DNA of 64,000 nt from a virus: the IMG/VR virus record IMGVR_UViG_3300045988_001753, positions 1-64,000 of that record; one strand, given 5' to 3'. Below the pieces are notes generated by a model. It was not told where the DNA came from. It saw only the letters and a program-made list of their open reading frames with translations, and did not search any database. Of this stretch, positions 1-64,000 are shown piece after piece. The translations under genes and the position numbers were made by a program. The first letter of the stretch is position 1, and every line of letters starts with the position of its first letter.

Positions 1-11
1 AAAAAAAAAAG

Positions 12-377
12 ATGGAAAAGAATGAAGAAAAGGTTCTGGAAAGAAATCTGGAACAGAAGCATTTTGAAGATGCTGCAAAAGCCATTAAAGGTGGCAAAGA
101 GAATGGTGGTTTAACCAATGTTGAACTTGTTGAAAACTTGGTGGAAAGCTACAAAGGTAAGACAGTGCAAGCACCTGTTGAGGTGATTGTAACAAGTGCA
201 ATATTCCTCAATGTGAGAGAATTGATGGGCACTATTGAAGCCTTGAAACATACTCTTCACATTAAAATGGCAGAGGAGTTGAGAGAAAAAGCAGATAAGG
301 GAGAAGCTACAGCAAGAGATGCAATGGCTGCTCTTATGCTTGCTGCAATTATGAAGAAAGAATCTGAAGAAGATTAA
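12..377 (+). CDS. hypothetical protein (121 aa)
   Basis: ORF from the track. The ATG lies just after an A10 tract (1..10), a leader type that recurs in this window. No motif recognised. Confidence 0.55.
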   Translation: MEKNEEKVLERNLEQKHFEDAAKAIKGGKENGGLTNVELVENLVESYKGKTVQAPVEVIVTSAIFLNVRELMGTIEALKHTLHIKMAEELREKADKGEATARDAMAALMLAAIMKKESEED

Positions 378-382
378 TAAAC

Positions 383-805
383 ATGAGTGAAATCAAGTTA
401 AGTCTGAGTATTGAGCTTCGAGGAAGCACAATGTTCAGCAAGGAGGAGTGCCTTAAAACAACTCAAGAGACCATTACTACAAAGAATGGTAGAAAGAGAA
501 CAGTAACAAAAGTAGTTGAGGATTGGGACAAGATGGAGAAGCACACTATGAGAGTGACTGACAAGGATGGTACCAATCCAGAGATTATCACTTTCCATAC
601 AAGGAAGTGCAAGCCAGCTACACAGTCCCTGAACATGAGCAAAGAGGCTTATGAGTATATGATTGACAAGGATTCTTGTCCTTCATGGTCTAAGCCTGGC
701 AAGTGGGCTGCAATGAGTGAAAAGGAAAGACTTGAAGCTCATTTGCAGAGAACAGTAGAACATCTTGGGGGTACTTCGTACACTTACCAAGTGTTTGAGG
801 ACTAA
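383..805 (+). CDS. hypothetical protein (140 aa)
   Basis: ORF starts 6 nt after the previous stop and is followed by a hairpin plus T-run terminator. No motif recognised. Confidence 0.55.
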   Translation: MSEIKLSLSIELRGSTMFSKEECLKTTQETITTKNGRKRTVTKVVEDWDKMEKHTMRVTDKDGTNPEIITFHTRKCKPATQSLNMSKEAYEYMIDKDSCPSWSKPGKWAAMSEKERLEAHLQRTVEHLGGTSYTYQVFED

Positions 806-826
806 CTGGATATGTTCTCATAGTAG

Positions 827-869
827 AGGACAAGGGTATTATCAATATCCTTGTCCTTCTTTTTTTTTT
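827..869 (+). terminator. rho-independent terminator
   Basis: Perfect 9-bp stem AGGACAAGG (827..835) / CCTTGTCCT (849..857), followed by TC plus T10 (858..869). Confidence 0.75.
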
Positions 870-906
870 ACGACCTACTGACTAAGTGGGATAAAACTAA
901 GAGACT

Positions 907-1461
907 ATGGGATATGTTCCTAAATTTATACATCTTGACCATTTTATTGTCGTAGAATATCCATTTGGTGTTTATTGGAAGCATAGTTATATACAACAGA
1001 GTGCAGAAGCAATCTTCAATACATATAAAGAAGATATTGAGGAAGGTACAAGCATTACTTTTGTAGCAAGAGGCACATCAGGAGCCATGATTGCAGGTGC
1101 TATGCTTAATGAGTTACATAACATTAATCCAACTACTAAGACCTATATCCTGATTGTCAGGAAGGAAGAAGATACAAGTGCTCATTGTTCTTCATTAAGA
1201 GGAATTGATGAGGTTGGTACTACAAGGTTTATAGTTGTGGATGACTTTATAGCATCAGGTGAAACCATTGAAGCAGTTATACAAGCCTTAGATAGACAGC
1301 TTGGGGTGAGTTATCACCCATCTAATAAGTATGATATGCTTTGTGTAAGTAACTTCATTGATGCAAAAGCATTAAAGAAGAACTCATGTGATGATTACAG
1401 GAAGTGGAAAGGAATTTGTTCGAGATTTGAGTATGTAGTATGTTGCCCTAAACCAGAATAG
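907..1461 (+). CDS. type I phosphoribosyltransferase-fold protein, substrate unknown
   Basis: 184-aa ORF with the PRPP-binding loop FIVVDDFIASGETIEA, preceded by ARGTSGAMIAG. Confidence 0.6.
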   Translation: MGYVPKFIHLDHFIVVEYPFGVYWKHSYIQQSAEAIFNTYKEDIEEGTSITFVARGTSGAMIAGAMLNELHNINPTTKTYILIVRKEEDTSAHCSSLRGIDEVGTTRFIVVDDFIASGETIEAVIQALDRQLGVSYHPSNKYDMLCVSNFIDAKALKKNSCDDYRKWKGICSRFEYVVCCPKPE

Positions 1462-1462
1462 T

Positions 1463-1648
1463 ATGACAGCATTTAATGTGTTACTCCTCATTGTGCTATG
1501 TATTTGGATTATTGTAATGTATAATAAGTATTCTCCTAAGATTGATATAGTCACATCAAGGAATAAATACATTGTGCTATTATGGTATAACAAATGGTAT
1601 TGGAGTGGGGAGTGTAAGAGAACTTACATAAAACTGTTTGAAGTATGA
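1463..1648 (+). CDS. small hydrophobic protein (61 aa)
   Basis: Starts 2 nt after the previous stop. Has an N-terminal hydrophobic segment FNVLLLIVLCIWIIVMY. Its end overlaps the next ATG (ATGA). Confidence 0.4.
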   Translation: MTAFNVLLLIVLCIWIIVMYNKYSPKIDIVTSRNKYIVLLWYNKWYWSGECKRTYIKLFEV

Positions 1649-2406
1649 TAGAATTTACCCTTAATAGGAATAGGAATGGAAAGAAATCAAGATGGGCTAA
1701 GAAGTACCCAAGAAAGAGAATATTAAGGAGAGGCAGTGAGAAAGCTGCTGGATGGTATTTTCACAATTGGTATGATGATAGCTATCATTATTTCCACGGA
1801 GATTTGCATAAATTCCTGTTAAAGAATGTAGGCAGACCAGTAGATAAAGTATTTTCCGAGTTCTTGCAGAGGTGCAGAAGAGGCACTGAGAAGTATAATC
1901 TCAGAGAATGGTTCTATGATATGTTTGAAGAAAAAGAGAACATAGATTATAGAGGAGGATTCTACTTATCTAATGGTATTATTAACTACAAGAAGAAGAG
2001 CAAGAGACCTAAAGGTCCTTATGTTCCATCACCTTTTATATTATCACAATTCAACACTCAGAATCTTCCGAGTAAAAGAGAGTTGTATAATATATGTAAG
2101 AAGGCTGAGGAGACACATGAGAAGCAACTTCTTGGTACATTCTACATCTCAACTGGTTTATACAAATCAAGAAAGGCTACAGTCTATGTAGCAGCAAAGT
2201 CAGATTACAAGGCATCTTACTTTTATATGAGGATTGCCAAGATAAAGGAAATAGGTATAGGAGTCAGATTTTGGGTAAGTAAATCTCAGGATGGGAAATA
2301 CCTAATTGACCCTTATTATACCACCTATTCTGAATACAAATGGTCAAATAACAAGGAGTTGCCTGACTATGTATTTCTGACTAAAGAAGAGAAAATCTCT
2401 GACTAA
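1645..2406 (+). CDS. hypothetical basic protein (253 aa)
   Basis: ORF in an operon-like arrangement with a K/R-rich N-terminus. No motif recognised. Confidence 0.5.
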   Translation: MIEFTLNRNRNGKKSRWAKKYPRKRILRRGSEKAAGWYFHNWYDDSYHYFHGDLHKFLLKNVGRPVDKVFSEFLQRCRRGTEKYNLREWFYDMFEEKENIDYRGGFYLSNGIINYKKKSKRPKGPYVPSPFILSQFNTQNLPSKRELYNICKKAEETHEKQLLGTFYISTGLYKSRKATVYVAAKSDYKASYFYMRIAKIKEIGIGVRFWVSKSQDGKYLIDPYYTTYSEYKWSNNKELPDYVFLTKEEKISD

Positions 2407-2434
2407 GCAATATAAGTTTAACAAAAAAAAAAGC

Positions 2435-3958
2435 ATGAAAGAAGCAATTTTATTGACTGATGGCTATAAGTTAGACCATAGAAGGCAATACCCTGAAGGT
2501 ACAGAGTATGTCTACTCTAATTGGACTCCAAGAAGCTGTCATTATTACCCTGAGGCTGAGGAAGGTGCTGTTGTATTTGGAATACAATACTTTATCAAAG
2601 AGTATTTGATGAAGCAATTCCAAGAGGACTTCTTCAATAAGCCTAAGGATGTGGCAGTTGCAGAGTTTAAGAGAAGGGTAGATACATTTTTGGGACCTAA
2701 CAATGTGGGCACAAAACACATTGAGGAGTTGCATGACCTTGGCTATCTTCCCATTAGAATCAAAGCATTGCCTGAGGGTACATTGTGTCCTATCAGAGTA
2801 CCTGCATTGACATTCATCAACACTCATCCTGATTTCTTTTGGCTTACCAACTACTTTGAGACTCTCATCTCAACTACCTTGTGGTTGCCTATGACAAGTG
2901 CAATTACTGCAAGGTTGTATAAGAAGGAGTTGATAAGACATGCAAGGAAGACAGGATTTAAGGATGTAGACCTTAATTTCCTCATACATGACTTCTCTAT
3001 GAGAGGCATGGCTGGAGTAGAAGCTGCCATTATGTCTGGTATGGGTCATATGACTTCATTCTGTGGTAGTGAGACTATTCCTGCTATTGCTGGTCTTGAA
3101 GAGTATTACAATGCAGATGCTGAGAAGGAGCTTATTGCAGCTACAATTCCAGCAACAGAGCATAGTGTCATGTGTGCAGGTGGTAAGGAAGATGAATTGG
3201 AGACATTTAGGAGACTCATTACAGAGGTATATCCTACTGGATTTGTATCTATTGTCTCTGATACTTGGGATTTTTGGAAGGTAATGACAGAGTATCTGCC
3301 TAAGTTAAAGGATGAAATCCTTGCAAGGGATGGTAGGTTAGTCATAAGACCTGATAGTGGAGACCCAGTACATATCATTGCAGGCTATAAGCATGAGGAC
3401 TTTGAGACTTGGCAGGAGCAAACAGAAGTGCAAAACAGGATGAGTAGTACTGCTGAATGGGTAGGTGCATATCAAGTTCTGTGGGACATCTTTGGTGGTA
3501 CTGTCAATGAGAAAGGCTACAAGGTACTTAATCCCAAAGTAGGTATCATCTATGGTGATTCTATTACTCTTGAAAGGCAGAAAGAAATCTACAAGAGGCT
3601 TGAAGAAAGAGGCTTTGCAGCTACTAATCTTGTGCTTGGTGTAGGCTCATATACCTATCAGTATAAGAGTAGGGATTCTCTTGGCTTTGCTATGAAGGCT
3701 ACTTGGTGTCAGGTTAATGGGGAAGGAAGGGAAATCTTCAAAGACCCTAAGACTGATGATGGCACTAAGAAATCATTGAAAGGTCTTATTTGTGTTCAAG
3801 GTGATGGTGATAAGTATGTAGCTGAGGACCAAGTAACCAAGGAACAGGAAGAGAAGGGGTATTTGCAGACTGTCTTTGAAGATGGCAAGTTAGTTAAGGA
3901 GTGGACTCTAAGTCAGATTAGAGCCAATGTTGATAACTCAATTGTATTGGAGGATTAG
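2435..3958 (+). CDS. nadV: nicotinamide phosphoribosyltransferase family protein (NAMPT/NadV-like; possibly a NARP1 Namat-type enzyme)
   Basis: 507 aa with family-typical LLTDGYKLDHRRQY, IRPDSGDP and IIYGDSI. An A10 leader lies upstream (2423..2432). Confidence 0.85.
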   Translation: MKEAILLTDGYKLDHRRQYPEGTEYVYSNWTPRSCHYYPEAEEGAVVFGIQYFIKEYLMKQFQEDFFNKPKDVAVAEFKRRVDTFLGPNNVGTKHIEELHDLGYLPIRIKALPEGTLCPIRVPALTFINTHPDFFWLTNYFETLISTTLWLPMTSAITARLYKKELIRHARKTGFKDVDLNFLIHDFSMRGMAGVEAAIMSGMGHMTSFCGSETIPAIAGLEEYYNADAEKELIAATIPATEHSVMCAGGKEDELETFRRLITEVYPTGFVSIVSDTWDFWKVMTEYLPKLKDEILARDGRLVIRPDSGDPVHIIAGYKHEDFETWQEQTEVQNRMSSTAEWVGAYQVLWDIFGGTVNEKGYKVLNPKVGIIYGDSITLERQKEIYKRLEERGFAATNLVLGVGSYTYQYKSRDSLGFAMKATWCQVNGEGREIFKDPKTDDGTKKSLKGLICVQGDGDKYVAEDQVTKEQEEKGYLQTVFEDGKLVKEWTLSQIRANVDNSIVLED

Positions 3959-3959
3959 T

Positions 3960-4763
3960 ATGCAAATATTGAATCTTATTAGACCTGAAAAGAGTGATGT
4001 AAAGTATGAGGTTATACAGTTCCCTGATGGGGAACCTCATATTGTCTTGAATGGTATTGACAGGAAGGATGATTTAACTGTAGTATGTAGGATTTGTAAT
4101 CCTACAGACTTGTTTATCCTTATGCAAGTAGGTGATATTCTTAATAGACAAGGTATCTTGTTTGGCTTGGATATTGTCTATCTTATGAGTATGAGGATGG
4201 ATAGAGTAATCAGCTATGATGAGTCATTCTCTCTTAGTGTAGTTACACAAGTAATAAATGATATGTTCCCTCAAGCAGTTCATGTACTTGAGCCTCACTC
4301 ACATAAGGTGCAAGACCTTGTTGATGAATATTGGGGAGACATAGCTACTCCTATGCCAGATTTTGAAGGATACCTAAGGGTGTATCCTGACAAAGGTGCA
4401 TTACAGAGATATGGTGGAGACCCTAATAGTGATGTGATATGCAGTAAAGTGAGAGACCCAAAGACAGGACAACTCTCTGGCTTTAAGATTGAGAATCCAG
4501 AAGTCATTGAGAAGAATGTCAATCTGCCATTTGTAGTCATTGATGACTTATGTGATGGTGGAGGTACTTTCAAAGGCATTGCACAATTACTTGGCTTCCA
4601 TTATCCTGATAGGGAGAGAACTATCTATGTAACTCACATGGTCAATCCTAAAGGCATTACCACTCTCAGTGAAAACTATAAGGAGGTCTACTTTACCAAT
4701 TCATATAAGGATTGGAACAAGGAGACACTTCCTGATAATGTGAAAGTAATTGAAGTAGTATGA
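3960..4763 (+). CDS. ribose-phosphate pyrophosphokinase family protein (Prs-like; possibly a NARP1 Adps-type enzyme)
   Basis: The internal ATG at 3960 lies 1 nt after the NAMPT stop; the track start at 3927 overlaps NAMPT. Motifs: FPDGEPHI, MSMRMDRV (RQDR-like loop) and FVVIDDLCDGGGTF (PRPP loop). At 267 aa it is shorter than canonical Prs. Confidence 0.75.
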   Translation: MQILNLIRPEKSDVKYEVIQFPDGEPHIVLNGIDRKDDLTVVCRICNPTDLFILMQVGDILNRQGILFGLDIVYLMSMRMDRVISYDESFSLSVVTQVINDMFPQAVHVLEPHSHKVQDLVDEYWGDIATPMPDFEGYLRVYPDKGALQRYGGDPNSDVICSKVRDPKTGQLSGFKIENPEVIEKNVNLPFVVIDDLCDGGGTFKGIAQLLGFHYPDRERTIYVTHMVNPKGITTLSENYKEVYFTNSYKDWNKETLPDNVKVIEVV

Positions 4764-4960
4764 AAGCTGAGGTAATAGCAAAAGTTGCTGTATGGTTTGT
4801 AATCTTCATTGTCCTATTGACATTAGGACTTGAAATGATTTCAGCACCTAATACCATTGAGAATGTGATAGGATTCTTTATGGTAGTGGCAACATTATAT
4901 CTATCAGTCAGAACAAAGTGTTTAACAGCAATTAAATTAGAAAGAAAACATGAAAAGTAA
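4760..4960 (+). CDS. small membrane protein (66 aa, two hydrophobic segments)
   Basis: ATGA overlap with the upstream stop. Hydrophobic segments VAVWFVIFIVLLTLGL and VIGFFMVVATLYL. Confidence 0.5.
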   Translation: MKAEVIAKVAVWFVIFIVLLTLGLEMISAPNTIENVIGFFMVVATLYLSVRTKCLTAIKLERKHEK

Positions 4961-5735
4961 ATTGATTTTGGGACTTCTGTCCTTGTTTATGGTGTTCTCA
5001 ATGACATCATGTATGGAGAAGGTAGATGCAGGTTGTGAAGGCATCAAGGTGAATCTGTATGGCAGTGATAAGGGAGTGGATGATGCTTCTTTGGTAACTG
5101 GTATTGTATGGTACAATCCTTGGACCACCACAGTATATGAGTATCCTACTTATGTACAGACCATTGACTATGAGCCATTTACAATTAATGCAAAGGATGG
5201 TTCAGAGTTCACTGTAGACCCTACTGTATCATTGAAGATTATTGATGGTAAATCACCTGCTGTCTTTAAGAAGTACAGAAAAGAGTTGAATGAGGTAATC
5301 AAGGGTACTCTGTATAACTATGTAAAGGATGCCTTTAGAATCCAGCTCAATAAGTTTACTACTGATGACATTGTAAGTAAAAGGGATAGTATTGAGAATG
5401 CTATTGAAAGGTATTTGACTCAGGCACTTGCTAAAGAGAACTTTCAGTTGGAGCAGCTAACCTCTGGTCTCAAATATCCCCAGACTATTGTAGAGTCTGT
5501 AAATGCCAAGAATAAGGCTATTCAGCAGGCTATGCAGGTAGAGAATGAGGTTAAAGTGGCAGAAGCTCAGGCTAAGAAACTTATTGTAGCTGCTGAGGCA
5601 GAGAAGAAAGCCAATGAGTTGAGGCAACAGGCACTTACTCCTGCAATTCTTGAGAAGATGTGGATTGAGAAATGGGATGGTAAATTGCCTGTATATGGTC
5701 AAGTTCCTACTATATTCAAAGACATTAGTAAGTAA
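4950..5735 (+). CDS. SPFH/band-7 (prohibitin-like) domain lipoprotein
   Basis: Signal peptide with a lipobox-like LFMVFSMTSC. SPFH-like body and an Ala/Glu/Lys-rich coiled C-terminal part (EAQAKKLIVAAEAEKKANELRQQAL). Confidence 0.65.
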   Translation: MKSKLILGLLSLFMVFSMTSCMEKVDAGCEGIKVNLYGSDKGVDDASLVTGIVWYNPWTTTVYEYPTYVQTIDYEPFTINAKDGSEFTVDPTVSLKIIDGKSPAVFKKYRKELNEVIKGTLYNYVKDAFRIQLNKFTTDDIVSKRDSIENAIERYLTQALAKENFQLEQLTSGLKYPQTIVESVNAKNKAIQQAMQVENEVKVAEAQAKKLIVAAEAEKKANELRQQALTPAILEKMWIEKWDGKLPVYGQVPTIFKDISK

Positions 5736-5738
5736 GCT

Positions 5739-6059
5739 ATGGGATGGATTATATTAGGTATAGTGTTCCTTGTAGTGACCATTTGGTCACTCAGGGGCAC
5801 TACTTTTGCTGAATACCACTATCAGAATAGAGTGGATGAGCATCATGTTGCTGTATGGATGCTAATTATAGCTTTTATAATCTATTGTATTCCTATTATA
5901 GGTATCATGGCTTTCATAGCATACCATATATGGTTCTCCATACTTGCCAGTAGAAAGCCCCATCATAGCTATGAATATTTGATTATAGAGCTATCCAAGG
6001 AGAATGTATTACATAGGATATTGGGCACTATTGCCTGCTATTTAACAAAAGAAGTATGA
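5739..6059 (+). CDS. membrane protein (106 aa, about 3 TM segments)
   Basis: Hydrophobic stretches WIILGIVFLVVTIW, VAVWMLIIAFIIYCIPIIGIMAFIAY and HIWFSILA. Confidence 0.5.
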   Translation: MGWIILGIVFLVVTIWSLRGTTFAEYHYQNRVDEHHVAVWMLIIAFIIYCIPIIGIMAFIAYHIWFSILASRKPHHSYEYLIIELSKENVLHRILGTIACYLTKEV

Positions 6060-6529
6060 AACAGAGAGTATTCAACATACTCATCTCCTTTGCAGTAGGA
6101 GTACTTGGAGCAATTCAAGTACATTCCTACTTGAAGGAAGATGAACCACCTGAAATAGAGGTGGTACACATAGTTAATGAGGAGCAACCAGACTTCTTCA
6201 GTAAATCACCTCAAGAAGGCTTGATGGAAGCATTAGAATATTATGGGGTTAAACATCCTCAGATAGTCTATGCACAAGCTGTACTTGAAACTGGTCATTT
6301 TAAGTCAGACTTATGTCTGAATGGTAATAATCTGTTTGGCTTATACAATAGCAAGAAACACAGGTATCACACATTTGACCATTGGACTGAAAGCATAATT
6401 GCATATCTTAACTATGTGCAATATAGATACAAACCTCCGAATGACTACTATGAGTTTTTATCAGATATAGGGTATGCAGAAGACCCTGACTACATTAACA
6501 AATTAAAAGAAATTGTAAGTAGAAAATGA
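6056..6529 (+). CDS. membrane-anchored glucosaminidase-domain peptidoglycan hydrolase (endolysin candidate)
   Basis: N-terminal TM segment VFNILISFAVGVLGAIQV. FlgJ/glucosaminidase-type signature AQAVLETGHFKSDLCLNGNNLFGL with downstream HTFDHWTESI. Confidence 0.7.
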   Translation: MKQRVFNILISFAVGVLGAIQVHSYLKEDEPPEIEVVHIVNEEQPDFFSKSPQEGLMEALEYYGVKHPQIVYAQAVLETGHFKSDLCLNGNNLFGLYNSKKHRYHTFDHWTESIIAYLNYVQYRYKPPNDYYEFLSDIGYAEDPDYINKLKEIVSRK

Positions 6530-6612
6530 CAAGAGAAGAAGTGAATAGGTTGGCTTTATCTAAGATAGACAAGACCAAGTACCTTATCTTAGAGCTTATC
6601 ACTGGGATGGGT
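6526..6612 (+). CDS. SF2 (SNF2/DEAD-like) helicase, exon 1 (29 codons)
   Basis: ATG overlaps the upstream stop (ATGA). It reads MTREEVNRLALSKIDKTKYLILELITGMG, then K and a stop in the unspliced DNA. The Walker A motif is truncated after GMGK. Confidence 0.65.
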
Positions 6613-6663
6613 AAATAAAATAAGTATTTTACTTATCCTGTTGTATATATTAAATGTTATTTA

Positions 6664-6671
6664 TATCTTTG
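6664..6671 (+). promoter_or_regulatory. Bacteroidota-type -7 promoter box TATCTTTG (TAnnTTTG) inside the intron
   Basis: TATCTTTGCA lies 22 nt upstream of the endonuclease ATG at 6694. The spacing and core match the box at 35099. Confidence 0.45.
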
Positions 6672-6693
6672 CATAATTAATAAATTATTGATT

Positions 6694-7494
6694 ATGGGAA
6701 GATATAGAGAAATTACAAATGAAATTGTAGAGTTAGCAAATCAAGGATTAACTGCTACCGAAATAGCAAAAATTCTTGGAGTATGGAGACAGACAGTTTA
6801 TTATAAACTAAAGAAAATAGACAGGAGTATTCCTAACTATCATAATTCTTTGAAATTTGATAATACAGTATTTGATAATATAGATACAGAAGAGAAAGCT
6901 TACTGGTTAGGTTTTCTGATGGCTGATGGATATGTTAGTAAAAATTCAAATACTGTGGAATTAAGTCTAAAAGGCGATGATAGTGACCATTTAAATAAAT
7001 ATAATAATTTTATAAAGAATACTCAATCTATTAAATTTGGTAAAATAGTAAATAAAGGTAAAGAATACAGTAGGTGTAGGTGTACTGTAACTGACAATCA
7101 TTTTCATGATAGATTAGTAGAGTTGGGGTGCCTACCACAAAAATCTTTAACATTGAAGTTTCCTAATAAAAATATATTTGCAGAAGAGAGTCTTATTAGA
7201 CATTTTATAAGAGGGTATGTAGATGGAGATGGCTGTCTTAGCTATACAAAGACAGGTAGATTAGTTGTAGAAATAATGGGAACTAAAGAATTTCTAGGAG
7301 AAATAATATCTTTATATCCTGATTATTTTAAGAACACTTACCATAAAGATAAAAGAAGGCTATCTTCAAATACATATTGTATATCTTGTAGTTGTGCTAA
7401 TGCAGATAAATTTGCAAGTATTCTCTATGATAAATCTAATATATACTTGGATAGAAAATATAAAAGATTTGCCGTGTTAAGAAGAAATTCTTAA
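6694..7494 (+). CDS. LAGLIDADG homing endonuclease with N-terminal HTH
   Basis: Two LAGLIDADG motifs, YWLGFLMADGYVS and IRGYVDGDGCLS. N-terminal HTH-like LTATEIAKILGVWRQTVYY. The track start at 6688 is TTG; the first ATG is at 6694. Confidence 0.85.
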   Translation: MGRYREITNEIVELANQGLTATEIAKILGVWRQTVYYKLKKIDRSIPNYHNSLKFDNTVFDNIDTEEKAYWLGFLMADGYVSKNSNTVELSLKGDDSDHLNKYNNFIKNTQSIKFGKIVNKGKEYSRCRCTVTDNHFHDRLVELGCLPQKSLTLKFPNKNIFAEESLIRHFIRGYVDGDGCLSYTKTGRLVVEIMGTKEFLGEIISLYPDYFKNTYHKDKRRLSSNTYCISCSCANADKFASILYDKSNIYLDRKYKRFAVLRRNS

Positions 7495-7723
7495 TATAAT
7501 CACAGGGCAAAAACGGTGAAAGCTGAGATGCTAATACCGTGCTAACTAATTAAATTACGAAAGGTTAATTAGTAGTGTAGAGCGTAGGTCTTGAATAAAT
7601 ATAATAGACCCAAGAGTGTCCTGCATCTTAATAGGTAGAGCTAAAGATGAAAATGTACGCCGAGCTTACATTAAATGAAATGTAAGAACTGAGAGATAAA
7701 AAGCTCTTAGGATAACATAACTG

Positions 7724-8776
7724 AAAACTCGAATAGCAATAGACCTCATTAATCATATATGTGATAGGGTATTCAGGAATGATGAAAGCCCTACTACTAT
7801 ACTTATTCTTGTAGCTAAGACTGTGCACAAGCAGACTTGGAAGGATGAGATTGAGAAATGGGGAGGTATCAAGTCTGACTATATTACCATTGAATGCTAT
7901 GAGTCACTAAAGAACTATGAGAACTCATACTTTGATGTAGTAGTGGCAGATGAGATGCAGCATTTGTCAGAAGCAAGAATTGATGTATTGGAGACTATCC
8001 ATATCAATGAGTCTTTCATTGGATTGTCTGCCACTATTAAGAGAGACATGAGGGATTATTTCATTTACAACCACAAGGCTGAGGTCATTAAGTGTGGTCT
8101 CAAGGAAGCTGTAGAAGATGAAGTATTACCTGAGCCTACAGTATATCTACTGCCCTTGTCTTTAGACAAGTCTAATTATACCTATAAGGTTAAGAAGTTT
8201 GGTCGTGATATAATCACCACTCAGAAAGGTTGTTATGATAGTATCTCTTCACTTATAGAGTGGTACAAGAATAAGTACTTTAACTCAAGAAATGAGAGGA
8301 TAAAGAACTTATGGCTTTCAACAGCAGGCAAAAGGCTGAAGTGGTGTGCTGAACAGAAGGAAGCCCTTGTACTATCTCTTCTTGACAAGTTCAGGAATTA
8401 CAAGACTTTGACTTTCTGTAGTAGTATTGAACAGTCAGAGAGGTTAGGTAAATATAATATCACCTCGAAGAATAAGGCTTCAGTGAAGAACCTTGAGATG
8501 TTTAATCTTAATAAGATTAAACATATTACTGCCTGTAATATACTCAATGAAGGTGTGAACTTGACTAATTGTAGGATAGGCATATTCTGCAACTTGAATA
8601 GTTCGGAGATTGTAGTAAAGCAAAGAGTTGGTAGAATACTTAGACACAAATCTCCTATTATCATCATACCTTATTTCAAGGATACAAGGGAAGAAGAACT
8701 TGTACAGAAGATGATAGAGGAGTACTCTGAGGATTCTATCATTAGTGTTGATAGTATTAATGACATTAAGCTATGA
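7724..8776 (+). CDS. SF2 (SNF2/DEAD-like) helicase, exon 2
   Basis: The frame is open from 7721. It reads KTRIAIDLINHI...TTILILVAKT (motif Ia), VVVADEMQHL (motif II, DExx) and KQRVGRILR (motif VI). The track ORF begins at GTG 7823 only because there is no upstream ATG. Confidence 0.7.
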   Translation, partial: KTRIAIDLINHICDRVFRNDESPTTILILVAKTVHKQTWKDEIEKWGGIKSDYITIECYESLKNYENSYFDVVVADEMQHLSEARIDVLETIHINESFIGLSATIKRDMRDYFIYNHKAEVIKCGLKEAVEDEVLPEPTVYLLPLSLDKSNYTYKVKKFGRDIITTQKGCYDSISSLIEWYKNKYFNSRNERIKNLWLSTAGKRLKWCAEQKEALVLSLLDKFRNYKTLTFCSSIEQSERLGKYNITSKNKASVKNLEMFNLNKIKHITACNILNEGVNLTNCRIGIFCNLNSSEIVVKQRVGRILRHKSPIIIIPYFKDTREEELVQKMIEEYSEDSIISVDSINDIKL

Positions 8777-9372
8777 CAATATGTTTAAGTAAGGAAGGAT
8801 GTCAGAAGAACAACATTAGTCTTGCTGAGGCTCTCTTGATGCTTGCCATCCATAATAATGCTGACCTTGATACAGCTCAGAAGGAGCTGATTAAGAAGGG
8901 CTATATAACTGCTAATAGGGATGACTTATTCCAACAGATTGGATGGAGACTTACTAATAAAGGTACTGAGGTAATAGATTCTGTGATTGTGGATTCTGAT
9001 AAGAAACAGGAACCTAATGACAGGTTAATTCAGTTGGCTACAAGGCTCAAAGAGATATTTCCTAAAGGCAAAAAAGATGGCACTAACTATTATTGGGCAG
9101 ATGGAGTAGCTTTGATTGTACGAAGATTAAAGTTATTCTTTAAGAAGTATGGAAATACTTATACTGATGAGCAAATCATACAGGCAACCAGTAAGTATGT
9201 GGAAGGTTTCAATGGAAACTATACATATATGAGGCTATTAAAGTATTTCATATTCAAAGAGAAAGTTGGTGCTGCTGGTGAGATTGAGGGAGACTCAGAA
9301 TTGATTAGTTACATTGAGAATGCTGGTCAAGAAGAGAATTTAAGAAATGATTGGACTTCTACAATTAACTGA
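8773..9372 (+). CDS. hypothetical protein (199 aa), replication-module associated
   Basis: ATGA overlap with the helicase stop. No motif recognised. Confidence 0.5.
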   Translation: MTICLSKEGCQKNNISLAEALLMLAIHNNADLDTAQKELIKKGYITANRDDLFQQIGWRLTNKGTEVIDSVIVDSDKKQEPNDRLIQLATRLKEIFPKGKKDGTNYYWADGVALIVRRLKLFFKKYGNTYTDEQIIQATSKYVEGFNGNYTYMRLLKYFIFKEKVGAAGEIEGDSELISYIENAGQEENLRNDWTSTIN

Positions 9373-9374
9373 TT

Positions 9375-10586
9375 ATGAGTAGATTTAAGCAAGTAATGGG
9401 AAATCTGAGGTTAAGGAGGGAGAGAGTTCTTAATGGACTTTATAATTGTATTCCTTTCCCTTTTCCAAGATTTAGAGCATGGGTTCCAGGCATTGAAACT
9501 GCTAAGTTCATAGTGGTGACTGCCAATCAAAAGGTAGGTAAATCAAAGTTCTGTGATTACCTATTTGTATATGAACCATTGTTCTTTATATTGGAGCATC
9601 CTGAGATGAGAGTTAAGGTTCTCTACTTTACTTTGGAGATGAGTCCAGAGGAAAAGTATAATGAGTTCTTGTGTCATCTATTGTTTAGATTGGATGGGAT
9701 AGAGGTATCTCCTACTGAACTGAAAAGTACAGACAGAGACCATCCCATTGATGAGAAGATTCTTGAATTGCTTGAGACTGATAAATATCAGAGATATATC
9801 AAGGCATTTGAGGATATGGTTGAGTATATTGATGACCAAAGGAATCCCACAGGAATCAATAAGTATTGTAGGGATTATGCCTTAACTCATGGACATCTTA
9901 ACTTCAAGAAAGGTAAGAGGAAAGACCCTATCACAGATGAAATCATAGATGCAGATGTGGTAGACAATGACAATCCTTATACCCCAGATGACCCAGAGGA
10001 GAGGAGGATAATCATCATAGATAATGCCTCAAATCTATCTCTTGAAAGTGGATTGAAGAAGATGGAAACTATTGATAAGATGAGCAAGTATGGTATTACT
10101 CTCAGAAATCAATTGAAATTCATCTTTGTATTGATTCAGCATCAAGCACAGGCTCAAGAGGGTATTGAGAACCAAAAGCTGAATAAGCTTAAACCATCTT
10201 CTGATGGTCTTGCAGATTGTAAGACTACTACCAGAGATGCCAATATGGTTATAGGTCTCTATAGTCCATTCAAGTATGGACTAAGAGAGTATGAAGGATA
10301 TGATATAACCAAGTTCAGGAACCATATAAGGTTCATGGAGGTGATTGAAGATAGAGACTATGGAGCAAATGGTCAAATCTGTCCTTTATTCTTTGATGGT
10401 GCAGTGAGTACATTTTATGAACTCCCAAGACCTGATGATAAGGAGGCACTACAAAGAGTATATAACTATATGGAATCAAGGAAGAGCAAAACTGCTAAGA
10501 CTTTCTTTAGTTATGGAATAAATAAAATGAATAAAGAGTTGCACAGGTGGAAAATATTTCATAAGTTTGCAACCCTTTTCAAGTAA
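9375..10586 (+). CDS. DnaB/gp4-like replicative helicase (RecA-fold)
   Basis: Walker A VVTANQKVGKSKF and Walker B RRIIIIDNASNL. Its size and its position beside other replication-module genes fit this call. Confidence 0.6.
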   Translation: MSRFKQVMGNLRLRRERVLNGLYNCIPFPFPRFRAWVPGIETAKFIVVTANQKVGKSKFCDYLFVYEPLFFILEHPEMRVKVLYFTLEMSPEEKYNEFLCHLLFRLDGIEVSPTELKSTDRDHPIDEKILELLETDKYQRYIKAFEDMVEYIDDQRNPTGINKYCRDYALTHGHLNFKKGKRKDPITDEIIDADVVDNDNPYTPDDPEERRIIIIDNASNLSLESGLKKMETIDKMSKYGITLRNQLKFIFVLIQHQAQAQEGIENQKLNKLKPSSDGLADCKTTTRDANMVIGLYSPFKYGLREYEGYDITKFRNHIRFMEVIEDRDYGANGQICPLFFDGAVSTFYELPRPDDKEALQRVYNYMESRKSKTAKTFFSYGINKMNKELHRWKIFHKFATLFK

Positions 10587-10610
10587 AAGTAACATTATAA
10601 AACAAAAACA

Positions 10611-11381
10611 ATGGCAAAGATTTTAGTTTTGGCTAAGTCAGGCTTTGGAAAAACCACTTCCTATTGTGGTAGGGAGAAATTAGGTATTAAGGGGCTTGAC
10701 CCAAAGGAAACTTATGTTATCCAGTGTATTGGTAGGGGTGTTCCTAACCCTAACTTTAAGCTGATTGAAGGTAGCATTGGAGTAGAGAATGTAGGCAAGC
10801 CTACACAGAAACTTGTAAATGCAAATGCCCTTGGTACAGGCAATAGAGTGCAAGTAGATGGTCTCACAGGCCTTGACAGATTTGCAGCAGTGACAGAGAT
10901 TATCAATATGCTGAAGAAGTCTCCTTTCAAGAACATTGTGATTGATGACTTCAATTATCTTGCACAGGATTTCTATATGGCAAATGCCATGAAAGGTGGA
11001 TGGGATACTCCTAAGCAGATTGGCTATGGAATGGGTCTCATCTTTGATGCTTTCAAGGGACTTCCTGAGGATAAGAATATTATCTGCTGTGCCCACTATG
11101 AGGAGTATAAGGATAAGAATGGTGATTCCATTTCCTATAAGTTCAAGACCACTGGAAAGATGGTTGATGACTATATTACTCCTGAGGGTAAGTTTGATAT
11201 TATCCTCTTCGGCAAGGTAGGATATGATGCAGAAAACAAGAGACCTATCAAGCACTTTGTCAAGGAGTTTGATGGAGAATATCCTGCTAAAGACAGTCTT
11301 GGTGCATTGGATGACCTTCCTGATGAGATTCCTAATGATTTGTCTATAGTAGTAGACAAATTGAGGGAGATTTATGGATAG
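10611..11381 (+). CDS. P-loop ATPase (AAA_24/Sak4-like candidate)
   Basis: N-terminal Walker A ILVLAKSGFGKTT and a Walker B-like NIVIDDFNYL. Confidence 0.55.
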   Translation: MAKILVLAKSGFGKTTSYCGREKLGIKGLDPKETYVIQCIGRGVPNPNFKLIEGSIGVENVGKPTQKLVNANALGTGNRVQVDGLTGLDRFAAVTEIINMLKKSPFKNIVIDDFNYLAQDFYMANAMKGGWDTPKQIGYGMGLIFDAFKGLPEDKNIICCAHYEEYKDKNGDSISYKFKTTGKMVDDYITPEGKFDIILFGKVGYDAENKRPIKHFVKEFDGEYPAKDSLGALDDLPDEIPNDLSIVVDKLREIYG

Positions 11382-11664
11382 GAATGAGACTGTAAGAATA
11401 TCAAGGTTGGCTGCCTTTGGTGGACTTACTTCAACTGATATTAGTATATTGTTAGTACAATATTGTGTAGCAGAGCACAATAAGCCTTATGAAGATACTG
11501 TAAGATTTGTAACTGCATTATTAGGCAGACCTATAGAGCTGAGATTTTGTGTAGAGGCTGCATTAGAGTACTATGAGAGAAAGTTCATAGTATGTAAGCT
11601 ATGGAGTGCTCCCAATCCATTAAATAATATGGGGCAAGAAAGGAAGTTATTACAAATCTTTTAA
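11374..11664 (+). CDS. hypothetical protein (96 aa)
   Basis: Overlaps the upstream stop by 8 nt. No motif recognised. Confidence 0.45.
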   Translation: MDRNETVRISRLAAFGGLTSTDISILLVQYCVAEHNKPYEDTVRFVTALLGRPIELRFCVEAALEYYERKFIVCKLWSAPNPLNNMGQERKLLQIF

Positions 11665-11676
11665 TTAAAAGAAAAT

Positions 11677-12168
11677 ATGAAAACAAAAGTATTAAGTGTA
11701 AGACAGTTTGCTGCTATTAAGAGAGTGGCAATGAATGTGAATCCTTTGGTAGTAAAGAAAAACAAAATTGCTGCCAAGATTAATGAACTCAATAAGGAAT
11801 ATAATGACCTTGTTGAGGAGATTGAAGGATATGAGATGGGAGTAATGAAACTTACTGATGGTATGGTAAGTGAGAACTTGATTGTCAAGAAGGTAGAAGA
11901 TACTGGTAAGGTTGATAAGGATGGTAAGCCTGTAAAGGTTACTAAGTATGAACCTAAGGCTGGTGTAGTAGTGTTCAATGAGGAGGCTAATGTATATGAA
12001 ATTCATGTAGAGGAGCCTGCTATTGACAATGTTGCTCCTGAGACAGTAGATGATACTGAGAAGGCACCTGAGACAGAAGTAAAGGCTGGTGAAGAGGCTC
12101 CTTTTGACCCTACTAACCCCTTCAATGATGGCACAGAGGCTGGTGACAAACTGCCTTTTGAAGATTAA
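11677..12168 (+). CDS. hypothetical protein with acidic C-terminal tail (163 aa)
   Basis: Coiled N-terminal part. Acidic C-terminus ending ...GDKLPFED. Confidence 0.5.
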   Translation: MKTKVLSVRQFAAIKRVAMNVNPLVVKKNKIAAKINELNKEYNDLVEEIEGYEMGVMKLTDGMVSENLIVKKVEDTGKVDKDGKPVKVTKYEPKAGVVVFNEEANVYEIHVEEPAIDNVAPETVDDTEKAPETEVKAGEEAPFDPTNPFNDGTEAGDKLPFED

Positions 12169-12185
12169 TCAGAAGAATTAGGGAT

Positions 12186-12701
12186 ATGGAAAGTTGGATA
12201 GAAGTAATTGATGGATACAAGGTATCAAATCTTGGGGAAGTTTATAGCACAAGGACTAATAAGGTACTAAAGAAACATACTGATAGGTATGGATACTTAT
12301 ATGTTGGAGTGTATATAAATGGGAGGTTGAAGTTTAAGAAGGTACATAGGTTAGTTGCCAAAGCCTTTCTTAGTAATTATTCTGATGACTTACAAGTAAA
12401 TCATAAGAATGAGGATAAGAAAGACAATAGAGTGGAGAATCTTGAAATGTGCAATAACAGATATAATTGTAATTATGGCAGCAGAAAGAATGTTTTGTCC
12501 AAAGCAGTTATACAAGAAACCTTAGATGGAAACTTTGTCAAAGAATGGGCTTCCACAAGAGAAATTGAGCAAACACTTGGATTCTCAAATACTTCTATCT
12601 CTGCTTGTTGTAGAGGATTTGCCAAGGATTATCATTCTGGTAAAGTATATCCTGTGCATCAAGCATTTGGTTATAAGTGGAAATATAAAAATAATGAATA
12701 A
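12186..12701 (+). CDS. free-standing HNH homing endonuclease (NUMOD4 + HNH_3 type)
   Basis: NUMOD4-like WIEVIDGYKVSNLGEVYS. HNH_3-like HRLVAKAFLSNYSDDLQVNHKNEDKKDNRVENLE. C-terminal IENR-like WASTREIEQTLGFSNTSISACC. Confidence 0.85.
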   Translation: MESWIEVIDGYKVSNLGEVYSTRTNKVLKKHTDRYGYLYVGVYINGRLKFKKVHRLVAKAFLSNYSDDLQVNHKNEDKKDNRVENLEMCNNRYNCNYGSRKNVLSKAVIQETLDGNFVKEWASTREIEQTLGFSNTSISACCRGFAKDYHSGKVYPVHQAFGYKWKYKNNE

Positions 12702-13647
12702 CATGAATAAGAAAAAAGTTGGATATGCTTTTATGGCATTCAGTAAAGGAACAGAGAGTAAAGAAGGCAATGCAGTAAAGAGATATACAGGTGTAGCTCC
12801 TGTATTTGTTTTGGCTGTAAATCCTAACAAGGCAGAGTTAGAGAAACTCTATAATACCCAGCTTGAAAATGACCCTGAGTATCTGGGTGAAGTTGAGGTA
12901 GGTGAGGACAAGCACAAGGTACAGAATGTCAGACTTGATTTCATTGTTAAGACTGATGCTGAAAAGTGTGGTGGTATTGAGTTTACCACTAAGGTAGCTT
13001 TCTTCATTAGAAAGGAATACAGATACAATAGAGACCAGACTAAGGTACAGGTAATTGATAAGTATGGTAGAACTGCTTGGGTTACTGTAGAGCAGGCTAA
13101 GGCACATGAGATTCCTGTATATAAGAATGGCCCTGCCAACATTGATAAGGACTACAGACCTGCTTATCATGGTGAGGAAGAGCTTACTAACTTCATTAAG
13201 GCATACCTCAACATTCCTAATGTAATGAAGTATGTCAATAATACTTGGGTTATGGTAGACAAACCTGAGGATTGTGAAGCAAGACTTGAGAATATTGCTG
13301 AGTACTTCAAGGGCAATTTCAAGGAGCTGAGAGATGTTATTGCATTGCAGCCTAATAACAAGGTTAAGGTATTGTTTGGTGTAAGAACCACTGATGATAA
13401 TAAGCAGTATCAGGCTGTTTATAATCAGATGTTCTTGAAGAACAACATTACTGACTACAGTAAGTTGGATGCAGACTTGCAGGAAAGAAAGGCTGCTGGT
13501 GCATATCCTACTACTGAGTTTACTGTGGGTGACTTGAAGGAGTATGATGTAGAATCTACAGACCTCAGTAACTCTGGTGCAGCAGGTGATATGCCTTTCC
13601 CTGCTGGTGATGCTGGTGGTGGTACACCTTGGGATTTTGGTAAGTAA
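12694..13647 (+). CDS. hypothetical protein; ssDNA-binding protein candidate
   Basis: The likely start (MNNMNKKK) overlaps the HNH stop; the track extension from 12526 lies inside the HNH gene. The SSB idea rests on the position between replication genes, strong codon bias and a Gly-rich C-terminal tail (GDMPFPAGDAGGGTPWDFGK). Function is not established. Confidence 0.3.
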   Translation: MNNMNKKKVGYAFMAFSKGTESKEGNAVKRYTGVAPVFVLAVNPNKAELEKLYNTQLENDPEYLGEVEVGEDKHKVQNVRLDFIVKTDAEKCGGIEFTTKVAFFIRKEYRYNRDQTKVQVIDKYGRTAWVTVEQAKAHEIPVYKNGPANIDKDYRPAYHGEEELTNFIKAYLNIPNVMKYVNNTWVMVDKPEDCEARLENIAEYFKGNFKELRDVIALQPNNKVKVLFGVRTTDDNKQYQAVYNQMFLKNNITDYSKLDADLQERKAAGAYPTTEFTVGDLKEYDVESTDLSNSGAAGDMPFPAGDAGGGTPWDFGK

Positions 13648-13672
13648 GTAGTAATTTCTAAAAAAAAAAGCA

Positions 13673-14713
13673 ATGGCAATCAGCAAAGGTAAATCTTCTG
13701 TGAGCCTTGATGATATTCTAAGTAAAGTGACAGAAGCAGATATTCTGTCATATTACTTAGGAGTCACAGAGGTTCCTTGTATTATAAATAGTCCTCTTAG
13801 ACAGGACAGGAGACCTTCTTTTGGTCTTTATTCTACTGATGGTAGAAGAATATTTTACACAGATTTATCCACGAGGGATAGAGGAGGTCTATTTGACCTG
13901 CTTGGTCATATGTGGAACTGTGGTTATAAGGAAGTTCTAACAAGGATTAATGAAGACATTTCAAAGTTCTGTGGTGGTGCCAGTGTTCATTCATATACTC
14001 CCTGTGCTGTAAGAAGTACAAATAGCTATAACAAAGATACAGACTTGCAGTGCAAAGTCAGAGATTGGAGAAGTTATGATATTGAATATTGGGCATCCTA
14101 TGGTATAACTTTAGAATGGCTCAAGTATGCAGAGGTTTATCCCATATCTCATAAGATTGTCATAAAAGATGGTCATAGATATGTATTTGGAGCTGATAAA
14201 TATGCCTATGCTTATGTAGAACACAAAGAAGGCAAAGTTACCCTAAAAATATATCAGCCTTTCAATAAAGCTGGTTATAAGTGGAGTAACAAGCATGACA
14301 ATTCTGTAGTGAGCCTATGGACTAAAGTACCTGAGTATGGGGAGCAGATTTGCATTTGCTCTTCATTGAAAGATGCTCTATGTCTATGGGCTAATACAGG
14401 TATTCCATCTCTTGCCATTCAAGGTGAGGGGTATAGGATGAGTGATACTGCAATTAGTGAACTGAAAAGAAGATATAAACAGGTCTTCATTTGCTTGGAT
14501 AATGATGAGCCAGGACTAAAAGATGCTCAGAAGTTAGCTGAGGAAACAGGCTTTACTAATGTAGTGTTACCACCCTTTAATGAAGGGAAAGATATTTCAG
14601 ACTTGTATAAGGCTAAGGGCAAAGATGAGTTCCTTAGAATAATCAAGCCTTTATTCAACTCTTCAAGACAAGAGGACAATGATTGGAATGATTTGCCCTT
14701 TTGTATAGATTAA
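13673..14713 (+). CDS. DnaG-type TOPRIM DNA primase
   Basis: TOPRIM DxD motif VFICLDNDEPG and a degenerate zinc-finger-like N-terminus (PCIINSPLRQDRRPSFGLY). A10 leader at 13660..13669. Confidence 0.7.
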   Translation: MAISKGKSSVSLDDILSKVTEADILSYYLGVTEVPCIINSPLRQDRRPSFGLYSTDGRRIFYTDLSTRDRGGLFDLLGHMWNCGYKEVLTRINEDISKFCGGASVHSYTPCAVRSTNSYNKDTDLQCKVRDWRSYDIEYWASYGITLEWLKYAEVYPISHKIVIKDGHRYVFGADKYAYAYVEHKEGKVTLKIYQPFNKAGYKWSNKHDNSVVSLWTKVPEYGEQICICSSLKDALCLWANTGIPSLAIQGEGYRMSDTAISELKRRYKQVFICLDNDEPGLKDAQKLAEETGFTNVVLPPFNEGKDISDLYKAKGKDEFLRIIKPLFNSSRQEDNDWNDLPFCID

Positions 14714-14751
14714 AGTTTCAATAAGTTCAATTTATAAAAAAAAGTGAAAAC

Positions 14752-15507
14752 ATGGAAGCAAGAAAAATTACAGTCGTACAGACTAAGAATCAGAAGAAGA
14801 GTGTTATTATGTCAGCAGCCACGACCCTTGCTGAGTTGAAAAGTGACCTGAGAGCCAATGGTATTGACTATGATGGTATGACCTTCTTTGAAGGTACATC
14901 AAAGGTTGAATTGAAGAATGATGCTTCAGTTCTGCCACATGATGTTCCTTACAAGGGCACTATCACAAATGAGTTGGTTTTCATGCTTACTAACACCAAC
15001 AAGAAAATTAGAAGTGGTGCTGTTGCAATGAGTAGAGCTGAGGCATACAGTGCTATCAAATCTATGGGTTTACAGGATGCTTGTGTGAAGAAGTTTGGCA
15101 AGAACTTCACTATGTGTAAGACTGCTGACCTTATTGCATTGATACAGAGCAATGGTGCTTCAAAGCCTGCTCCTGCTGCTCCTAAAGCTGAGGCTAAGGC
15201 TGAGACTAAGAAGGAGGAAAAGGTAGAAGCACCTGTAAACACTCCTGAAGTAAGTGCTCCTGTAGCACCTGCAAGTAATGGTGGTGAGTGTGTTGATACT
15301 GTAGCAAGAGCTGCTATCAGCAAGTTGGTGGAAATTCTTGAGGACAATGGCACAATTGAAGATTATGAGAAAGAGAAAGTGCTTGATATTCTTGGGGGTG
15401 AAGTAGCTGTAGCTGCTGCACCATCTGAGGAGTATAAGCCTAAGTCAGCTTCTCCTTACTCTGATGATGAGATTGATGATATGTTCGCAGGAATGGGTGT
15501 CAATTAA
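14752..15507 (+). CDS. hypothetical protein; N-terminal beta-grasp/ubiquitin-like candidate, Ala/Pro/Lys linker, acidic C-terminus
   Basis: Residues 1-89 show an alternating strand/helix pattern reminiscent of ubiquitin and end in KKIRSG. A low-complexity stretch KPAPAAPKAEAKAETKKEEK follows. A8 leader upstream and a strong terminator downstream. Confidence 0.5.
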   Translation: MEARKITVVQTKNQKKSVIMSAATTLAELKSDLRANGIDYDGMTFFEGTSKVELKNDASVLPHDVPYKGTITNELVFMLTNTNKKIRSGAVAMSRAEAYSAIKSMGLQDACVKKFGKNFTMCKTADLIALIQSNGASKPAPAAPKAEAKAETKKEEKVEAPVNTPEVSAPVAPASNGGECVDTVARAAISKLVEILEDNGTIEDYEKEKVLDILGGEVAVAAAPSEEYKPKSASPYSDDEIDDMFAGMGVN

Positions 15508-15522
15508 TAAGGGTAAGTAACA

Positions 15523-15566
15523 GTAGGTAAGGAGGTTAGAAATGTCCCCTTACCTACTTTTTTTTT
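15523..15566 (+). terminator. rho-independent terminator
   Basis: 10-bp stem GTAGGTAAGG (15523..15532) / CCTTACCTAC (15548..15557), followed by T9 (15558..15566). Confidence 0.75.
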
Positions 15567-15574
15567 ACAGTAAT

Positions 15575-16876
15575 ATGAGTGGAGAAACAATTAAATTAAT
15601 TGAGGAGAAGATAGAAGAACTATATAACTCCTTGATGGACAGACCACTCCGAGTATTAAGCATATTCAATGACTTTTTTGGAGAGGATAAAGTTGATATG
15701 CAAGGATATTGGAGTTTGGACAAGTTCAAATCTTGGATGAATATAGAGCCTTTATCTACTTATATTCCTGATGGTAATATTGTAAGCATGAACAGGAATG
15801 ACTGGAGCATGTATAAAACATGGGCTATTACTGATTTACCTGGAGACCAGGTAGAAAAGGTTGTAAATGTGCTTACAAATACTACAGTAAAGGAAAGAAT
15901 TGGTAATGCTAAGTTCAATGGCATATTCATTCTTGTACATTTTCCTCATGTAAGAGTAACTAATGAGCATGACAGATTTGTGGATATTAACCATCTGTGG
16001 GCTAAGGTAAAAGTAATGTATAATGGCACATTGAATGGTGGATTTACACTTAACAGGTCAGAATATACTATGCTTCATATTAGCAGTGGATATATGCACA
16101 GTCATATCAGTGGCATTCCTACAAATGACTTTACCAGTTTTCGGAATCCTTGCACAGGCAGTGGTCCCATCAATGGTACTATTAGTGCCCTCAATAGGGA
16201 TTATGATGAGGATATGTGGAATATGTTTTGTCTTGAGCTAAGTAAATATGTAACTGTAGAATCCATTGCTGGCAGACCTTATAAATATTTGGAAAAGTTA
16301 GGTACTGGTAACATGGAGATGGGTGTAGACAGGTTTGTTACATATCTATCACCAGACTACTATGGAGATGCTCTTAGTCCTGATAAGTTGAAGGAGTTTG
16401 TAAGAGGCTTTATCAATTCAAAGAAACTTAAATTCAATTATGTAAATGGCTCTTATTCTATTGGTATGTCACTTATTGAGTTTATTGTACTTATTAGCAA
16501 TGAATTTATTAAGTGGTATAATGACCAGTTTAATAAAGAGGAGCTAACTGCCGAGTTTGCAGAATTGAAGAGGAAAGGTATCTTGAAAGAATGTATCATA
16601 GATAATGGGAAGATTTACTATGATAAAGGTAGGAACAATGTAAATAACTATGCCCAACATATAGGCAAGAAGGTTTGCATGTTCAAGGGAAGAGAGGTTA
16701 CTGTTGATATTACAGATATTGCTGAGGTAAGGAATGAGAATAAGAGTATAATTCTTAATACTCATACTGCACTATACATATTAGCAACAATACTTAAAGT
16801 GTTAAATTATAGATATGGAAGAAGTAAAGCAACCCACGAAAGTAATCAGCTTGGTACAGAAGTCAGGTACTTATAA
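15575..16876 (+). CDS. hypothetical protein (433 aa), first gene of the JAB/E1 operon
   Basis: The track start at 15542 lies inside the terminator hairpin, so the ATG at 15575 (MSGETIKL) is preferred. No secure motif. Confidence 0.5.
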   Translation: MSGETIKLIEEKIEELYNSLMDRPLRVLSIFNDFFGEDKVDMQGYWSLDKFKSWMNIEPLSTYIPDGNIVSMNRNDWSMYKTWAITDLPGDQVEKVVNVLTNTTVKERIGNAKFNGIFILVHFPHVRVTNEHDRFVDINHLWAKVKVMYNGTLNGGFTLNRSEYTMLHISSGYMHSHISGIPTNDFTSFRNPCTGSGPINGTISALNRDYDEDMWNMFCLELSKYVTVESIAGRPYKYLEKLGTGNMEMGVDRFVTYLSPDYYGDALSPDKLKEFVRGFINSKKLKFNYVNGSYSIGMSLIEFIVLISNEFIKWYNDQFNKEELTAEFAELKRKGILKECIIDNGKIYYDKGRNNVNNYAQHIGKKVCMFKGREVTVDITDIAEVRNENKSIILNTHTALYILATILKVLNYRYGRSKATHESNQLGTEVRYL

Positions 16877-18032
16877 TTATAAGCTGATTATCCCAGCAGA
16901 AGTGGAGAGAAAGATAAGATTTGCCTGCCAAAAGGTGTGGAGTACTGAATGGTCAGGTACACTATTCTTTACACATGAAGGTTCATTTGAAAATAATGAC
17001 CTTGTAATAAGATGTGTGGATATTTACATTATGGATATTGGTACTCAAGCCTATACAGAGTTTGATATGAATCCTGATGTGATAGCCTATATGTGTGAGA
17101 ATCCTGAGCTACTTGATTGCCAAATGGGTCTTATACATTCCCATAACAATATGAGTACTTTCTTTAGTGGGACAGATACTGCTACTCTAAAGGAGGAAGG
17201 TAGGGATAGAAATAACTTTGTATCTCTCATTGTGAATAATGCAGGTACTTATACTGCTGCAATTACAAGGAGGGTTAAATCAAAGCAGGTCAAAGAATCT
17301 GTGTCTTATGAGTTCTTTGGTGATGGTGAAAAGCATGATACTAAGGAATATGTAAGTAGTGCAGATGAAATTGAATGGTTCTACCTTAAAATAGAGAAGG
17401 AAGGTGAGAATTATTCCTTTCCAGACATGGCAGCAAGACTTGAGGAAATCAAGCAAGCTAAAGCAGAAAGGGCAGAGAAAGCCAAGAAAGCTCAGACACC
17501 TGTATATCAAGATGGCTATAAACCTGTTATTGCTAATTCCTATGGTACAAAGGCAGGTCCAGCAAATCTTGTCAAGAAGGAAGCTGATAAGCCTAAGGTA
17601 GTTCAGCCAACTCTCTTTGATAATGTAGATGACTTGCCATTTGAAGAGGGATATGATATACCTTATGGTCAGGTATCATTTGATAAGGTTACTTTGAAAT
17701 CTCTTGTACTTCAATTGATTACAGGTAGTATTATCATTTCTAATGATAGCAAGATTGACATTACTAAATGGGCTAAGTCAATGCCTACCCTGTATGAAAA
17801 GAGGTTTGGTAAAGGCAAAGTTGGCATGGATAATTTCAAGATATGGGCAGAGACCTATACAGAGTATCTGACATGGTATATAACAGATGAGAAATTAGAA
17901 GAGCTTGGCTTTGATGAAACAGAAATTTGTGCTATTTGTGCCCATGATATGATAGAGGAGCTTACAAAACTCCCTGAAAATGATTATATCAAAGGGTATA
18001 TTGATGCACTTCAAAAGTATTTAGTATTATGA
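16815..18032 (+). CDS. JAB/MPN+ (JAMM) metallopeptidase-domain protein with long C-terminal extension
   Basis: Upstream Glu context STEWSGTLFF. IHSHNNMSTFFSGTD matches H-x-H-x7-S-x2-D (17136..17177). Confidence 0.75.
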   Translation: MEEVKQPTKVISLVQKSGTYNYKLIIPAEVERKIRFACQKVWSTEWSGTLFFTHEGSFENNDLVIRCVDIYIMDIGTQAYTEFDMNPDVIAYMCENPELLDCQMGLIHSHNNMSTFFSGTDTATLKEEGRDRNNFVSLIVNNAGTYTAAITRRVKSKQVKESVSYEFFGDGEKHDTKEYVSSADEIEWFYLKIEKEGENYSFPDMAARLEEIKQAKAERAEKAKKAQTPVYQDGYKPVIANSYGTKAGPANLVKKEADKPKVVQPTLFDNVDDLPFEEGYDIPYGQVSFDKVTLKSLVLQLITGSIIISNDSKIDITKWAKSMPTLYEKRFGKGKVGMDNFKIWAETYTEYLTWYITDEKLEELGFDETEICAICAHDMIEELTKLPENDYIKGYIDALQKYLVL

Positions 18033-18949
18033 CAAATAGTGAAATAGAAAATAGAGTAGCAGAATCTGAGAGAGCTTTAGAAGAAGCTATTGAAGAGTTC
18101 AACTCAGTAGAAGAGTATGAAGAGGCTCTTCAGAATCTTGATAATGATTCACCTTTGACAGAGGAAGAACAGGCTATTCTTGACCAAGCTGTAGAAGATG
18201 CACATCAAGAGATACCTACAAACTCTGCAACTTTGCTTGTGGATGAAGCTACAAGTAGGTTTAGTTCTGCCATTTGGTATGAGAACATTCAGAAGAAGAC
18301 TGTCATTTTGGCAGGTGTAGGTGGTATTGGTAGTTATGTAGGCTTCTTATTGGCAAGAATGAAGCCAGCTTCCATGTTCATTTATGATGATGACATAGTG
18401 GAAACTGTCAATATGTCAGGTCAGTTATATGGTCAATCTGATTTAGGTAGACCTAAGGTATCTGCACTGGCTGAGATGATTAGAAACTATGCTGGCTATA
18501 GCAGTGTCTTTGCAATAAGTGAAAGATTCACTGATGAATCTGAGGCATCAGACATCATGATTTGTGGCTTTGATAATATGGCAGCAAGAAGACTCTTCTT
18601 TAATAAATGGGTAAATCATGTTCAATCCAAACCAGAAGAGGAGAGAAAGAATTGCCTGTTTATTGATGGTAGATTAGCAGCAGAAGAGTTTCAGGTATTG
18701 TGCATCAAGGGAGATGATGAGTACAACATCAGTAAGTACAATAATGAGTTCCTATTCTCTGATGCAGAAGCTGATGAAACTATCTGCTCCTATAAACAAA
18801 CTACCTTCTGTGCAAATATGATTGCATCTTATATGGTTAATTTGTTTGTAAACTTCTGTGCTAATCAATGTGAGCCTCTCATTGATAGAGACCTGCCATT
18901 CCTTACCACATATAATGCAGAAACAATGTATCTTAAAACTGAAGTATAA
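18029..18949 (+). CDS. ThiF/MoeB/E1-like adenylyltransferase
   Basis: Rossmann loop VILAGVGGIGSYVGFLLARM (18314..18334) followed by IYDDDIVETVNMSGQLY. Acidic 85-aa N-terminal extension. ATGA overlap with the JAB gene. Confidence 0.7.
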   Translation: MTNSEIENRVAESERALEEAIEEFNSVEEYEEALQNLDNDSPLTEEEQAILDQAVEDAHQEIPTNSATLLVDEATSRFSSAIWYENIQKKTVILAGVGGIGSYVGFLLARMKPASMFIYDDDIVETVNMSGQLYGQSDLGRPKVSALAEMIRNYAGYSSVFAISERFTDESEASDIMICGFDNMAARRLFFNKWVNHVQSKPEEERKNCLFIDGRLAAEEFQVLCIKGDDEYNISKYNNEFLFSDAEADETICSYKQTTFCANMIASYMVNLFVNFCANQCEPLIDRDLPFLTTYNAETMYLKTEV

Positions 18950-19719
18950 TGGAATTTAACCCAAGATTTGCATATAATGTAATGGATGTTTTCAATAGCA
19001 GTGAGTCTGGTAATCCAGACCAGCTTGAAATGAATCTGTCTCTTGATAGTAACAATGTATTTAGAAGAAGCCTTGTCATTGAAGTAAACAATGATGAGGT
19101 AGAGATACCTGTGATTGCAAGAGAACACTTTGAAAAGCTGGTTTCAGACAATATGGCTTATCCCGCAATTATGGGAATCAAGAGGATAATATTGCCATTA
19201 TATGATAATGCACCAAGCCAAGAAAGAAGAACCTTTGATAGTATCATAGCTCAATTATTTACTAATGTAGGATATGGTAAAAGATTGCAGAAGATAACTA
19301 CCAATAAGGGCGAAGTGTATTATGGTGGTAAAGGTATCATCTTTGATGAGAGCTACACTCCATTACTATTATGTACATTAACTGCAAGAAGTGTACATAC
19401 TGAGGATAATGGTAATGCTATGGTCTATTACAGACCTGTATGCCATGTCAGTCCCAAAGTATTCTTAGAGTCTGATAAGTTGATTAATAAAGGCATCATC
19501 AAGAAATTGATTCCTTATTATACAAGTAGGGATATAAATTTCCCAAGAAGCAATTACAGCTTCAGTAGTAATCCAGAGGACAGGAAAGTAAAGGTCATAG
19601 TAGATAATTTCAATAAGTTCTTTGTAGAACCTATTAAACCTACTCCATCTGCCTGCTCTAATGATGCACTGAATGAATGCCTTATTGACAATATTGATGA
19701 CATAATGATGTTGATATGA
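18949..19719 (+). CDS. hypothetical protein (256 aa), JAB/E1 operon member
   Basis: TAATG overlap with the E1-like stop and ATGA overlap with the UDG start. No motif recognised. Confidence 0.5.
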   Translation: MEFNPRFAYNVMDVFNSSESGNPDQLEMNLSLDSNNVFRRSLVIEVNNDEVEIPVIAREHFEKLVSDNMAYPAIMGIKRIILPLYDNAPSQERRTFDSIIAQLFTNVGYGKRLQKITTNKGEVYYGGKGIIFDESYTPLLLCTLTARSVHTEDNGNAMVYYRPVCHVSPKVFLESDKLINKGIIKKLIPYYTSRDINFPRSNYSFSSNPEDRKVKVIVDNFNKFFVEPIKPTPSACSNDALNECLIDNIDDIMMLI

Positions 19720-20393
19720 CATTAGATGAATACTTTGGAGATTGGATGAAGGTAATTGATAGGACAGAGCTTAATAATGTAATGGCTAAGGTTGGGCAAG
19801 AATACAGGAGGAAACCATTGTGTCCTGCCCAATCTGATGTATTCAGAGCATTTGAGCTTTGTCCTCTCAATGACTTGAAAGTAGTTATGTTAGGTCAAGA
19901 CCCCTATCCACAAAAGGGAGTGGCAACTGGAGTATTATTCGGGAATAGAAAGGAAGTTGATGAGGATAACTTATCTCCTTCATTAAATGTTGTTAAAGAA
20001 GCAGCAATTAATTTTGAAGTTCCACATTATTGTATTACCTTTGACCAGACTTTAGAGAGTTGGGCTAAACAGGGAATACTGATGATAAACTCTGCCCTCA
20101 CTGTAGAAATGAATAGGATAGGTTCCCATGTGATGTTATGGAGACCTTTCATATCTAAACTCTTAAAGAACCTGTCTGACTATGATACAGGGATAGTATA
20201 TGTCCTGTTTGGGAAGCAGGCTCAGACTTTTAAGCCTTATATAAATGAAAAGTTCAATCATGTATTTGAAGTGGAGCATCCTGCATACTTTGCAAGGAAT
20301 GGCAGGAAGATGCCACATGAACTGTTTGTTAATATAAGCAATACAGTAAAGGGAATTTATGGAGTACCAATAGAGTGGTACAAAGAGTATTAA
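19716..20393 (+). CDS. ung: uracil-DNA glycosylase, family 1
   Basis: VVMLGQDPYPQKGVATGVLFG (GQDPY motif), QGILMINSALTVE and a C-terminal EHPAYF region. Typical length of 225 aa. Confidence 0.85.
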   Translation: MTLDEYFGDWMKVIDRTELNNVMAKVGQEYRRKPLCPAQSDVFRAFELCPLNDLKVVMLGQDPYPQKGVATGVLFGNRKEVDEDNLSPSLNVVKEAAINFEVPHYCITFDQTLESWAKQGILMINSALTVEMNRIGSHVMLWRPFISKLLKNLSDYDTGIVYVLFGKQAQTFKPYINEKFNHVFEVEHPAYFARNGRKMPHELFVNISNTVKGIYGVPIEWYKEY

Positions 20394-20412
20394 TACTAAA
20401 AATAAAAAGAAA

Positions 20413-20979
20413 ATGAAAAAGTTTTATTTAGCAAATGGTAAAGAAGTTCAGCTTGGTGACACAATCTACAAGGTAGAGGAAATTAACCATCCTGTATTTG
20501 GCAAGGGTAAGGTAGTTGAACACATCCTTGTTACTAAAGAGGTATTGCCTAAGTTGATTGAGGCAGGTGTACTCACTGTTAAGAAGGGTGCAGACAAGCC
20601 TACATTGCCTGTTCTGAAGGATGGTGAGGTGTCTATGGACTTGGAGTTCTATGTACAGAAGATTGCAGACAGACTTGGTTGGAAGATTGAGAAGGTGTAT
20701 AACTATCTCAATAGTGTAGATACTATTCTTCCTGCTGCTGCATTCTCTATGGTACTTAGGGAAGTAGCCATTGAACTGGACAAGAAGTATGAGGACCACA
20801 TTGAGAAGAGTCCTGAGATTTATGTAATCTCTATGCTGGATGGCAGGATTACCAAGGCTAACAAAGCCCATATCAAGAATTACAGAAACTTTGCAGCATT
20901 CAGGACTATTGAGGATGCTAAGATTGCTTGCAGAATTACAAGAGACATTCTTAAAGAAATGTTCAAAAGTGGCAAATAA
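20413..20979 (+). CDS. hypothetical protein (188 aa)
   Basis: ORF with an A-rich leader. No motif recognised. Confidence 0.5.
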   Translation: MKKFYLANGKEVQLGDTIYKVEEINHPVFGKGKVVEHILVTKEVLPKLIEAGVLTVKKGADKPTLPVLKDGEVSMDLEFYVQKIADRLGWKIEKVYNYLNSVDTILPAAAFSMVLREVAIELDKKYEDHIEKSPEIYVISMLDGRITKANKAHIKNYRNFAAFRTIEDAKIACRITRDILKEMFKSGK

Positions 20980-21463
20980 GAAGATTAGGAATGCCACACA
21001 GAGTAGTTCTAAGGGTATAACATTCAAATCCCAGTTGGAGAAGAGCATATACAATACTCTTCTTCAACAAGGGTTTGAGCCTCAATATGAGCCAACTACC
21101 TTCACTTTATGGGAAGGTTTTGAACCTATCACCCCATATTATGATAAGGAGACTGACAAGCAGAAAATCAAAAGATTATCAGAGGGTATAGACACCCGTG
21201 CTTCAAAGATACTAATTCAGAAAACAGGTAAAATTGTTGGTATCAGATATACACCAGACTTTTATTTCAAATATAATGACCTCAATGTTTATATTGAAGC
21301 CAAAGGAATAGAGAATGATGTATTCTATATCAAGAAAAAGATGTTTATAAAATATCTTGATAACCTGTACACTGAAAAAGGTGAAAAGTCTATCTATTTT
21401 GAGGTATATACCAAGAAACAACTCTTGCAGGCAATAGAAATTATCAAGAGTTATGGACAATAG
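20969..21463 (+). CDS. T7 endonuclease I-like Holliday junction resolvase
   Basis: FKSQLEKSIYNTLLQQGFEPQYEP...RYTPDFYFKYNDLNVYIEAKG matches the endo I PDF...E-x-K core. Start uncertain: GTG 20969 is preferred, while ATGs at 20840 and 20915 would overlap the upstream gene by 65-140 nt. Confidence 0.65.
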   Translation: MANKKIRNATQSSSKGITFKSQLEKSIYNTLLQQGFEPQYEPTTFTLWEGFEPITPYYDKETDKQKIKRLSEGIDTRASKILIQKTGKIVGIRYTPDFYFKYNDLNVYIEAKGIENDVFYIKKKMFIKYLDNLYTEKGEKSIYFEVYTKKQLLQAIEIIKSYGQ

Positions 21464-21770
21464 AGAACCAATAGACAGAATAAAGGCTTTGATTCCCTCA
21501 TTGCCTGAGGGAGATGCAAAGCTTGCACATAAGTTCCTGAATAGTAGGGACTTTGAGTCTCTCCAACTCTTAGTTGATTCATCTCTTGTCAGAGTAAAGA
21601 AAGGTCTCAGTAAGGAAAATCCTAAAGAGGAGTATCTGAAAGCAGACCTTGGGGAAATGAGGAAATTGAAGTCAGAAATAGATACTTACTGTGAGGCTCT
21701 TGAGTTGCCAGAGCAGGAGGGTGAATATGAGGATTTCAGTAATGAGGAATACAATCAAGATTATTACTAA
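21453..21770 (+). CDS. hypothetical acidic protein (105 aa)
   Basis: Overlaps the upstream stop. No motif recognised. Confidence 0.45.
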   Translation: MDNREPIDRIKALIPSLPEGDAKLAHKFLNSRDFESLQLLVDSSLVRVKKGLSKENPKEEYLKADLGEMRKLKSEIDTYCEALELPEQEGEYEDFSNEEYNQDYY

Positions 21771-22819
21771 TGGAGAGGAAATCTTTAAGAAGTATATCTT
21801 GGGATGTGTCTGAGGAAACATATAGAGCAGACCCAGCATTAAGCTATTCAACCCTTGCAAGATATGAGAGGGAGGGATTCAATAACTTGGATAAATTATT
21901 TGACAGGTTAGAGACACCTTCTCTTACTTTTGGTAGTGCTGTAGATAGCATTATCACAGGTGGTCAAGAAGAGTTTGATGAAAGGTTTATGGTTGCTGAG
22001 TTTCCTTCTACTCCAGACTCTATTACAAAGATGGTAAAATCTTTGTTCAGTCAGTATGGAGATTCTTATAGGAGTCTTATTACAATTCCTGATGATGCAA
22101 TCATTAAGGAGACTGAATATCAGAGTTATCAGATGAACTGGAAGCCTGAGACAAGAGCTAAGGTTATCAAGGAGAAAGGAGCTGACTACTATAACCTGTT
22201 ATTTATAGCAGGCAGTAAGACTATACTTGATACTCAGACCTATCAAGATGTGTGCAATGCAGTAAGAGCATTGAAAGAGAGCAAATCCACTCAATTCTAC
22301 TTTGCAGAGGATAATCCATTTGAACCAGATATTGAAAGATTCTATCAGTTGAAGTTCAAAGGAGAGTTCAATGGTGTAAAGTATAGAAACATGGCTGACT
22401 TAATCATAGTCAATCATAAGGAGAAGTGGGTAAAGCCAGTAGATTTGAAAACAAGTTCCCATACAGAGTGGGATTTCTATAAATCCTTTGTAGATTGGAG
22501 ATATGATATTCAAGCCAGACTATATTGGGCTATTATAAGGCAGAATATGGATAAGGATGAGTACTTCAAAGACTTCAAGCTGCTTGACTATGATTTCATT
22601 GTAGTTAATAGGAGAATCCTTGTCCCATTGGTGTGGACTTGTCCATTTACACAGGCAGTAGGTACATTGAAATTTGGAAAGAATGACCAAATAGAAATGA
22701 GAAGTCCTTTTGTGATAGGAGAAGAGCTTTCTTCTTATCTCACTTCCAGACCAAAGGTGCCTATGGGAATTAGTGAGACTGGTCCTAATGATTTAAGAGA
22801 ATGGTTAAATACATTGTAA
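21770..22819 (+). CDS. PD-(D/E)XK (RecB/lambda Exo-like) nuclease
   Basis: MADLIIVNHKEKWVKPVDLKTSS gives the D...D-x-K core, with YDIQARLYW (QxxxY) downstream. Confidence 0.65.
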   Translation: MERKSLRSISWDVSEETYRADPALSYSTLARYEREGFNNLDKLFDRLETPSLTFGSAVDSIITGGQEEFDERFMVAEFPSTPDSITKMVKSLFSQYGDSYRSLITIPDDAIIKETEYQSYQMNWKPETRAKVIKEKGADYYNLLFIAGSKTILDTQTYQDVCNAVRALKESKSTQFYFAEDNPFEPDIERFYQLKFKGEFNGVKYRNMADLIIVNHKEKWVKPVDLKTSSHTEWDFYKSFVDWRYDIQARLYWAIIRQNMDKDEYFKDFKLLDYDFIVVNRRILVPLVWTCPFTQAVGTLKFGKNDQIEMRSPFVIGEELSSYLTSRPKVPMGISETGPNDLREWLNTL

Positions 22820-22820
22820 T

Positions 22821-25007
22821 ATGCAAGTAGTAAAAAGAGATGGCAGTATAGAGGAATTTAATGTTGATAAGATTATAAGTGCTGTAGAAAAAGCCTTTAA
22901 GTCTTGCAACAAGAAAATGCCTCAATATTTGTATGATATGCTGGGTGCTCTATTTGGCACTTTGGAAGGAGATACTATAGGTATTGAGGAGATACAGAAT
23001 AAGGTTGAGGATGTTCTTATGAATGATAAACACTTTGATGTGGCAAAGAGATATATCATTTATAGGGAACAGCATAAGCAGGCAAGATTCATTAGGGAAA
23101 GAATTGACTATATGAATGAGTATAGCCAATCCAATGAGAATGCAGCTACTTCATCAGAGACAGATGCCAATGCAAATGTAACTATGAAGAATGTTGCTAA
23201 TCTTGAGGGTGAAGTGTATAAGACTACCAATAGGGTTATTCAGAGGCAAAGAATGAAAGACAAGTTGAATGAAATGTACCCTGAAGTAGCCAAGAAGTAT
23301 GGAGAGGATTTGAACTCTCATATCATCTATACACATGATGAAGCAACTACTCCTGTCTTGAAGCAGTATTGTATGGCTGTGAGTCTATATCCTCTTATGA
23401 CTGAAGGAGTTGGCAATATTGATGGTATCACTCCAACACCTCCTAATGATTTGCAATCATTCAGTGGTCAAGTAACCAATCTTATCTTCTTGCTATCTTC
23501 TCAGTGTAAAGGTGCAGTGGCAGTAGGTGAATACTTTATTGCCCTTAACTATTACATTGTGCAAGAATTTGGTCCTAATTGGTATGAAAAGTTGGATGTA
23601 GTAACTACTACAGACCATTGCAGTAAGCAGAGGACTGTAAGAGATGCCATATATAAAGCATTCAAGCAGTTTATCTATGGTGTAAACCAGCCTGCTGGTA
23701 ATAGGTCATATCAAAGTCCATTTACTAATGTGTCTTATTATGACCATACTTACTTTGATTCACTGTTTGGAGAGTTCTATTATCCTGATGGTACTAAGCC
23801 TCAATGGGAAGCAGTAGATTGTCTGCAAAGGCTGTTTATGAAGTTCTTCAATAAGTTGAGAACCAAACAGATTCTTACATTCCCTGTAGAGACAATGGCT
23901 ATGGTGTATGACCCTAAGACCAATGATATTATAGACAAAGACTACAAAGACTTTACTGCTGAAATGTATGCAGAAGGTCATAGCTTCTTCACCTATATAT
24001 CAGATAGTGCTGATAGTCTTGCATCATGTTGTAGATTGAGAAATGAGCTTGCAGAGAATACTTTTAATCCTACATCAGGTCTTACTGGTGTGATGACTGG
24101 TTCATGCAATGTAATCACTCTTAATATCAATAGAATTGTACAGGATTGGTATAATAAGGAATTTTATCCCAAGTGGGGCACAAGCATTATTAATAATGAG
24201 GAATGGACTACTAAAGGGCTGAAAGATTATCTTGTAAAGATACTTGAGAGAGTATATAAGTACCATATAGCATTTAAGACAATGCTATATGAACTTGAAG
24301 ATAAGGGTATGTTTGCTGCTTCAAATGGTGGGTATATTCACATCAGCAAATTGTATAGTACTATAGGTATCAATGGCTTGAATGAGGCTGCAAGATTCTT
24401 AGGTATGACTGTTGGCAACAACAAGGAGTATATTGAGTTCCTGCAACTGGTTCTTGGTACTATCAAAGAGCAGAATAAGATACACTCTATCCATGATGCC
24501 AATAGACCATTCTTATTCAATTCTGAGGTAGTTCCTGCTGAAGGGTTAGGAGGAAAGAATTATAATTGGGATAAGGAAGATGGATATTGGGTTCCTGAGG
24601 ATGAGAATTTGTATAATTCATACTTCTATGATGCACATGATGACACCTCAGTACTTGATAAGTTCATACTTCATGGAAGACAGACTTACCAATATACTGA
24701 TGGAGGCAGTGCAGCTCATATCAATCTTGAAGACCACCTTAGCAAGGAACAGTATCTCAAACTGATAGACTTTGCAATAGCTAATGGAACCAACTACTTC
24801 ACATTTAATATTCCTAATAGTAAGTGTGATGACTGTGGCTACATTACTAAGCATCCCATCACTGAATGTCCAAAGTGTCATAGTAAGAATATCACTCAAT
24901 ATACAAGAGTGATTGGCTATCTCAGACCTATCAAATCATTTGGCAAAGACAGGCAGATTGAGGCAAGTCATAGAACTTATAGTGATGGAAGGAGTGAGAT
25001 ATGCTAA
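22821..25007 (+). CDS. nrdD: anaerobic ribonucleoside-triphosphate reductase (class III)
   Basis: ATP-cone N-terminus VVKRDGSIEEFNVDKIISAV. C-terminal Zn site CDDCGY...CPKCHS and glycyl-radical-type RVIGYLRP. Confidence 0.9.
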   Translation: MQVVKRDGSIEEFNVDKIISAVEKAFKSCNKKMPQYLYDMLGALFGTLEGDTIGIEEIQNKVEDVLMNDKHFDVAKRYIIYREQHKQARFIRERIDYMNEYSQSNENAATSSETDANANVTMKNVANLEGEVYKTTNRVIQRQRMKDKLNEMYPEVAKKYGEDLNSHIIYTHDEATTPVLKQYCMAVSLYPLMTEGVGNIDGITPTPPNDLQSFSGQVTNLIFLLSSQCKGAVAVGEYFIALNYYIVQEFGPNWYEKLDVVTTTDHCSKQRTVRDAIYKAFKQFIYGVNQPAGNRSYQSPFTNVSYYDHTYFDSLFGEFYYPDGTKPQWEAVDCLQRLFMKFFNKLRTKQILTFPVETMAMVYDPKTNDIIDKDYKDFTAEMYAEGHSFFTYISDSADSLASCCRLRNELAENTFNPTSGLTGVMTGSCNVITLNINRIVQDWYNKEFYPKWGTSIINNEEWTTKGLKDYLVKILERVYKYHIAFKTMLYELEDKGMFAASNGGYIHISKLYSTIGINGLNEAARFLGMTVGNNKEYIEFLQLVLGTIKEQNKIHSIHDANRPFLFNSEVVPAEGLGGKNYNWDKEDGYWVPEDENLYNSYFYDAHDDTSVLDKFILHGRQTYQYTDGGSAAHINLEDHLSKEQYLKLIDFAIANGTNYFTFNIPNSKCDDCGYITKHPITECPKCHSKNITQYTRVIGYLRPIKSFGKDRQIEASHRTYSDGRSEIC

Positions 25008-25477
25008 AGTATGTGGATGCAAAAGTAGTCTTTGCTGAAGTGCCAGATGAAGTAACTCTTGCTATCAACATATCTAATTGTCCATGTCAATGTAAGGGCT
25101 GTCATAGCTCTTACTTGGCAGAGGATATTGGTAATCCACTGAATAAGACAGTCCTCAGCAAACTTTTGGAAGATAACAAGGGAATATCTTGTGTGTCTTT
25201 CATGGGTGGTGATAGGGACACTATACATATAGTAGCTTTGGCAAGTTGGGTAAAAACTCATACAAACTTAAAGGTTGCATGGTATAGTGGTAGGCAAGAG
25301 ATTAGTGATATAGTAGCAAGGCAATTAAGGTGGTTTGACTACATTAAACTTGGACCTTATAAGGAGGAGTTTGGTCCACTTAACAGTAGGACTACCAATC
25401 AAAGATTTTACAAGGTCAGTGGTAGAGAGTTGGTAGACATAACAAATAAATTTTGGAAACATGAAACTGAAAATTAA
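25001..25477 (+). CDS. nrdG: anaerobic RNR activating protein (radical SAM)
   Basis: Cys cluster CPCQCKGCHS near the N-terminus. 158 aa, overlapping the nrdD stop. Confidence 0.8.
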   Translation: MLKYVDAKVVFAEVPDEVTLAINISNCPCQCKGCHSSYLAEDIGNPLNKTVLSKLLEDNKGISCVSFMGGDRDTIHIVALASWVKTHTNLKVAWYSGRQEISDIVARQLRWFDYIKLGPYKEEFGPLNSRTTNQRFYKVSGRELVDITNKFWKHETEN

Positions 25478-25997
25478 AGTAAAAGTATTGACTGGGGGCT
25501 GTATGCCTGTAATTAGTGAGAATGGTGATTGGATAGATTTGAGGTCTGCCATAAATATCACCATCCCTGCACCACAGGCTGATGTCCTTAAAAGAAAAAC
25601 TATTGAAGGAGAGAGAGTAGGTCATAGGGATGTAGAGATTCCTACCTATTATATCCCTCTTGGAGTGGCAATGCAATTGCCCAAAGGATTTGAAGCTATT
25701 ATTGATTCAAGGAGTAGTGGTCCTAAGAAGTTAGGATTATTCATCCCAAGTGGTCAAGGTGTAGTGGATAACACATATAATGGCAATGATGACCAGTGGC
25801 ACTATGTATGTTCTCCTATGAGAGAGACCACTATTGAAGCAGGTGATAGAATCTGTCAATTTAGGATACAGCTTAGTCAGAAAGCTACTATGTGGCAGAA
25901 GATTAAATGGCTGCTAAGTTCAGGTATTGAGCTTGTGGAAGTAGATGACTTGGGTGATGATAACAGAGGAGGATTTGGTACTTCTGGCATCAAGTAG
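25461..25997 (+). CDS. dut: dUTP pyrophosphatase
   Basis: Motif 3 GQGVVDNTYNGNDD and C-terminal motif 5 NRGGFGTSG. Confidence 0.85.
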   Translation: MKLKIKVKVLTGGCMPVISENGDWIDLRSAINITIPAPQADVLKRKTIEGERVGHRDVEIPTYYIPLGVAMQLPKGFEAIIDSRSSGPKKLGLFIPSGQGVVDNTYNGNDDQWHYVCSPMRETTIEAGDRICQFRIQLSQKATMWQKIKWLLSSGIELVEVDDLGDDNRGGFGTSGIK

Positions 25998-26023
25998 TAA
26001 CTAAAAAAAAAAAAGCATGAAGC

Positions 26024-26521
26024 ATGGTATTAGAAATAATTGGTATTATGCTTGCAGTAATCATCTTATCTATCATCATTAATGGTGTAGAAGATTATTG
26101 CAAGCAGAGTAAAAGGGTAAATATGTCTTTCAAAGAGGCTATGGATTTGGTAGAGTTGCCTGTAGTAACATTCCTTAATGGAGATAAGAAACTTAACTTC
26201 TTGTTGGACACTGGAAGTAATATCTCTCAAATCAACAGCTCTATTCTTCCTCTTCTTGACCATAAGAAGATAGAGGCAAAAGACATGGATGTGACAGGAA
26301 TTGAAGGTAATAAGGTAAATACTGAGTTCTGTGAAATGACAATCACTTATAAGGGGCAAGAATTTGTAGGTGATTTCTGTATTCACAACTTGGATGATGC
26401 CTTTGCTATTGTTAAGGAAGAGTCTGGTGTGCAGATTCATGGTATCCTTGGCAGCCTGTTCTTCCAAAAATATAAATATGTCTTTGACTTTGAAAGTCTT
26501 ATTGCTTATTCTAAGAAATAA
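26024..26521 (+). CDS. membrane-anchored retropepsin-like aspartic protease
   Basis: N-terminal TM segment VLEIIGIMLAVIILSIIING. Active-site FLLDTGSNISQIN (D-T-G) and flap/dimer region IHGILGSLFFQKYKYVFDF. A12 leader upstream. Confidence 0.65.
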   Translation: MVLEIIGIMLAVIILSIIINGVEDYCKQSKRVNMSFKEAMDLVELPVVTFLNGDKKLNFLLDTGSNISQINSSILPLLDHKKIEAKDMDVTGIEGNKVNTEFCEMTITYKGQEFVGDFCIHNLDDAFAIVKEESGVQIHGILGSLFFQKYKYVFDFESLIAYSKK

Positions 26522-26790
26522 TGGAAGATATTATAAAACTTAGGTCCAGATATGGAGCTGTAAACTATCTCAAGAAGATGCCTAAGCCTGATGGTTCTGA
26601 ATCAAAAACTTATGTACTCAAAACTGATATGCCTACATTGAGAGTAGGTGAAGTTCAAGGAGGAAATAAGTTTATTGACCCATCAGGAGGTCCAATGATT
26701 GTGGTAGGCTATGAGCTTGAGGAAGCCAAGGCAGTTGTCAAATCTATAGACTTTGTTAAGGGTTATGGATATACTATAACATTTGAATAA
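26521..26790 (+). CDS. hypothetical protein (89 aa)
   Basis: TAATG start-stop overlaps on both sides. No motif recognised. Confidence 0.45.
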   Translation: MEDIIKLRSRYGAVNYLKKMPKPDGSESKTYVLKTDMPTLRVGEVQGGNKFIDPSGGPMIVVGYELEEAKAVVKSIDFVKGYGYTITFE

Positions 26791-29099
26791 TGATATATTT
26801 TGTTACTGGTCAGAGAGAACTATTTGAGTTTCCTGATGCTAAGTATAAGTGTATCTCTGTAGAAGAGTCTCTTAAAATATTAGAGCCTCTTCGAGTAGTA
26901 GGTTTAGATACTGAAACTACAGGTACAGAGATATGGCAAGGTAAATTGCTTACTCTTCAGCTTGGTAACAAGGAAAATCAAGTTGTGATAGACTGCATGA
27001 CTATTGATGTCAAGCAGTATAAGGATTATCTTGAAAGTGACAGACTATTCATCATTCATAATGCAAAGTTTGATTTAAGATGGCTGTATAAGGAACATAT
27101 TGTAGTCAGAAATGTCTATGATACTTATTTAGCTGAGAAGATTCTATTTCTTGGATTCCCACCTGGCATTGTATCTTTGTCCTTGCAGGCTTGTTGTGAT
27201 AGGTATTTACATATCTATCTTGACAAGACTGTCAGAGGACAGATACATGCAGGTATGACAGAAGAGGTTATAGTTTATGCAGCAAATGATGTTGTGCATC
27301 TTGAGGATATTATGAACTTGCAGCTTGTTACTATCAATGCAAGGGGTCAGAAAGTGGCACTTGATATTGAGAATGAGTTTGTAAGAGTCCTTGCATACAT
27401 TGAATATTGTGGCATTAAACTTGACCCTGTTAAGTGGAAGGCTAAGATGGCTAAAGATGCAGAGAGGTTAAGGATTGCTGAGCAGAAACTTAATGATTGG
27501 GTAGTAGATTATGTAATGAAAAAGGATGACCCTTCCCTCATTGCAAGAAACTATGATACTCACAAGAAAGGTAAGCCAGCCAAACTTGCAGATAATGTGT
27601 ATGTGGTAATACCACAACCTTCATTATTCTCTGAGTTTGATACTGGACCTCAATGTATTATTAACTGGAATAGTTCCAAGCAGGTAATCAGATTGTTTGA
27701 AGAACTTGGGTTTGACCTATTGGTTAAAGACAAGAAAACAGGCAAGATGAAAAAGTCTGTGGAGTCTAAGTTTATAGAATTGCAGGCAAGTAAGAGTAGT
27801 ATTGTTCCTTTATACTTGGAATATTCAGCAGCTTTCAAGGTAGTAACATCTTTTGGTCAAAACTTCCTTGATGCTATTAACCCTGTTACACAAAGAATCC
27901 ACCCAACATTCAATCAAATGATGGATACTGGTAGATTGAGTTGTGGTTCAGGAGGAAAAGGTAAAGGAGGTAAGACTAAAGATGATGATATTGCAGAGGA
28001 GGAAGATGAAAGCAAGGACACTTCTACACAGGCAAATGATAAGAGTGTCAATGTTCAGCAGCTTCCAGCCACAGAAGAAACAAGAGCAGCATTTGTACCT
28101 GAAAAGGGACATTTGTTAGTAGATTGTGATTATGGAGACCAAGAAGGTCATGTGTTCACTGAATTGTCTAATGATAAGGAGTGGATTGCATTCTACAATG
28201 ACCCTAACCAAAGAGATGGACACTCCTTTGTAGCCAAGATGTGTTTCCCTAAAGACCTTGATGGGGTTGCAGAGAAGGATGTCAAGAAGGTAAGAAAAGA
28301 CCTTAGAGATTTGGCTAAGAAAGCAAGGTTCTGTTTCAATTATAATGGTCAGGCTCCCACAATGGCAACTAATTGTAATATTCCTGTGGACTTTGCAACT
28401 GAGATTTATAACAACTATTTCAAGAGATTTAATGGTATAGCAAGCTATTTCAAGGTACAAAAGAGAGACATGTGGAATAGAGGCTATATCCTAATCTCAA
28501 AGATAACTGGGCTAAGGGCATATATCTATGACTATCCTATACTGAAAGGTATTGAAAGGAGAAAGAATGGTATGGAAGATTTCTGGGATATATACAAAGC
28601 TGCAAGAGATAGTGGCAGAGTAATATCTGAGATTCCACCATCTGTCATGCAAGAAATTGCAAAGAAGTTTGCCCAAGGTGTTCCTATTGAAGAAATAGCT
28701 GTTAGGTATTCATATAAGGTTAAAAAGGCAGGTAAGGTGGAGGAAAGATTCATTGATATTAACAGGGAGACTGTATATGTGTCAGTGATGAAACACTTAT
28801 GGAAGAGAAAGAGTGCTTCTGATAATCAGTCATGTAACTATCCTTCTCAAGGTACTGCTGCTGCAATGACTAAGATAGCAGGTATTAGATACTTTAATCA
28901 TTTGGTTAATGATGGTCTTATATTCAAAGTCCTCATTCCTAATGATGTACATGATGAGTATCTGATAGAGCCACCTGAGGAAATTGCAGAGCAGGAAGCT
29001 AAGAAGTTAAGTGAGTGTATGGAGTATGCAGCAGCAATCTTCTGTAAGAAAGTAACTATTAGAGCTGTGCCAGAAATTGCCCCTTGTTGGGTTCATTAG
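26790..29099 (+). CDS. polA: family A DNA polymerase with 3'-5' exonuclease domain
   Basis: ExoI VVGLDTETTG, ExoII FIIHNAKFDLRWL, ExoIII YAANDVVHLEDI. TGRLS...NVQQLP, motif A LLVDCDYGDQEGHV, motif B RDLAKKARFCFNYNG and motif C NDVHDEYLIE. Confidence 0.9.
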   Translation: MIYFVTGQRELFEFPDAKYKCISVEESLKILEPLRVVGLDTETTGTEIWQGKLLTLQLGNKENQVVIDCMTIDVKQYKDYLESDRLFIIHNAKFDLRWLYKEHIVVRNVYDTYLAEKILFLGFPPGIVSLSLQACCDRYLHIYLDKTVRGQIHAGMTEEVIVYAANDVVHLEDIMNLQLVTINARGQKVALDIENEFVRVLAYIEYCGIKLDPVKWKAKMAKDAERLRIAEQKLNDWVVDYVMKKDDPSLIARNYDTHKKGKPAKLADNVYVVIPQPSLFSEFDTGPQCIINWNSSKQVIRLFEELGFDLLVKDKKTGKMKKSVESKFIELQASKSSIVPLYLEYSAAFKVVTSFGQNFLDAINPVTQRIHPTFNQMMDTGRLSCGSGGKGKGGKTKDDDIAEEEDESKDTSTQANDKSVNVQQLPATEETRAAFVPEKGHLLVDCDYGDQEGHVFTELSNDKEWIAFYNDPNQRDGHSFVAKMCFPKDLDGVAEKDVKKVRKDLRDLAKKARFCFNYNGQAPTMATNCNIPVDFATEIYNNYFKRFNGIASYFKVQKRDMWNRGYILISKITGLRAYIYDYPILKGIERRKNGMEDFWDIYKAARDSGRVISEIPPSVMQEIAKKFAQGVPIEEIAVRYSYKVKKAGKVEERFIDINRETVYVSVMKHLWKRKSASDNQSCNYPSQGTAAAMTKIAGIRYFNHLVNDGLIFKVLIPNDVHDEYLIEPPEEIAEQEAKKLSECMEYAAAIFCKKVTIRAVPEIAPCWVH

Positions 29100-29100
29100 T

Positions 29101-29412
29101 ATGGAGACTTGGAGAATAGCTATTCCTATAGTAGTACTTGTATTATGTACCATAGGTGCGTGGTATGTAGTAAAACTAAGATGGGAAGAGATAAGGAGTA
29201 AGATGTATGTATATCCTAAGAATGGTCATCATTACTTACCACTTTTCAGATGCAGGATGAAATGTCCTGCAACTGGTGAGTGGTTTGATGCACTAATCTA
29301 TCAGGATTACAATACTAAGCATTTGTATGTCAGAGATAGGAAGGACTTCTTTGATAAGTTTGTAAAACTTTTAGACTGGGAAAATGGAACAAAAGAAAGT
29401 GGACAATGTTAA
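29101..29412 (+). CDS. small membrane protein (103 aa)
   Basis: The ATG at 29101 lies 2 nt after the polA stop; the track start at 29077 is inside polA. TM segment WRIAIPIVVLVLCTIGAWYVV. Confidence 0.45.
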   Translation: METWRIAIPIVVLVLCTIGAWYVVKLRWEEIRSKMYVYPKNGHHYLPLFRCRMKCPATGEWFDALIYQDYNTKHLYVRDRKDFFDKFVKLLDWENGTKESGQC

Positions 29413-29635
29413 TCATCCCCCACACTATACATGGCTTAAAGATAAATGTGGGATTGAGGTGATTGATATAACAAGACACATGGATTTTTGCTTAGGCAAT
29501 GCTATTAAGTATATACTTAGGGCAGGACATAAGCAGGATGCAAGCCTTACAGATAATCAGAAGGAAATTGAGGATTTGAAGAAGGCTATATGGTATATCA
29601 ATGACAGGATAAAGCAATTAGGTGGTGAAGTATGA
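29384..29635 (+). CDS. DUF3310-family phage protein
   Basis: NHPPHYT...GIEVIDI...GNAIKYILRAGHK...EDLKKAIWYI is the typical DUF3310 pattern. Confidence 0.7.
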   Translation: MEQKKVDNVNHPPHYTWLKDKCGIEVIDITRHMDFCLGNAIKYILRAGHKQDASLTDNQKEIEDLKKAIWYINDRIKQLGGEV

Positions 29636-29775
29636 CATTTATAATTCATTTCAAAGATGGACATAGAGAGACCTATAATAATAGGTATAATGAGGATGTA
29701 GAGCATGAGAGAGATGCAGCTTGGGATGATGTCTATGCTACATTTCCTGATGCAGAGTACATTGAGTCTTTCTAA
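29632..29775 (+). CDS. small ORF (47 aa) below the track threshold
   Basis: ATGA overlap with the DUF3310 stop. Reads MTFIIHFKDGHRETYNNRYNEDVEHERDAAWDDVYATFPDAEYIESF. It fills an otherwise non-coding gap. Confidence 0.3.
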   Translation: MTFIIHFKDGHRETYNNRYNEDVEHERDAAWDDVYATFPDAEYIESF

Positions 29776-29798
29776 GTCCATCATAGGAGGGTAGAAAG

Positions 29799-29981
29799 AT
29801 GAGTGGGATTAAAGTTAGTGTTAAAACAAAGGCTAAAGAGACTCTGAAACTATCTAACCATCTAAGGTCATATCTTTTTGAACAGGAGTATGGTGAATTG
29901 AGTAACTGTACTCCTGCTCAAAAGAAAACCCTTAGAGATGCTTTGTTAGTTTTGAACTCTGTGGTCAGCAAGAGTAAATAA
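29799..29981 (+). CDS. hypothetical protein (60 aa)
   Basis: ORF in the co-oriented gene string. No motif recognised. Confidence 0.4.
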   Translation: MSGIKVSVKTKAKETLKLSNHLRSYLFEQEYGELSNCTPAQKKTLRDALLVLNSVVSKSK

Positions 29982-29982
29982 T

Positions 29983-30273
29983 ATGACAGAGAAGCAACTG
30001 AGATGGCAGAAAAGGAATAGAATACTTTGGAGGTTAAAAGGTATGGTAGGCTTTCCCTTTGAGGAAGGAGTACTTACACCTCTTGAGAATGATAGACTGA
30101 ATACTGCCTTTGGTATTATTAGAGGAGTAATCCAAGATTCAGTAGAGTCAAGTATTGAATTAGGATTTAATGCTAAGAAGAGGTGTCACTTTTGTGGAAA
30201 ACCTGTTGTGGAAGGTAGTGAATATTGTAAAGAACACAAAGAATACATGGAGGAAAGACAATGCCAAAGATAA
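29983..30273 (+). CDS. hypothetical protein with C-terminal Cys/His cluster (96 aa)
   Basis: CHFCGKP...EYCKEHKEY suggests a zinc-ribbon-like site. Confidence 0.45.
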   Translation: MTEKQLRWQKRNRILWRLKGMVGFPFEEGVLTPLENDRLNTAFGIIRGVIQDSVESSIELGFNAKKRCHFCGKPVVEGSEYCKEHKEYMEERQCQR

Positions 30274-30719
30274 TTTTATGCCGAGGTATTCAAGGTAGTG
30301 GTAAGACTACATGGGCTAAACAATGGGTACTTGAAGACCCTGAGCATAGAGTAAGATTCAATAATGATGATATAAGAAATATGCTTGGTAAGTATTGGGT
30401 TCCCAGTAGAGAAGGTCTTGTAAAAGACTTAAAGGATTTATTCTTGTGGAAAGCTATGTCTTATAGATTTGATATTGTTATTGACAATATGAATCTTAAT
30501 CCAAAGGAGTTGGAGTACTATGAAAGAGTACTTAATGATTGGAATAATGCTAATGAATATGCTCCCACTGTGATAGGACCTAAGTATGAATTGGAAATTA
30601 AAGATTTCTTCATACCTCTTCAAGACTGTATAGAGAGGGACTCAAAGAGACCTAATCCTATAGGGGAAGAGGTCATAAGGAAGACTTATGAGAAGTATAA
30701 AGACATTCTGAAAGTATAG
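30261..30719 (+). CDS. P-loop kinase, polynucleotide kinase (T4 Pnk kinase domain)-like
   Basis: IILCRGIQGSGKTTWAKQW Walker A, then RFNNDDIRNML and DIVIDNMNL, as in PNK/AAA_33 kinases. Confidence 0.6.
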   Translation: MPKIILCRGIQGSGKTTWAKQWVLEDPEHRVRFNNDDIRNMLGKYWVPSREGLVKDLKDLFLWKAMSYRFDIVIDNMNLNPKELEYYERVLNDWNNANEYAPTVIGPKYELEIKDFFIPLQDCIERDSKRPNPIGEEVIRKTYEKYKDILKV

Positions 30720-30720
30720 T

Positions 30721-30924
30721 ATGAGACAATATACATCAAGAGAGTTCATAAAGATAGTGGAATTTAATGGTTTCTATTATAGCAGACATAATGGAGACCA
30801 TGCTATCTATGTGAATGATAAGGGAAGGCATATCAGCATACCTAAGAATCTTGAATGTGTAATTGCTCGTAGACTGATTAAAGAGAATAACTTGGTAACA
30901 GACATTAAAAAGAAAAAGAAATGA
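30721..30924 (+). CDS. hicA: HicA-like mRNA interferase toxin-family protein
   Basis: 67 aa. YTSREFIKIVEFNGFYYSRHNGDHAIYVN..GRHISIPKN...ARRLIKE follows the HicA/YcfA pattern, with GDH in place of GSH. Confidence 0.6.
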   Translation: MRQYTSREFIKIVEFNGFYYSRHNGDHAIYVNDKGRHISIPKNLECVIARRLIKENNLVTDIKKKKK

Positions 30925-31274
30925 CTGAAAGTGGATATTATCCCCCAGGGGCAGAACATGACCCTAATGCACCCTGGAATCAGGCTGACAATCCTGAAAG
31001 GGAAATTGAGGTCACAGTAAGTGTCACCCTTAGTAAAACTGTAAAGATTAAGGTATCTGACTATGAGATTACTGACTCTGGAAAGGATGAAGATGGTGAA
31101 TATTTTGAGGATATAGACTACTCAAACTGTGACCTTAAAGGTGCAGTTGAAGAGCAGATTGTATTACCTCAAAAGGCTTGGGATTATATAGCTCCTAAAT
31201 CAAAGAAAGAAGTTAATGCTATCTTTGACTTAAAGGGCTGGAATGTTGATGACTTTGAAGTTATAGAGGAATAA
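30921..31274 (+). CDS. hypothetical acidic protein (117 aa)
   Basis: ATGA overlap with the hicA-like stop. N-terminal YYPPGAEHDPNAPWNQ. Very acidic. Confidence 0.5.
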   Translation: MTESGYYPPGAEHDPNAPWNQADNPEREIEVTVSVTLSKTVKIKVSDYEITDSGKDEDGEYFEDIDYSNCDLKGAVEEQIVLPQKAWDYIAPKSKKEVNAIFDLKGWNVDDFEVIEE

Positions 31275-31275
31275 T

Positions 31276-31476
31276 ATGGCAACAGCAACTAAGATTCAAT
31301 TAGTAGAATTTAACAAGGATGAGGCATTAAATGGTGCCTCCCTTGCATTCTCTTCTAATGGACAGTTGAGTGGAACAGTCAGTGACTATGTACTTAATTT
31401 TCAATTGAATGATATAGGCTCTGTTACAGAGAAATACTCTGGACAAGTACAAAAAAAAAATGTATTATTTCAATGA
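31276..31476 (+). CDS. hypothetical protein (66 aa)
   Basis: ORF with an A10 tract in its 3' end that overlaps the next start. Confidence 0.4.
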   Translation: MATATKIQLVEFNKDEALNGASLAFSSNGQLSGTVSDYVLNFQLNDIGSVTEKYSGQVQKKNVLFQ

Positions 31477-32098
31477 TAATGGTGTATGTTCTGATGGTAA
31501 TGAACTCCATAATCTGTTTATTGTAGATGCCAAGATTATTGCAACCTCAGGCACAACAGCTACCAGAGGAGATGCAGGCTCAGAAGAGAATATTGATATA
31601 GATGTATTACAGCCAAGAGAATACTTTGCAATGTATGCTTTGCAGGGTATATTGGCTAAAGTGGAAAATCCTTTGACATTGGATGATGGGCAGGTTACTC
31701 TCATATCAAGTATGGCATTTAAGATTGCCCAAAGTATGATGAGTACAGCAGCAGATTACAGAGCAGCTACCCAATCAGAAGAGACTCCTCCACCATCTGT
31801 AGATGTGGATATTAACAATGTTACATCCACTACTGACAAGTTATTGTATAATATGAGTCAGTCTATGGTTGGAATGCAGGAGAGTTTGAAGGATATTAAG
31901 AACACTATGTCTGGTCAAGAAGGTGAAATTCAGAAGGTAGAGTTAAGTGCAGTATCTGTATCAGAGGTACCTGTAAGGGTTACTAATGCTTACTTGAATA
32001 CTTATGTGGACAATATGCCTACTGTTCCTTCAGAGCCTGTATCTATCACTGGTACAGTAAGTGTGGATAACTTTCCCTCAAGTGGGACAGAATCATAA
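31460..32098 (+). CDS. hypothetical protein (212 aa)
   Basis: The ATG is formed at the end of the A10 tract. No motif recognised. Confidence 0.5.
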   Translation: MYYFNDNGVCSDGNELHNLFIVDAKIIATSGTTATRGDAGSEENIDIDVLQPREYFAMYALQGILAKVENPLTLDDGQVTLISSMAFKIAQSMMSTAADYRAATQSEETPPPSVDVDINNVTSTTDKLLYNMSQSMVGMQESLKDIKNTMSGQEGEIQKVELSAVSVSEVPVRVTNAYLNTYVDNMPTVPSEPVSITGTVSVDNFPSSGTES

Positions 32099-32101
32099 GA
32101 T

Positions 32102-32902
32102 ATGATAGACAACTTTGAATTAATCAAGAGTCTTTTCTACTTCAATGAAGCAAATGATATGTTCTTTCATTTACAGATTGTTCAGAGAGCCAAAGACCAT
32201 AAGGGTGAGAACAAGAAAGTAAAGGAAAGTGCAATCAAAACTTACTTTATTAGAAGTAGAGAGCATCTTGATAGAGTGAAAGAAGAAGTGATATTTCTCT
32301 GTGAACATTATGGTGCAAGAGCCTATATCAATGTAGCTGGAAAGGATTTCAAGAATCTGCAAGACTTATTACTTGCTAAGTTAGCAGAGTATAATCTGAA
32401 TGGTACTGTAAGAGACCCAAGGAGAATACTCAATAGTGCAGCAGGGGAATTGAAGTCAAGAAATCCTAAATGGGTAGTTGATATAGATGATATATCTATG
32501 ATGAATGCTATTGCAGATAAACTCTTTGAGTTATATGCAGAGGCTTGGAAAAAGAAAGGTTCTGATATTTCAGTAGAGGCACTTAAAGAAGTAGGATATG
32601 ACTACATTTATGCCCAAATACCTACTAAACAAGGTATTCATCTCATTGTGAGACCTTTTAATCTACAAGCCTTTCATAAGGCATTTCCTGATGTAGATAT
32701 ACACAAAAACTCAATGGGAACTGTTTTATACATTCCTAATAGTCTCAACCATAGATATGTTTGCAGTGAATGTGGTAGCCCCAATATTCAAGTACAGGCA
32801 TGGGTAAATGCTAATACCAATGAGTATGTAGATGACATAACTGATAATGCTGAATGTTGGTGTGAGGATTGTGGTAAACATACTAAACTTAAAGAAGTAT
32901 AA
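32102..32902 (+). CDS. hypothetical protein with C-terminal zinc ribbon (266 aa)
   Basis: CSECGSPN...CWCEDCGKH near the C-terminus. Confidence 0.5.
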   Translation: MIDNFELIKSLFYFNEANDMFFHLQIVQRAKDHKGENKKVKESAIKTYFIRSREHLDRVKEEVIFLCEHYGARAYINVAGKDFKNLQDLLLAKLAEYNLNGTVRDPRRILNSAAGELKSRNPKWVVDIDDISMMNAIADKLFELYAEAWKKKGSDISVEALKEVGYDYIYAQIPTKQGIHLIVRPFNLQAFHKAFPDVDIHKNSMGTVLYIPNSLNHRYVCSECGSPNIQVQAWVNANTNEYVDDITDNAECWCEDCGKHTKLKEV

Positions 32903-33153
32903 TGAAAGTATTAAAGATTTATTCAAAGACTTGTGGACCTTGTAAGACACTGGAGAGCAATCTCCAGCTTGCAGGTATTCCACATGAAAGTATAGATGTT
33001 CAATCTGTAGAGGGCTATGATGTTGTAGCCAAGTATGAGATAAGGACAGTACCTACTCTCATCTTAGTAGATGATGAGGGAAATGTTGTAAAAAGGCATA
33101 GTGGTCTGTTAGGTGTTCAAGAATTAAAAGAGTTCTGCAATGAAGCTAATTAA
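32902..33153 (+). CDS. trx: thioredoxin
   Basis: 83 aa with the CGPC active site (SKTCGPCKTL) and a cis-Pro region RTVPTLIL. Confidence 0.8.
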   Translation: MKVLKIYSKTCGPCKTLESNLQLAGIPHESIDVQSVEGYDVVAKYEIRTVPTLILVDDEGNVVKRHSGLLGVQELKEFCNEAN

Positions 33154-34138
33154 GCCAAGTTTTGAAATATGGAATCAGCCTGCTGGTCTTGAAGGAGTTT
33201 ATAAACAGATTGAGAGAGTAGGTAGAGTATGTTATAAGTCTGAGGATAAGATAACAGAAGATTCTGCCAAGCCTTTTGTGGATAGGATGATTAAGTCTGG
33301 TCATGGTGCTATGTTGGAACATGGTACAGTGTATTTGGATGTGCCTAATTCAGCAGAAGACTATAATTTAGTTCCTTTCTTTGCCTCAAATCCTTACTCC
33401 AAGGTAGTTATAAAACCTTTGGATGATAGAGTGCATAACTATGTTACTACTAATTTCAGAGTAATAGTAGAGAACTTTGCTGAGGAGTATATACCAGATA
33501 TACTTCAATACTTGTGTGAGCCTACAGAGTGCCATGAGAAGAGAATTACTGTTCACTTTGTATGTGACAGGGGTGTATCACATGAATTTGTAAGGCATAG
33601 AGTTATGTCTTTTGCTCAGGAAAGTACAAGGTATTGTAACTATTCTAAGGATAAGTTTGGAAATGAACTCACCTTCATTATTCCTTGTTGGTTAGATATA
33701 CCAGAGGGAAAGGCATATTGGCATGATGGAATAAACTATAGAGTTGGAGCTACAGAGGAAAATATATTTGGAGAATCTGTAAACCCTAAAGCTTGGTTTA
33801 ATAAAGAAAGCAATTGTGTAGAAGTGCATGATTATATTCAAGCTTTAGATAATGCCGAAAAGGCATATCTCAGGTTAATGAGTGCTTGGGAAAACAGAGT
33901 TACTGATAGGAGATATGTTACAGGATTCAAAGGAAATCCTTGGACTCCACAGCAAGCAAGAGCAGTATTACCTAATGCCTTAAAGACAGAATTGGTTATG
34001 ACTGGATTTGTATCTGATTGGAATCACTTCTTTGACCTAAGAGCAAGAGGTACTACAGGTGCTCCACATCCTCAGGCTAAGGAATTAGCAGAACCTCTAA
34101 TGAAAAAGTTTATTGCAAGAAAGTATATTAATAACTAA
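33140..34138 (+). CDS. thyX: flavin-dependent thymidylate synthase
   Basis: ThyX signature VRHRVMSFAQESTRY (RHRxxSxxxxSxR) and a C-terminal DLRA...PHPQ region. At 332 aa it is longer than minimal ThyX. Confidence 0.85.
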   Translation: MKLIKPSFEIWNQPAGLEGVYKQIERVGRVCYKSEDKITEDSAKPFVDRMIKSGHGAMLEHGTVYLDVPNSAEDYNLVPFFASNPYSKVVIKPLDDRVHNYVTTNFRVIVENFAEEYIPDILQYLCEPTECHEKRITVHFVCDRGVSHEFVRHRVMSFAQESTRYCNYSKDKFGNELTFIIPCWLDIPEGKAYWHDGINYRVGATEENIFGESVNPKAWFNKESNCVEVHDYIQALDNAEKAYLRLMSAWENRVTDRRYVTGFKGNPWTPQQARAVLPNALKTELVMTGFVSDWNHFFDLRARGTTGAPHPQAKELAEPLMKKFIARKYINN

Positions 34139-34149
34139 AAAAAAAAAGT

Positions 34150-34389
34150 ATGGCTTTTGGTACGAAGAAATCAGTTGTAGCTGCACTTTCTTTCAGTGAA
34201 AGAATGGCAAGCATTAAGTCTATGTTTAAGACTGCACATGAGAATGCAAGTAATCTCCATGCAGAAATGGAGTCAGAGATTGCAAAGAAGGAATCTCAAA
34301 TTGCTGCATTGCAGGAAGACATCAAAACTATTGGTGTTACTAAGCAAGAGGCTGAAACATTTATGTCTAATATAGAAAAGCTTATTTGA
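34150..34389 (+). CDS. hypothetical coiled-coil protein (79 aa)
   Basis: A11 leader at 34137..34147. Heptad-like charged sequence. Confidence 0.45.
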   Translation: MAFGTKKSVVAALSFSERMASIKSMFKTAHENASNLHAEMESEIAKKESQIAALQEDIKTIGVTKQEAETFMSNIEKLI

Positions 34390-34390
34390 T

Positions 34391-35017
34391 ATGATTGAGC
34401 AAATAAATCAGTTAAAGCAAGGTTCCATTATTAGTGAGAGTTCTCACTATATTGTGAACAGAGTATCAGGCCCTAATGCTTGGCTTACTCATTTTGAGAG
34501 TGGTGAAGAGGTTCAGATTGGTATGAGCTATTTGAAGAACTATACTAATTCTGCTGACCTGTTTGAGACTACAGTAAAAGTAACTAAGGAAGATAAGAAG
34601 GATGGTACTCTTGGTATTAGAAGTATTTGGGAGAACATTCACTCTGGTCAAGTATTTACTGTATGCTTCAAGAAGCAGGATAAGCCTAAGAGTAAGAGGA
34701 AGTTACAGGAAGAGATTGATGCTATTGTAGAGCAGTTCTCAAATAGTATTGACACAGTTAAGAACAATAAGAAAGGTGTTGCAAATGCAGCAAAGAATCT
34801 TATTACTGAGCTGGTTAATAACCCTGTACTTCCTTATGAAGAAGGTGAAGATAGAGTTCTTAGAGGCTATAAGATTCAATTTGAATCAAGAGATGGCAGA
34901 TATGATTGTGTAGATATGGATATTACTAAGACTGATAAAGAGTCAGGTATTAGACCAGTCAATATCAACACTATCAAGTGGCTTATATTCAATGGTGTCA
35001 AGTACATTGTTGAGTAA
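34391..35017 (+). CDS. hypothetical protein (208 aa)
   Basis: ORF followed by a terminator. No motif recognised. Confidence 0.5.
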   Translation: MIEQINQLKQGSIISESSHYIVNRVSGPNAWLTHFESGEEVQIGMSYLKNYTNSADLFETTVKVTKEDKKDGTLGIRSIWENIHSGQVFTVCFKKQDKPKSKRKLQEEIDAIVEQFSNSIDTVKNNKKGVANAAKNLITELVNNPVLPYEEGEDRVLRGYKIQFESRDGRYDCVDMDITKTDKESGIRPVNINTIKWLIFNGVKYIVE

Positions 35018-35023
35018 TCTTAT

Positions 35024-35065
35024 AAGGAGGAGTAAGTTAATCACTTATTCCTCCTTAACTTTTTC
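35024..35065 (+). terminator. rho-independent terminator
   Basis: 14-bp stem AAGGAGGAGTAAGT (35024..35037) / ACTTATTCCTCCTT (35043..35056) with one G-U pair. A short T5 run follows at 35060..35064. Confidence 0.55.
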
Positions 35066-35098
35066 CCATAATACCTTGTGTATTACAATTAAATTCCT

Positions 35099-35106
35099 TA
35101 CCTTTG
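35099..35106 (+). promoter_or_regulatory. Bacteroidota-type -7 promoter box TACCTTTG (TAnnTTTG)
   Basis: TACCTTTGCA lies 22 nt upstream of the ATG at 35129, in one of the few non-coding gaps. Confidence 0.5.
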
Positions 35107-35128
35107 CACAAATAATACTTTTAATTAT

Positions 35129-38100
35129 ATGAGTTGTTTAATTATAACACCAGAAATTAGAGAATTAGCTAAGAAGTTTCCTAATGAAACAGAGCAATCA
35201 ATACTTAACTTGGTTGGACTGTGGCAGGAAAAGAATAATAAGTCTGTTGAGGATATTCCATTAGGTAGTGAACTCAATGATTTTATTAAGGAGCTGAGAA
35301 GTAGTGAGGCTACTGAACAGCTTGATGAGGCACTTAGCAGTTCTTTTAATACTCCAAGGATTACTTCTGTTGAGGAACAGCAAAAGGTGGACTTACTCTT
35401 TGACCCAAGAACAAGAAGAGATAGAGTGACACTTATTGCAAGATTCTTCAGTAATGAAGTTGATAATGCCTTGCAGGAAATGACTGATTCTTTGAAGAGA
35501 AGAATTGATGATGCCAGTGGTGTAGAGAAGGAAGAATTACAGGCTGAGCTTAATAGCTTGGATAGATTCTCTGCTATAAAGAAGTACACTCCTGCTGGTA
35601 TATTCAAGAGAGTAGCTAACATCTTCAATTCTTATATACAAGATACAGAAGAGGGCAGAATACAGCAAGAACTTAATGCAATCAATTCTATGAGAGGTGC
35701 AGATAAGTTCTCTGATGAGCAGAAATTAGAAGCTGCCAAGAAGAAAGCTGCTTATAAGAATCAGGAGTATAAGAAGATAGTTGATGACCCTTATGTCTAT
35801 AAGGCTCTTGCTGAGGAAGCAAGTACTTTACTTGTAATGACTGAGGGTATTAGGATAGACCCTAACTACATTGCACCTGCTGATGCAAACCTCAATGATG
35901 ATGACCCTGATGGTAACAGTGAGGTAGATAATGAAGCAGAGGATTGGAGACAAGAAGAGGCTTATAAGGATGGATGGATGACTAATTTCAGACAGGTAAG
36001 TTCACATGAGTCTCTGTCACAAGCTGTAAGAAAAGTAATCAGACAAGTACCTAAACTTGACTATAGAGGCAAGTATGAAAAGGATGATTTAGGTTTCACA
36101 AGATACCTTGATGCTGACTATGTTCATGCTACTTTCATTGACAAGTTAAGGAACATGATTAACTCTGATGATATGCTTCCTTTGATGCAGGATTTGCAAA
36201 GAATCAAGCCTTGGGTTAAGCAAGTAACCAAGTTACTTCAAGGTGATGAGACTTTGTTCTCTCAATTCTACCAAGACTTCAGGAAGGACTTTATGCCTTA
36301 CTGGATTCAAAAGAAGAAGATGATGCCTGATGGTACTTTCAAGATGGAAACTATTGCCATCAATAAGCCTGAAGGTGTGTATTACCTCCTTGATGCTTGG
36401 AGAGATAACTATGAGAATGGAGTACAGCTTGATGATGATAGTGTATATGAGAAGAATGGGGAAATAAACAAGGATAATGCAGCTAAAGGTTTACAATGGA
36501 CTGAGACATTGAACAATATGTTCCAGAACCTTGATACAGAATCCAGACTTCAACTCTTAGAGAGAGAAGATGTATGGAATACCATAATGAAGTTACTTCA
36601 TATGTTAGGTATTGATGCCAATCCTTCTGTATTGAAGACTGCATTAACTGATATAAAGACAGCTCCAGGTATCACATTTACTGACCCAATTATGCTTCTT
36701 TTACCACAATTGAATGTTATATTCAGTGGTATTAAGAAAGGTGAAGTCAAGTCTGAGACAAGGGAGGATGGTACTGAGAAGAGAGGAGACCTTATCAATA
36801 CTTTTGGCTCTGCTTACAATATGATTGCAAGCATGATGGCAGAAGTTACTGAGGATGCTATTGAAAGTAGTGTCAGAGAGAATGATAAGTCTTACTATTC
36901 TCATGTTACTCCTAACTACTTAGGTAAACTTATTAAAAATCTCAAGAATGTTATGAATGACAAGGAGAGATTTGAACAGTTTATGCAGACTGAGTTCAAG
37001 GATTATGAGTGGTTCTTTAAGGATGGTCATTGGAGAAATGACTGGCTAAGACAGCTTGCAGAGTCTGATGAATTGAGAAGAGGTCTTAACCATAAAGTAG
37101 TATTGAACTCTGATAAGGTAGATTATACTAATTGGGATGATTTGGATTATACTTTGGCTCTTCTTACAGAATATTGGGGAGACCCTGATTCTGCAAAGTC
37201 AAGTATAAAGTATGCTTGGTATCATGTTCCTATTCTCTCAGATAGCCCTTCTGCTGAGTTTATCAGATTCAGAAAGTACACAACAGGTGATGTACTTGAT
37301 GAAAATGGTAAGAAGAGAACCTATGATGATGTTATTCTTGATAAGTTGGTAGACTTGGTTAATCAAGAGTATGACAGAATTATGCTGGTTAGGGAAAGAG
37401 ATGAGGCTTATCAGAGTGGAGATAAGAGTGTAGAACCTATTGCCAACTATGATATTGTCAGAAAGAAAGATGGGAGTATAAAGAGTATGGGAGGTGCAGA
37501 ATTTAAGTTCCTTCCTGCACTTAACAACCTCAGATATGACAATGGAGAGGCATTCATTGATAGGCTAAGCAGACTTAAATCCAAGGGTACTGGTGCTGAA
37601 CTTAGGAACTTTCTAAGAACTACTCTTAATGACATGATGGAAGATGGTTTTGAACAGACCTATAGAGATTGGATGAGGGTAGGACTTTTGGATGAGCTTC
37701 CTAATGGCAAGTACAAGTATCTTCCTTTTGAGGGTCAGTCCAAGCAGAATGCAATAACTGCAAAGGCACTTATCAAGGCTAAAGATGCCTTAGGTTCATT
37801 GTGGAATACCAATATGGAACTGATGCTTAGAGCCTATAACAATAATAGTGCTTTTGATAGTAGGGAAGCCAATAACCTGATGGAGCAGATTAAGAATTTG
37901 CTGACAGATAAGGCAACAAGAGGTGAGATGGAATTGAAAGATGCTCAGTCAATCTCAAGAAGTCTGTTTGTTAAGAACAATGCTAAGGATGCACTTAGGG
38001 AATACTATTGGAACAGTAAGTTAGCTACTTCACAGATTATCCAGCTTACTACTACTGACCTTGCCTTCTATAAGAACCTTGAGGACTTTCAGAAGAGATA

Positions 38101-41100
38101 TAAGGAGGTTCATGCTCCTGCCCTTAGACTGAATACTAAGGCTACTTATAAAGGTGAGAGAATTGGTAGGGACTGGGAAAGAACCATCTACTTGAAGGAT
38201 GATGAGATAGTATCTTCTGTACTTGAAGACATCAAGACTGTACTTGATGAAAGGGTTAGAAGAAATGAAATGACCAAGATAGACAGAGATAATATCATCA
38301 GCAAGTTTAGAAATGTGAATGTAGCAGATGCTCAGGCATATAGAAGTTTGAGTTCCTATAGGGCAATACTTGGCATGTCAGGTCAGTGGACAGATGATAT
38401 GGAGCAGGCATATAACAACTTCAAGAATGGAGATTGGAATATTAAAGACTTCAATATCATTTGGCAGACTAAGAAGCCTTATGTTTATACACAAGTCAAT
38501 AATAACAGTGGCATTGAAGGTCATACTGGAATTAAGACTCCTGTACAGCATAAGAACTCAGAGTTCCTATTACTTGCTATGCACGAACTAATTGCTGGTC
38601 CTTTAGGAAGGTCAGGTAAGCTGAAAGCCATAAATAAGTTTATGGAGGATAATCAGATTGATGTAGTTCAGTTTGAATCTACTACTAAGGTTGGAAAACA
38701 AGGTGTAATAGATTTGAATGATGTTAATACAGAGGCTGATGTAATCCAAAGACTTAAAGATACCACAGGTATTGGATTTGGTAATGAGAATCCTAATGTA
38801 GTACATAAGGTATCTTATGAAGATTATGGTATTCAGACTGCAACTCCTGAACATGCTATTGATGCAGTTCAGTTAGTAGGTACTCAGATTAGAAAGTTAA
38901 TTACTGCTGACATCTCTGATGACACAATCATTGAGGTTAATGGTAAGAAGATGACTAAGAAAGAGTGGCTTGACCTGTATAATGCTATCAATACAGAGAA
39001 TATTCTTCAAGCATTTGCTGATGTAGATAAGATATTCAAAGACCCAAAGAAGGTAGAGGAAATCTTACTTGAAGAGATAAGAGGTAATCAAAGATATGGT
39101 ATGGATATGATGAGGGCTTGTACTCTTGATGAGAACAATAACTTCAATATACCTCTCTTTGACCCTGTGCAATCTCAAAGAGTACAGACACTTCTTAATA
39201 GTGTAATCAAGAGTAGAATCACTAAACAGAAGATTAGAGGAGGAGCTTTAATTCAGGTGTCTGATTATGGCTTAACTGACCAACTGAGTATTGTATTCAA
39301 AGATAAGAATGGCAATCCTTTGAATTACGAACTTTACAAAAAGAAGTATCCTAATGCTACAAGAGAAAGCTATGAAGAATTTGTCAAGAATGCCCAAAAG
39401 GAAGGTAAGTTGTCTATCATGTATCTTGAGTGCTATATGCCTGCATATAGTAGAGAGTTTTATGAGCCTCTCATGGACCCAAATACTCACCAGCTTGATG
39501 TAACTAAACTTCCTGAGGATTTGAGAAAGTTGATTGGATATAGAGTTCCAACAGAGGATAAGTACTCAATGGCTCCTCTGTATATTAAGGGATTCCTTCC
39601 TCAACAGAATGGTTCTGCAATCATGCTTCCTGCTGAGATTACTACTCTATCAGGTTCTGACTTTGATGTGGATAAGATGTATATCATGTTGCCAGAGTTT
39701 AGAATACTGGATAGGTATAGAATCAAGGATGCTTGGGATGACTTCTATACTGACCCAGCTAATGCTGACATTGTAGAAGAAATTGATAGGAACATAGGAA
39801 TTGCTTTTGAAGACTATCAAAGAAAACACCCTGAGGATGAGCTTGATATAGATGATTATATTGAGTTTGTTCAAGACCAAGGTGTCAGAAAGTACCAGTT
39901 CTCTGAAACTGCAAGGGACAGATTCAAGGAGTGGTTCAAGTCAAGAAAAAAGCAATACTCTCTGGGTAAGGGTAAGATTGTAAAGGTAAAGTATGACTTC
40001 AACAAGTCTCCACAGGAGAATAGTCTTGAGGCAAGAAATAACTTGCTGATAGATATGATGTATGGAGTCCTGACTAATGCAGATACAGCTTCAAAGATTC
40101 TTAACCCAGGTGGTTTTGACTATCAGAAGAAGTCTGCAAGAATAATGACTATTCTCAATGATTCTTATGAGAGTGATTTGGTTAAGGCTCTAAATGAAGG
40201 TGGTGTTAAGTTTAATAAGACTATTAAAAGGGCAGGAAAGGAAATAAAAGCCCCAATATCTTCCTACCTTTTTGACTTGCCATTAGAGTTATCTAATGAG
40301 GAGAGAGAGGAAAGGAAGAAGAAAGGGGAGCCTTTCATAAGTCTTACTGAATTAGCAGAGAAAACAAAGGTCAAAATGGACCCATTATCACCAAGAACTC
40401 AAGTAATGTTACATCAACAGAACATGACTGGTGCTAAGTTGATTGGTATTTATGCCAACCATAATGCAAACCATGCTTTGATGCAACATACTCAGTTGGC
40501 TTTGGATGAAGAAAATGGCTCATTTGTATTGAATGGAAAGAGACTTACATCTCTACATGATATTATGAATGGTGACAAGGAATTTATCTCAAAGAATAAT
40601 GCTGGATTCTTGGCTGCTTCTGTGGACAATGTTAAAGACCCTGTGCTTGCAGCACTTAATCAGAATACTTTCACTGCTGATGCTTCTATGCTTCTTTCAA
40701 GATTAGGTTATAATCCTATTGAGATAGGTCTGCTAATGATGCAGCCTATAGTTCAAGAGATTACTCAGACCTATTTTAGAGAGAGTAGAGAAGGTAAAGG
40801 TAAAGATACCATCATTGATGAAGTATTGGATAAGTATAAGGAGAAGGCTGCTCTTAATAATGACTTGACTTATGATAACTACAAGAATAATAGCTTCTAC
40901 ATTGAAGAGCTTGCAGATAACATAATGCTTGCTAAGGAAGCTGTTACTGACAGGTCTCAGACTTCTGATTTCAGAAAGATTGAGTTCTATCAGAAACAAG
41001 TTGCAGTTGGATATTTGTTCAAGAGAATTATGAACTCTGCTGATGCTTTGGGACAGTTAGTACAGGCTACAAGGTCTGATACCCAAGGAGGTGCTGCTGG

Positions 41101-42601
41101 TCCTACTATTGCAGATACAGAGTTAAAGATGCAGAAAGTGAAAGACCTGTTAGACCAAATAGAGAATAATGACAAGTTCCCATTGAAGAATGCCAATGTA
41201 ATACTTGATGGTCTGTTATCAGACAATCCTGACACTGACACTCTAAGAGAAAGACTATTGTCAGCTCCTCTCCCTTTCTTACAGGCTTTCTATACTCTTG
41301 GCTTGCAGAAGACAGAAGAAATGTTAGGGTCTTATTTCCCTCAATATACTGAATCATTCAGGACTGTAATTGATGACCTTAGAGACATGACTAAGACTGG
41401 TAAGTTGAATGTAAAGACTATGAATAGTATTTATAATGACTTGCTTGCCTATATCATGTCAAAGAATGGATTCTTTGGTTCTGAATTGATTGTAAACCCT
41501 GACTCAGAAGTAGGTGATATTATTGTAACTTCCTCTGATAAGAGAAAGGATTTCATCAATAACTTCCCTGAATACTTCAAGAGAGTGGTTACAGATAATG
41601 AGGATATAGCTGACCTTGAATTTATTAAGAGGCTCAAGGTAATTAGGGCAAATGACAGTAATCCTGTAGACACAGTAGTGTTTAAGAATGTGGGTCAGTT
41701 AAGTCCTACTTTGAGAGAAAGATATATGAGGGATTGGGCATCTCTATTATATATGAGTAACCCAGAAGCTCAGAAACTTGCTCTTAATCTATTCAGATAT
41801 AGCTATTATAGAAATGGCTTTGCATTTGGACCTTCAACCTTCATCCATTTGGCACCTGTGGCAGTGAGAAATGCTATCCCAGAGTACATAAGTACATTGA
41901 GAACTCTCTTGTCATCAAGTGATGATTATAGTCAATTTGTAGACCAATATGTCTATAACCACTTGGATAACAGAAAGTTGGTTCCTGAAATCCCTGATAC
42001 AGCCTCTGTCCAATTCATAGGAGAGGATAATGAAGTTAAGGATGAAGTTACATTTGTAATTGATGATAATGCTACCTTTGGAGATAAGAAAGTTATCAAG
42101 AAAAGGATAGATACTCCTGATGGTCCTGCTTATGACTTCTTTAGGTATATAGGTAAGAGAATTAGAGGAAACTATGTCTATTACAAACTGACTTCATTAG
42201 GTACTGAACAAACTAATGTTGCAACCTATGAAAGGATTGAACCATTAGGCTTCAGAAACAGCTTTATTGAATATGAATATGGTAAGGATGTGGAAGAGAT
42301 GGAAACTGTAATTGATAAGAACAGGAAAGATTATGACCCTTATGCAGATACATTGTCAAGATTTGACCTTGGAGATGCTGAGGTTGATTATGATTCTATG
42401 CCTGACTATCAAGATATGCCTCAAGAGTATTGGGATTCTATTCCACAAGTAGATACTGATGCTTTCCAACAGGTATATGGTACTCCTCTTGATACTTCTG
42501 CTCCAAAGGCTGATGATGTAACAGCTATTCAACCTAATACAGAGTATAAGGATGAGAATGGTGATAGTATTTGTGGTGCTCCAACATTATATAGTTTATA
42601 A
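35129..42601 (+). CDS. giant virion-packaged RNA polymerase (crAss-like vRNAP, two-barrel/QDE-1-like)
   Basis: Uninterrupted 2490-aa ORF. Metal-binding DxDxD motif LSGSDFDVDKMY (39659..39673). The size and context match crAss-like phage vRNAP genes. Confidence 0.7.
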   Translation: MSCLIITPEIRELAKKFPNETEQSILNLVGLWQEKNNKSVEDIPLGSELNDFIKELRSSEATEQLDEALSSSFNTPRITSVEEQQKVDLLFDPRTRRDRVTLIARFFSNEVDNALQEMTDSLKRRIDDASGVEKEELQAELNSLDRFSAIKKYTPAGIFKRVANIFNSYIQDTEEGRIQQELNAINSMRGADKFSDEQKLEAAKKKAAYKNQEYKKIVDDPYVYKALAEEASTLLVMTEGIRIDPNYIAPADANLNDDDPDGNSEVDNEAEDWRQEEAYKDGWMTNFRQVSSHESLSQAVRKVIRQVPKLDYRGKYEKDDLGFTRYLDADYVHATFIDKLRNMINSDDMLPLMQDLQRIKPWVKQVTKLLQGDETLFSQFYQDFRKDFMPYWIQKKKMMPDGTFKMETIAINKPEGVYYLLDAWRDNYENGVQLDDDSVYEKNGEINKDNAAKGLQWTETLNNMFQNLDTESRLQLLEREDVWNTIMKLLHMLGIDANPSVLKTALTDIKTAPGITFTDPIMLLLPQLNVIFSGIKKGEVKSETREDGTEKRGDLINTFGSAYNMIASMMAEVTEDAIESSVRENDKSYYSHVTPNYLGKLIKNLKNVMNDKERFEQFMQTEFKDYEWFFKDGHWRNDWLRQLAESDELRRGLNHKVVLNSDKVDYTNWDDLDYTLALLTEYWGDPDSAKSSIKYAWYHVPILSDSPSAEFIRFRKYTTGDVLDENGKKRTYDDVILDKLVDLVNQEYDRIMLVRERDEAYQSGDKSVEPIANYDIVRKKDGSIKSMGGAEFKFLPALNNLRYDNGEAFIDRLSRLKSKGTGAELRNFLRTTLNDMMEDGFEQTYRDWMRVGLLDELPNGKYKYLPFEGQSKQNAITAKALIKAKDALGSLWNTNMELMLRAYNNNSAFDSREANNLMEQIKNLLTDKATRGEMELKDAQSISRSLFVKNNAKDALREYYWNSKLATSQIIQLTTTDLAFYKNLEDFQKRYKEVHAPALRLNTKATYKGERIGRDWERTIYLKDDEIVSSVLEDIKTVLDERVRRNEMTKIDRDNIISKFRNVNVADAQAYRSLSSYRAILGMSGQWTDDMEQAYNNFKNGDWNIKDFNIIWQTKKPYVYTQVNNNSGIEGHTGIKTPVQHKNSEFLLLAMHELIAGPLGRSGKLKAINKFMEDNQIDVVQFESTTKVGKQGVIDLNDVNTEADVIQRLKDTTGIGFGNENPNVVHKVSYEDYGIQTATPEHAIDAVQLVGTQIRKLITADISDDTIIEVNGKKMTKKEWLDLYNAINTENILQAFADVDKIFKDPKKVEEILLEEIRGNQRYGMDMMRACTLDENNNFNIPLFDPVQSQRVQTLLNSVIKSRITKQKIRGGALIQVSDYGLTDQLSIVFKDKNGNPLNYELYKKKYPNATRESYEEFVKNAQKEGKLSIMYLECYMPAYSREFYEPLMDPNTHQLDVTKLPEDLRKLIGYRVPTEDKYSMAPLYIKGFLPQQNGSAIMLPAEITTLSGSDFDVDKMYIMLPEFRILDRYRIKDAWDDFYTDPANADIVEEIDRNIGIAFEDYQRKHPEDELDIDDYIEFVQDQGVRKYQFSETARDRFKEWFKSRKKQYSLGKGKIVKVKYDFNKSPQENSLEARNNLLIDMMYGVLTNADTASKILNPGGFDYQKKSARIMTILNDSYESDLVKALNEGGVKFNKTIKRAGKEIKAPISSYLFDLPLELSNEEREERKKKGEPFISLTELAEKTKVKMDPLSPRTQVMLHQQNMTGAKLIGIYANHNANHALMQHTQLALDEENGSFVLNGKRLTSLHDIMNGDKEFISKNNAGFLAASVDNVKDPVLAALNQNTFTADASMLLSRLGYNPIEIGLLMMQPIVQEITQTYFRESREGKGKDTIIDEVLDKYKEKAALNNDLTYDNYKNNSFYIEELADNIMLAKEAVTDRSQTSDFRKIEFYQKQVAVGYLFKRIMNSADALGQLVQATRSDTQGGAAGPTIADTELKMQKVKDLLDQIENNDKFPLKNANVILDGLLSDNPDTDTLRERLLSAPLPFLQAFYTLGLQKTEEMLGSYFPQYTESFRTVIDDLRDMTKTGKLNVKTMNSIYNDLLAYIMSKNGFFGSELIVNPDSEVGDIIVTSSDKRKDFINNFPEYFKRVVTDNEDIADLEFIKRLKVIRANDSNPVDTVVFKNVGQLSPTLRERYMRDWASLLYMSNPEAQKLALNLFRYSYYRNGFAFGPSTFIHLAPVAVRNAIPEYISTLRTLLSSSDDYSQFVDQYVYNHLDNRKLVPEIPDTASVQFIGEDNEVKDEVTFVIDDNATFGDKKVIKKRIDTPDGPAYDFFRYIGKRIRGNYVYYKLTSLGTEQTNVATYERIEPLGFRNSFIEYEYGKDVEEMETVIDKNRKDYDPYADTLSRFDLGDAEVDYDSMPDYQDMPQEYWDSIPQVDTDAFQQVYGTPLDTSAPKADDVTAIQPNTEYKDENGDSICGAPTLYSL

Positions 42602-42604
42602 GAT

Positions 42605-45600
42605 ATGGCAAGAAGTTGTGCAATTATTCCAAAGGTAAAGAATAGAAATGGTCAAGTAGTGGACAGCAAGTTATTTAAGGACTTGCTGTCCTTCACTTCA
42701 AACAATAGAAGTGAGGCTACAAGACTATATCTTATCACAAAAGCTGACTCTTTTATAAGAGATTGGAATCCAAGGCTAACATTAGATGAAAACAATGAAC
42801 CTACATTGAGAAGTTTGCTAAAGCAGACTAATCTCAGTAAAGTCATTCCAGAAACTAAAGTACTTGAGAGACTTAATAGGGAGATTGGGTACTATAAGAA
42901 AGGAATGGACAGACCAGCCCTATGGGTAAACAATGATGAGAATTATCAAAAGTTGAAACAAAGGGCTATAGCCTTTAATCAGAACTCAGAGTATAGGGAT
43001 GATTATGTGGCTAATATAGTTAAGATTCAAGACAGTGAATCTCCAAGAGTATTCATTGGAGTAAAGGTTGAGAAAAGAAACAGGTTTAACTCTATTAATG
43101 CAGATAAGATGGAATACAATGAAAACCTTAATAACAGGTTGAGGGGTATTCTTGAGTCTCATGGAATAGGGATAGGTGCTTTGACTGACCTTGAAAAGAG
43201 AATGGGTGTTCATGGTGTGACTGATTTTGATGTTGCAAGAAATGCAGCAAATGGTCTTGTTGAAATGATTAGGCTTGCTGATGGTATTCAAGGTGAAAGA
43301 GCACTTCCTGAGGAATTTGCACACTTTGCCATTGAAGCTATGGGAGATAATCCACTTATCACAAGACTTATCAATAATATATCTTCCAATGGACTGGCAA
43401 GAGAAATTATAGGTGAGGACTATGATACCTATGATACTCTATATCATAGTGATGAGATTAAGTTGGCAAAAGAAGCTGCGGGTAAATTACTTGCAAAGCA
43501 TCTTCTTCAAGGTGAGAATATCCCATCTGCTCCTTATAAGAATCTACTGCAAAGAGTAATCCAAGCAGTTAAGAATTTCTTTAAGAATATTAGTGCAAGT
43601 CCTATACAAAGAGCCATGAAGGAGGCTGACAAGAACTTTGGTTCTTTAGCGCAGCAAATACTTAATGGCAGCATGGATGAGGCTATTGATGTTAGCAATA
43701 TAGCTTCAAATGGGGTATTTTACAGTACCTCAGAGAGAGTGGCAAGAGATAAGAAGTTACTTCAAGGAATCATTGAGAATGAGTTGAAGAGATTGAAGAT
43801 TTATGAAAAGAGAAATCCTAATAGCCAGTTTAGTGCTAATCAAAGGTTACTAATTGATAGATTGGATATTGAATTAGCTGATAACAATGAGATTGAAGGT
43901 ATTTATACTTTTGTTGAGAATGCTCTTGAAGAATTAACCAAGGTAAGTGACAGGCTTACTATGCTACAAAATACTCCTGCTACTAATGTTAATGAGAGAG
44001 CCAGAGTACTAAGAGATGTCAGAAACTACTTGTATAGTTACAAGCATATTACTGATGATATTAGGAAGGCTCTTATTGATGAAGAGAAGTATGCAGACAA
44101 TAGATATGGTCAGAGAGTAAGGGTAGTATTGGACAATACAACTACATTACTTGGAGACTTGTTTGTTAGATACAACAATGTGGCAATGCCTCTCTTTGTT
44201 GATTTCATTAAACCTTTTGTAGGAGAGAGTATAACTGTTCCTTTTGGCAAGTTCAAAGGCAAGACTATGACTGCTGAAGACTTGGTTAAGATAGCTGACA
44301 AGGACATATCTTTCTTTGACAGATGGCTTGACTCTATGGCAGACTCTTCAGATTATATGCTGAAAGTTATGGACCAAGCTGTCAAGAAGAGTAAAGAAAA
44401 TGCAAGGTTGGAGACTATCAATGTTATGAAGGAGCTTCAAGCTGCTACCATTAAGTTAGAGCAAGCTGGAGTTAAGAGCACTGATTGGATGTTTGAAAGA
44501 GACAGTAAAGGCAATCTTACAGGTAATTATATCTCTGAGATTAATCAAGGTCTATTCAAAGAGAAAGTCAGGGAAATGTTCAAGTCTCTTAATGAGAAGT
44601 ATGGTAAGAATCCTGTAGGAGATAATGCAGAGAAGTACAGAAAGGAGAGACAAGCTTGGTTTGATGCTAATATGGAGGTAGTCAATGGAAAGAAGCAACC
44701 TAAAGTATCAATCTATGGCAATAAGGCTTATCAGAACTTGAATCCTGCCCAGAAAGAATACTACAACAAGATTATGGAGATAAAAGCCAAGCTGGATTCA
44801 TACCTTCCTGACAAGTACACTACCTTAACTAATGCAGTTAAAATCAGAAAGAACCTACTTGAAAGAGTAAAGGCATCTGATGGTGTAAAGTCAGGTAGTA
44901 CACAAGTATGGGAAGCTGTTAAAGACCAATTCATTAGAAGAACAGATGACACTGAGTTTGGAGATAGGGCTACAGTAAAGGACTTTGAAGGTAAAGAGGT
45001 GCAAGTACTTCCTATCTACTATACTAAGATGAAAGAGGGTGAAAGCCCTAATGACCTATCTACTGATATAGTATCTACTCTCACAGCTTATGCAGCTATG
45101 GCTAATGACTTCAATGAAATGAATAAAGTAATTGATGTTCTTGAGCTTGGTAGGGATATGCTAAAGGAGAGGGAGATTATACAGACAAGAGGTGGTAAAC
45201 CACTGGTTGAGAAGTTTAAGTCTGTAGGTAGGAGAGTAGAATCTACTCTCACTAAGTCTGGTGATGAAACAAGATTTATGCAGAGACTAAATGACTTCTT
45301 TGAGATGCAGGTCTATGGTAGATACATGGCTGATGAAGGCACATTTGGTAATACTAAAATTGATAAAGGAAAGGTGGCTAACTTTGTTAATAGGATGACT
45401 TCTCTTAATACATTAGCTGTCAATGTACTATCAGGTATTTCCAATGTGGCTACTGGTGGAGTTATGATGAGGATTGAATCTTTCTCTGGAGAGTTCTTTA
45501 ATGAATCTAATACTCTAAGAGCTGACAGGAACTATGGTCAAGCCCTACCTGAATTTCTTGCAGAGATTGGTAATAGAGTCAAGACAAGTAAACTTGCTTT

Positions 45601-46660
45601 GTGGGATGAATTATTCAATGTAATGCAGGAATATGAGACTGATGTTAAGGAAGTAAATTTTGACAGAAAGACTTGGTTCAGTAGAATGTTTGGTACCTCT
45701 GCTTTATTCCTTATGAATAATGCTGGTGAACATTGGATGCAGAATAGAACCTCATTAGCACTTGCAGATGCTTATAAAATGAAAGCTCCTGATGGTAAAA
45801 TAGTGTCTCTATGGGATGCTATGGAAGTGGTTCCTATTGATAAGAATAACAAGAAATTAGGTGCTAAGTTACAGTTAAAGCAAGGTTATACTAAGGAAGA
45901 TGGGTCTGCATTTACAAGAGATGATATTATAGCATTCAGTAGGAAATCTGCTGCTATAAATCAGAGAATGCACGGTATTTACAATAAGGCTGACAGAAGT
46001 GCAGTACAAAGGTTAGCTGTGGGTAGAATGGGTGTCATGTTTAGAAAGTGGATTAAGCCATCTTTGAACAGAAGATTCAAGTCTGCCACATATAACTATG
46101 ACTTGCAAGCATGGACAGAAGGTTACTATAATACCACAGGTAGGTTCTTGATGCAGCTTGCTAAGGAATTGAAAGAAGGTCAGTTTACATTAGCTGCAAA
46201 TTGGAACCAACTTTCCAAGACTGAGAAAGCAAATATCAAGAGAGCTGCAACTGAAGTAGGACACTTCTTAGCAGTAGCACTTGTACTTGGTCTTATGGAC
46301 TGGTCAGATGACAAGGATAGACCTTGGTTGGCTAAGATGGCAGAATATCAGGCAAGAAGATTATACACTGAATTAGGTTCATTGATTCCTGGACCTCAGA
46401 TGGTTGGAGAAGGATTGAAGATTATAAAGTCTCCTGCTGCTGGCATTAATACTCTTGAAAATACTCTTGATTTAATTGGACTTATGAATCCATTTAATTA
46501 TGAAGTATTTGCTGGAGAAGATGCTTTGATACAATCAGGCAGATATAAAGGAGAGTCTAAGGCAACAAGACTATTCTTTGAATCTCCACTTATTCCAATG
46601 AACAAAACTATTTATAGAGGTTTGCATCCTGAGGAAGGTATTCCATTCTTTAAGCAATAA
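42605..46660 (+). CDS. giant virion/cargo protein candidate (1351 aa)
   Basis: Starts 4 nt after the vRNAP stop. Has a C-terminal hydrophobic segment VGHFLAVALVLGLMDW and is followed by a strong terminator. No catalytic motif recognised. Confidence 0.5.
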   Translation: MARSCAIIPKVKNRNGQVVDSKLFKDLLSFTSNNRSEATRLYLITKADSFIRDWNPRLTLDENNEPTLRSLLKQTNLSKVIPETKVLERLNREIGYYKKGMDRPALWVNNDENYQKLKQRAIAFNQNSEYRDDYVANIVKIQDSESPRVFIGVKVEKRNRFNSINADKMEYNENLNNRLRGILESHGIGIGALTDLEKRMGVHGVTDFDVARNAANGLVEMIRLADGIQGERALPEEFAHFAIEAMGDNPLITRLINNISSNGLAREIIGEDYDTYDTLYHSDEIKLAKEAAGKLLAKHLLQGENIPSAPYKNLLQRVIQAVKNFFKNISASPIQRAMKEADKNFGSLAQQILNGSMDEAIDVSNIASNGVFYSTSERVARDKKLLQGIIENELKRLKIYEKRNPNSQFSANQRLLIDRLDIELADNNEIEGIYTFVENALEELTKVSDRLTMLQNTPATNVNERARVLRDVRNYLYSYKHITDDIRKALIDEEKYADNRYGQRVRVVLDNTTTLLGDLFVRYNNVAMPLFVDFIKPFVGESITVPFGKFKGKTMTAEDLVKIADKDISFFDRWLDSMADSSDYMLKVMDQAVKKSKENARLETINVMKELQAATIKLEQAGVKSTDWMFERDSKGNLTGNYISEINQGLFKEKVREMFKSLNEKYGKNPVGDNAEKYRKERQAWFDANMEVVNGKKQPKVSIYGNKAYQNLNPAQKEYYNKIMEIKAKLDSYLPDKYTTLTNAVKIRKNLLERVKASDGVKSGSTQVWEAVKDQFIRRTDDTEFGDRATVKDFEGKEVQVLPIYYTKMKEGESPNDLSTDIVSTLTAYAAMANDFNEMNKVIDVLELGRDMLKEREIIQTRGGKPLVEKFKSVGRRVESTLTKSGDETRFMQRLNDFFEMQVYGRYMADEGTFGNTKIDKGKVANFVNRMTSLNTLAVNVLSGISNVATGGVMMRIESFSGEFFNESNTLRADRNYGQALPEFLAEIGNRVKTSKLALWDELFNVMQEYETDVKEVNFDRKTWFSRMFGTSALFLMNNAGEHWMQNRTSLALADAYKMKAPDGKIVSLWDAMEVVPIDKNNKKLGAKLQLKQGYTKEDGSAFTRDDIIAFSRKSAAINQRMHGIYNKADRSAVQRLAVGRMGVMFRKWIKPSLNRRFKSATYNYDLQAWTEGYYNTTGRFLMQLAKELKEGQFTLAANWNQLSKTEKANIKRAATEVGHFLAVALVLGLMDWSDDKDRPWLAKMAEYQARRLYTELGSLIPGPQMVGEGLKIIKSPAAGINTLENTLDLIGLMNPFNYEVFAGEDALIQSGRYKGESKATRLFFESPLIPMNKTIYRGLHPEEGIPFFKQ

Positions 46661-46664
46661 TAGC

Positions 46665-46716
46665 AAATAGGGAGAGTGAGTAAATTAAGTTTTACTCCTC
46701 TCCCTATTTTTTTTTT
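46665..46716 (+). terminator. rho-independent terminator ending the plus-strand block
   Basis: 12-bp perfect stem AAATAGGGAGAG / CTCTCCCTATTT extended by GAGTAAA / TTTACTC, with loop TTAAGT. A T10 run follows (46707..46716). Confidence 0.85.
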
Positions 46717-46725
46717 ACATAAATG

Positions 46726-46782
46726 AAAGGGTCAAAAATACCCCTATACTAATTACAGCATAGGGTTATTCTTGACCCCTTT
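46726..46782 (-). terminator. hairpin, candidate terminator of the minus-strand block
   Basis: GGGTCAA (46729..46735) pairs with TTGACCC (46772..46778), and inner CCCTAT pairs with ATAGGG. The tail on the minus strand is T-rich. Imperfect. Confidence 0.4.
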
Positions 46783-46804
46783 ATAAAAAATTTCATCCTG
46801 CTGA

Positions 46805-49800
46805 TTAAAAGGCTATACACTTAACAGCTTGGTCTCTCTCCTTTTGAGAGATTGAATCAAACTTCTCTGCTGTCCAACCTTTCTTCAATAAATTCTCCTG
46901 CATAGAATCACTTAAAGTATTAAATGATGTAGTAGTTGAAGTAGTACCTCTCAATTCACTGATAGTAGGAACTTTGAATGTACTATCTGCATACTTACCC
47001 TCATTAATTCTTCTATAGTAATCTATTAGGGAAGGTCTAAAGTTATTCCAGTTAGTAACCTTAGCAAAGAGTTCCTTGAAGAAATCAAGTATTCTCTTAC
47101 CTAAGCCCCTATTCTGTCTTGTCATTACATACTCTCTGAAACCCTCTGCCATATCTTCCTCAAGAGAGAGATTATCTTTCTCACCATATAACTTTCTTGC
47201 TTCATCATATAATGCCTGTCTCTCATTATTGTCAAGAAGGAGATTAAATACAGCATGGAATGCTTCATGGTATGCAGTACCTTCAGCAGCTATGTCAGAC
47301 AATGTGATTACACCTTTATCAAATTGACCCCAAGCTAAGGCACCTTGTCTGCCTACTTTAATAAGACCTTTTACTACTTGTACTTTATCATTCTCACTTA
47401 ATTGAGGTAGCACTCTACTAATCCAATTAAGTTCCTTTTCCTGATTCCATACTGTAGCTTCTGTGTCATTTACTCTTCTTAGGGTAAATTCATCCTCAAA
47501 CTCTTCATCATGGTCATTTATTGCCTGTTCCTTTTGAGCAGTATAGGCAGCACCTGTCTGGGTATTACCTTGATTAATAGTTGCAGGAGTTTCCACAGTA
47601 GTGATAGGAGTAGCACTTACAGTAGGTACTGCATCAGGGTCAAACAATATAGTCTTTTCTGATGCTAAGTCTTTCATTCTTTGAGGATTACCTAATAAAG
47701 CCTTTCTCATGGAATCCTCAACTTGAGATTCACTCATACCTCCTTGTACAGGGTTATTCTTTATAAGTAAGAATGTTTTACCATTAGGGAATACTGCATA
47801 GTAATTATTTGAAGCTACATGAGATTCTTCTCCCTGTCTGCCAAATCCCTTGGTTATATTAGGAACCTTGGTTATATGGACATCTACTTCTGTAATACCT
47901 GCAATAGGAGTTAAATACCCTTTATGTAATTTACCATCCAACTCAAAGTAACCTACTCCCTCATCAGCATTATTCATACTGTGTTCAGGTGTCAAATCTT
48001 CAATAGGGTTCTGTGTCTCTAATGAAGTCTCAAAGATAGGTAATACTGTCTGAGCTTGTGCTGGAGTAGCAGGAGTTCCTGTAGATTTATCTACTTTAAC
48101 TGCACTTGCTAAAGGCACATTAACAGCAGGATTGTATGCAATAGGAATACCCTTTTCACTTTGTACTGCTGATACATTCTCCTTATCATAACTCAATACA
48201 AATGGCATTACAGCTAACTTAGTAACTGGTACACCATACTGAGATTCAAATAAGTTCTTGTAAGCAGAAAGTTGTAAAGTATAGTAATCCTTCGCACTCA
48301 TTCTCTGAGTAGCAGATGGAGTAGTAAAGTAATTAACCTTATGACCATATCTGTCTGTAAAGTCATAGAAGCTGTATCTACTTGTCTTTACATCATAGAT
48401 TCTAAAGTTACCATCCTTATCAACAGAGAGAATATCAACCTCACCTGCAACTCTTGTACCATCAGGATATTTCTGGAACAATACAATATTGTCAGCAAGG
48501 AATCTTTCTCCCATTTGTTCCATGTTTGACTTAACTCTATTAAGAGTGGTAATTAAATCTATGAAAGCACTCTCTGACATATTAGATGGTCTTGCTATCT
48601 TAGATACATCTCTTATAGTAAAGTACTGTCTAATAATACTATCTATTGCTGAGCCAGCATCAAGTGCTCTTTGTGAATTAGTACCAGACATCTTATCTCT
48701 TACTATATTCACAATAGTATCTCTACTCTTAGCATCAGTCTTTCCTTGATAACCATCAAGATTAATCTTATACTTGTTTTCAAGGAACTTCAAGTAATTG
48801 TCAAATTGAGTAGGAGTATCAACTAACTGTGATAGCTTGGTTCTTACTTGTGTTAGAGCCTCTGTTTGCTTAGGAGATTCTACCCAATTAGAACCTAATC
48901 TACTATGCACTCTACTATATTGGTGGTATTCACCATCATCTTCAAGTACATAGTAAAACTCACCATCAGTTCTTGTCTTGTCTATTCTCTTTTGGTTCTC
49001 ATATATTTCACTGATAACCTCCTTAGACTTGGCAACTCTATCTTCTCTTTCTTTCTTCCTACCTGCAATAGTATCCTTAACATCTTGTGCCTCTTGACCA
49101 CTGAGATATGTCTGCTTGCTTCTATCAAGTACTTTACCATCAGGAGTAAGAACCTTGTTATCTACCATCATTGAAGAGTTAGTAGAATCCCCGAAGTTAT
49201 CTTGTGCCCAAGCTAAATCAAACAATATTCTGTTACTGTCAGTAACTTCTACAGTCCTACCTTGGTCATCTCTGATAGTGTTTGTCTTTAAGTCTACATA
49301 GTATGGCTTATTTGAGAATATAGATACTATTCTTGTGCCTGCAATAGCACCCTCAGTACCACCTACAGGAGTTTCTACTTTCCTCTTAGGTTGAGGAGCT
49401 ACAGAAGCTGGACTTATAGCCTGATGTAAGTTACCTTCATTATCAAAGTAATCAGTTGTAAACCAATTACCTCTTACTGAAGCCTCAGTAATATTTGAAG
49501 TAAGGATATTAGAGTTTATCAACCTATTGTTGTATGCACCTTCATTTATTCTCCTTGTGCTGACCTGCAAAGGAAGATTAAACTTAATAAGGTGTCCAAG
49601 TATTTCATTGTATATATCCTCAGGATTCTTAGGAGTACCTAATGCACTTGTATCTCCTAAATCTTCAAGAGCAGTTACATCAAAGTTTATACCCCCAATC
49701 TCTGCACTCTTACTACTTGTAGAGAAATATACATCATACTTATCCTCCTTGATTTGCTCCTTTCCATTAATGATTACCTTCTCATAAGTACCATCTGGCT

Positions 49801-52800
49801 TTCTTACCTTCTTACTGATAACAATACCATCACCTGCCCTACTACTAAACCAAGTAACCATAATATCCTGCATATACAAGTCTTGTGCCAAGTCTTGCAT
49901 TGCAGCAGATACATCATCCTGTGATGTAGCAGTTGATAACTTAGTAATGGCATTCTTTATATCTTCTCCAACAGGAGTAGAACTTATGTTACTATCATTC
50001 AGATTAAACTCTTCATTGTTGAAGTGCTTAACCCTTACAGCAGCAGGAGAATACTTACCAGCTCCATTAGGTATAAGCAGATATAATCTACCTTCCTTTT
50101 GGCTCATATCCACTGGCTTGATAATAAGACTATCATCAATCTTACCATTAGTGGTAAGAACACCATTCTTTATAATACCAAAGACAGGCTTTCTATCAGT
50201 TGAAGATACATTAGGTATCTCAGATAGACTTCTCTCAGTATTACCATAGGGAATCCTACCTACCATTACCTTAGATACCTTTGTAACAGGTGTGGCAATG
50301 AACTTACCAGTCTTATTTTGCCTGTTAGCATATTCACCTCTTATCTTCTCTTCAAGACCCTTCAAACCCTCATACCTTGAAACACTATAATCAGACTCAT
50401 CCAAACTACCTACTACTTGGTTGTTTCTTTTGTCTACAATGAAGATTGTATTCTCATTATAGTCTGGGTCAATCATAAAGCCAAGTTCATCACCTGCCTT
50501 TAAGTTACCCTCATTTACATATCTGAATGCTCCTTGGTCTCTTAGATAACCATAAATGCCAGAGAAGTCTACATTCTTTTCTCTCTCACTTACTACAATA
50601 TCAAATGGTCTAAAGTCTCCTTCCTTACTTGCCTCTATATGCAGTTCAGGTATAGCAGGTCTATAGAATTGATTAGAAGTATCTCTACTTGGTCTCTGTG
50701 GAGTTTCTACCCTTTCATTGGCTTTCTTATTCTCCTCATTAACCATCTCAGCAGTTATATTACCTACAGGTAATTCTGTTGTAGGTAAGTCCTCACTACT
50801 TGTTACAGTAGGAGTAGTAGATGTACCACTATCCCCCGTAGTATCTCTTCTATCATCACCTCTTACAGTCCCCTCTCTTTTCTCTACAGGCTTCTTATAT
50901 TCAGGTGAGAATCTATCCTTGAATCTATTGTCATTATTTACCTGAGACATTGCATTCTGCAAAGCATATTGAGCCTCTTGGAATCTTGTTGCAGACAACT
51001 CAACATCACCCTCAGAATCTTCATCAAAGGCATTCTCATTATTGATATAAATTGAGTTGGGATTAGCCAACTGTTCAAGGTTTTCAGAGTTACTGAACTG
51101 GTCTTGAAGGAGCTTCATAGCATCTTGTTTAACCTGTGGTTCTGCATCTGACTCATTAAGAACTCTTCTCACCTCATTATTGTATTGTGAAGTTTCTCTG
51201 TAGTTCTTAGCCATCTCACTACCTTCATCCTCAAGTTCTTTTAGAACTCTATCCCTATTCTCTATATCATCTTGGGTATCTATGATACCCCTGAACTCCT
51301 GTAAATTCTGTGCAGCATTCAAAGATACTTTCAAGTCATCAGACTTCTTCTTAGCTTCTTGTTGCACAGCTTGTTCATCAGCTCTTGCATGGTCTTCTGC
51401 TTGCTTTTGAGGATTTTCAAGATACTCTTTCAGCTTTGCATTATATGTCTTTGAGGCATTACCTAACTTAACAATATCATTTAGCTTAGTTGTAATATCT
51501 TCTTTCTCATCTGCACTAAGTACAGTCTCATCTACCTCATTAATTTCCTTGATAAGACCATCTACAAACTTAGGATTAGTTGCCAATGTATGAGCCAATG
51601 TCTTATCATCCTGACTTCTTACAAGATTAAGAGTATTTATTGCACCTTGAATAGCTCTTACATTCTCATCTGCTTGTCTGTATCTGTCAGTTAAATCAGC
51701 ATGAGTTTGACCTTCAAAATCTCTTATCTGCTCATTGAACCTAAGGAATGAATCTAAGTTACCTAATACACTACCTATTGCAGATTTTACTTCTCCAGAC
51801 ATAGCTGTTGCCCTTTCAGCCCAGTTGCCTATCTGAGACTTCATCCATGTCAATTCTTCAAGCTGGTCATCTGATAATTGCTGACCTGTCTTAATATCAA
51901 GCTCATCTTTTATCTTCAGATAATTGTTGATAGTGTTGGTCATTTCATCATGGTTCTGCTGCAACTTCTCTATCATTTCCTGCTTGCCTTCTGGAGTAGC
52001 ATACATAGGATTACCATTCTTATCAACAAATGGACCTACCTTAGAGCCATCTTCAAGAGTAGTTGTAGTGTTTTCCACAATAGAGGCAAGATTTTCATCT
52101 GATGTATCAAATGCTGTGTTAATTAAGGTAGTGAGGTCTTCCATTCTACCTGCACTATCAAACATGGCAATATCAGATACTAATTGAGCATGTTCTGCAT
52201 TCTTGAAGCTGAACTCATCACCTTCCTCAGCAGCTCTATTCATATCATTCTGATACTTATTATGCCTGATAAGACCTTGATAGTAGTTCTTAAATTCAGG
52301 AGAGTTTATCCTGCTATTCATGTAGTTAGCAATCTCATTCTCTCTTGCTATCTTCTCATTATAGTCTCTCCATTCATTTATGGCACCACCCTCAATAGTG
52401 ATTGGAGACTGAATACCACCTTGTGCATTTCTTACACTTCTGAATCTTGGCATACCTAATGCACCTGTCAAAGAACCAATAAAGAACTCTTCCCATACAG
52501 AGCCATCATTTACTGTCTCATTGATTCCCTCAGCAAATGATTTAGTCCAACTTAGTGTTTCTTGAGAAGCTTCTGGGTCAGTCTTTGACTTATAGAAGTT
52601 GTTTACATCAGTAGAGTAATAATTACCTGCTATTCTACTTGCAGCACCCTGTGCCATTTCCTCAGTACCTTCAGATAATGCACCCTTTGTTATTGCAGTA
52701 GCAGCACCTAATCTTGTAGTACCAGCAGTATATTCTCCTGCCTTACCTACTATATTAGTAGCCTTTCTTGCAGTCTTGAATCCATTAGCATATAACTTGC

Positions 52801-53866
52801 CAAACTGGATTATATTAGATGCAGTAAGGATAGGTATATTCATAAGCAAGTCTGCATTACCCATCTTTAGTCTATCCTCATTCAGTTTACCAAGTGCTGC
52901 ATTGTAAGCTTCTCTTTCCCTTGCAATAGCATCCTGATATTTTACATAAGCTGGGTCTACAAACTGATTGCCTTCTACACCACTTCTTACAAGCTCCTTT
53001 CCTGCATTAGCTTCATATTCAGCCTGTATTGCATCTAACCTTTCCCTTAGACTGTCATCAAGCTGTGCTTTATGAAGCTCAAACCAATCCTTACTATTGT
53101 TGAGTGCTTCAATTCTGCCCTCATTTACTGCTGAGATAGTAGCACCTACAGCAGTATTAACTATTGCTGGAGCCTTTGAAGACTTAGCAATAGCACCAAT
53201 GAGTTGAGGTAGCTTAGTTACCTTCAATCCAGCAGCAGTAACACCACCACTATAGAAAGCACCTACTGTGAAACCTAAGTTCTTGATAAACTTATCACCT
53301 AAGAAGTTAGCAGTGAAGATATTTTCATACCAAGGCTGCTCTTGTTCTGCCCTTGTATAATAGTTAGGTAATGCCTGCTCAGACCATTCATTAACAGACT
53401 GCATAGCTTTAGAGAAGTCATTATCCCAAAGACCAGACCATCTGCCTTCACCTATTGCAGTACCAGCTCCAAATATCAAACCTACAGTACCATCAAGGAA
53501 AGTAGTACCTGCAAGTATAGCACCTTTAGCAAGACCTGCTCCTATTTGTGCATACCAAGGCTGATTCTCTGCTCTTATATCTCCCAGTTCTTGGAACTGA
53601 GCTTCTGTTGCAGTAGGTTCATCAAACATACTCTCACCCCAAGGTGTAGCAGTTCCCTCTAATGAAGTTGCAACCATTTGCTCACCATGTGCCCTTGCAT
53701 CATACAATGAAGTAGGAGCAGTATTTGCTCCTACATTCATGCTGAATGACTGAAACTCAGGACTAAGGTTAGTGTATGGCTCTTGATTTGCTTCCTGCAA
53801 ATCTCTGAAAGTCATTGGACCACTCTTAGTAATATCTATATCCTTTACTTTAGTTTCTTTTGCCAT
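46805..53866 (-). CDS. giant multidomain virion/ejection protein with PD-(D/E)XK nuclease-like and HExxH zincin-like motifs (2353 aa)
   Basis: Gly/Ala-rich hydrophobic N-terminal segments and a long charged coiled region. AGEVDILSV...FRIYDVKTS at about 48386..48450. YHEAFHAVF (HEAFH at 47255..47269) with EEDMAEGFREY downstream. Confidence 0.6.
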   Translation of the reverse strand: MAKETKVKDIDITKSGPMTFRDLQEANQEPYTNLSPEFQSFSMNVGANTAPTSLYDARAHGEQMVATSLEGTATPWGESMFDEPTATEAQFQELGDIRAENQPWYAQIGAGLAKGAILAGTTFLDGTVGLIFGAGTAIGEGRWSGLWDNDFSKAMQSVNEWSEQALPNYYTRAEQEQPWYENIFTANFLGDKFIKNLGFTVGAFYSGGVTAAGLKVTKLPQLIGAIAKSSKAPAIVNTAVGATISAVNEGRIEALNNSKDWFELHKAQLDDSLRERLDAIQAEYEANAGKELVRSGVEGNQFVDPAYVKYQDAIAREREAYNAALGKLNEDRLKMGNADLLMNIPILTASNIIQFGKLYANGFKTARKATNIVGKAGEYTAGTTRLGAATAITKGALSEGTEEMAQGAASRIAGNYYSTDVNNFYKSKTDPEASQETLSWTKSFAEGINETVNDGSVWEEFFIGSLTGALGMPRFRSVRNAQGGIQSPITIEGGAINEWRDYNEKIARENEIANYMNSRINSPEFKNYYQGLIRHNKYQNDMNRAAEEGDEFSFKNAEHAQLVSDIAMFDSAGRMEDLTTLINTAFDTSDENLASIVENTTTTLEDGSKVGPFVDKNGNPMYATPEGKQEMIEKLQQNHDEMTNTINNYLKIKDELDIKTGQQLSDDQLEELTWMKSQIGNWAERATAMSGEVKSAIGSVLGNLDSFLRFNEQIRDFEGQTHADLTDRYRQADENVRAIQGAINTLNLVRSQDDKTLAHTLATNPKFVDGLIKEINEVDETVLSADEKEDITTKLNDIVKLGNASKTYNAKLKEYLENPQKQAEDHARADEQAVQQEAKKKSDDLKVSLNAAQNLQEFRGIIDTQDDIENRDRVLKELEDEGSEMAKNYRETSQYNNEVRRVLNESDAEPQVKQDAMKLLQDQFSNSENLEQLANPNSIYINNENAFDEDSEGDVELSATRFQEAQYALQNAMSQVNNDNRFKDRFSPEYKKPVEKREGTVRGDDRRDTTGDSGTSTTPTVTSSEDLPTTELPVGNITAEMVNEENKKANERVETPQRPSRDTSNQFYRPAIPELHIEASKEGDFRPFDIVVSEREKNVDFSGIYGYLRDQGAFRYVNEGNLKAGDELGFMIDPDYNENTIFIVDKRNNQVVGSLDESDYSVSRYEGLKGLEEKIRGEYANRQNKTGKFIATPVTKVSKVMVGRIPYGNTERSLSEIPNVSSTDRKPVFGIIKNGVLTTNGKIDDSLIIKPVDMSQKEGRLYLLIPNGAGKYSPAAVRVKHFNNEEFNLNDSNISSTPVGEDIKNAITKLSTATSQDDVSAAMQDLAQDLYMQDIMVTWFSSRAGDGIVISKKVRKPDGTYEKVIINGKEQIKEDKYDVYFSTSSKSAEIGGINFDVTALEDLGDTSALGTPKNPEDIYNEILGHLIKFNLPLQVSTRRINEGAYNNRLINSNILTSNITEASVRGNWFTTDYFDNEGNLHQAISPASVAPQPKRKVETPVGGTEGAIAGTRIVSIFSNKPYYVDLKTNTIRDDQGRTVEVTDSNRILFDLAWAQDNFGDSTNSSMMVDNKVLTPDGKVLDRSKQTYLSGQEAQDVKDTIAGRKKEREDRVAKSKEVISEIYENQKRIDKTRTDGEFYYVLEDDGEYHQYSRVHSRLGSNWVESPKQTEALTQVRTKLSQLVDTPTQFDNYLKFLENKYKINLDGYQGKTDAKSRDTIVNIVRDKMSGTNSQRALDAGSAIDSIIRQYFTIRDVSKIARPSNMSESAFIDLITTLNRVKSNMEQMGERFLADNIVLFQKYPDGTRVAGEVDILSVDKDGNFRIYDVKTSRYSFYDFTDRYGHKVNYFTTPSATQRMSAKDYYTLQLSAYKNLFESQYGVPVTKLAVMPFVLSYDKENVSAVQSEKGIPIAYNPAVNVPLASAVKVDKSTGTPATPAQAQTVLPIFETSLETQNPIEDLTPEHSMNNADEGVGYFELDGKLHKGYLTPIAGITEVDVHITKVPNITKGFGRQGEESHVASNNYYAVFPNGKTFLLIKNNPVQGGMSESQVEDSMRKALLGNPQRMKDLASEKTILFDPDAVPTVSATPITTVETPATINQGNTQTGAAYTAQKEQAINDHDEEFEDEFTLRRVNDTEATVWNQEKELNWISRVLPQLSENDKVQVVKGLIKVGRQGALAWGQFDKGVITLSDIAAEGTAYHEAFHAVFNLLLDNNERQALYDEARKLYGEKDNLSLEEDMAEGFREYVMTRQNRGLGKRILDFFKELFAKVTNWNNFRPSLIDYYRRINEGKYADSTFKVPTISELRGTTSTTTSFNTLSDSMQENLLKKGWTAEKFDSISQKERDQAVKCIAF

Positions 53867-53869
53867 ATC

Positions 53870-55675
53870 TTAATATCCATAAGGATTAAACTCTTGTTCT
53901 TTTGTCTTATTCTGTACTCCTAATTGAGAATGGAATAAGTAGGCTTGCTGTATAGCCTGTGCATATTGTTGCTGTGCATAAGTAATTTCATCTGGAGTAG
54001 CCTGATGTACATTACCTCTTGCATCAGTATATTGCCCTGTATTGACTACTTGTTGCCATTGATTTGCAGCAGCCATTGCCCTATCTCTATTCTGCTCATT
54101 AGTTGTATTGATACCAGCAGGCATTCTGAATCTTCTCACATTGCCCTTGTCATCTTGTATCATTACAGTAGTACCATAAGGACTGAATCTTGTAGCAGTT
54201 ACTTTGTATTTATCACTCTTCAAGTCTTCCATAGTGATTTCCTCACCTGTATCCCTGAATTGCTTAGACTTGCTATCATAATCTACCTCTTTAAGACTTA
54301 ATCCTCTACCAGCAGTCATAATAGCATCCTTCATATCACCCTGTTGGGCACTTGCAATAGGGTAGTCATACTCAGTAACTCTTGTAGCATCATATCTTGC
54401 AGTTCTTGCTGCTGGAGAATTATTAGCATATCTATTCCATACATTACCAAGATTGCCAGGCTGCCACTTGCCCTTTGTCACACTATAAGCACCTATGCTG
54501 TCCATGAACTGCCTGAATGCAGTAGGAGTGAATTTCTTACTGCCATTCTGCATTTGTGTTTCTACATTCATAAGTCTTGCAGTACCACTACCAGAACCTG
54601 CTGATGTTACTCTTGGGGTAGCATTTCTGGTATATTCCTGCCAACCAGCCCAAGTCATTCTCATCTGACCATGATTATCTTTGTAGAAGTACTTAGAGTA
54701 TCTTTTCATATCCTCCTTATACTTCTTCTCATCCTTACTTAGTTCTCTACTACTGTAGATATTCAAAGGATTGATAGCTAAACTATTAAGCCTTGCTTGT
54801 CTCTGCTCTTCTGCCTTTCTTGCAGCAGCTCTTTTCTCTGCCCTAATCTGCATAGCTTCTTGTTCAGCCATCTTAGCTCTCCAATTATCAAGAGTCTGGT
54901 ATTGAGTCTCACCAACTGCACTCCATAGACCTTGCTTAGCATAGTCAATAGCCCTTGCAATAGTGGCTTGGTCTCCCCAGTTCCTAACTCCACTTGAATT
55001 AATGGCATCTTCAACAATTCTTGTAAGTTGAGGAGCAGCATTAGGATTATCCTGTATAGCCTGTAATACTGCTTGAGAACTGAAGCCTTTCTGCATCATA
55101 GTCTCATAGTATGAATTACCTAAGATGCTTCTCCACTTCCTTGGCTTCTCTTGCATTTCCTTAGCCAATGCAGATGCAGCACTTGCAGCCTGTGCAGTAA
55201 TTAACTTACCTGAATATGCTTCATAAGCTAATTGAGGATTCCTTATGTAATCATCAAGACTTGTAGTTGCAGCTCTTCTACTCAACATCAATGTTGGGTC
55301 TTGAAGGAGTGCTTTTTGTTGCTCTTCTGCTTGCTTCTGTCTTGCTGTATAGGCTTGTTCAATAGGAGTTATCTCCTTACTGTACCTTGCTCTCATATTG
55401 AGCATATCCCTTCTACTTGCAGCATTAAGTCCTTCTCTTGCTAACTGACCTGCTTGCTCTTCAAGGTCATTTGCATAGGTCTTGTACATCTTGTAAGCAT
55501 AAGGGTCAGTCTGTTCATTAGCCATTTCCTCCCATACACTTGCCTTAGTAGCAAGCTCTCCATACTGGTTCTCCAACTCTTGATGAGCCTGAGTAGCCAT
55601 CAAGGTTGGAGCCAGCATCTCTTGATAAGAGAATGGCTTGAATTGTGAATTTATTACTAAACTATAATTAGCCAT
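53870..55675 (-). CDS. virion structural/internal protein candidate (601 aa)
   Basis: Tightly packed between giant structural ORFs. Gln/Ala-rich helical N-terminal half. No motif recognised. Confidence 0.45.
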   Translation of the reverse strand: MANYSLVINSQFKPFSYQEMLAPTLMATQAHQELENQYGELATKASVWEEMANEQTDPYAYKMYKTYANDLEEQAGQLAREGLNAASRRDMLNMRARYSKEITPIEQAYTARQKQAEEQQKALLQDPTLMLSRRAATTSLDDYIRNPQLAYEAYSGKLITAQAASAASALAKEMQEKPRKWRSILGNSYYETMMQKGFSSQAVLQAIQDNPNAAPQLTRIVEDAINSSGVRNWGDQATIARAIDYAKQGLWSAVGETQYQTLDNWRAKMAEQEAMQIRAEKRAAARKAEEQRQARLNSLAINPLNIYSSRELSKDEKKYKEDMKRYSKYFYKDNHGQMRMTWAGWQEYTRNATPRVTSAGSGSGTARLMNVETQMQNGSKKFTPTAFRQFMDSIGAYSVTKGKWQPGNLGNVWNRYANNSPAARTARYDATRVTEYDYPIASAQQGDMKDAIMTAGRGLSLKEVDYDSKSKQFRDTGEEITMEDLKSDKYKVTATRFSPYGTTVMIQDDKGNVRRFRMPAGINTTNEQNRDRAMAAANQWQQVVNTGQYTDARGNVHQATPDEITYAQQQYAQAIQQAYLFHSQLGVQNKTKEQEFNPYGY

Positions 55676-55676
55676 A

Positions 55677-58028
55677 TTACTTCTTCTTAATAGTTAAATA
55701 ACCACCCTTAGCTTTCTTTTTCTTAGCTTTATTGGCAGCATCTCTTACTTCCTTCTTCTCTGCTTCACTAAGACTTTCATATCCATTCTTATATGTAACA
55801 TTACCCTTGCTATCAATAGAGTAGTATAGTGCAGGATTACTCATAATCATATTTCTACTATACTCTTCTCTACCAATATCTCCAAGAGAATTAAAGAAGT
55901 TAGTAAGGTTAGCACTCATACTTGCACCTCTTCTTGCATCAACAGCATCTCTTACTGCCATAGCCTGTGCAACACCACTTAGTCTTGAACTTCTTGCCTT
56001 TAATGCAGCTTCTTGATTTGCCATTGCAGCCTTGAGTCCCATCTCAGCATTAGCCATGTTAGTACCTCTATTAAAGGTCTCAACAGCTTGTCTTTGTGCC
56101 AAGTTATACTCTTCAGCCTGTCTTGCAAGGTCTCCTAATCTACCTTGAGCATTATAATCTGCTGCAAGCAAGGCTGCATTTCTTGAAGGACTTGTAGTAT
56201 TCATAATAGCCCTTCTTGTAGCACCTGCCTGTGCATTAAGTTTATTCAAATAGAAGTTTCTGTCAAAAGGTCTATATTGTAAATAGTTACCTATTGGAGT
56301 ATATCCTACTGGAGTATAATTACCTGCTTGATTAGCTGCTTCAAGTATTGTATCTGCACTTGTATAGTCTGGTCTACTAAATAAGTTCTGACCTAATCCT
56401 ATTGCAGCTCCTACTACAGGGGCATATCTTAGCCAAGTCAGCTTGCTATTATTATCCCCTTTATCACCCTCATCAGTACCTGACATGGCTTCATTCCATA
56501 CATCTTCTGCACTGATAGGTTCCAATAAAGTACCATAGTCTTGCCAATCTCCATAATCTACACCATCTAAGAAGTTAGGCATATCACCAAGACCATCAAA
56601 TAATGTACCCATTTTACCACCATGAGCATATTGTACTCCTTCTTGACCTACTTGATTCTGTTGTCTTACAGTCTCTTGGGCTTGTTGTAGTCTGGACATA
56701 GAGCTTAGAAGTCCTCTCTTGCTTATTGGGTCATTAGGTCTTTCCTTTGATTCATCACCTAACTTCTCTGCTATTGCAGCAAAGGAGTATCCATCATAAG
56801 ACTTAGGGAGATTAAAACTCTCCAATAGACCACCATCAGCAAATAATCTGTTACTGAATACATAGTCATTGAATATAACCTCACCTTGCTCTACAAGATT
56901 TGGGTTTCCCTCAGCATCCATTCCCATAGGTACACCCTCCATTGGATTCTCCTCATGGGTTCCACCATTACCAATTACTCTAAGACCATTATCCCACTCA
57001 GCACCATGAGTAAGTAAATCTCCTCCAAAAGCATGATGCCATTTCCTTGCATTAGCAGCAAAAGTAGCTCTCTTCCTTACAGCAGGGTCACTACTTCTTT
57101 TACCCCTTGCAATACACTCTGAAGTAACTTTACCCCCACAATACTTAGTGAATTTACCTCTATTCTCAGGCTTGATATGTATCTTACCTCCTTTAGCAAA
57201 AGTATTCAATTCTGATGATTCAAATGAGTTAGGTAATGAAGTCAGCTTACCTTTATTTGCAGCATTAAGAGCCTTAATGCCTAAGTTCTCCTTAGCTAAC
57301 TCATAACCTATTGCCCCACTTCCATATCCTCCCCATATACCAAGAGGACCACCAAAGGCAGCAAAGCTTGCCATAGCATTAAGGTCAGACTGAGTATCTG
57401 CTGCATCTGCTGCATTCTCATAAGAAGTCAATGCTCTATTTCTTGCAATATCCTGTTGCTTCTTTAGTTCCTTATATTTGTTTTTAGCCTTATTGCTAAA
57501 CCAACCATCTTTACCAATATCTGATTTAGTAAAGTCTTTGCCAAAGTCCTGATTAGCCCACTGGTCCATAACTGAATCAGCACTACTGCTATCTACCATA
57601 ACAGTATTTATAGCTTTGTTGCTTCCTTCAACTTCAGCAATCTTCTCCTTATTTAACTTGGAGCCAAACATCCTATTTGTAAGACCTCCAATAATACCAG
57701 TACCAGCAGATATGATGCCTCCAAGTACAGGATTAACTGCACTTACTGCACCACCTATAGTGCCACCAATATTACTGATTGCACTACCTGCACCTGATTC
57801 AAGTCCTCCACTAATAGCACCACCTGCAATATTACCCACTGCACTACCTATGCCACTTGCTAAGCCTCCTTTCAGCATACCAGCAACATTGCCTCCACTG
57901 AAAGTGCCTTTCAAGTCAAAAGGCTTAGTTCCACCTAAAGCATTCTTGAAATCACCACCCCAACTATAGTAATGAGGGTTGTATGTAAATGGTCTGTTAG
58001 ACTTTCTTATAACTTTTCTTTTAGCCAT
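55677..58028 (-). CDS. glycine-zipper-rich virion/ejection protein candidate (783 aa)
   Basis: About 75 residues of GxxxG-type repeats (GGLASGIGSAVGNIAGGAISGGLESGAGSAISNIGGTIGGAVS...). Lys-rich C-terminus. Confidence 0.5.
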   Translation of the reverse strand: MAKRKVIRKSNRPFTYNPHYYSWGGDFKNALGGTKPFDLKGTFSGGNVAGMLKGGLASGIGSAVGNIAGGAISGGLESGAGSAISNIGGTIGGAVSAVNPVLGGIISAGTGIIGGLTNRMFGSKLNKEKIAEVEGSNKAINTVMVDSSSADSVMDQWANQDFGKDFTKSDIGKDGWFSNKAKNKYKELKKQQDIARNRALTSYENAADAADTQSDLNAMASFAAFGGPLGIWGGYGSGAIGYELAKENLGIKALNAANKGKLTSLPNSFESSELNTFAKGGKIHIKPENRGKFTKYCGGKVTSECIARGKRSSDPAVRKRATFAANARKWHHAFGGDLLTHGAEWDNGLRVIGNGGTHEENPMEGVPMGMDAEGNPNLVEQGEVIFNDYVFSNRLFADGGLLESFNLPKSYDGYSFAAIAEKLGDESKERPNDPISKRGLLSSMSRLQQAQETVRQQNQVGQEGVQYAHGGKMGTLFDGLGDMPNFLDGVDYGDWQDYGTLLEPISAEDVWNEAMSGTDEGDKGDNNSKLTWLRYAPVVGAAIGLGQNLFSRPDYTSADTILEAANQAGNYTPVGYTPIGNYLQYRPFDRNFYLNKLNAQAGATRRAIMNTTSPSRNAALLAADYNAQGRLGDLARQAEEYNLAQRQAVETFNRGTNMANAEMGLKAAMANQEAALKARSSRLSGVAQAMAVRDAVDARRGASMSANLTNFFNSLGDIGREEYSRNMIMSNPALYYSIDSKGNVTYKNGYESLSEAEKKEVRDAANKAKKKKAKGGYLTIKKK

Positions 58029-58046
58029 ATCATACTAATTTGTTTG

Positions 58047-58054
58047 CAAAGATA
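58047..58054 (-). promoter_or_regulatory. Bacteroidota-type -7 promoter box TATCTTTG (minus strand)
   Basis: The reverse complement of 58047..58054 reads TATCTTTG(CA). It lies 18 nt upstream of the ATG at 58028. Confidence 0.45.
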
Positions 58055-58088
58055 AGCAAAGTATTTGAATTATACAAGGATATTATCC

Positions 58089-58127
58089 AAAAAGTAAAGG
58101 GAAGATAAGTAATAAACTTACCTTCCC
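58089..58127 (-). terminator. rho-independent terminator (minus strand) after the 1623-aa gene
   Basis: On the minus strand GGGAAGGTAAGT / ACTTATCTTCCC (one bulge) is followed by TTTACTTTTT. Confidence 0.55.
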
Positions 58128-58135
58128 CCCTATTA

Positions 58136-61100
58136 TTACTCAAAGTAATGCACAATCATATCATGCAATACAGTCTTATTTACATTCTCTTCTTCCATAG
58201 ATAGCTTGATATATAACCAAGGATTCCTCATTCTATCTCTACCTTTCTTAGTAGAACCAACAGCATTAGCTCTTGGTATGTTAGCCCTCCAAATTCTAAA
58301 CTTCTTCTTCAAGTCAGAAGGTCTTCCTAAGATATTATTTAGAGTAGAAGTACCTTGTTGATATTCATTCCATACAGTTAGAGTATCAAATGTTGTATTG
58401 AGCAGATTACCATTCTTGTCCCAGCTATCTGACCTGAACTCAAGGTTATTAAATATCTTGTCTACAGGCATATCTGGGTTAGCTATTATGGTAGTATAGA
58501 ATGGCTGATATACTCCAAAGAACATATTATAGTCTCCTTCATTATGCAACCAAGGTCTATACAATGTACCTGTACCTTCAACATTAAGAGCAATTCCTCT
58601 GTCTTCAAGGTTAGTGAAGTAAGGCATCTTCTCATAACTATAGAATGAGCTGAACTGACCTAATGGCTCAGAGAATGCTAAACACTCATCCTTGCTAATA
58701 AAGAATACATCACCATTAACCTTGTCATAGTAGGTAACAAATCCATCAAAGTCTACTGGGTTCCATATATCTATACTATCAGAGGCTCTGTTAATCCAAG
58801 AGTGGAAACCTAATCTATCTGATAGATTATCCAACTGACCATTGAATAAGAATATTCCTTTTGTGATGTCATCTATAAAGTAAATACCATTAGATGTTTC
58901 ACACATGGACCATTTATTAGTACATCCTATTCTATCAGAGATATATCTCTTACCATTAACCTTTCCACTGTTTGCAATCTCAATAGGGACTCCATCAGTA
59001 GAAGAAATCTGCATATTCTCATTATATAGGATTTGGCTGATACCTCTATCTTGGAAAGCAAGTATATTGTTATTAAACCTTCTCAGTGCCCTTACATTTC
59101 CCTTATCCCCATCAAGGTCAAGGGTAGATGCAAGAGTGATGTTAGTCCAAGTATCTATTAACTCTCCAGCAGTTTTAGTCTTAGTCCAAGTAATTGAATT
59201 ATGGAAGTTATCCAAGTTCAACTTGTTTGGATTAATTGTCCTATAGTTGAAGAAATTATTAGGTTGAGAATATACATCATTCATCAAGTTAAAGTTCTCA
59301 GGAGTAATTGAGAAATTACTTGTTTGTCCTCTGTTCCTATCATATCTACCATCAATATTTACCCTTGTTTCACACATGAATGATACAATATCAGTTACTG
59401 CATTCTGGTCTTCAAGAGTGAAAGGGTAAGTCTTGATATGGTCATATCTTTGGAAATAGGTATCACCTTCTTCCCACCTGATAGTAATACTGCTCTTGAC
59501 TCCATTGTTAGTATCTACAAGAGAAATTGGGTCTCCACAAGGTAGCCATACATTATTTTCAAATGCCTCTTCTGTCTGACCTCCAAACCTATTCTGTACA
59601 CTATCATTATACAATTCTCCTAACCATAGCCATCCATGTTGAATACTTGATACAGCAGATATAGGACCTCTTGGAGCACCAGTAATAATAGTATCTTGTG
59701 ATACACTCTTGGTACTTCCTGACTTATCCCAATACATGTGTTGCCCACTTGGAGCACCTGAGTTCTGTGCATTTACAAACCAAGTATCATCATAATCACC
59801 ATCCTTGATATTAGGTAATATCCTTTGAGCACCTGATGTAGTATAGTTTAGAGCTAATACAGCATGAGGAGTAGACTTATACTTGATTCTAACAGGGTCA
59901 GTACCTGTAATTTGGTCAGTAAATCTACTATCTACCTGCATATACCCACTACTAAACAAAGTATGTGCATTAGTCTCTGCACTTTGAACTCCAGTAGTCA
60001 TAATAGGATAACCATCCTTCTTATCACCAATTCTTGAGATAGTAAGAAGCTTATCTACATTACCATAGTAGTTAATATCTGTAAGACCTGAGTTCTCTTG
60101 TGCAGGTAATCTAACAAGTGATACTTCATTAGAATCAAATACTGCAACTCCTGATATACCAGTTCTTGTGCCATTACCACTCACATAAGCATTCCATATA
60201 TTACCTGAATCCAAGTAGACTGACTTATATGAATACCTCATATTAGACATCTTCTTCTTGTCAAGCATAGCTGACCTATACCCATCAGTAGCAAACTTAG
60301 TGTTATTAAGTGAGCCATTTCTGTGCCAAGGATATACAACAAATCCAGTAGTATAGTGATGAGTATTACCTGTATCTTTCTTGTATGCAGTTAATTCATC
60401 AAACCAGAATGCTCCAGAGATTAATCCTCTCCATCCAAAATGAGAATCACCAAGATGTGACCCAAGCCCTTCATAACTAAAATCATTCTCTACACCAACA
60501 GGTTCTTTATAGAATCCAGCAGGCAACTCTGAACTATCATAGAAGTTATTAACAGGAGTAGAAGTCTGAATATCAATATCTGAGGCAAATGCAGTTAGGG
60601 GAACCATACCTACTATCCTCAGTTTCAATCCTGATGTATCAATACTTCTTACTTCATTATCAAACTCAATGTCAGGTGAGTGGAAAGTTAATATTGATTG
60701 GTCAATGTAGTAATTCTCTGCATTGTTAGATACCCAACTTGCAACATCTGAGTCAGTTGCAGTATCATCAACATAAGGACCAGAAGGAGGATTCCAAATA
60801 CATTGGATTTCTGCATTTCTATTACTATTGCCTGGAATAGGTCTATTATGCCTAAACTCTGCCCAAGCTCCCTTATTGACTACATCAATATTGTATTGTG
60901 TCTCTCCTGAAGTAACTATAGTCCTATTATTAGACATGATACCTGCCCTTGAATATGCAGATGGGTCTCCTAAGAATCTTCCTAATCCTACCCAGTCTCC
61001 ACCCCAAGCACCTTCATCATTCTGAACATAGTGGAAAGCCTTGTATTCATCAAATGGTGCATTAGGTCTTGTAAACCAAGATGACTGTGCAAATGGAGAA

Positions 61101-63007
61101 TTACCAAATCTATCGGATATATTATACACAGTAGGGCAAAGAATGCCTTGACATACAGCTTCTCTATCATTAATGGTAGGATATACTACAACAGGTCTTA
61201 TTCTAACATATCCATTGCTAAGAAGCCTGTCAATAATAGTAGTATCATTTAATGTAAATTCAGCTACTGGTAATCCTATCTTATTATCACTATAAAAGGT
61301 AGTGTCTATATGAACAGTGTTTCTAACATCATTAATCCATATAGGTTCTGACCATTTACCTGTATAGTGCTGAGCCTGAATACCAAATCTGTAATACTCA
61401 AGATATTTGAATGTCTTAAACTGATAAGAGTTCATCTTGAGTTGGTTACTATAAGGATAGTAGCCCTTAGCTTCTGGAGAACTTATACTTTTATTATAGG
61501 TAGAGAAGGTAATACTCTTGCCTTTGAAGTAGCTTCTAATAGTAGAGTCAAGAGTTTTTCTCTTTGTCTCAATGTCTCCAAGGAACAGAGTATTATCCTT
61601 TTGAGCCATTGTACCAAACACTACTTCCTCTCCACCAATATATAACAATTCAGTAGGGTCTACAGAATCTCCTGATGAGCCATTGTCAGTGTAAGTAACT
61701 TTAGCTATACTAAGAGTACCAGTCATATTACCATTATTAGCCAATTGCATACTTGCCTTATTACCATTGGTAATAGTAATAATGAATGATGTGCCTGTAT
61801 CCCAAGTCAGGTAGTCACCTCCAAAGTTTATACCATAATATTCATTAGTATCAAATGTCCAAGACTTGTAGTTTGACCCTGAGTAAGAAGGTTCATATTG
61901 GTCAAGTGTTTTATCTGCCTTATAACCATCCCTTAAATACATAGTCATCTTATTAGCTGGGAGATTAATCTCATAACTACTAAGCTTATAATTTGACCTT
62001 CCTGTAGGAGGAGCTAAATCTACAACTCTCCTAACATCTGGAGTTGCATTTATGCTTGTTCTATGTATTGAATATATTCTGATGTAGTCAAATCTCTTAT
62101 CTACATTAGTCACCTCTATATTGAAACTGTTACTTACTCTATCCTCAGGACTTGCACCTCTGTTATTATATGAGATGTAGTAAAGTGGAGAAGTATAGAA
62201 GATGTTACTCTCCTGACCATACTTGTTAAAGTAGGTAAAGGCATACTGTATAACTCCAGGAGCAAAACTACCATTAGCTACAATATTCCTTTCAATAGTG
62301 ATTTCCTCATTCAGACTAAGTGTCCTCACAAAGTTGAATGAATCAGTATTCCATTTGCTTACTACATCAGATGCAGCAGCTATGTTAATTACTCTTGGCT
62401 GATTTAGACCATCAGTCCAGTACACCTTTCTAATATCAGTGTTCTCATAGAAAGAAATAGTCTCTATAGGATGCTTGTAATTAAATCCTAAGTCTCCTCT
62501 AAACAGTCTCTTTCCAGTTAATGCACCATTGTTGAACCATAGCTTATAGATTCTATCATCCAACATAGAATCTACATCTATATTCAACTTGTATGGACAA
62601 TCTACAAGGGTAATATCTCCAATAGAACTTAGGTCAGGAGTAATATCATTTGCAGTATCTTCCCCAGCAGTAAGGTCAGTAATGAGAACATCACAAGGGA
62701 ATATATCAGGTGCCTCGAATATATTAGGAGTTATATCTGCTAATCTATAATCATCATCTCCAGCAGCAAAGATAATAAGCTCATTATTAACCAATGCCTG
62801 TCCAATAGGAATACCTTTAATATGGTCCCCTACACCTGCTATACTTGATTTCTTATTACCTTTCTCATTTATCAAACTAAGCAGAGTACTCTCATCAGTT
62901 GGCATTACCCTAACATTCTTATTCTCATAAGAATATTCAGAGTTAAATGCAGAAGCTGATAAGTCCCTCTGCATTCCTTTTGTTTTGAATTGTACAACTT
63001 TCTGCAT
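58136..63007 (-). CDS. very large tail/virion structural protein candidate (1623 aa)
   Basis: Uninterrupted ORF rich in Asn/Ser/Thr/Gly/Tyr/Trp, suggesting beta-rich structure. It sits in the structural block. No enzymatic motif recognised. Confidence 0.5.
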   Translation of the reverse strand: MQKVVQFKTKGMQRDLSASAFNSEYSYENKNVRVMPTDESTLLSLINEKGNKKSSIAGVGDHIKGIPIGQALVNNELIIFAAGDDDYRLADITPNIFEAPDIFPCDVLITDLTAGEDTANDITPDLSSIGDITLVDCPYKLNIDVDSMLDDRIYKLWFNNGALTGKRLFRGDLGFNYKHPIETISFYENTDIRKVYWTDGLNQPRVINIAAASDVVSKWNTDSFNFVRTLSLNEEITIERNIVANGSFAPGVIQYAFTYFNKYGQESNIFYTSPLYYISYNNRGASPEDRVSNSFNIEVTNVDKRFDYIRIYSIHRTSINATPDVRRVVDLAPPTGRSNYKLSSYEINLPANKMTMYLRDGYKADKTLDQYEPSYSGSNYKSWTFDTNEYYGINFGGDYLTWDTGTSFIITITNGNKASMQLANNGNMTGTLSIAKVTYTDNGSSGDSVDPTELLYIGGEEVVFGTMAQKDNTLFLGDIETKRKTLDSTIRSYFKGKSITFSTYNKSISSPEAKGYYPYSNQLKMNSYQFKTFKYLEYYRFGIQAQHYTGKWSEPIWINDVRNTVHIDTTFYSDNKIGLPVAEFTLNDTTIIDRLLSNGYVRIRPVVVYPTINDREAVCQGILCPTVYNISDRFGNSPFAQSSWFTRPNAPFDEYKAFHYVQNDEGAWGGDWVGLGRFLGDPSAYSRAGIMSNNRTIVTSGETQYNIDVVNKGAWAEFRHNRPIPGNSNRNAEIQCIWNPPSGPYVDDTATDSDVASWVSNNAENYYIDQSILTFHSPDIEFDNEVRSIDTSGLKLRIVGMVPLTAFASDIDIQTSTPVNNFYDSSELPAGFYKEPVGVENDFSYEGLGSHLGDSHFGWRGLISGAFWFDELTAYKKDTGNTHHYTTGFVVYPWHRNGSLNNTKFATDGYRSAMLDKKKMSNMRYSYKSVYLDSGNIWNAYVSGNGTRTGISGVAVFDSNEVSLVRLPAQENSGLTDINYYGNVDKLLTISRIGDKKDGYPIMTTGVQSAETNAHTLFSSGYMQVDSRFTDQITGTDPVRIKYKSTPHAVLALNYTTSGAQRILPNIKDGDYDDTWFVNAQNSGAPSGQHMYWDKSGSTKSVSQDTIITGAPRGPISAVSSIQHGWLWLGELYNDSVQNRFGGQTEEAFENNVWLPCGDPISLVDTNNGVKSSITIRWEEGDTYFQRYDHIKTYPFTLEDQNAVTDIVSFMCETRVNIDGRYDRNRGQTSNFSITPENFNLMNDVYSQPNNFFNYRTINPNKLNLDNFHNSITWTKTKTAGELIDTWTNITLASTLDLDGDKGNVRALRRFNNNILAFQDRGISQILYNENMQISSTDGVPIEIANSGKVNGKRYISDRIGCTNKWSMCETSNGIYFIDDITKGIFLFNGQLDNLSDRLGFHSWINRASDSIDIWNPVDFDGFVTYYDKVNGDVFFISKDECLAFSEPLGQFSSFYSYEKMPYFTNLEDRGIALNVEGTGTLYRPWLHNEGDYNMFFGVYQPFYTTIIANPDMPVDKIFNNLEFRSDSWDKNGNLLNTTFDTLTVWNEYQQGTSTLNNILGRPSDLKKKFRIWRANIPRANAVGSTKKGRDRMRNPWLYIKLSMEEENVNKTVLHDMIVHYFE

Positions 63008-63009
63008 AG

Positions 63010-63717
63010 TTATTGTAATTTAATGTATTCCTTATTACCAAGAGATGAGAATCCATTATTAAACTCACTTGTCCTTTGTATGAGTGTATTCCACATTCTT
63101 GATATACTCTCCATCTCAGACTGTGATGGAATAGTAAATTCACTCTGCAATTGACCAGCCAACCAAGCATATTGTTGCTGAGTATTCTGTAATACAGCAG
63201 GAGCAATCTTACCCATATCAAATAGAATAGTAAATGCCTCTCTCTTGATATATGCTTCAAGTGCCTTCAGGAATACAGGGTTATCAATAAGTAGTGGAAA
63301 TCCATCCTTATCTACTGGGATTGCCTTATAGGACACTGACACATCTCCTGTCTTGAAGGATACATATAATACTTGTCCTTGTGTTTTGAAGGACAACTCT
63401 TGTGGTATCTTGTAGCCAGCACTTCTGTCATAGTGTTCTCTTGGCATGAAATTATATGTCATGCTTCTAAGGCATACACCAGTTTTACACTCTTTAATCT
63501 GATTGATAGATATTAAATCACAAGGAAGCTTAGCTCTAAAATCCTCTATATGAAGAACCTCTTCCTTATCTTGATATAACTTTGGCATACCAAATATACC
63601 AATGAAGTCAATGGTATATTGTACAGCCTGCTCAAGAGTTACATCTTGAAGAAGAGGATGTCTCAGTACTCTACTTAGAGCTTCTCTTATATTTATGTAG
63701 TTATATTCTTTTACCAT
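63010..63717 (-). CDS. structural-module hypothetical protein (235 aa)
   Basis: Its stop lies 2 nt upstream of the next gene's start. No motif recognised. Confidence 0.5.
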   Translation of the reverse strand: MVKEYNYINIREALSRVLRHPLLQDVTLEQAVQYTIDFIGIFGMPKLYQDKEEVLHIEDFRAKLPCDLISINQIKECKTGVCLRSMTYNFMPREHYDRSAGYKIPQELSFKTQGQVLYVSFKTGDVSVSYKAIPVDKDGFPLLIDNPVFLKALEAYIKREAFTILFDMGKIAPAVLQNTQQQYAWLAGQLQSEFTIPSQSEMESISRMWNTLIQRTSEFNNGFSSLGNKEYIKLQ

Positions 63718-63719
63718 AA

Positions 63720-63989
63720 TTATATCTTGAAAGCATCTATCTTTCCTTCTTTTATTCTTTGTTTTAATCTCTTCTTCAGTTCTCTATTAACATTAAATTC
63801 ATAGAAGACCTGATTATTATAGTCTGCTAACTGCTTATTATAGTAGACCTTAAAGATTTCTTTTTCCTCCACTTTAACCAGTGTTTTTTCCTTATAGGCT
63901 TCCTCATCTTCATACCATAATTTAAGAGTTTTATCCCAGTCTATAGGTAGGTTAGTCTTAACCTTTTCACCATCAAAACTAACTCTCAC
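63720..63989 (-). CDS. structural-module hypothetical protein (89 aa)
   Basis: ORF near the window edge. Lys/Glu-rich. Confidence 0.4.
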   Translation of the reverse strand: MRVSFDGEKVKTNLPIDWDKTLKLWYEDEEAYKEKTLVKVEEKEIFKVYYNKQLADYNNQVFYEFNVNRELKKRLKQRIKEGKIDAFKI

Positions 63990-64000
63990 ATCATATTTCC

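What the first reader, a model, noticed from the sequence alone, without database searches (positions are those of the whole stretch)
46805..53866. 2353-aa protein combining membrane-like Gly/Ala segments, a PD-(D/E)XK nuclease-like motif and a C-terminal HExxH zincin-like motif
The N-terminal roughly 260 residues contain Gly/Ala-rich hydrophobic stretches (IGAGLAKGAILAGTTFLDGTVGLIFGAGTAIG, FTVGAFYSGGVTAAGL). A long charged coiled region follows. A restriction-endonuclease-like core is present: VAGEVDILSVDKDGNFRIYDVKTS, i.e. D...D-x-K, at about 48386..48450. The C-terminal domain has TAYHEAFHAVF (HEAFH at 47255..47269) and a candidate third ligand in EEDMAEGFREY about 35 residues downstream, which is a gluzincin-like arrangement. 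A virion protein carrying both a nuclease and a metalloprotease would be an injected effector rather than a simple building block. It could degrade host DNA or defence proteins, or process itself after ejection.
Basis: partly seen in the sequence, partly recalled or inferred. Interest (0 to 1): 0.65.

Follow-up and report, generated by a model that had tools for sequence, protein, structure and literature searches.

The report
Crassvirus injected multi-enzyme cargo protein
This giant gene is the counterpart of gp47 of the gut crAss-like phage ΦcrAss001, a protein carried inside the virus particle with the phage's RNA polymerase; it does carry a DNA-end nuclease and a zinc-protease-like module, both already noted for this family, but its single cysteine is part of an apparently undescribed pattern suggesting that three injected proteins are joined end to end.

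Summary
In detail: a 2353-aa ORF at 46805..53866 (-), with every quoted motif at the stated place. The window is a crAss-like phage of Steigviridae. The protein is the orthologue of ΦcrAss001 gp47, a virion "cargo" protein next to the virion RNA polymerase.

- **Nuclease:** it has all RecB-family motifs, conserved in 95-100% of divergent relatives. A confident model matches EXO5, RecE and Cas4.
- **HExxH module:** HExxH and EExxAExFR are nearly invariant and the model has zincin topology. No solved zincin matches significantly. The only significant matches outside crassviruses are phage "polyvalent" proteins.
- **Relatives:** some add an ADP-ribosyltransferase after the zincin, so the family is a polyvalent injected effector protein.
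- **N-terminal Gly/Ala module:** it is conserved but falls below the usual transmembrane hydrophobicity threshold.

Published genomics had already flagged both enzyme domains, so the finding is a new member of a known kind.

One thing I found in no paper I could search. This protein's only cysteine lies four residues from its C-terminus. The polymerase has cysteines at both ends. The third protein has its only cysteine at residue 5. The rule holds in phages down to 21% identity. It suggests a disulfide-linked gp47–RNAP–gp49 chain.

The parts
46805..53866 (-). CDS of the 2353-aa gp47-like virion cargo / polyvalent protein (the stop codon is 46805-46807)
   Evidence: It is 46% identical to ΦcrAss001 gp47 over aa 78-2350 and 77% to the cr85_1 orthologue. 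Synteny with gp43-gp50 is shown.
53210..53572 (-). Conserved N-terminal Gly/Ala-rich module (aa 99-219).
   Evidence: It matches phrog_32390 at E 6.9e-13, at the same position (103-223) as in the 1957-aa profile. It is shared with the MS-verified virion protein gp038 of Cellulophaga phage phi4:1 and with phi14:2 gp67. The hydrophobicity maximum is 1.49.
50867..53086 (-). Acidic, charged region (aa 261-1000), presumably helical. It is the least conserved part.
   Evidence: Composition and net charge of -45, and 22-49% identity to crAss001 in 150-aa windows. Bayfield 2023 reports helical AlphaFold models for gp47.
50612..50866 (-). Ser/Thr/Pro/Asp-rich linker (aa 1001-1085)
   Evidence: Sequence and composition.
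49067..50611 (-). Conserved middle region of unknown fold (aa 1086-1600). It is also present in the shorter cr111_1 and IAS-virus orthologues.
   Evidence: BLAST/tblastn segments 1096-1611 and 1104-1514. No family hit. It was not modelled.
48113..49027 (-). RecB/RecE-like PD-(D/E)XK nuclease domain (aa 1614-1918)
   Evidence: PHROG 298 'exonuclease' at E 1.3e-9. PDDEXK_1 is hit weakly in 18/20 diverse members. The AF2 model has pLDDT 89.9. Foldseek PDB gives EXO5 1.2e-4, RecE 2.1e-4 and Cas4 4e-4, all with probability 1.0.
48386..48445 (-). Nuclease catalytic motifs II and III: G1808-E-V-D1811 ... D1825-V-K1827
   Evidence: D1811 91/91, D1825 87/91, K1827 87/91.
48260..48274 (-). Nuclease motif QxxxY (Q1865-L-S-A-Y1869), a hallmark of the RecB / lambda-exo / Cas4 branch
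   Evidence: Q 88/90, Y 84/90.
47567..48076 (-). Spacer domain plus Thr/Pro/acidic linker between the nuclease and the zincin (aa 1931-2100)
   Evidence: It is a separately matching segment in relatives. The nuclease lies N-terminal of the zincin in 69/70 proteins, with a median gap of about 170 aa.
46937..47446 (-). Zincin-like (HExxH + Glu) metallopeptidase-like domain (aa 2141-2310)
   Evidence: The AF2 model has pLDDT about 90 in its core, with a helix, a small sheet, the HExxH helix and the Glu helix. The same module in Suoliviridae polyproteins aligns by hhalign at 99.9% probability, E 5e-31. BFVD matches phage 'large polyvalent protein' entries at E 1.6e-3, probability 1.0. No significant PDB or Pfam match.
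47255..47269 (-). HEAFH (aa 2200-2204): predicted zinc ligands H2200 and H2204 and general base E2201
47135..47158 (-). E2237-x3-E2241-x-F-R2244 on the downstream helix. It holds the predicted third zinc ligand, E2241 or E2237.
46808..46936 (-). Conserved C-terminal helical tail (aa 2311-2353) ending ...ERDQAVKC-IAF. C2350 (46817-46819) is the only cysteine in the protein.
   Evidence: one Cys. 65 of 123 zincin-bearing relatives end with E[RKQ]xxAxxC followed by at most 5 aa, and the motif is never internal. 70/70 gp47-like ORFs in IMG/VR loci have the C-terminal Cys.
46732..46765 (-). Terminator-like hairpin (10-bp stem) with a T-run, about 40 nt downstream of the stop codon, in the 144-bp convergent intergenic gap
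   Evidence: 2 terminator-like sites found against 0.4 expected.
35129..42601 (+). Neighbour: virion RNA polymerase (gp50-like, gp66-like; 2490 aa). It has a cysteine at residue 3 (35135-35137) and 9 residues from the C-terminus (42572-42574).
   Evidence: 6VR4 match at E 1.5e-29. Cysteine positions.
42605..46660 (+). Neighbour: gp49-like / phi14:2 gp65-like protein (1351 aa). Its only cysteine is residue 5 (42617-42619).
   Evidence: BLAST to phi14:2 gp65 at E 9.5e-29. Cysteine position. C5 is invariant in alignment A4.

Best explanation
The gene encodes the crassvirus gp47-type cargo protein. This is a very large protein made late in infection, packed inside the capsid with the virion RNA polymerase (gp50-like) and its partner (gp49-like), and expelled into the Bacteroidales host with the DNA.

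It is built like a phage 'polyvalent protein':
- A conserved N-terminal Gly/Ala-rich module shared with other large virion proteins. I infer it acts in packaging, in ejection, or in contact with the envelope.
- A long acidic region, presumably helical, followed by a conserved region of unknown fold.
- A cassette of a RecB/RecE-like PD-(D/E)XK nuclease, a spacer of about 170 aa, and a zincin-like metallopeptidase.
- A short conserved tail that ends in the protein's only cysteine.

Shown here: orthology and synteny, the nuclease fold and an intact active site, conservation of the HExxH...E site, and the polyvalent character of the family.

Inferred:
- After ejection the nuclease acts on DNA ends. 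The target could be host or competing DNA, or the entering phage genome.
- The zincin cuts protein. It could cut the cargo proteins themselves, for example to release modules or activate the self-inhibited polymerase. It could instead cut a host target.

The GenBank label 'putative RNA-polymerase subunit' reflects gene neighbourhood only. No polymerase-like domain was detected in this protein.
For: **Identity and context**
- 46% identity to gp47 over 97% of its length, with the same gene order gp43-gp50.
- the neighbouring gene is the 6VR4-type RNA polymerase.
- (Bayfield 2023): gp47 was detected in virions by mass spectrometry, assigned to the capsid cargo zone, and is expected to be ejected partly unfolded.

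**Nuclease**
- Searches give the motif conservation, family hits, model and fold matches.

**Zincin**
- near-invariant HExxH and EExxAExFR.
- the model topology equals the zincin core described.
- the same module sits in Suoliviridae polyproteins (E 5e-31).
- the model matches phage polyvalent proteins at probability 1.0. Its weak tail of hits is enriched in M48, IrrE and other metalloprotease entries.
- the weak top PDB hits are SPRTN, MATCAP and anthrax-lethal-factor-like folds.

**Polyvalent nature**
- relatives carry ART-PolyVal (E 1e-22 and 1e-15) directly after the zincin, and one carries cpYpsA.
- polymerase relatives are fused to ART-PolyVal, PDDEXK_1 or helicase domains.
- the nuclease precedes the zincin in 69/70 proteins.

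**Literature for the family**
-.
Against: - No enzymatic activity has been measured for any member of this family.
- The zincin assignment rests on motifs, model topology and matches to other predicted structures. Foldseek against the PDB gave no significant hit (best E 0.85). Profile searches of PDB sequences and of Pfam found nothing.
- hhalign to the N4 virion-polymerase metallopeptidase gave P 0.007 and a probability of only 6%.
- The nuclease misses Pfam's gathering score: 18.5 bits for the whole protein and 21.4 bits for the isolated domain, against a cut-off of 22.
- Both enzyme modules are dispensable in some orthologues. cr111_1 and phi14:2 gp67 lack both, and IAS virus has the nuclease in another gene. 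They are therefore accessory to the core gp47 function.
- Virion presence is taken from the ΦcrAss001 orthologue, not from this phage.
Confidence: 0.75

Rival explanations
1. The three polymerase-block proteins are joined head to tail by disulfide bonds in the virion: gp47 C-terminal Cys to RNAP N-terminal Cys, and RNAP C-terminal Cys to gp49 N-terminal Cys. They would leave the capsid as one thread in a fixed order and come apart in the reducing cytoplasm. On this view the key feature of gp47's C-terminus is the tail cysteine. The enzyme modules are passengers. This complements the main explanation rather than excluding it.
For: -: gp47-like has 1 Cys in 2353 aa, 4 residues from the end. gp49-like has 1 Cys, at residue 5. 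The RNAP has Cys at residue 3 and 9 residues from the end. The same holds in ΦcrAss001 and phi14:2.
- among 36 RNAP homologues down to 21% identity, 31 have a Cys in the first 5 residues and 33 in the last 5. In 21 of them these are the only two cysteines.
- in 7 further diverse genomes every gp47/67-like protein has exactly one Cys, in its last 5 residues. The gp49/65-like protein has its single Cys at residue 3-5 in 5 of 6.
- 70/70, 80/80 and 63-66/66 in IMG/VR loci.
- The positions correspond to the junctions of the proteins in the gene order gp67-gp66-gp65. Drobysheva reports the three fused into one polyprotein in some phages. Giant ORFs of 4300-4900 aa in Suoliviridae carry the gp47-type zincin.
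- the ΦcrAss001 virion uses many inter-subunit disulfides.
Against: - There is no direct evidence for any bond.
- The pairing partners are inferred only from gene order.
- The cysteines could instead bond to portal, capsid or cargo-1/2 proteins, bind a metal, or carry a modification.
- Part of the signal is shared ancestry, although the rule survives to 21% identity.
- The RNAPs of the window's lineage also keep 1-2 internal cysteines.
Confidence: 0.4
2. The nuclease serves early transcription. It would be a RecE/EXO5-like end-resecting exonuclease delivered with the polymerase, converting the entering genome end to single-stranded DNA, which is the template form the crassvirus virion polymerase prefers.
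For: [quoted passage not shown]
- the closest folds are DNA-end exonucleases (EXO5, RecE, Cas4, AdnAB, MGME1).
- The nuclease sits in the polymerase gene block and is co-packaged.
Against: - phi14:2 is the phage in which the single-strand preference was measured, and no copy of this nuclease was detected in its gp65-gp68.
- The module is absent from cr111_1's orthologue.
- Polarity and substrate are unknown.
- Resecting one's own genome is risky.
Confidence: 0.2
3. The nuclease is an anti-host or anti-competitor weapon that degrades host chromosome, plasmid or rival-phage DNA. The zincin is an effector that cleaves a host defence or envelope protein. Neither would process phage proteins.
For: - (Iyer 2017) lists this as one of the proposed roles for the metallopeptidase and other enzymatic domains of polyvalent proteins.
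- relatives carry ADP-ribosyltransferase domains. cites the packaged T4 Alt ADP-ribosyltransferase, which modifies host RNA polymerase, as the prototype of such host-modifying enzymes.
- Drobysheva et al. suggest possible digestion of peptidoglycan.
Against: - Only a few copies are delivered per infection.
- No target is known.
- A zincin active-site architecture is not typical of peptidoglycan hydrolases acting on glycan strands.
- The fixed nuclease-then-zincin order hints at a processing relationship.
Confidence: 0.3
4. The protein is a true subunit of the virion RNA polymerase, as annotated in GenBank, and the enzyme-like motifs are inactive relics.
For: - Annotation.
- Constant adjacency to the polymerase.
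- Fusion into one polyprotein in some phages, as reported.
Against: - No polymerase-like domain was found.
- phi14:2 gp66 is active alone in vitro.
- gp47 is expressed late, while gp49 and gp50 are expressed in the middle stage.
- Catalytic residues of both enzyme modules are conserved at 93-100%, which argues against relics.
Confidence: 0.08

Closest known systems
ΦcrAss001 gp47 (Kehishuvirus primarius), a 'RNA polymerase-associated' virion cargo protein (Bayfield et al. 2023; Shkoporov et al. 2021)
   Same: - 46% identity over aa 78-2350.
- The same gene order, gp43-gp47 converging on gp49/gp50.
- The same domain order, including the nuclease (62% identity), the HEAFH zincin and the C-terminal Cys tail.
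   Different: - A different genus. The nearest named phage is cr85_1, Kahnovirus oralis, at 77%.
- ΦcrAss001 has an insertion of about 40 aa after the Glu helix.
- ΦcrAss001 has a small gene (gp48) in the convergent gap, where this window has only 144 bp.
Phage and plasmid 'polyvalent proteins' with a zincin-like MPTase hub (Iyer, Burroughs, Anand, de Souza, Aravind 2017)
   Same: - A giant multi-domain, virion-delivered protein.
- An HExxH + Glu metallopeptidase-like module placed between other enzymatic modules.
- Relatives carry ART-PolyVal and cpYpsA.
- The model matches BFVD 'large polyvalent protein' entries.
   Different: - The crassvirus module does not hit Pfam MPTase-PolyVal or any peptidase family.
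- The term 'crAss' does not occur in the text of that paper.
- The N-terminal module is crassvirus- and Bacteroidota-phage-specific rather than MuF or ArdC-N.
RecB-family PD-(D/E)XK exonucleases (RecE, lambda-exo type, EXO5, Cas4, AdnAB nuclease, MGME1; Pfam PDDEXK_1)
   Same: - Motifs GxxD, DxK(T/S) and QxxxY.
- A fold match with probability 1.0.
   Different: - No cysteines, hence no 4Fe-4S cluster of the kind that, from my own knowledge, Cas4, AddB and EXO5 carry.
- An N-terminal helical extension of about 190 aa.
- Embedded in a virion protein.
- Below the Pfam gathering score.
N4 virion RNA polymerase C-terminal HExxH (MPTase, C1) domain, and phi14:2 gp65 'Zincin-like protease' (Drobysheva 2020, Yutin 2018)
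   Same: - An HExxH domain physically tied to a virion-packaged, ejected RNA polymerase.
- A similar three-motif layout: strand plus HExxH, then (N/E)E-hh-(A/S)(E/W), then an amphipathic 'F-x-K-x-L' helix.
   Different: - The profile comparison is not significant for the gp47-type module: P 0.007 against N4 and P 0.037 against gp65.
- N4 against gp65 gives 64% probability, P 6e-5.
- In phi14:2 the zincin sits near the N-terminus of gp65. That protein is the orthologue of the window's gp49-like protein, which has no HExxH.
- The gp47-type module is therefore a distinct family placed elsewhere in the gene block.

Membership tests
Orthologue of ΦcrAss001 gp47 (crassvirus RNAP-associated cargo protein) | Full-length sequence similarity | tested here: met
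   46-47% identity over aa 78-2350, E 0.
Orthologue of ΦcrAss001 gp47 (crassvirus RNAP-associated cargo protein) | Position after the tail tubular, muzzle, cargo-1 and cargo-2 genes and next to the RNAP genes | tested here: met
   Window ORFs 63010-63717, 58136-63007, 55677-58028 and 53870-55675, then the target. It converges on 42605-46660 and 35129-42601.
Orthologue of ΦcrAss001 gp47 (crassvirus RNAP-associated cargo protein) | Presence in the virion and ejection into the host | not testable with these tools
   Known only for ΦcrAss001 (by mass spectrometry) and for phi14:2 gp67. Ejection itself is inferred even there.
PD-(D/E)XK nuclease, RecB-like branch (Pfam PDDEXK_1) | Catalytic D ... 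(D/E)xK | tested here: met
   D1811, D1825 and K1827, conserved 91/91, 87/91 and 87/91.
PD-(D/E)XK nuclease, RecB-like branch (Pfam PDDEXK_1) | QxxxY motif | tested here: met
   Q1865 88/90, Y1869 84/90.
PD-(D/E)XK nuclease, RecB-like branch (Pfam PDDEXK_1) | Restriction-endonuclease-like alpha/beta core fold | tested here: met
   AF2 pLDDT 89.9. Foldseek gives EXO5, RecE and Cas4 at E 1e-4 to 4e-4 with probability 1.0.
PD-(D/E)XK nuclease, RecB-like branch (Pfam PDDEXK_1) | Pfam gathering score (22 bits) | tested here: not met
   18.5 bits for the whole protein and 21.4 bits for the isolated domain. 18/20 relatives hit weakly, best E 7.5e-5. PHROG 298 'exonuclease' hits at E 1.3e-9.
PD-(D/E)XK nuclease, RecB-like branch (Pfam PDDEXK_1) | Four-cysteine Fe-S cluster of the Cas4/AddB/EXO5 subgroup (a feature recalled from my own knowledge) | tested here: not met
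   There is no cysteine anywhere in aa 1-2349. It is therefore of the RecE/MGME1-like cluster-free type.
PD-(D/E)XK nuclease, RecB-like branch (Pfam PDDEXK_1) | Mg-dependent DNA cleavage | not testable with these tools
   No biochemical data exist for any gp47-type protein in the papers searched.
Zincin-like metallopeptidase (gluzincin type; MPTase of polyvalent proteins) | HExxH on a helix | tested here: met
   HEAFH at aa 2200-2204 lies in model helix 98-111. H, E and H are conserved 126/127, 125/127 and 127/127.
Zincin-like metallopeptidase (gluzincin type; MPTase of polyvalent proteins) | Third-ligand Glu on a downstream helix | tested here: inconclusive
   E2237 (123/126) and E2241 (117/126, plus 6 D) lie on model helix 133-152.
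Zincin-like metallopeptidase (gluzincin type; MPTase of polyvalent proteins) | Core of an N-terminal helix, a small beta-sheet and two helices | tested here: met
   DSSP of the model gives H43-59, strands 63-91, H98-111 and H133-152, with one inserted helix at 114-128.
Zincin-like metallopeptidase (gluzincin type; MPTase of polyvalent proteins) | Significant similarity to a solved or curated zincin | tested here: not met
   - Foldseek PDB: best hit SPRTN at E 0.85.
- PDB profile search: YME1 HExxH helix at E 0.35.
- Pfam: nothing, including MPTase-PolyVal and Peptidase families, apart from 1/23 M41 at E 0.03.
Zincin-like metallopeptidase (gluzincin type; MPTase of polyvalent proteins) | Structural similarity to domains of phage polyvalent proteins | tested here: met
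   BFVD 'Large polyvalent protein associated domain-containing protein' at E 1.6e-3 and 4.8e-3, and a polyvalent 'DNA methylase' fragment at E 8.7e-3. Probabilities are 0.91-1.0.
N4-type virion-RNAP MPTase clade | Profile-profile similarity to the N4 vRNAP aa 2120-2460 family | tested here: inconclusive
   hhalign gives P 0.0067, probability 5.7%, aligning only the strand plus HExxH. The reversed control gives P 0.08.
Polyvalent protein (Iyer et al. 2017) | Several unrelated enzymatic or effector domains in one virion- or conjugation-delivered polypeptide, varying between relatives | tested here: met
   Nuclease plus zincin here. Relatives add ART-PolyVal (P0121, P0142) or cpYpsA (P0268). Some relatives have one module only.
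Integral membrane / pore-forming ejection protein | At least one segment with transmembrane-level hydrophobicity | tested here: not met
   The Kyte-Doolittle 19-residue maximum is 1.49. 7 of 8 homologues have no window above 1.6. This is a crude test, since no dedicated transmembrane predictor is available.

The most novel reading that the evidence does not exclude
The single cysteine at the C-terminus of this protein is one link of a conserved 'terminal cysteine code'. gp47-type proteins end in a Cys. The virion RNA polymerase begins with MxC and ends in a Cys. The gp49/gp65-type protein begins with MxC. Almost all other cysteines are absent from roughly 6000 residues.

The most novel reading is that the three separately encoded cargo proteins are stitched head to tail by disulfide bonds in the oxidising virion. 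This would form a pseudo-polyprotein, the equivalent of the single fused polyprotein reported for other crassviruses. It would thread through the tail in a fixed order and be released by reduction in the cytoplasm. The zincin and nuclease would then act on the released modules or on DNA.
Probability: 0.4. Interest if true: 0.8.

Novelty: new member of a known kind. Interest (0 to 1): 0.5.

Why it matters
Crassviruses are the most abundant phages of the human gut. How they deliver and switch on their virion RNA polymerase is unresolved. Drobysheva et al. leave open whether the self-inhibited polymerase is activated by proteolysis. Bayfield et al. could not see the cargo proteins in their maps.

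This analysis does three things:
- It gives residue-level, testable active sites for the two enzyme modules of the gp47-type cargo protein.
- It shows that the family behaves as a polyvalent effector protein, with modules swapped between lineages, including ADP-ribosyltransferases.
- It points to a simple biochemical test, non-reducing gels or cross-link mass spectrometry of virions, for whether the three polymerase-block proteins travel as one covalent chain.

As a domain annotation the finding is ordinary. The cysteine rule is the part that could change how ejection is pictured.

Tried and rejected
1. **phmmer of the whole protein against PDB sequences.** Only a spurious phosphofructokinase hit on the Gly/Ala region.
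2. **Profiles of the zincin (A1/A2) and nuclease (A3) domains against PDB sequences.** Nothing significant. A 68-aa peptide around HExxH gave only spurious PPR-repeat and RecA hits.
3. **First homologous-protein search with the full protein.** It returned only 96-100% identical copies, useless for diversity. A search with the N4 C1 domain returned 2 hits.
4. **Specific homology of the gp47-type zincin to the N4 vRNAP MPTase or to phi14:2 gp65.** hhalign was not significant even after adding nine Suoliviridae sequences.
5. **Idea that the window's gp49-like N-terminus is a degenerate gp65-type zincin** (EEFAHFAIEAM resembles the Glu-helix motif). No support from hhalign. Rejected.
6. **Idea that C2350 is an MMP-like 'cysteine switch' for the zincin.** Rejected. 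The Cys tail is always at the extreme C-terminus whatever its distance from HExxH (134-1205 aa). It also occurs in orthologues without a zincin, cr111_1 and phi14:2 gp67.
7. **CaaX-box reading of C-[IVLA]-[AGS]-[FL].** I judged it a coincidence of form. Many lineages end directly in Cys or in C-K/C-N, and to my knowledge bacteria lack CaaX prenyltransferases.
8. **Anthrax lethal factor 'EEFFAEAFR' resemblance to EEDMAEGFR.** The motif is recalled from memory. The only support is weak Certhrax/CHT fold hits and the statement in Iyer 2017 that N4's domain hits lethal factor. It was not tested directly.
9. **Papers not held.** Yutin 2018 (PMC5736458) and the published Drobysheva 2021 paper could not be read. 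What they say is taken from the preprint and from Yutin 2021.

Full report
**1. What is there**

The window has a 2353-codon ORF at 46805..53866 on the minus strand. GC skew changes sign at about 46-47 kb, where plus-strand genes converge on minus-strand genes.

**2. Identity and context**

tblastn against GenBank phages finds full-length matches only in Crassvirales. Shorter matches to the N-terminal module also occur in Cellulophaga phages phi4:1 and phi17:2.

| Phage | Identity |
|---|---|
| cr85_1 (Kahnovirus oralis, Steigviridae) | 77% |
| cr128_1 | 59% |
| ΦcrAss001 gp47 | 46% over aa 78-2350 |

The neighbourhood reproduces ΦcrAss001 gp43-gp50:

| Window ORF | Strand | ΦcrAss001 counterpart |
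|---|---|---|
| 63010-63717 | - | tail tubular protein, gp43 |
| 58136-63007 | - | stabilization / muzzle protein, gp44 |
| 55677-58028 | - | gp45 |
| 53870-55675 | - | gp46 |
| 46805-53866 | - | gp47 (the target) |
| 42605-46660 | + | gp49-like |
| 35129-42601 | + | gp50-like |

The last of these matches the solved phi14:2 virion RNA polymerase, 6VR4, at E 1.5e-29. The target itself matches no polymerase and no other solved protein.

Three papers describe what is known for the orthologue:
- Bayfield et al. 2023 detected gp47 (262.5 kDa), gp49 and gp50 in ΦcrAss001 virions by mass spectrometry. They place them in a capsid 'cargo zone' and expect them to be ejected partly unfolded.
- Shkoporov et al. 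2021 found gp47 to be a late transcript, unlike gp49 and gp50. [quoted passage not shown]
- A terminator-like hairpin lies about 40 nt after the stop codon.

**3. Nuclease module (aa ~1614-1918)**

- Pfam PDDEXK_1 matches just below threshold. PHROG 298 'exonuclease' matches at E 1.3e-9.
- An exhaustive HMMER search with aa 1560-2353 found 1160 clusters at 50% identity with E up to 0.001.
- Over the best 150 of these, D1811, D1825, K1827, Q1865 and Y1869 are conserved in 93-100%. These are the RecB-family motifs GxxD, DxK and QxxxY.
- 18 of 20 diverse members hit PDDEXK_1.
- An AlphaFold model built on alignment A3 has pLDDT 89.9. It matches human EXO5 (E 1.2e-4), RecE (2.1e-4), Cas4 SSO0001 (4e-4), and the AdnAB, MGME1 and ACE1 nucleases, with probabilities 0.9-1.0.
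- The protein has no cysteine before residue 2350, so it cannot hold a four-cysteine Fe-S cluster of the kind I recall for Cas4 and EXO5.
- This is the best-conserved part of the protein, 62% identical to ΦcrAss001 against 46% overall.

**4. HExxH module (aa ~2141-2310)**

*Conservation.* H2200, E2201 and H2204 are conserved in 125-127 of 127 relatives. E2237 is conserved in 123 of 126. E2241 is conserved in 117 of 126, with D in 6 more. A2240, F2243 and R2244 are also nearly invariant.

*Distribution.* The same module occurs inside ORFs of 4300-4900 aa in Suoliviridae. These carry misleading annotations such as 'DNA helicase', 'DprA-like' and 'nuclear pore complex protein-like'. hhalign of nine such sequences against A2 gives 99.9% probability, E 5e-31.

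*Model.* The AlphaFold model has pLDDT 77.9 overall and about 90 in the core. It shows an N-terminal helix, a small sheet whose last strand leads into the HExxH helix, one inserted helix, and then the helix carrying E2237 and E2241. This is the zincin core as described by Iyer et al. 2017.

*What failed to match.*
- Pfam finds nothing.
- A profile search of PDB sequences finds only the YME1 active-site helix, at E 0.35.
- Foldseek against the PDB has no significant hit. Its weak top hits are zincins or zincin-derived folds: SPRTN, MATCAP, and Certhrax/CHT.

*What did match.* Against predicted viral structures the model matches crassvirus proteins strongly. Beyond them it matches 'Large polyvalent protein associated domain-containing' phage proteins (E 1.6e-3, probability 1.0) and a polyvalent 'DNA methylase' fragment. 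There is a non-significant tail of M48, IrrE and other metalloprotease entries.

I therefore treat 'zincin-like metallopeptidase fold with an intact-looking active site' as likely, at about 0.75, but not proven.

**5. Relation to the zincins already described next to virion polymerases**

The Drobysheva et al. preprint states, citing Yutin 2018, that phi14:2 gp65 and its orthologues contain a Zincin-like protease. It suggests the protease might activate the polymerase or digest peptidoglycan.

By synteny and BLAST the correspondences are:
- phi14:2 gp65 corresponds to the window's gp49-like protein (E 9.5e-29).
- phi14:2 gp67 corresponds to the target's N-terminal part (aa 50-268, E 1.9e-8).

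The modules are distributed differently:
- gp65 has HEIMH at residue 245. The window's and ΦcrAss001's gp49-like proteins have no HExxH at all.
- gp67 has neither the nuclease nor the HExxH.

The metallopeptidase-like module thus sits in a different protein of the block in different lineages.

| hhalign comparison | Result |
|---|---|
| N4-like MPTase alignment (10 Schitoviridae) vs gp65 | 64% probability, P 6e-5 |
| N4-like MPTase alignment vs gp47-type module | P 0.007, 6% probability |
| gp47-type module vs gp65 | P 0.037, collinear but not significant |

The gp47-type module is a distinct family. Its kinship to the N4/gp65 type is unproven.

**6. Polyvalent-protein character**

- Of 150 representative relatives, 70 carry both modules. 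The nuclease is upstream in 69 of the 70, about 170 aa from the zincin. A further 53 have the zincin only and 19 the nuclease only.
- cr111_1's orthologue (1638 aa) lacks both modules. IAS virus has the nuclease in another gene.
- Relatives P0121 and P0142 carry Pfam ART-PolyVal (E 1.3e-22 and 1.1e-15, above threshold) immediately after the zincin. P0268 carries a cpYpsA SLOG domain.
- Crassvirus polymerase homologues are themselves fused to ART-PolyVal, PDDEXK_1 or helicase domains in some lineages.

This is the architecture Iyer et al. call polyvalent proteins. They argue that the MPTase either processes the protein or attacks host proteins. I found no experimental work on either module.

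**7. N-terminal module**

Residues 99-219 match phrog_32390 at E 6.9e-13, at the same position as in the profile. That family includes gp038 of Cellulophaga phage phi4:1, a 1957-aa virion protein verified by mass spectrometry. That phage is classified in the genus Lightbulbvirus, outside Crassvirales.

The alignment shows a conserved pattern across crass lineages:

`QPW..Q...GLAKGA.LAGTTF.DG..G....G.......WDN.F...M..VNEW..E.LPNYYT..E...PW..NIF.ANF.GDK..KNLGF.VGA.Y.G`

Hydrophobicity stays below the usual transmembrane threshold. I infer a shared packaging, ejection or envelope-contact module. Membrane insertion is possible but unsupported.

**8. Mechanism**

Shown:
- A virion cargo orthologue.
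- An intact RecB-type nuclease site.
- A conserved HExxH...E site.
- Modular, polyvalent evolution.

Inferred:
- The protein is expelled with the DNA.
- The nuclease acts on DNA ends.
- The zincin cleaves protein.

One specific possibility draws on the preprint. Recombinant phi14:2 polymerase transcribes single-stranded or denatured DNA well, does not transcribe double-stranded M13 DNA, and transcribes the native phi14:2 genome only weakly. An end-resecting exonuclease delivered with it could supply template. Against this, phi14:2 shows no copy of this nuclease in gp65-gp68.

**9. An unexpected regularity**

The target has one cysteine, C2350, in the ending ...ERDQAVKC-IAF. The three proteins compare as follows:

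| Protein | This window | ΦcrAss001 | phi14:2 |
|---|---|---|---|
| gp47 / gp67 type | VKC-IAF at the end | LRC-NS at the end | ...NTIC at the end (only Cys) |
| RNAP, N-terminus | MSC | MSKRC | MAC |
| RNAP, C-terminus | ...SIC-GAPTLYSL | ...KIC-GANTLYEL | ...QEC-K |
| gp49 / gp65 type | only Cys at residue 5, MARSC | MAKKC | MSC |

The rule holds more widely:
- 65 of 123 zincin-bearing relatives end with E[RKQ]xxAxxC plus at most 5 residues. The motif is never internal, whatever lies between it and the zincin.
- Among 36 polymerase homologues down to 21% identity, 31 have a Cys in the first five residues and 33 in the last five. In 21 of them these are the only two cysteines in more than 1600 residues.
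- In seven further diverse genomes the upstream gp47/67-like protein always has exactly one Cys, within its last five residues. The downstream protein has its single Cys at residue 3-5 in five of six.
- In 80 IMG/VR loci the counts are 70/70 for gp47-like, 80/80 for gp49-like, and 63/66 (N-terminal) and 66/66 (C-terminal) for the polymerase.

The cysteines sit at the junctions of the gene order gp67-gp66-gp65. [quoted passage not shown] The ΦcrAss001 virion is known to use inter-subunit disulfides. Neither that paper nor the polymerase preprint mentions these cysteines, and a literature search found nothing.

The simplest reading is a head-to-tail disulfide chain that is reduced on entry. This is an inference, at about 0.4. 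Alternatives are bonds to capsid or portal proteins, metal bridging, or a modification.

**10. Verdict**

As submitted, the finding is a new member of a known kind. The terminal-cysteine rule, found on following up the C-terminus, is the part worth an experiment.

Noticed in passing
window 46817-46819 (C2350 of the target); 35135-35137 and 42572-42574 (RNAP C3 and C2482); 42617-42619 (gp49-like C5); also L001, L006, L008, L010/L011, L029-L113: Terminal-cysteine rule. The gp47/67-type proteins have their only Cys within the last 1-5 residues. The virion RNAP has Cys at residue 3-5 and within the last ~10 residues. The gp49/65-type proteins have their only Cys at residue 3-5. The rule is conserved down to 21% identity, with nearly all other cysteines absent. 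It suggests disulfide concatenation of the three cargo proteins.
   Followed up: partly
P0121 aa 2875-3002, P0142 aa 2856-3015, P0268 aa 4418-4498; P0295, P0301-P0306 (precomputed Pfam): Relatives of the target, and crassvirus RNAP homologues, carry ART-PolyVal ADP-ribosyltransferase, cpYpsA SLOG, PDDEXK_1 or helicase domains fused in. The whole polymerase gene block therefore behaves as a set of polyvalent proteins with swappable effector modules.
   Followed up: partly
L011 4998-9263 (phi14:2 g065, HEIMH at aa 245) versus window 42605-46660: The zincin-like domain cited in the literature for phi14:2 gp65 is absent from its orthologues here and in ΦcrAss001, which have no HExxH. Those phages instead carry a different HExxH family at the C-terminus of gp47. 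phi14:2 gp65's domain resembles the N4 vRNAP MPTase (hhalign 64% probability, P 6e-5).
   Followed up: partly
L003 and L004 (cr109_1, cr56_1 polyprotein genes); also L023, L025-L028: The giant Suoliviridae ORFs that carry the zincin module contain many in-frame TAG codons and no other stop codon: 50 and 23 in about 2800 codons. This is consistent with the TAG reassignment known for these crassviruses. Their GenBank product names (DNA helicase, DprA-like, nuclear pore complex protein-like) are misleading.
   Followed up: no
window 53210-53572; L009 5629-11502 (Cellulophaga phage phi4:1 gp038): The N-terminal Gly/Ala-rich module of the target is shared, at the same N-terminal position, with a 1957-aa virion protein of a phage classified outside Crassvirales (phrog_32390). 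This suggests a general 'large internal or ejected protein' leader module in Bacteroidota phages.
   Followed up: partly
window 46661-46804: The convergent gap between the gp49-like and gp47-like genes is only 144 bp and holds a terminator-like hairpin (46742-46765, minus strand). The same gap holds a small gene (gp48) in ΦcrAss001 and an HNH endonuclease gene in cr85_1.
   Followed up: partly
L022 8989-16545 (cr85_1 orthologue, 2518 aa): The closest named orthologue is about 165 aa longer, and the tblastn match is split in two pieces near the zincin region (query aa ~2060-2140). This suggests an insertion there. It was not examined.
   Followed up: no
L109-L112 (look-up of encoding contigs gene tables): Pfam now has crassvirus-specific families (crAss_CARG1, crAss_MUZ, crAss_MUZ_C) for the cargo-1 and muzzle proteins. 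It has none for the gp47-, gp49- or gp50-type proteins. One contig has a Phage_lysozyme2 domain fused to crAss_CARG1.
   Followed up: no
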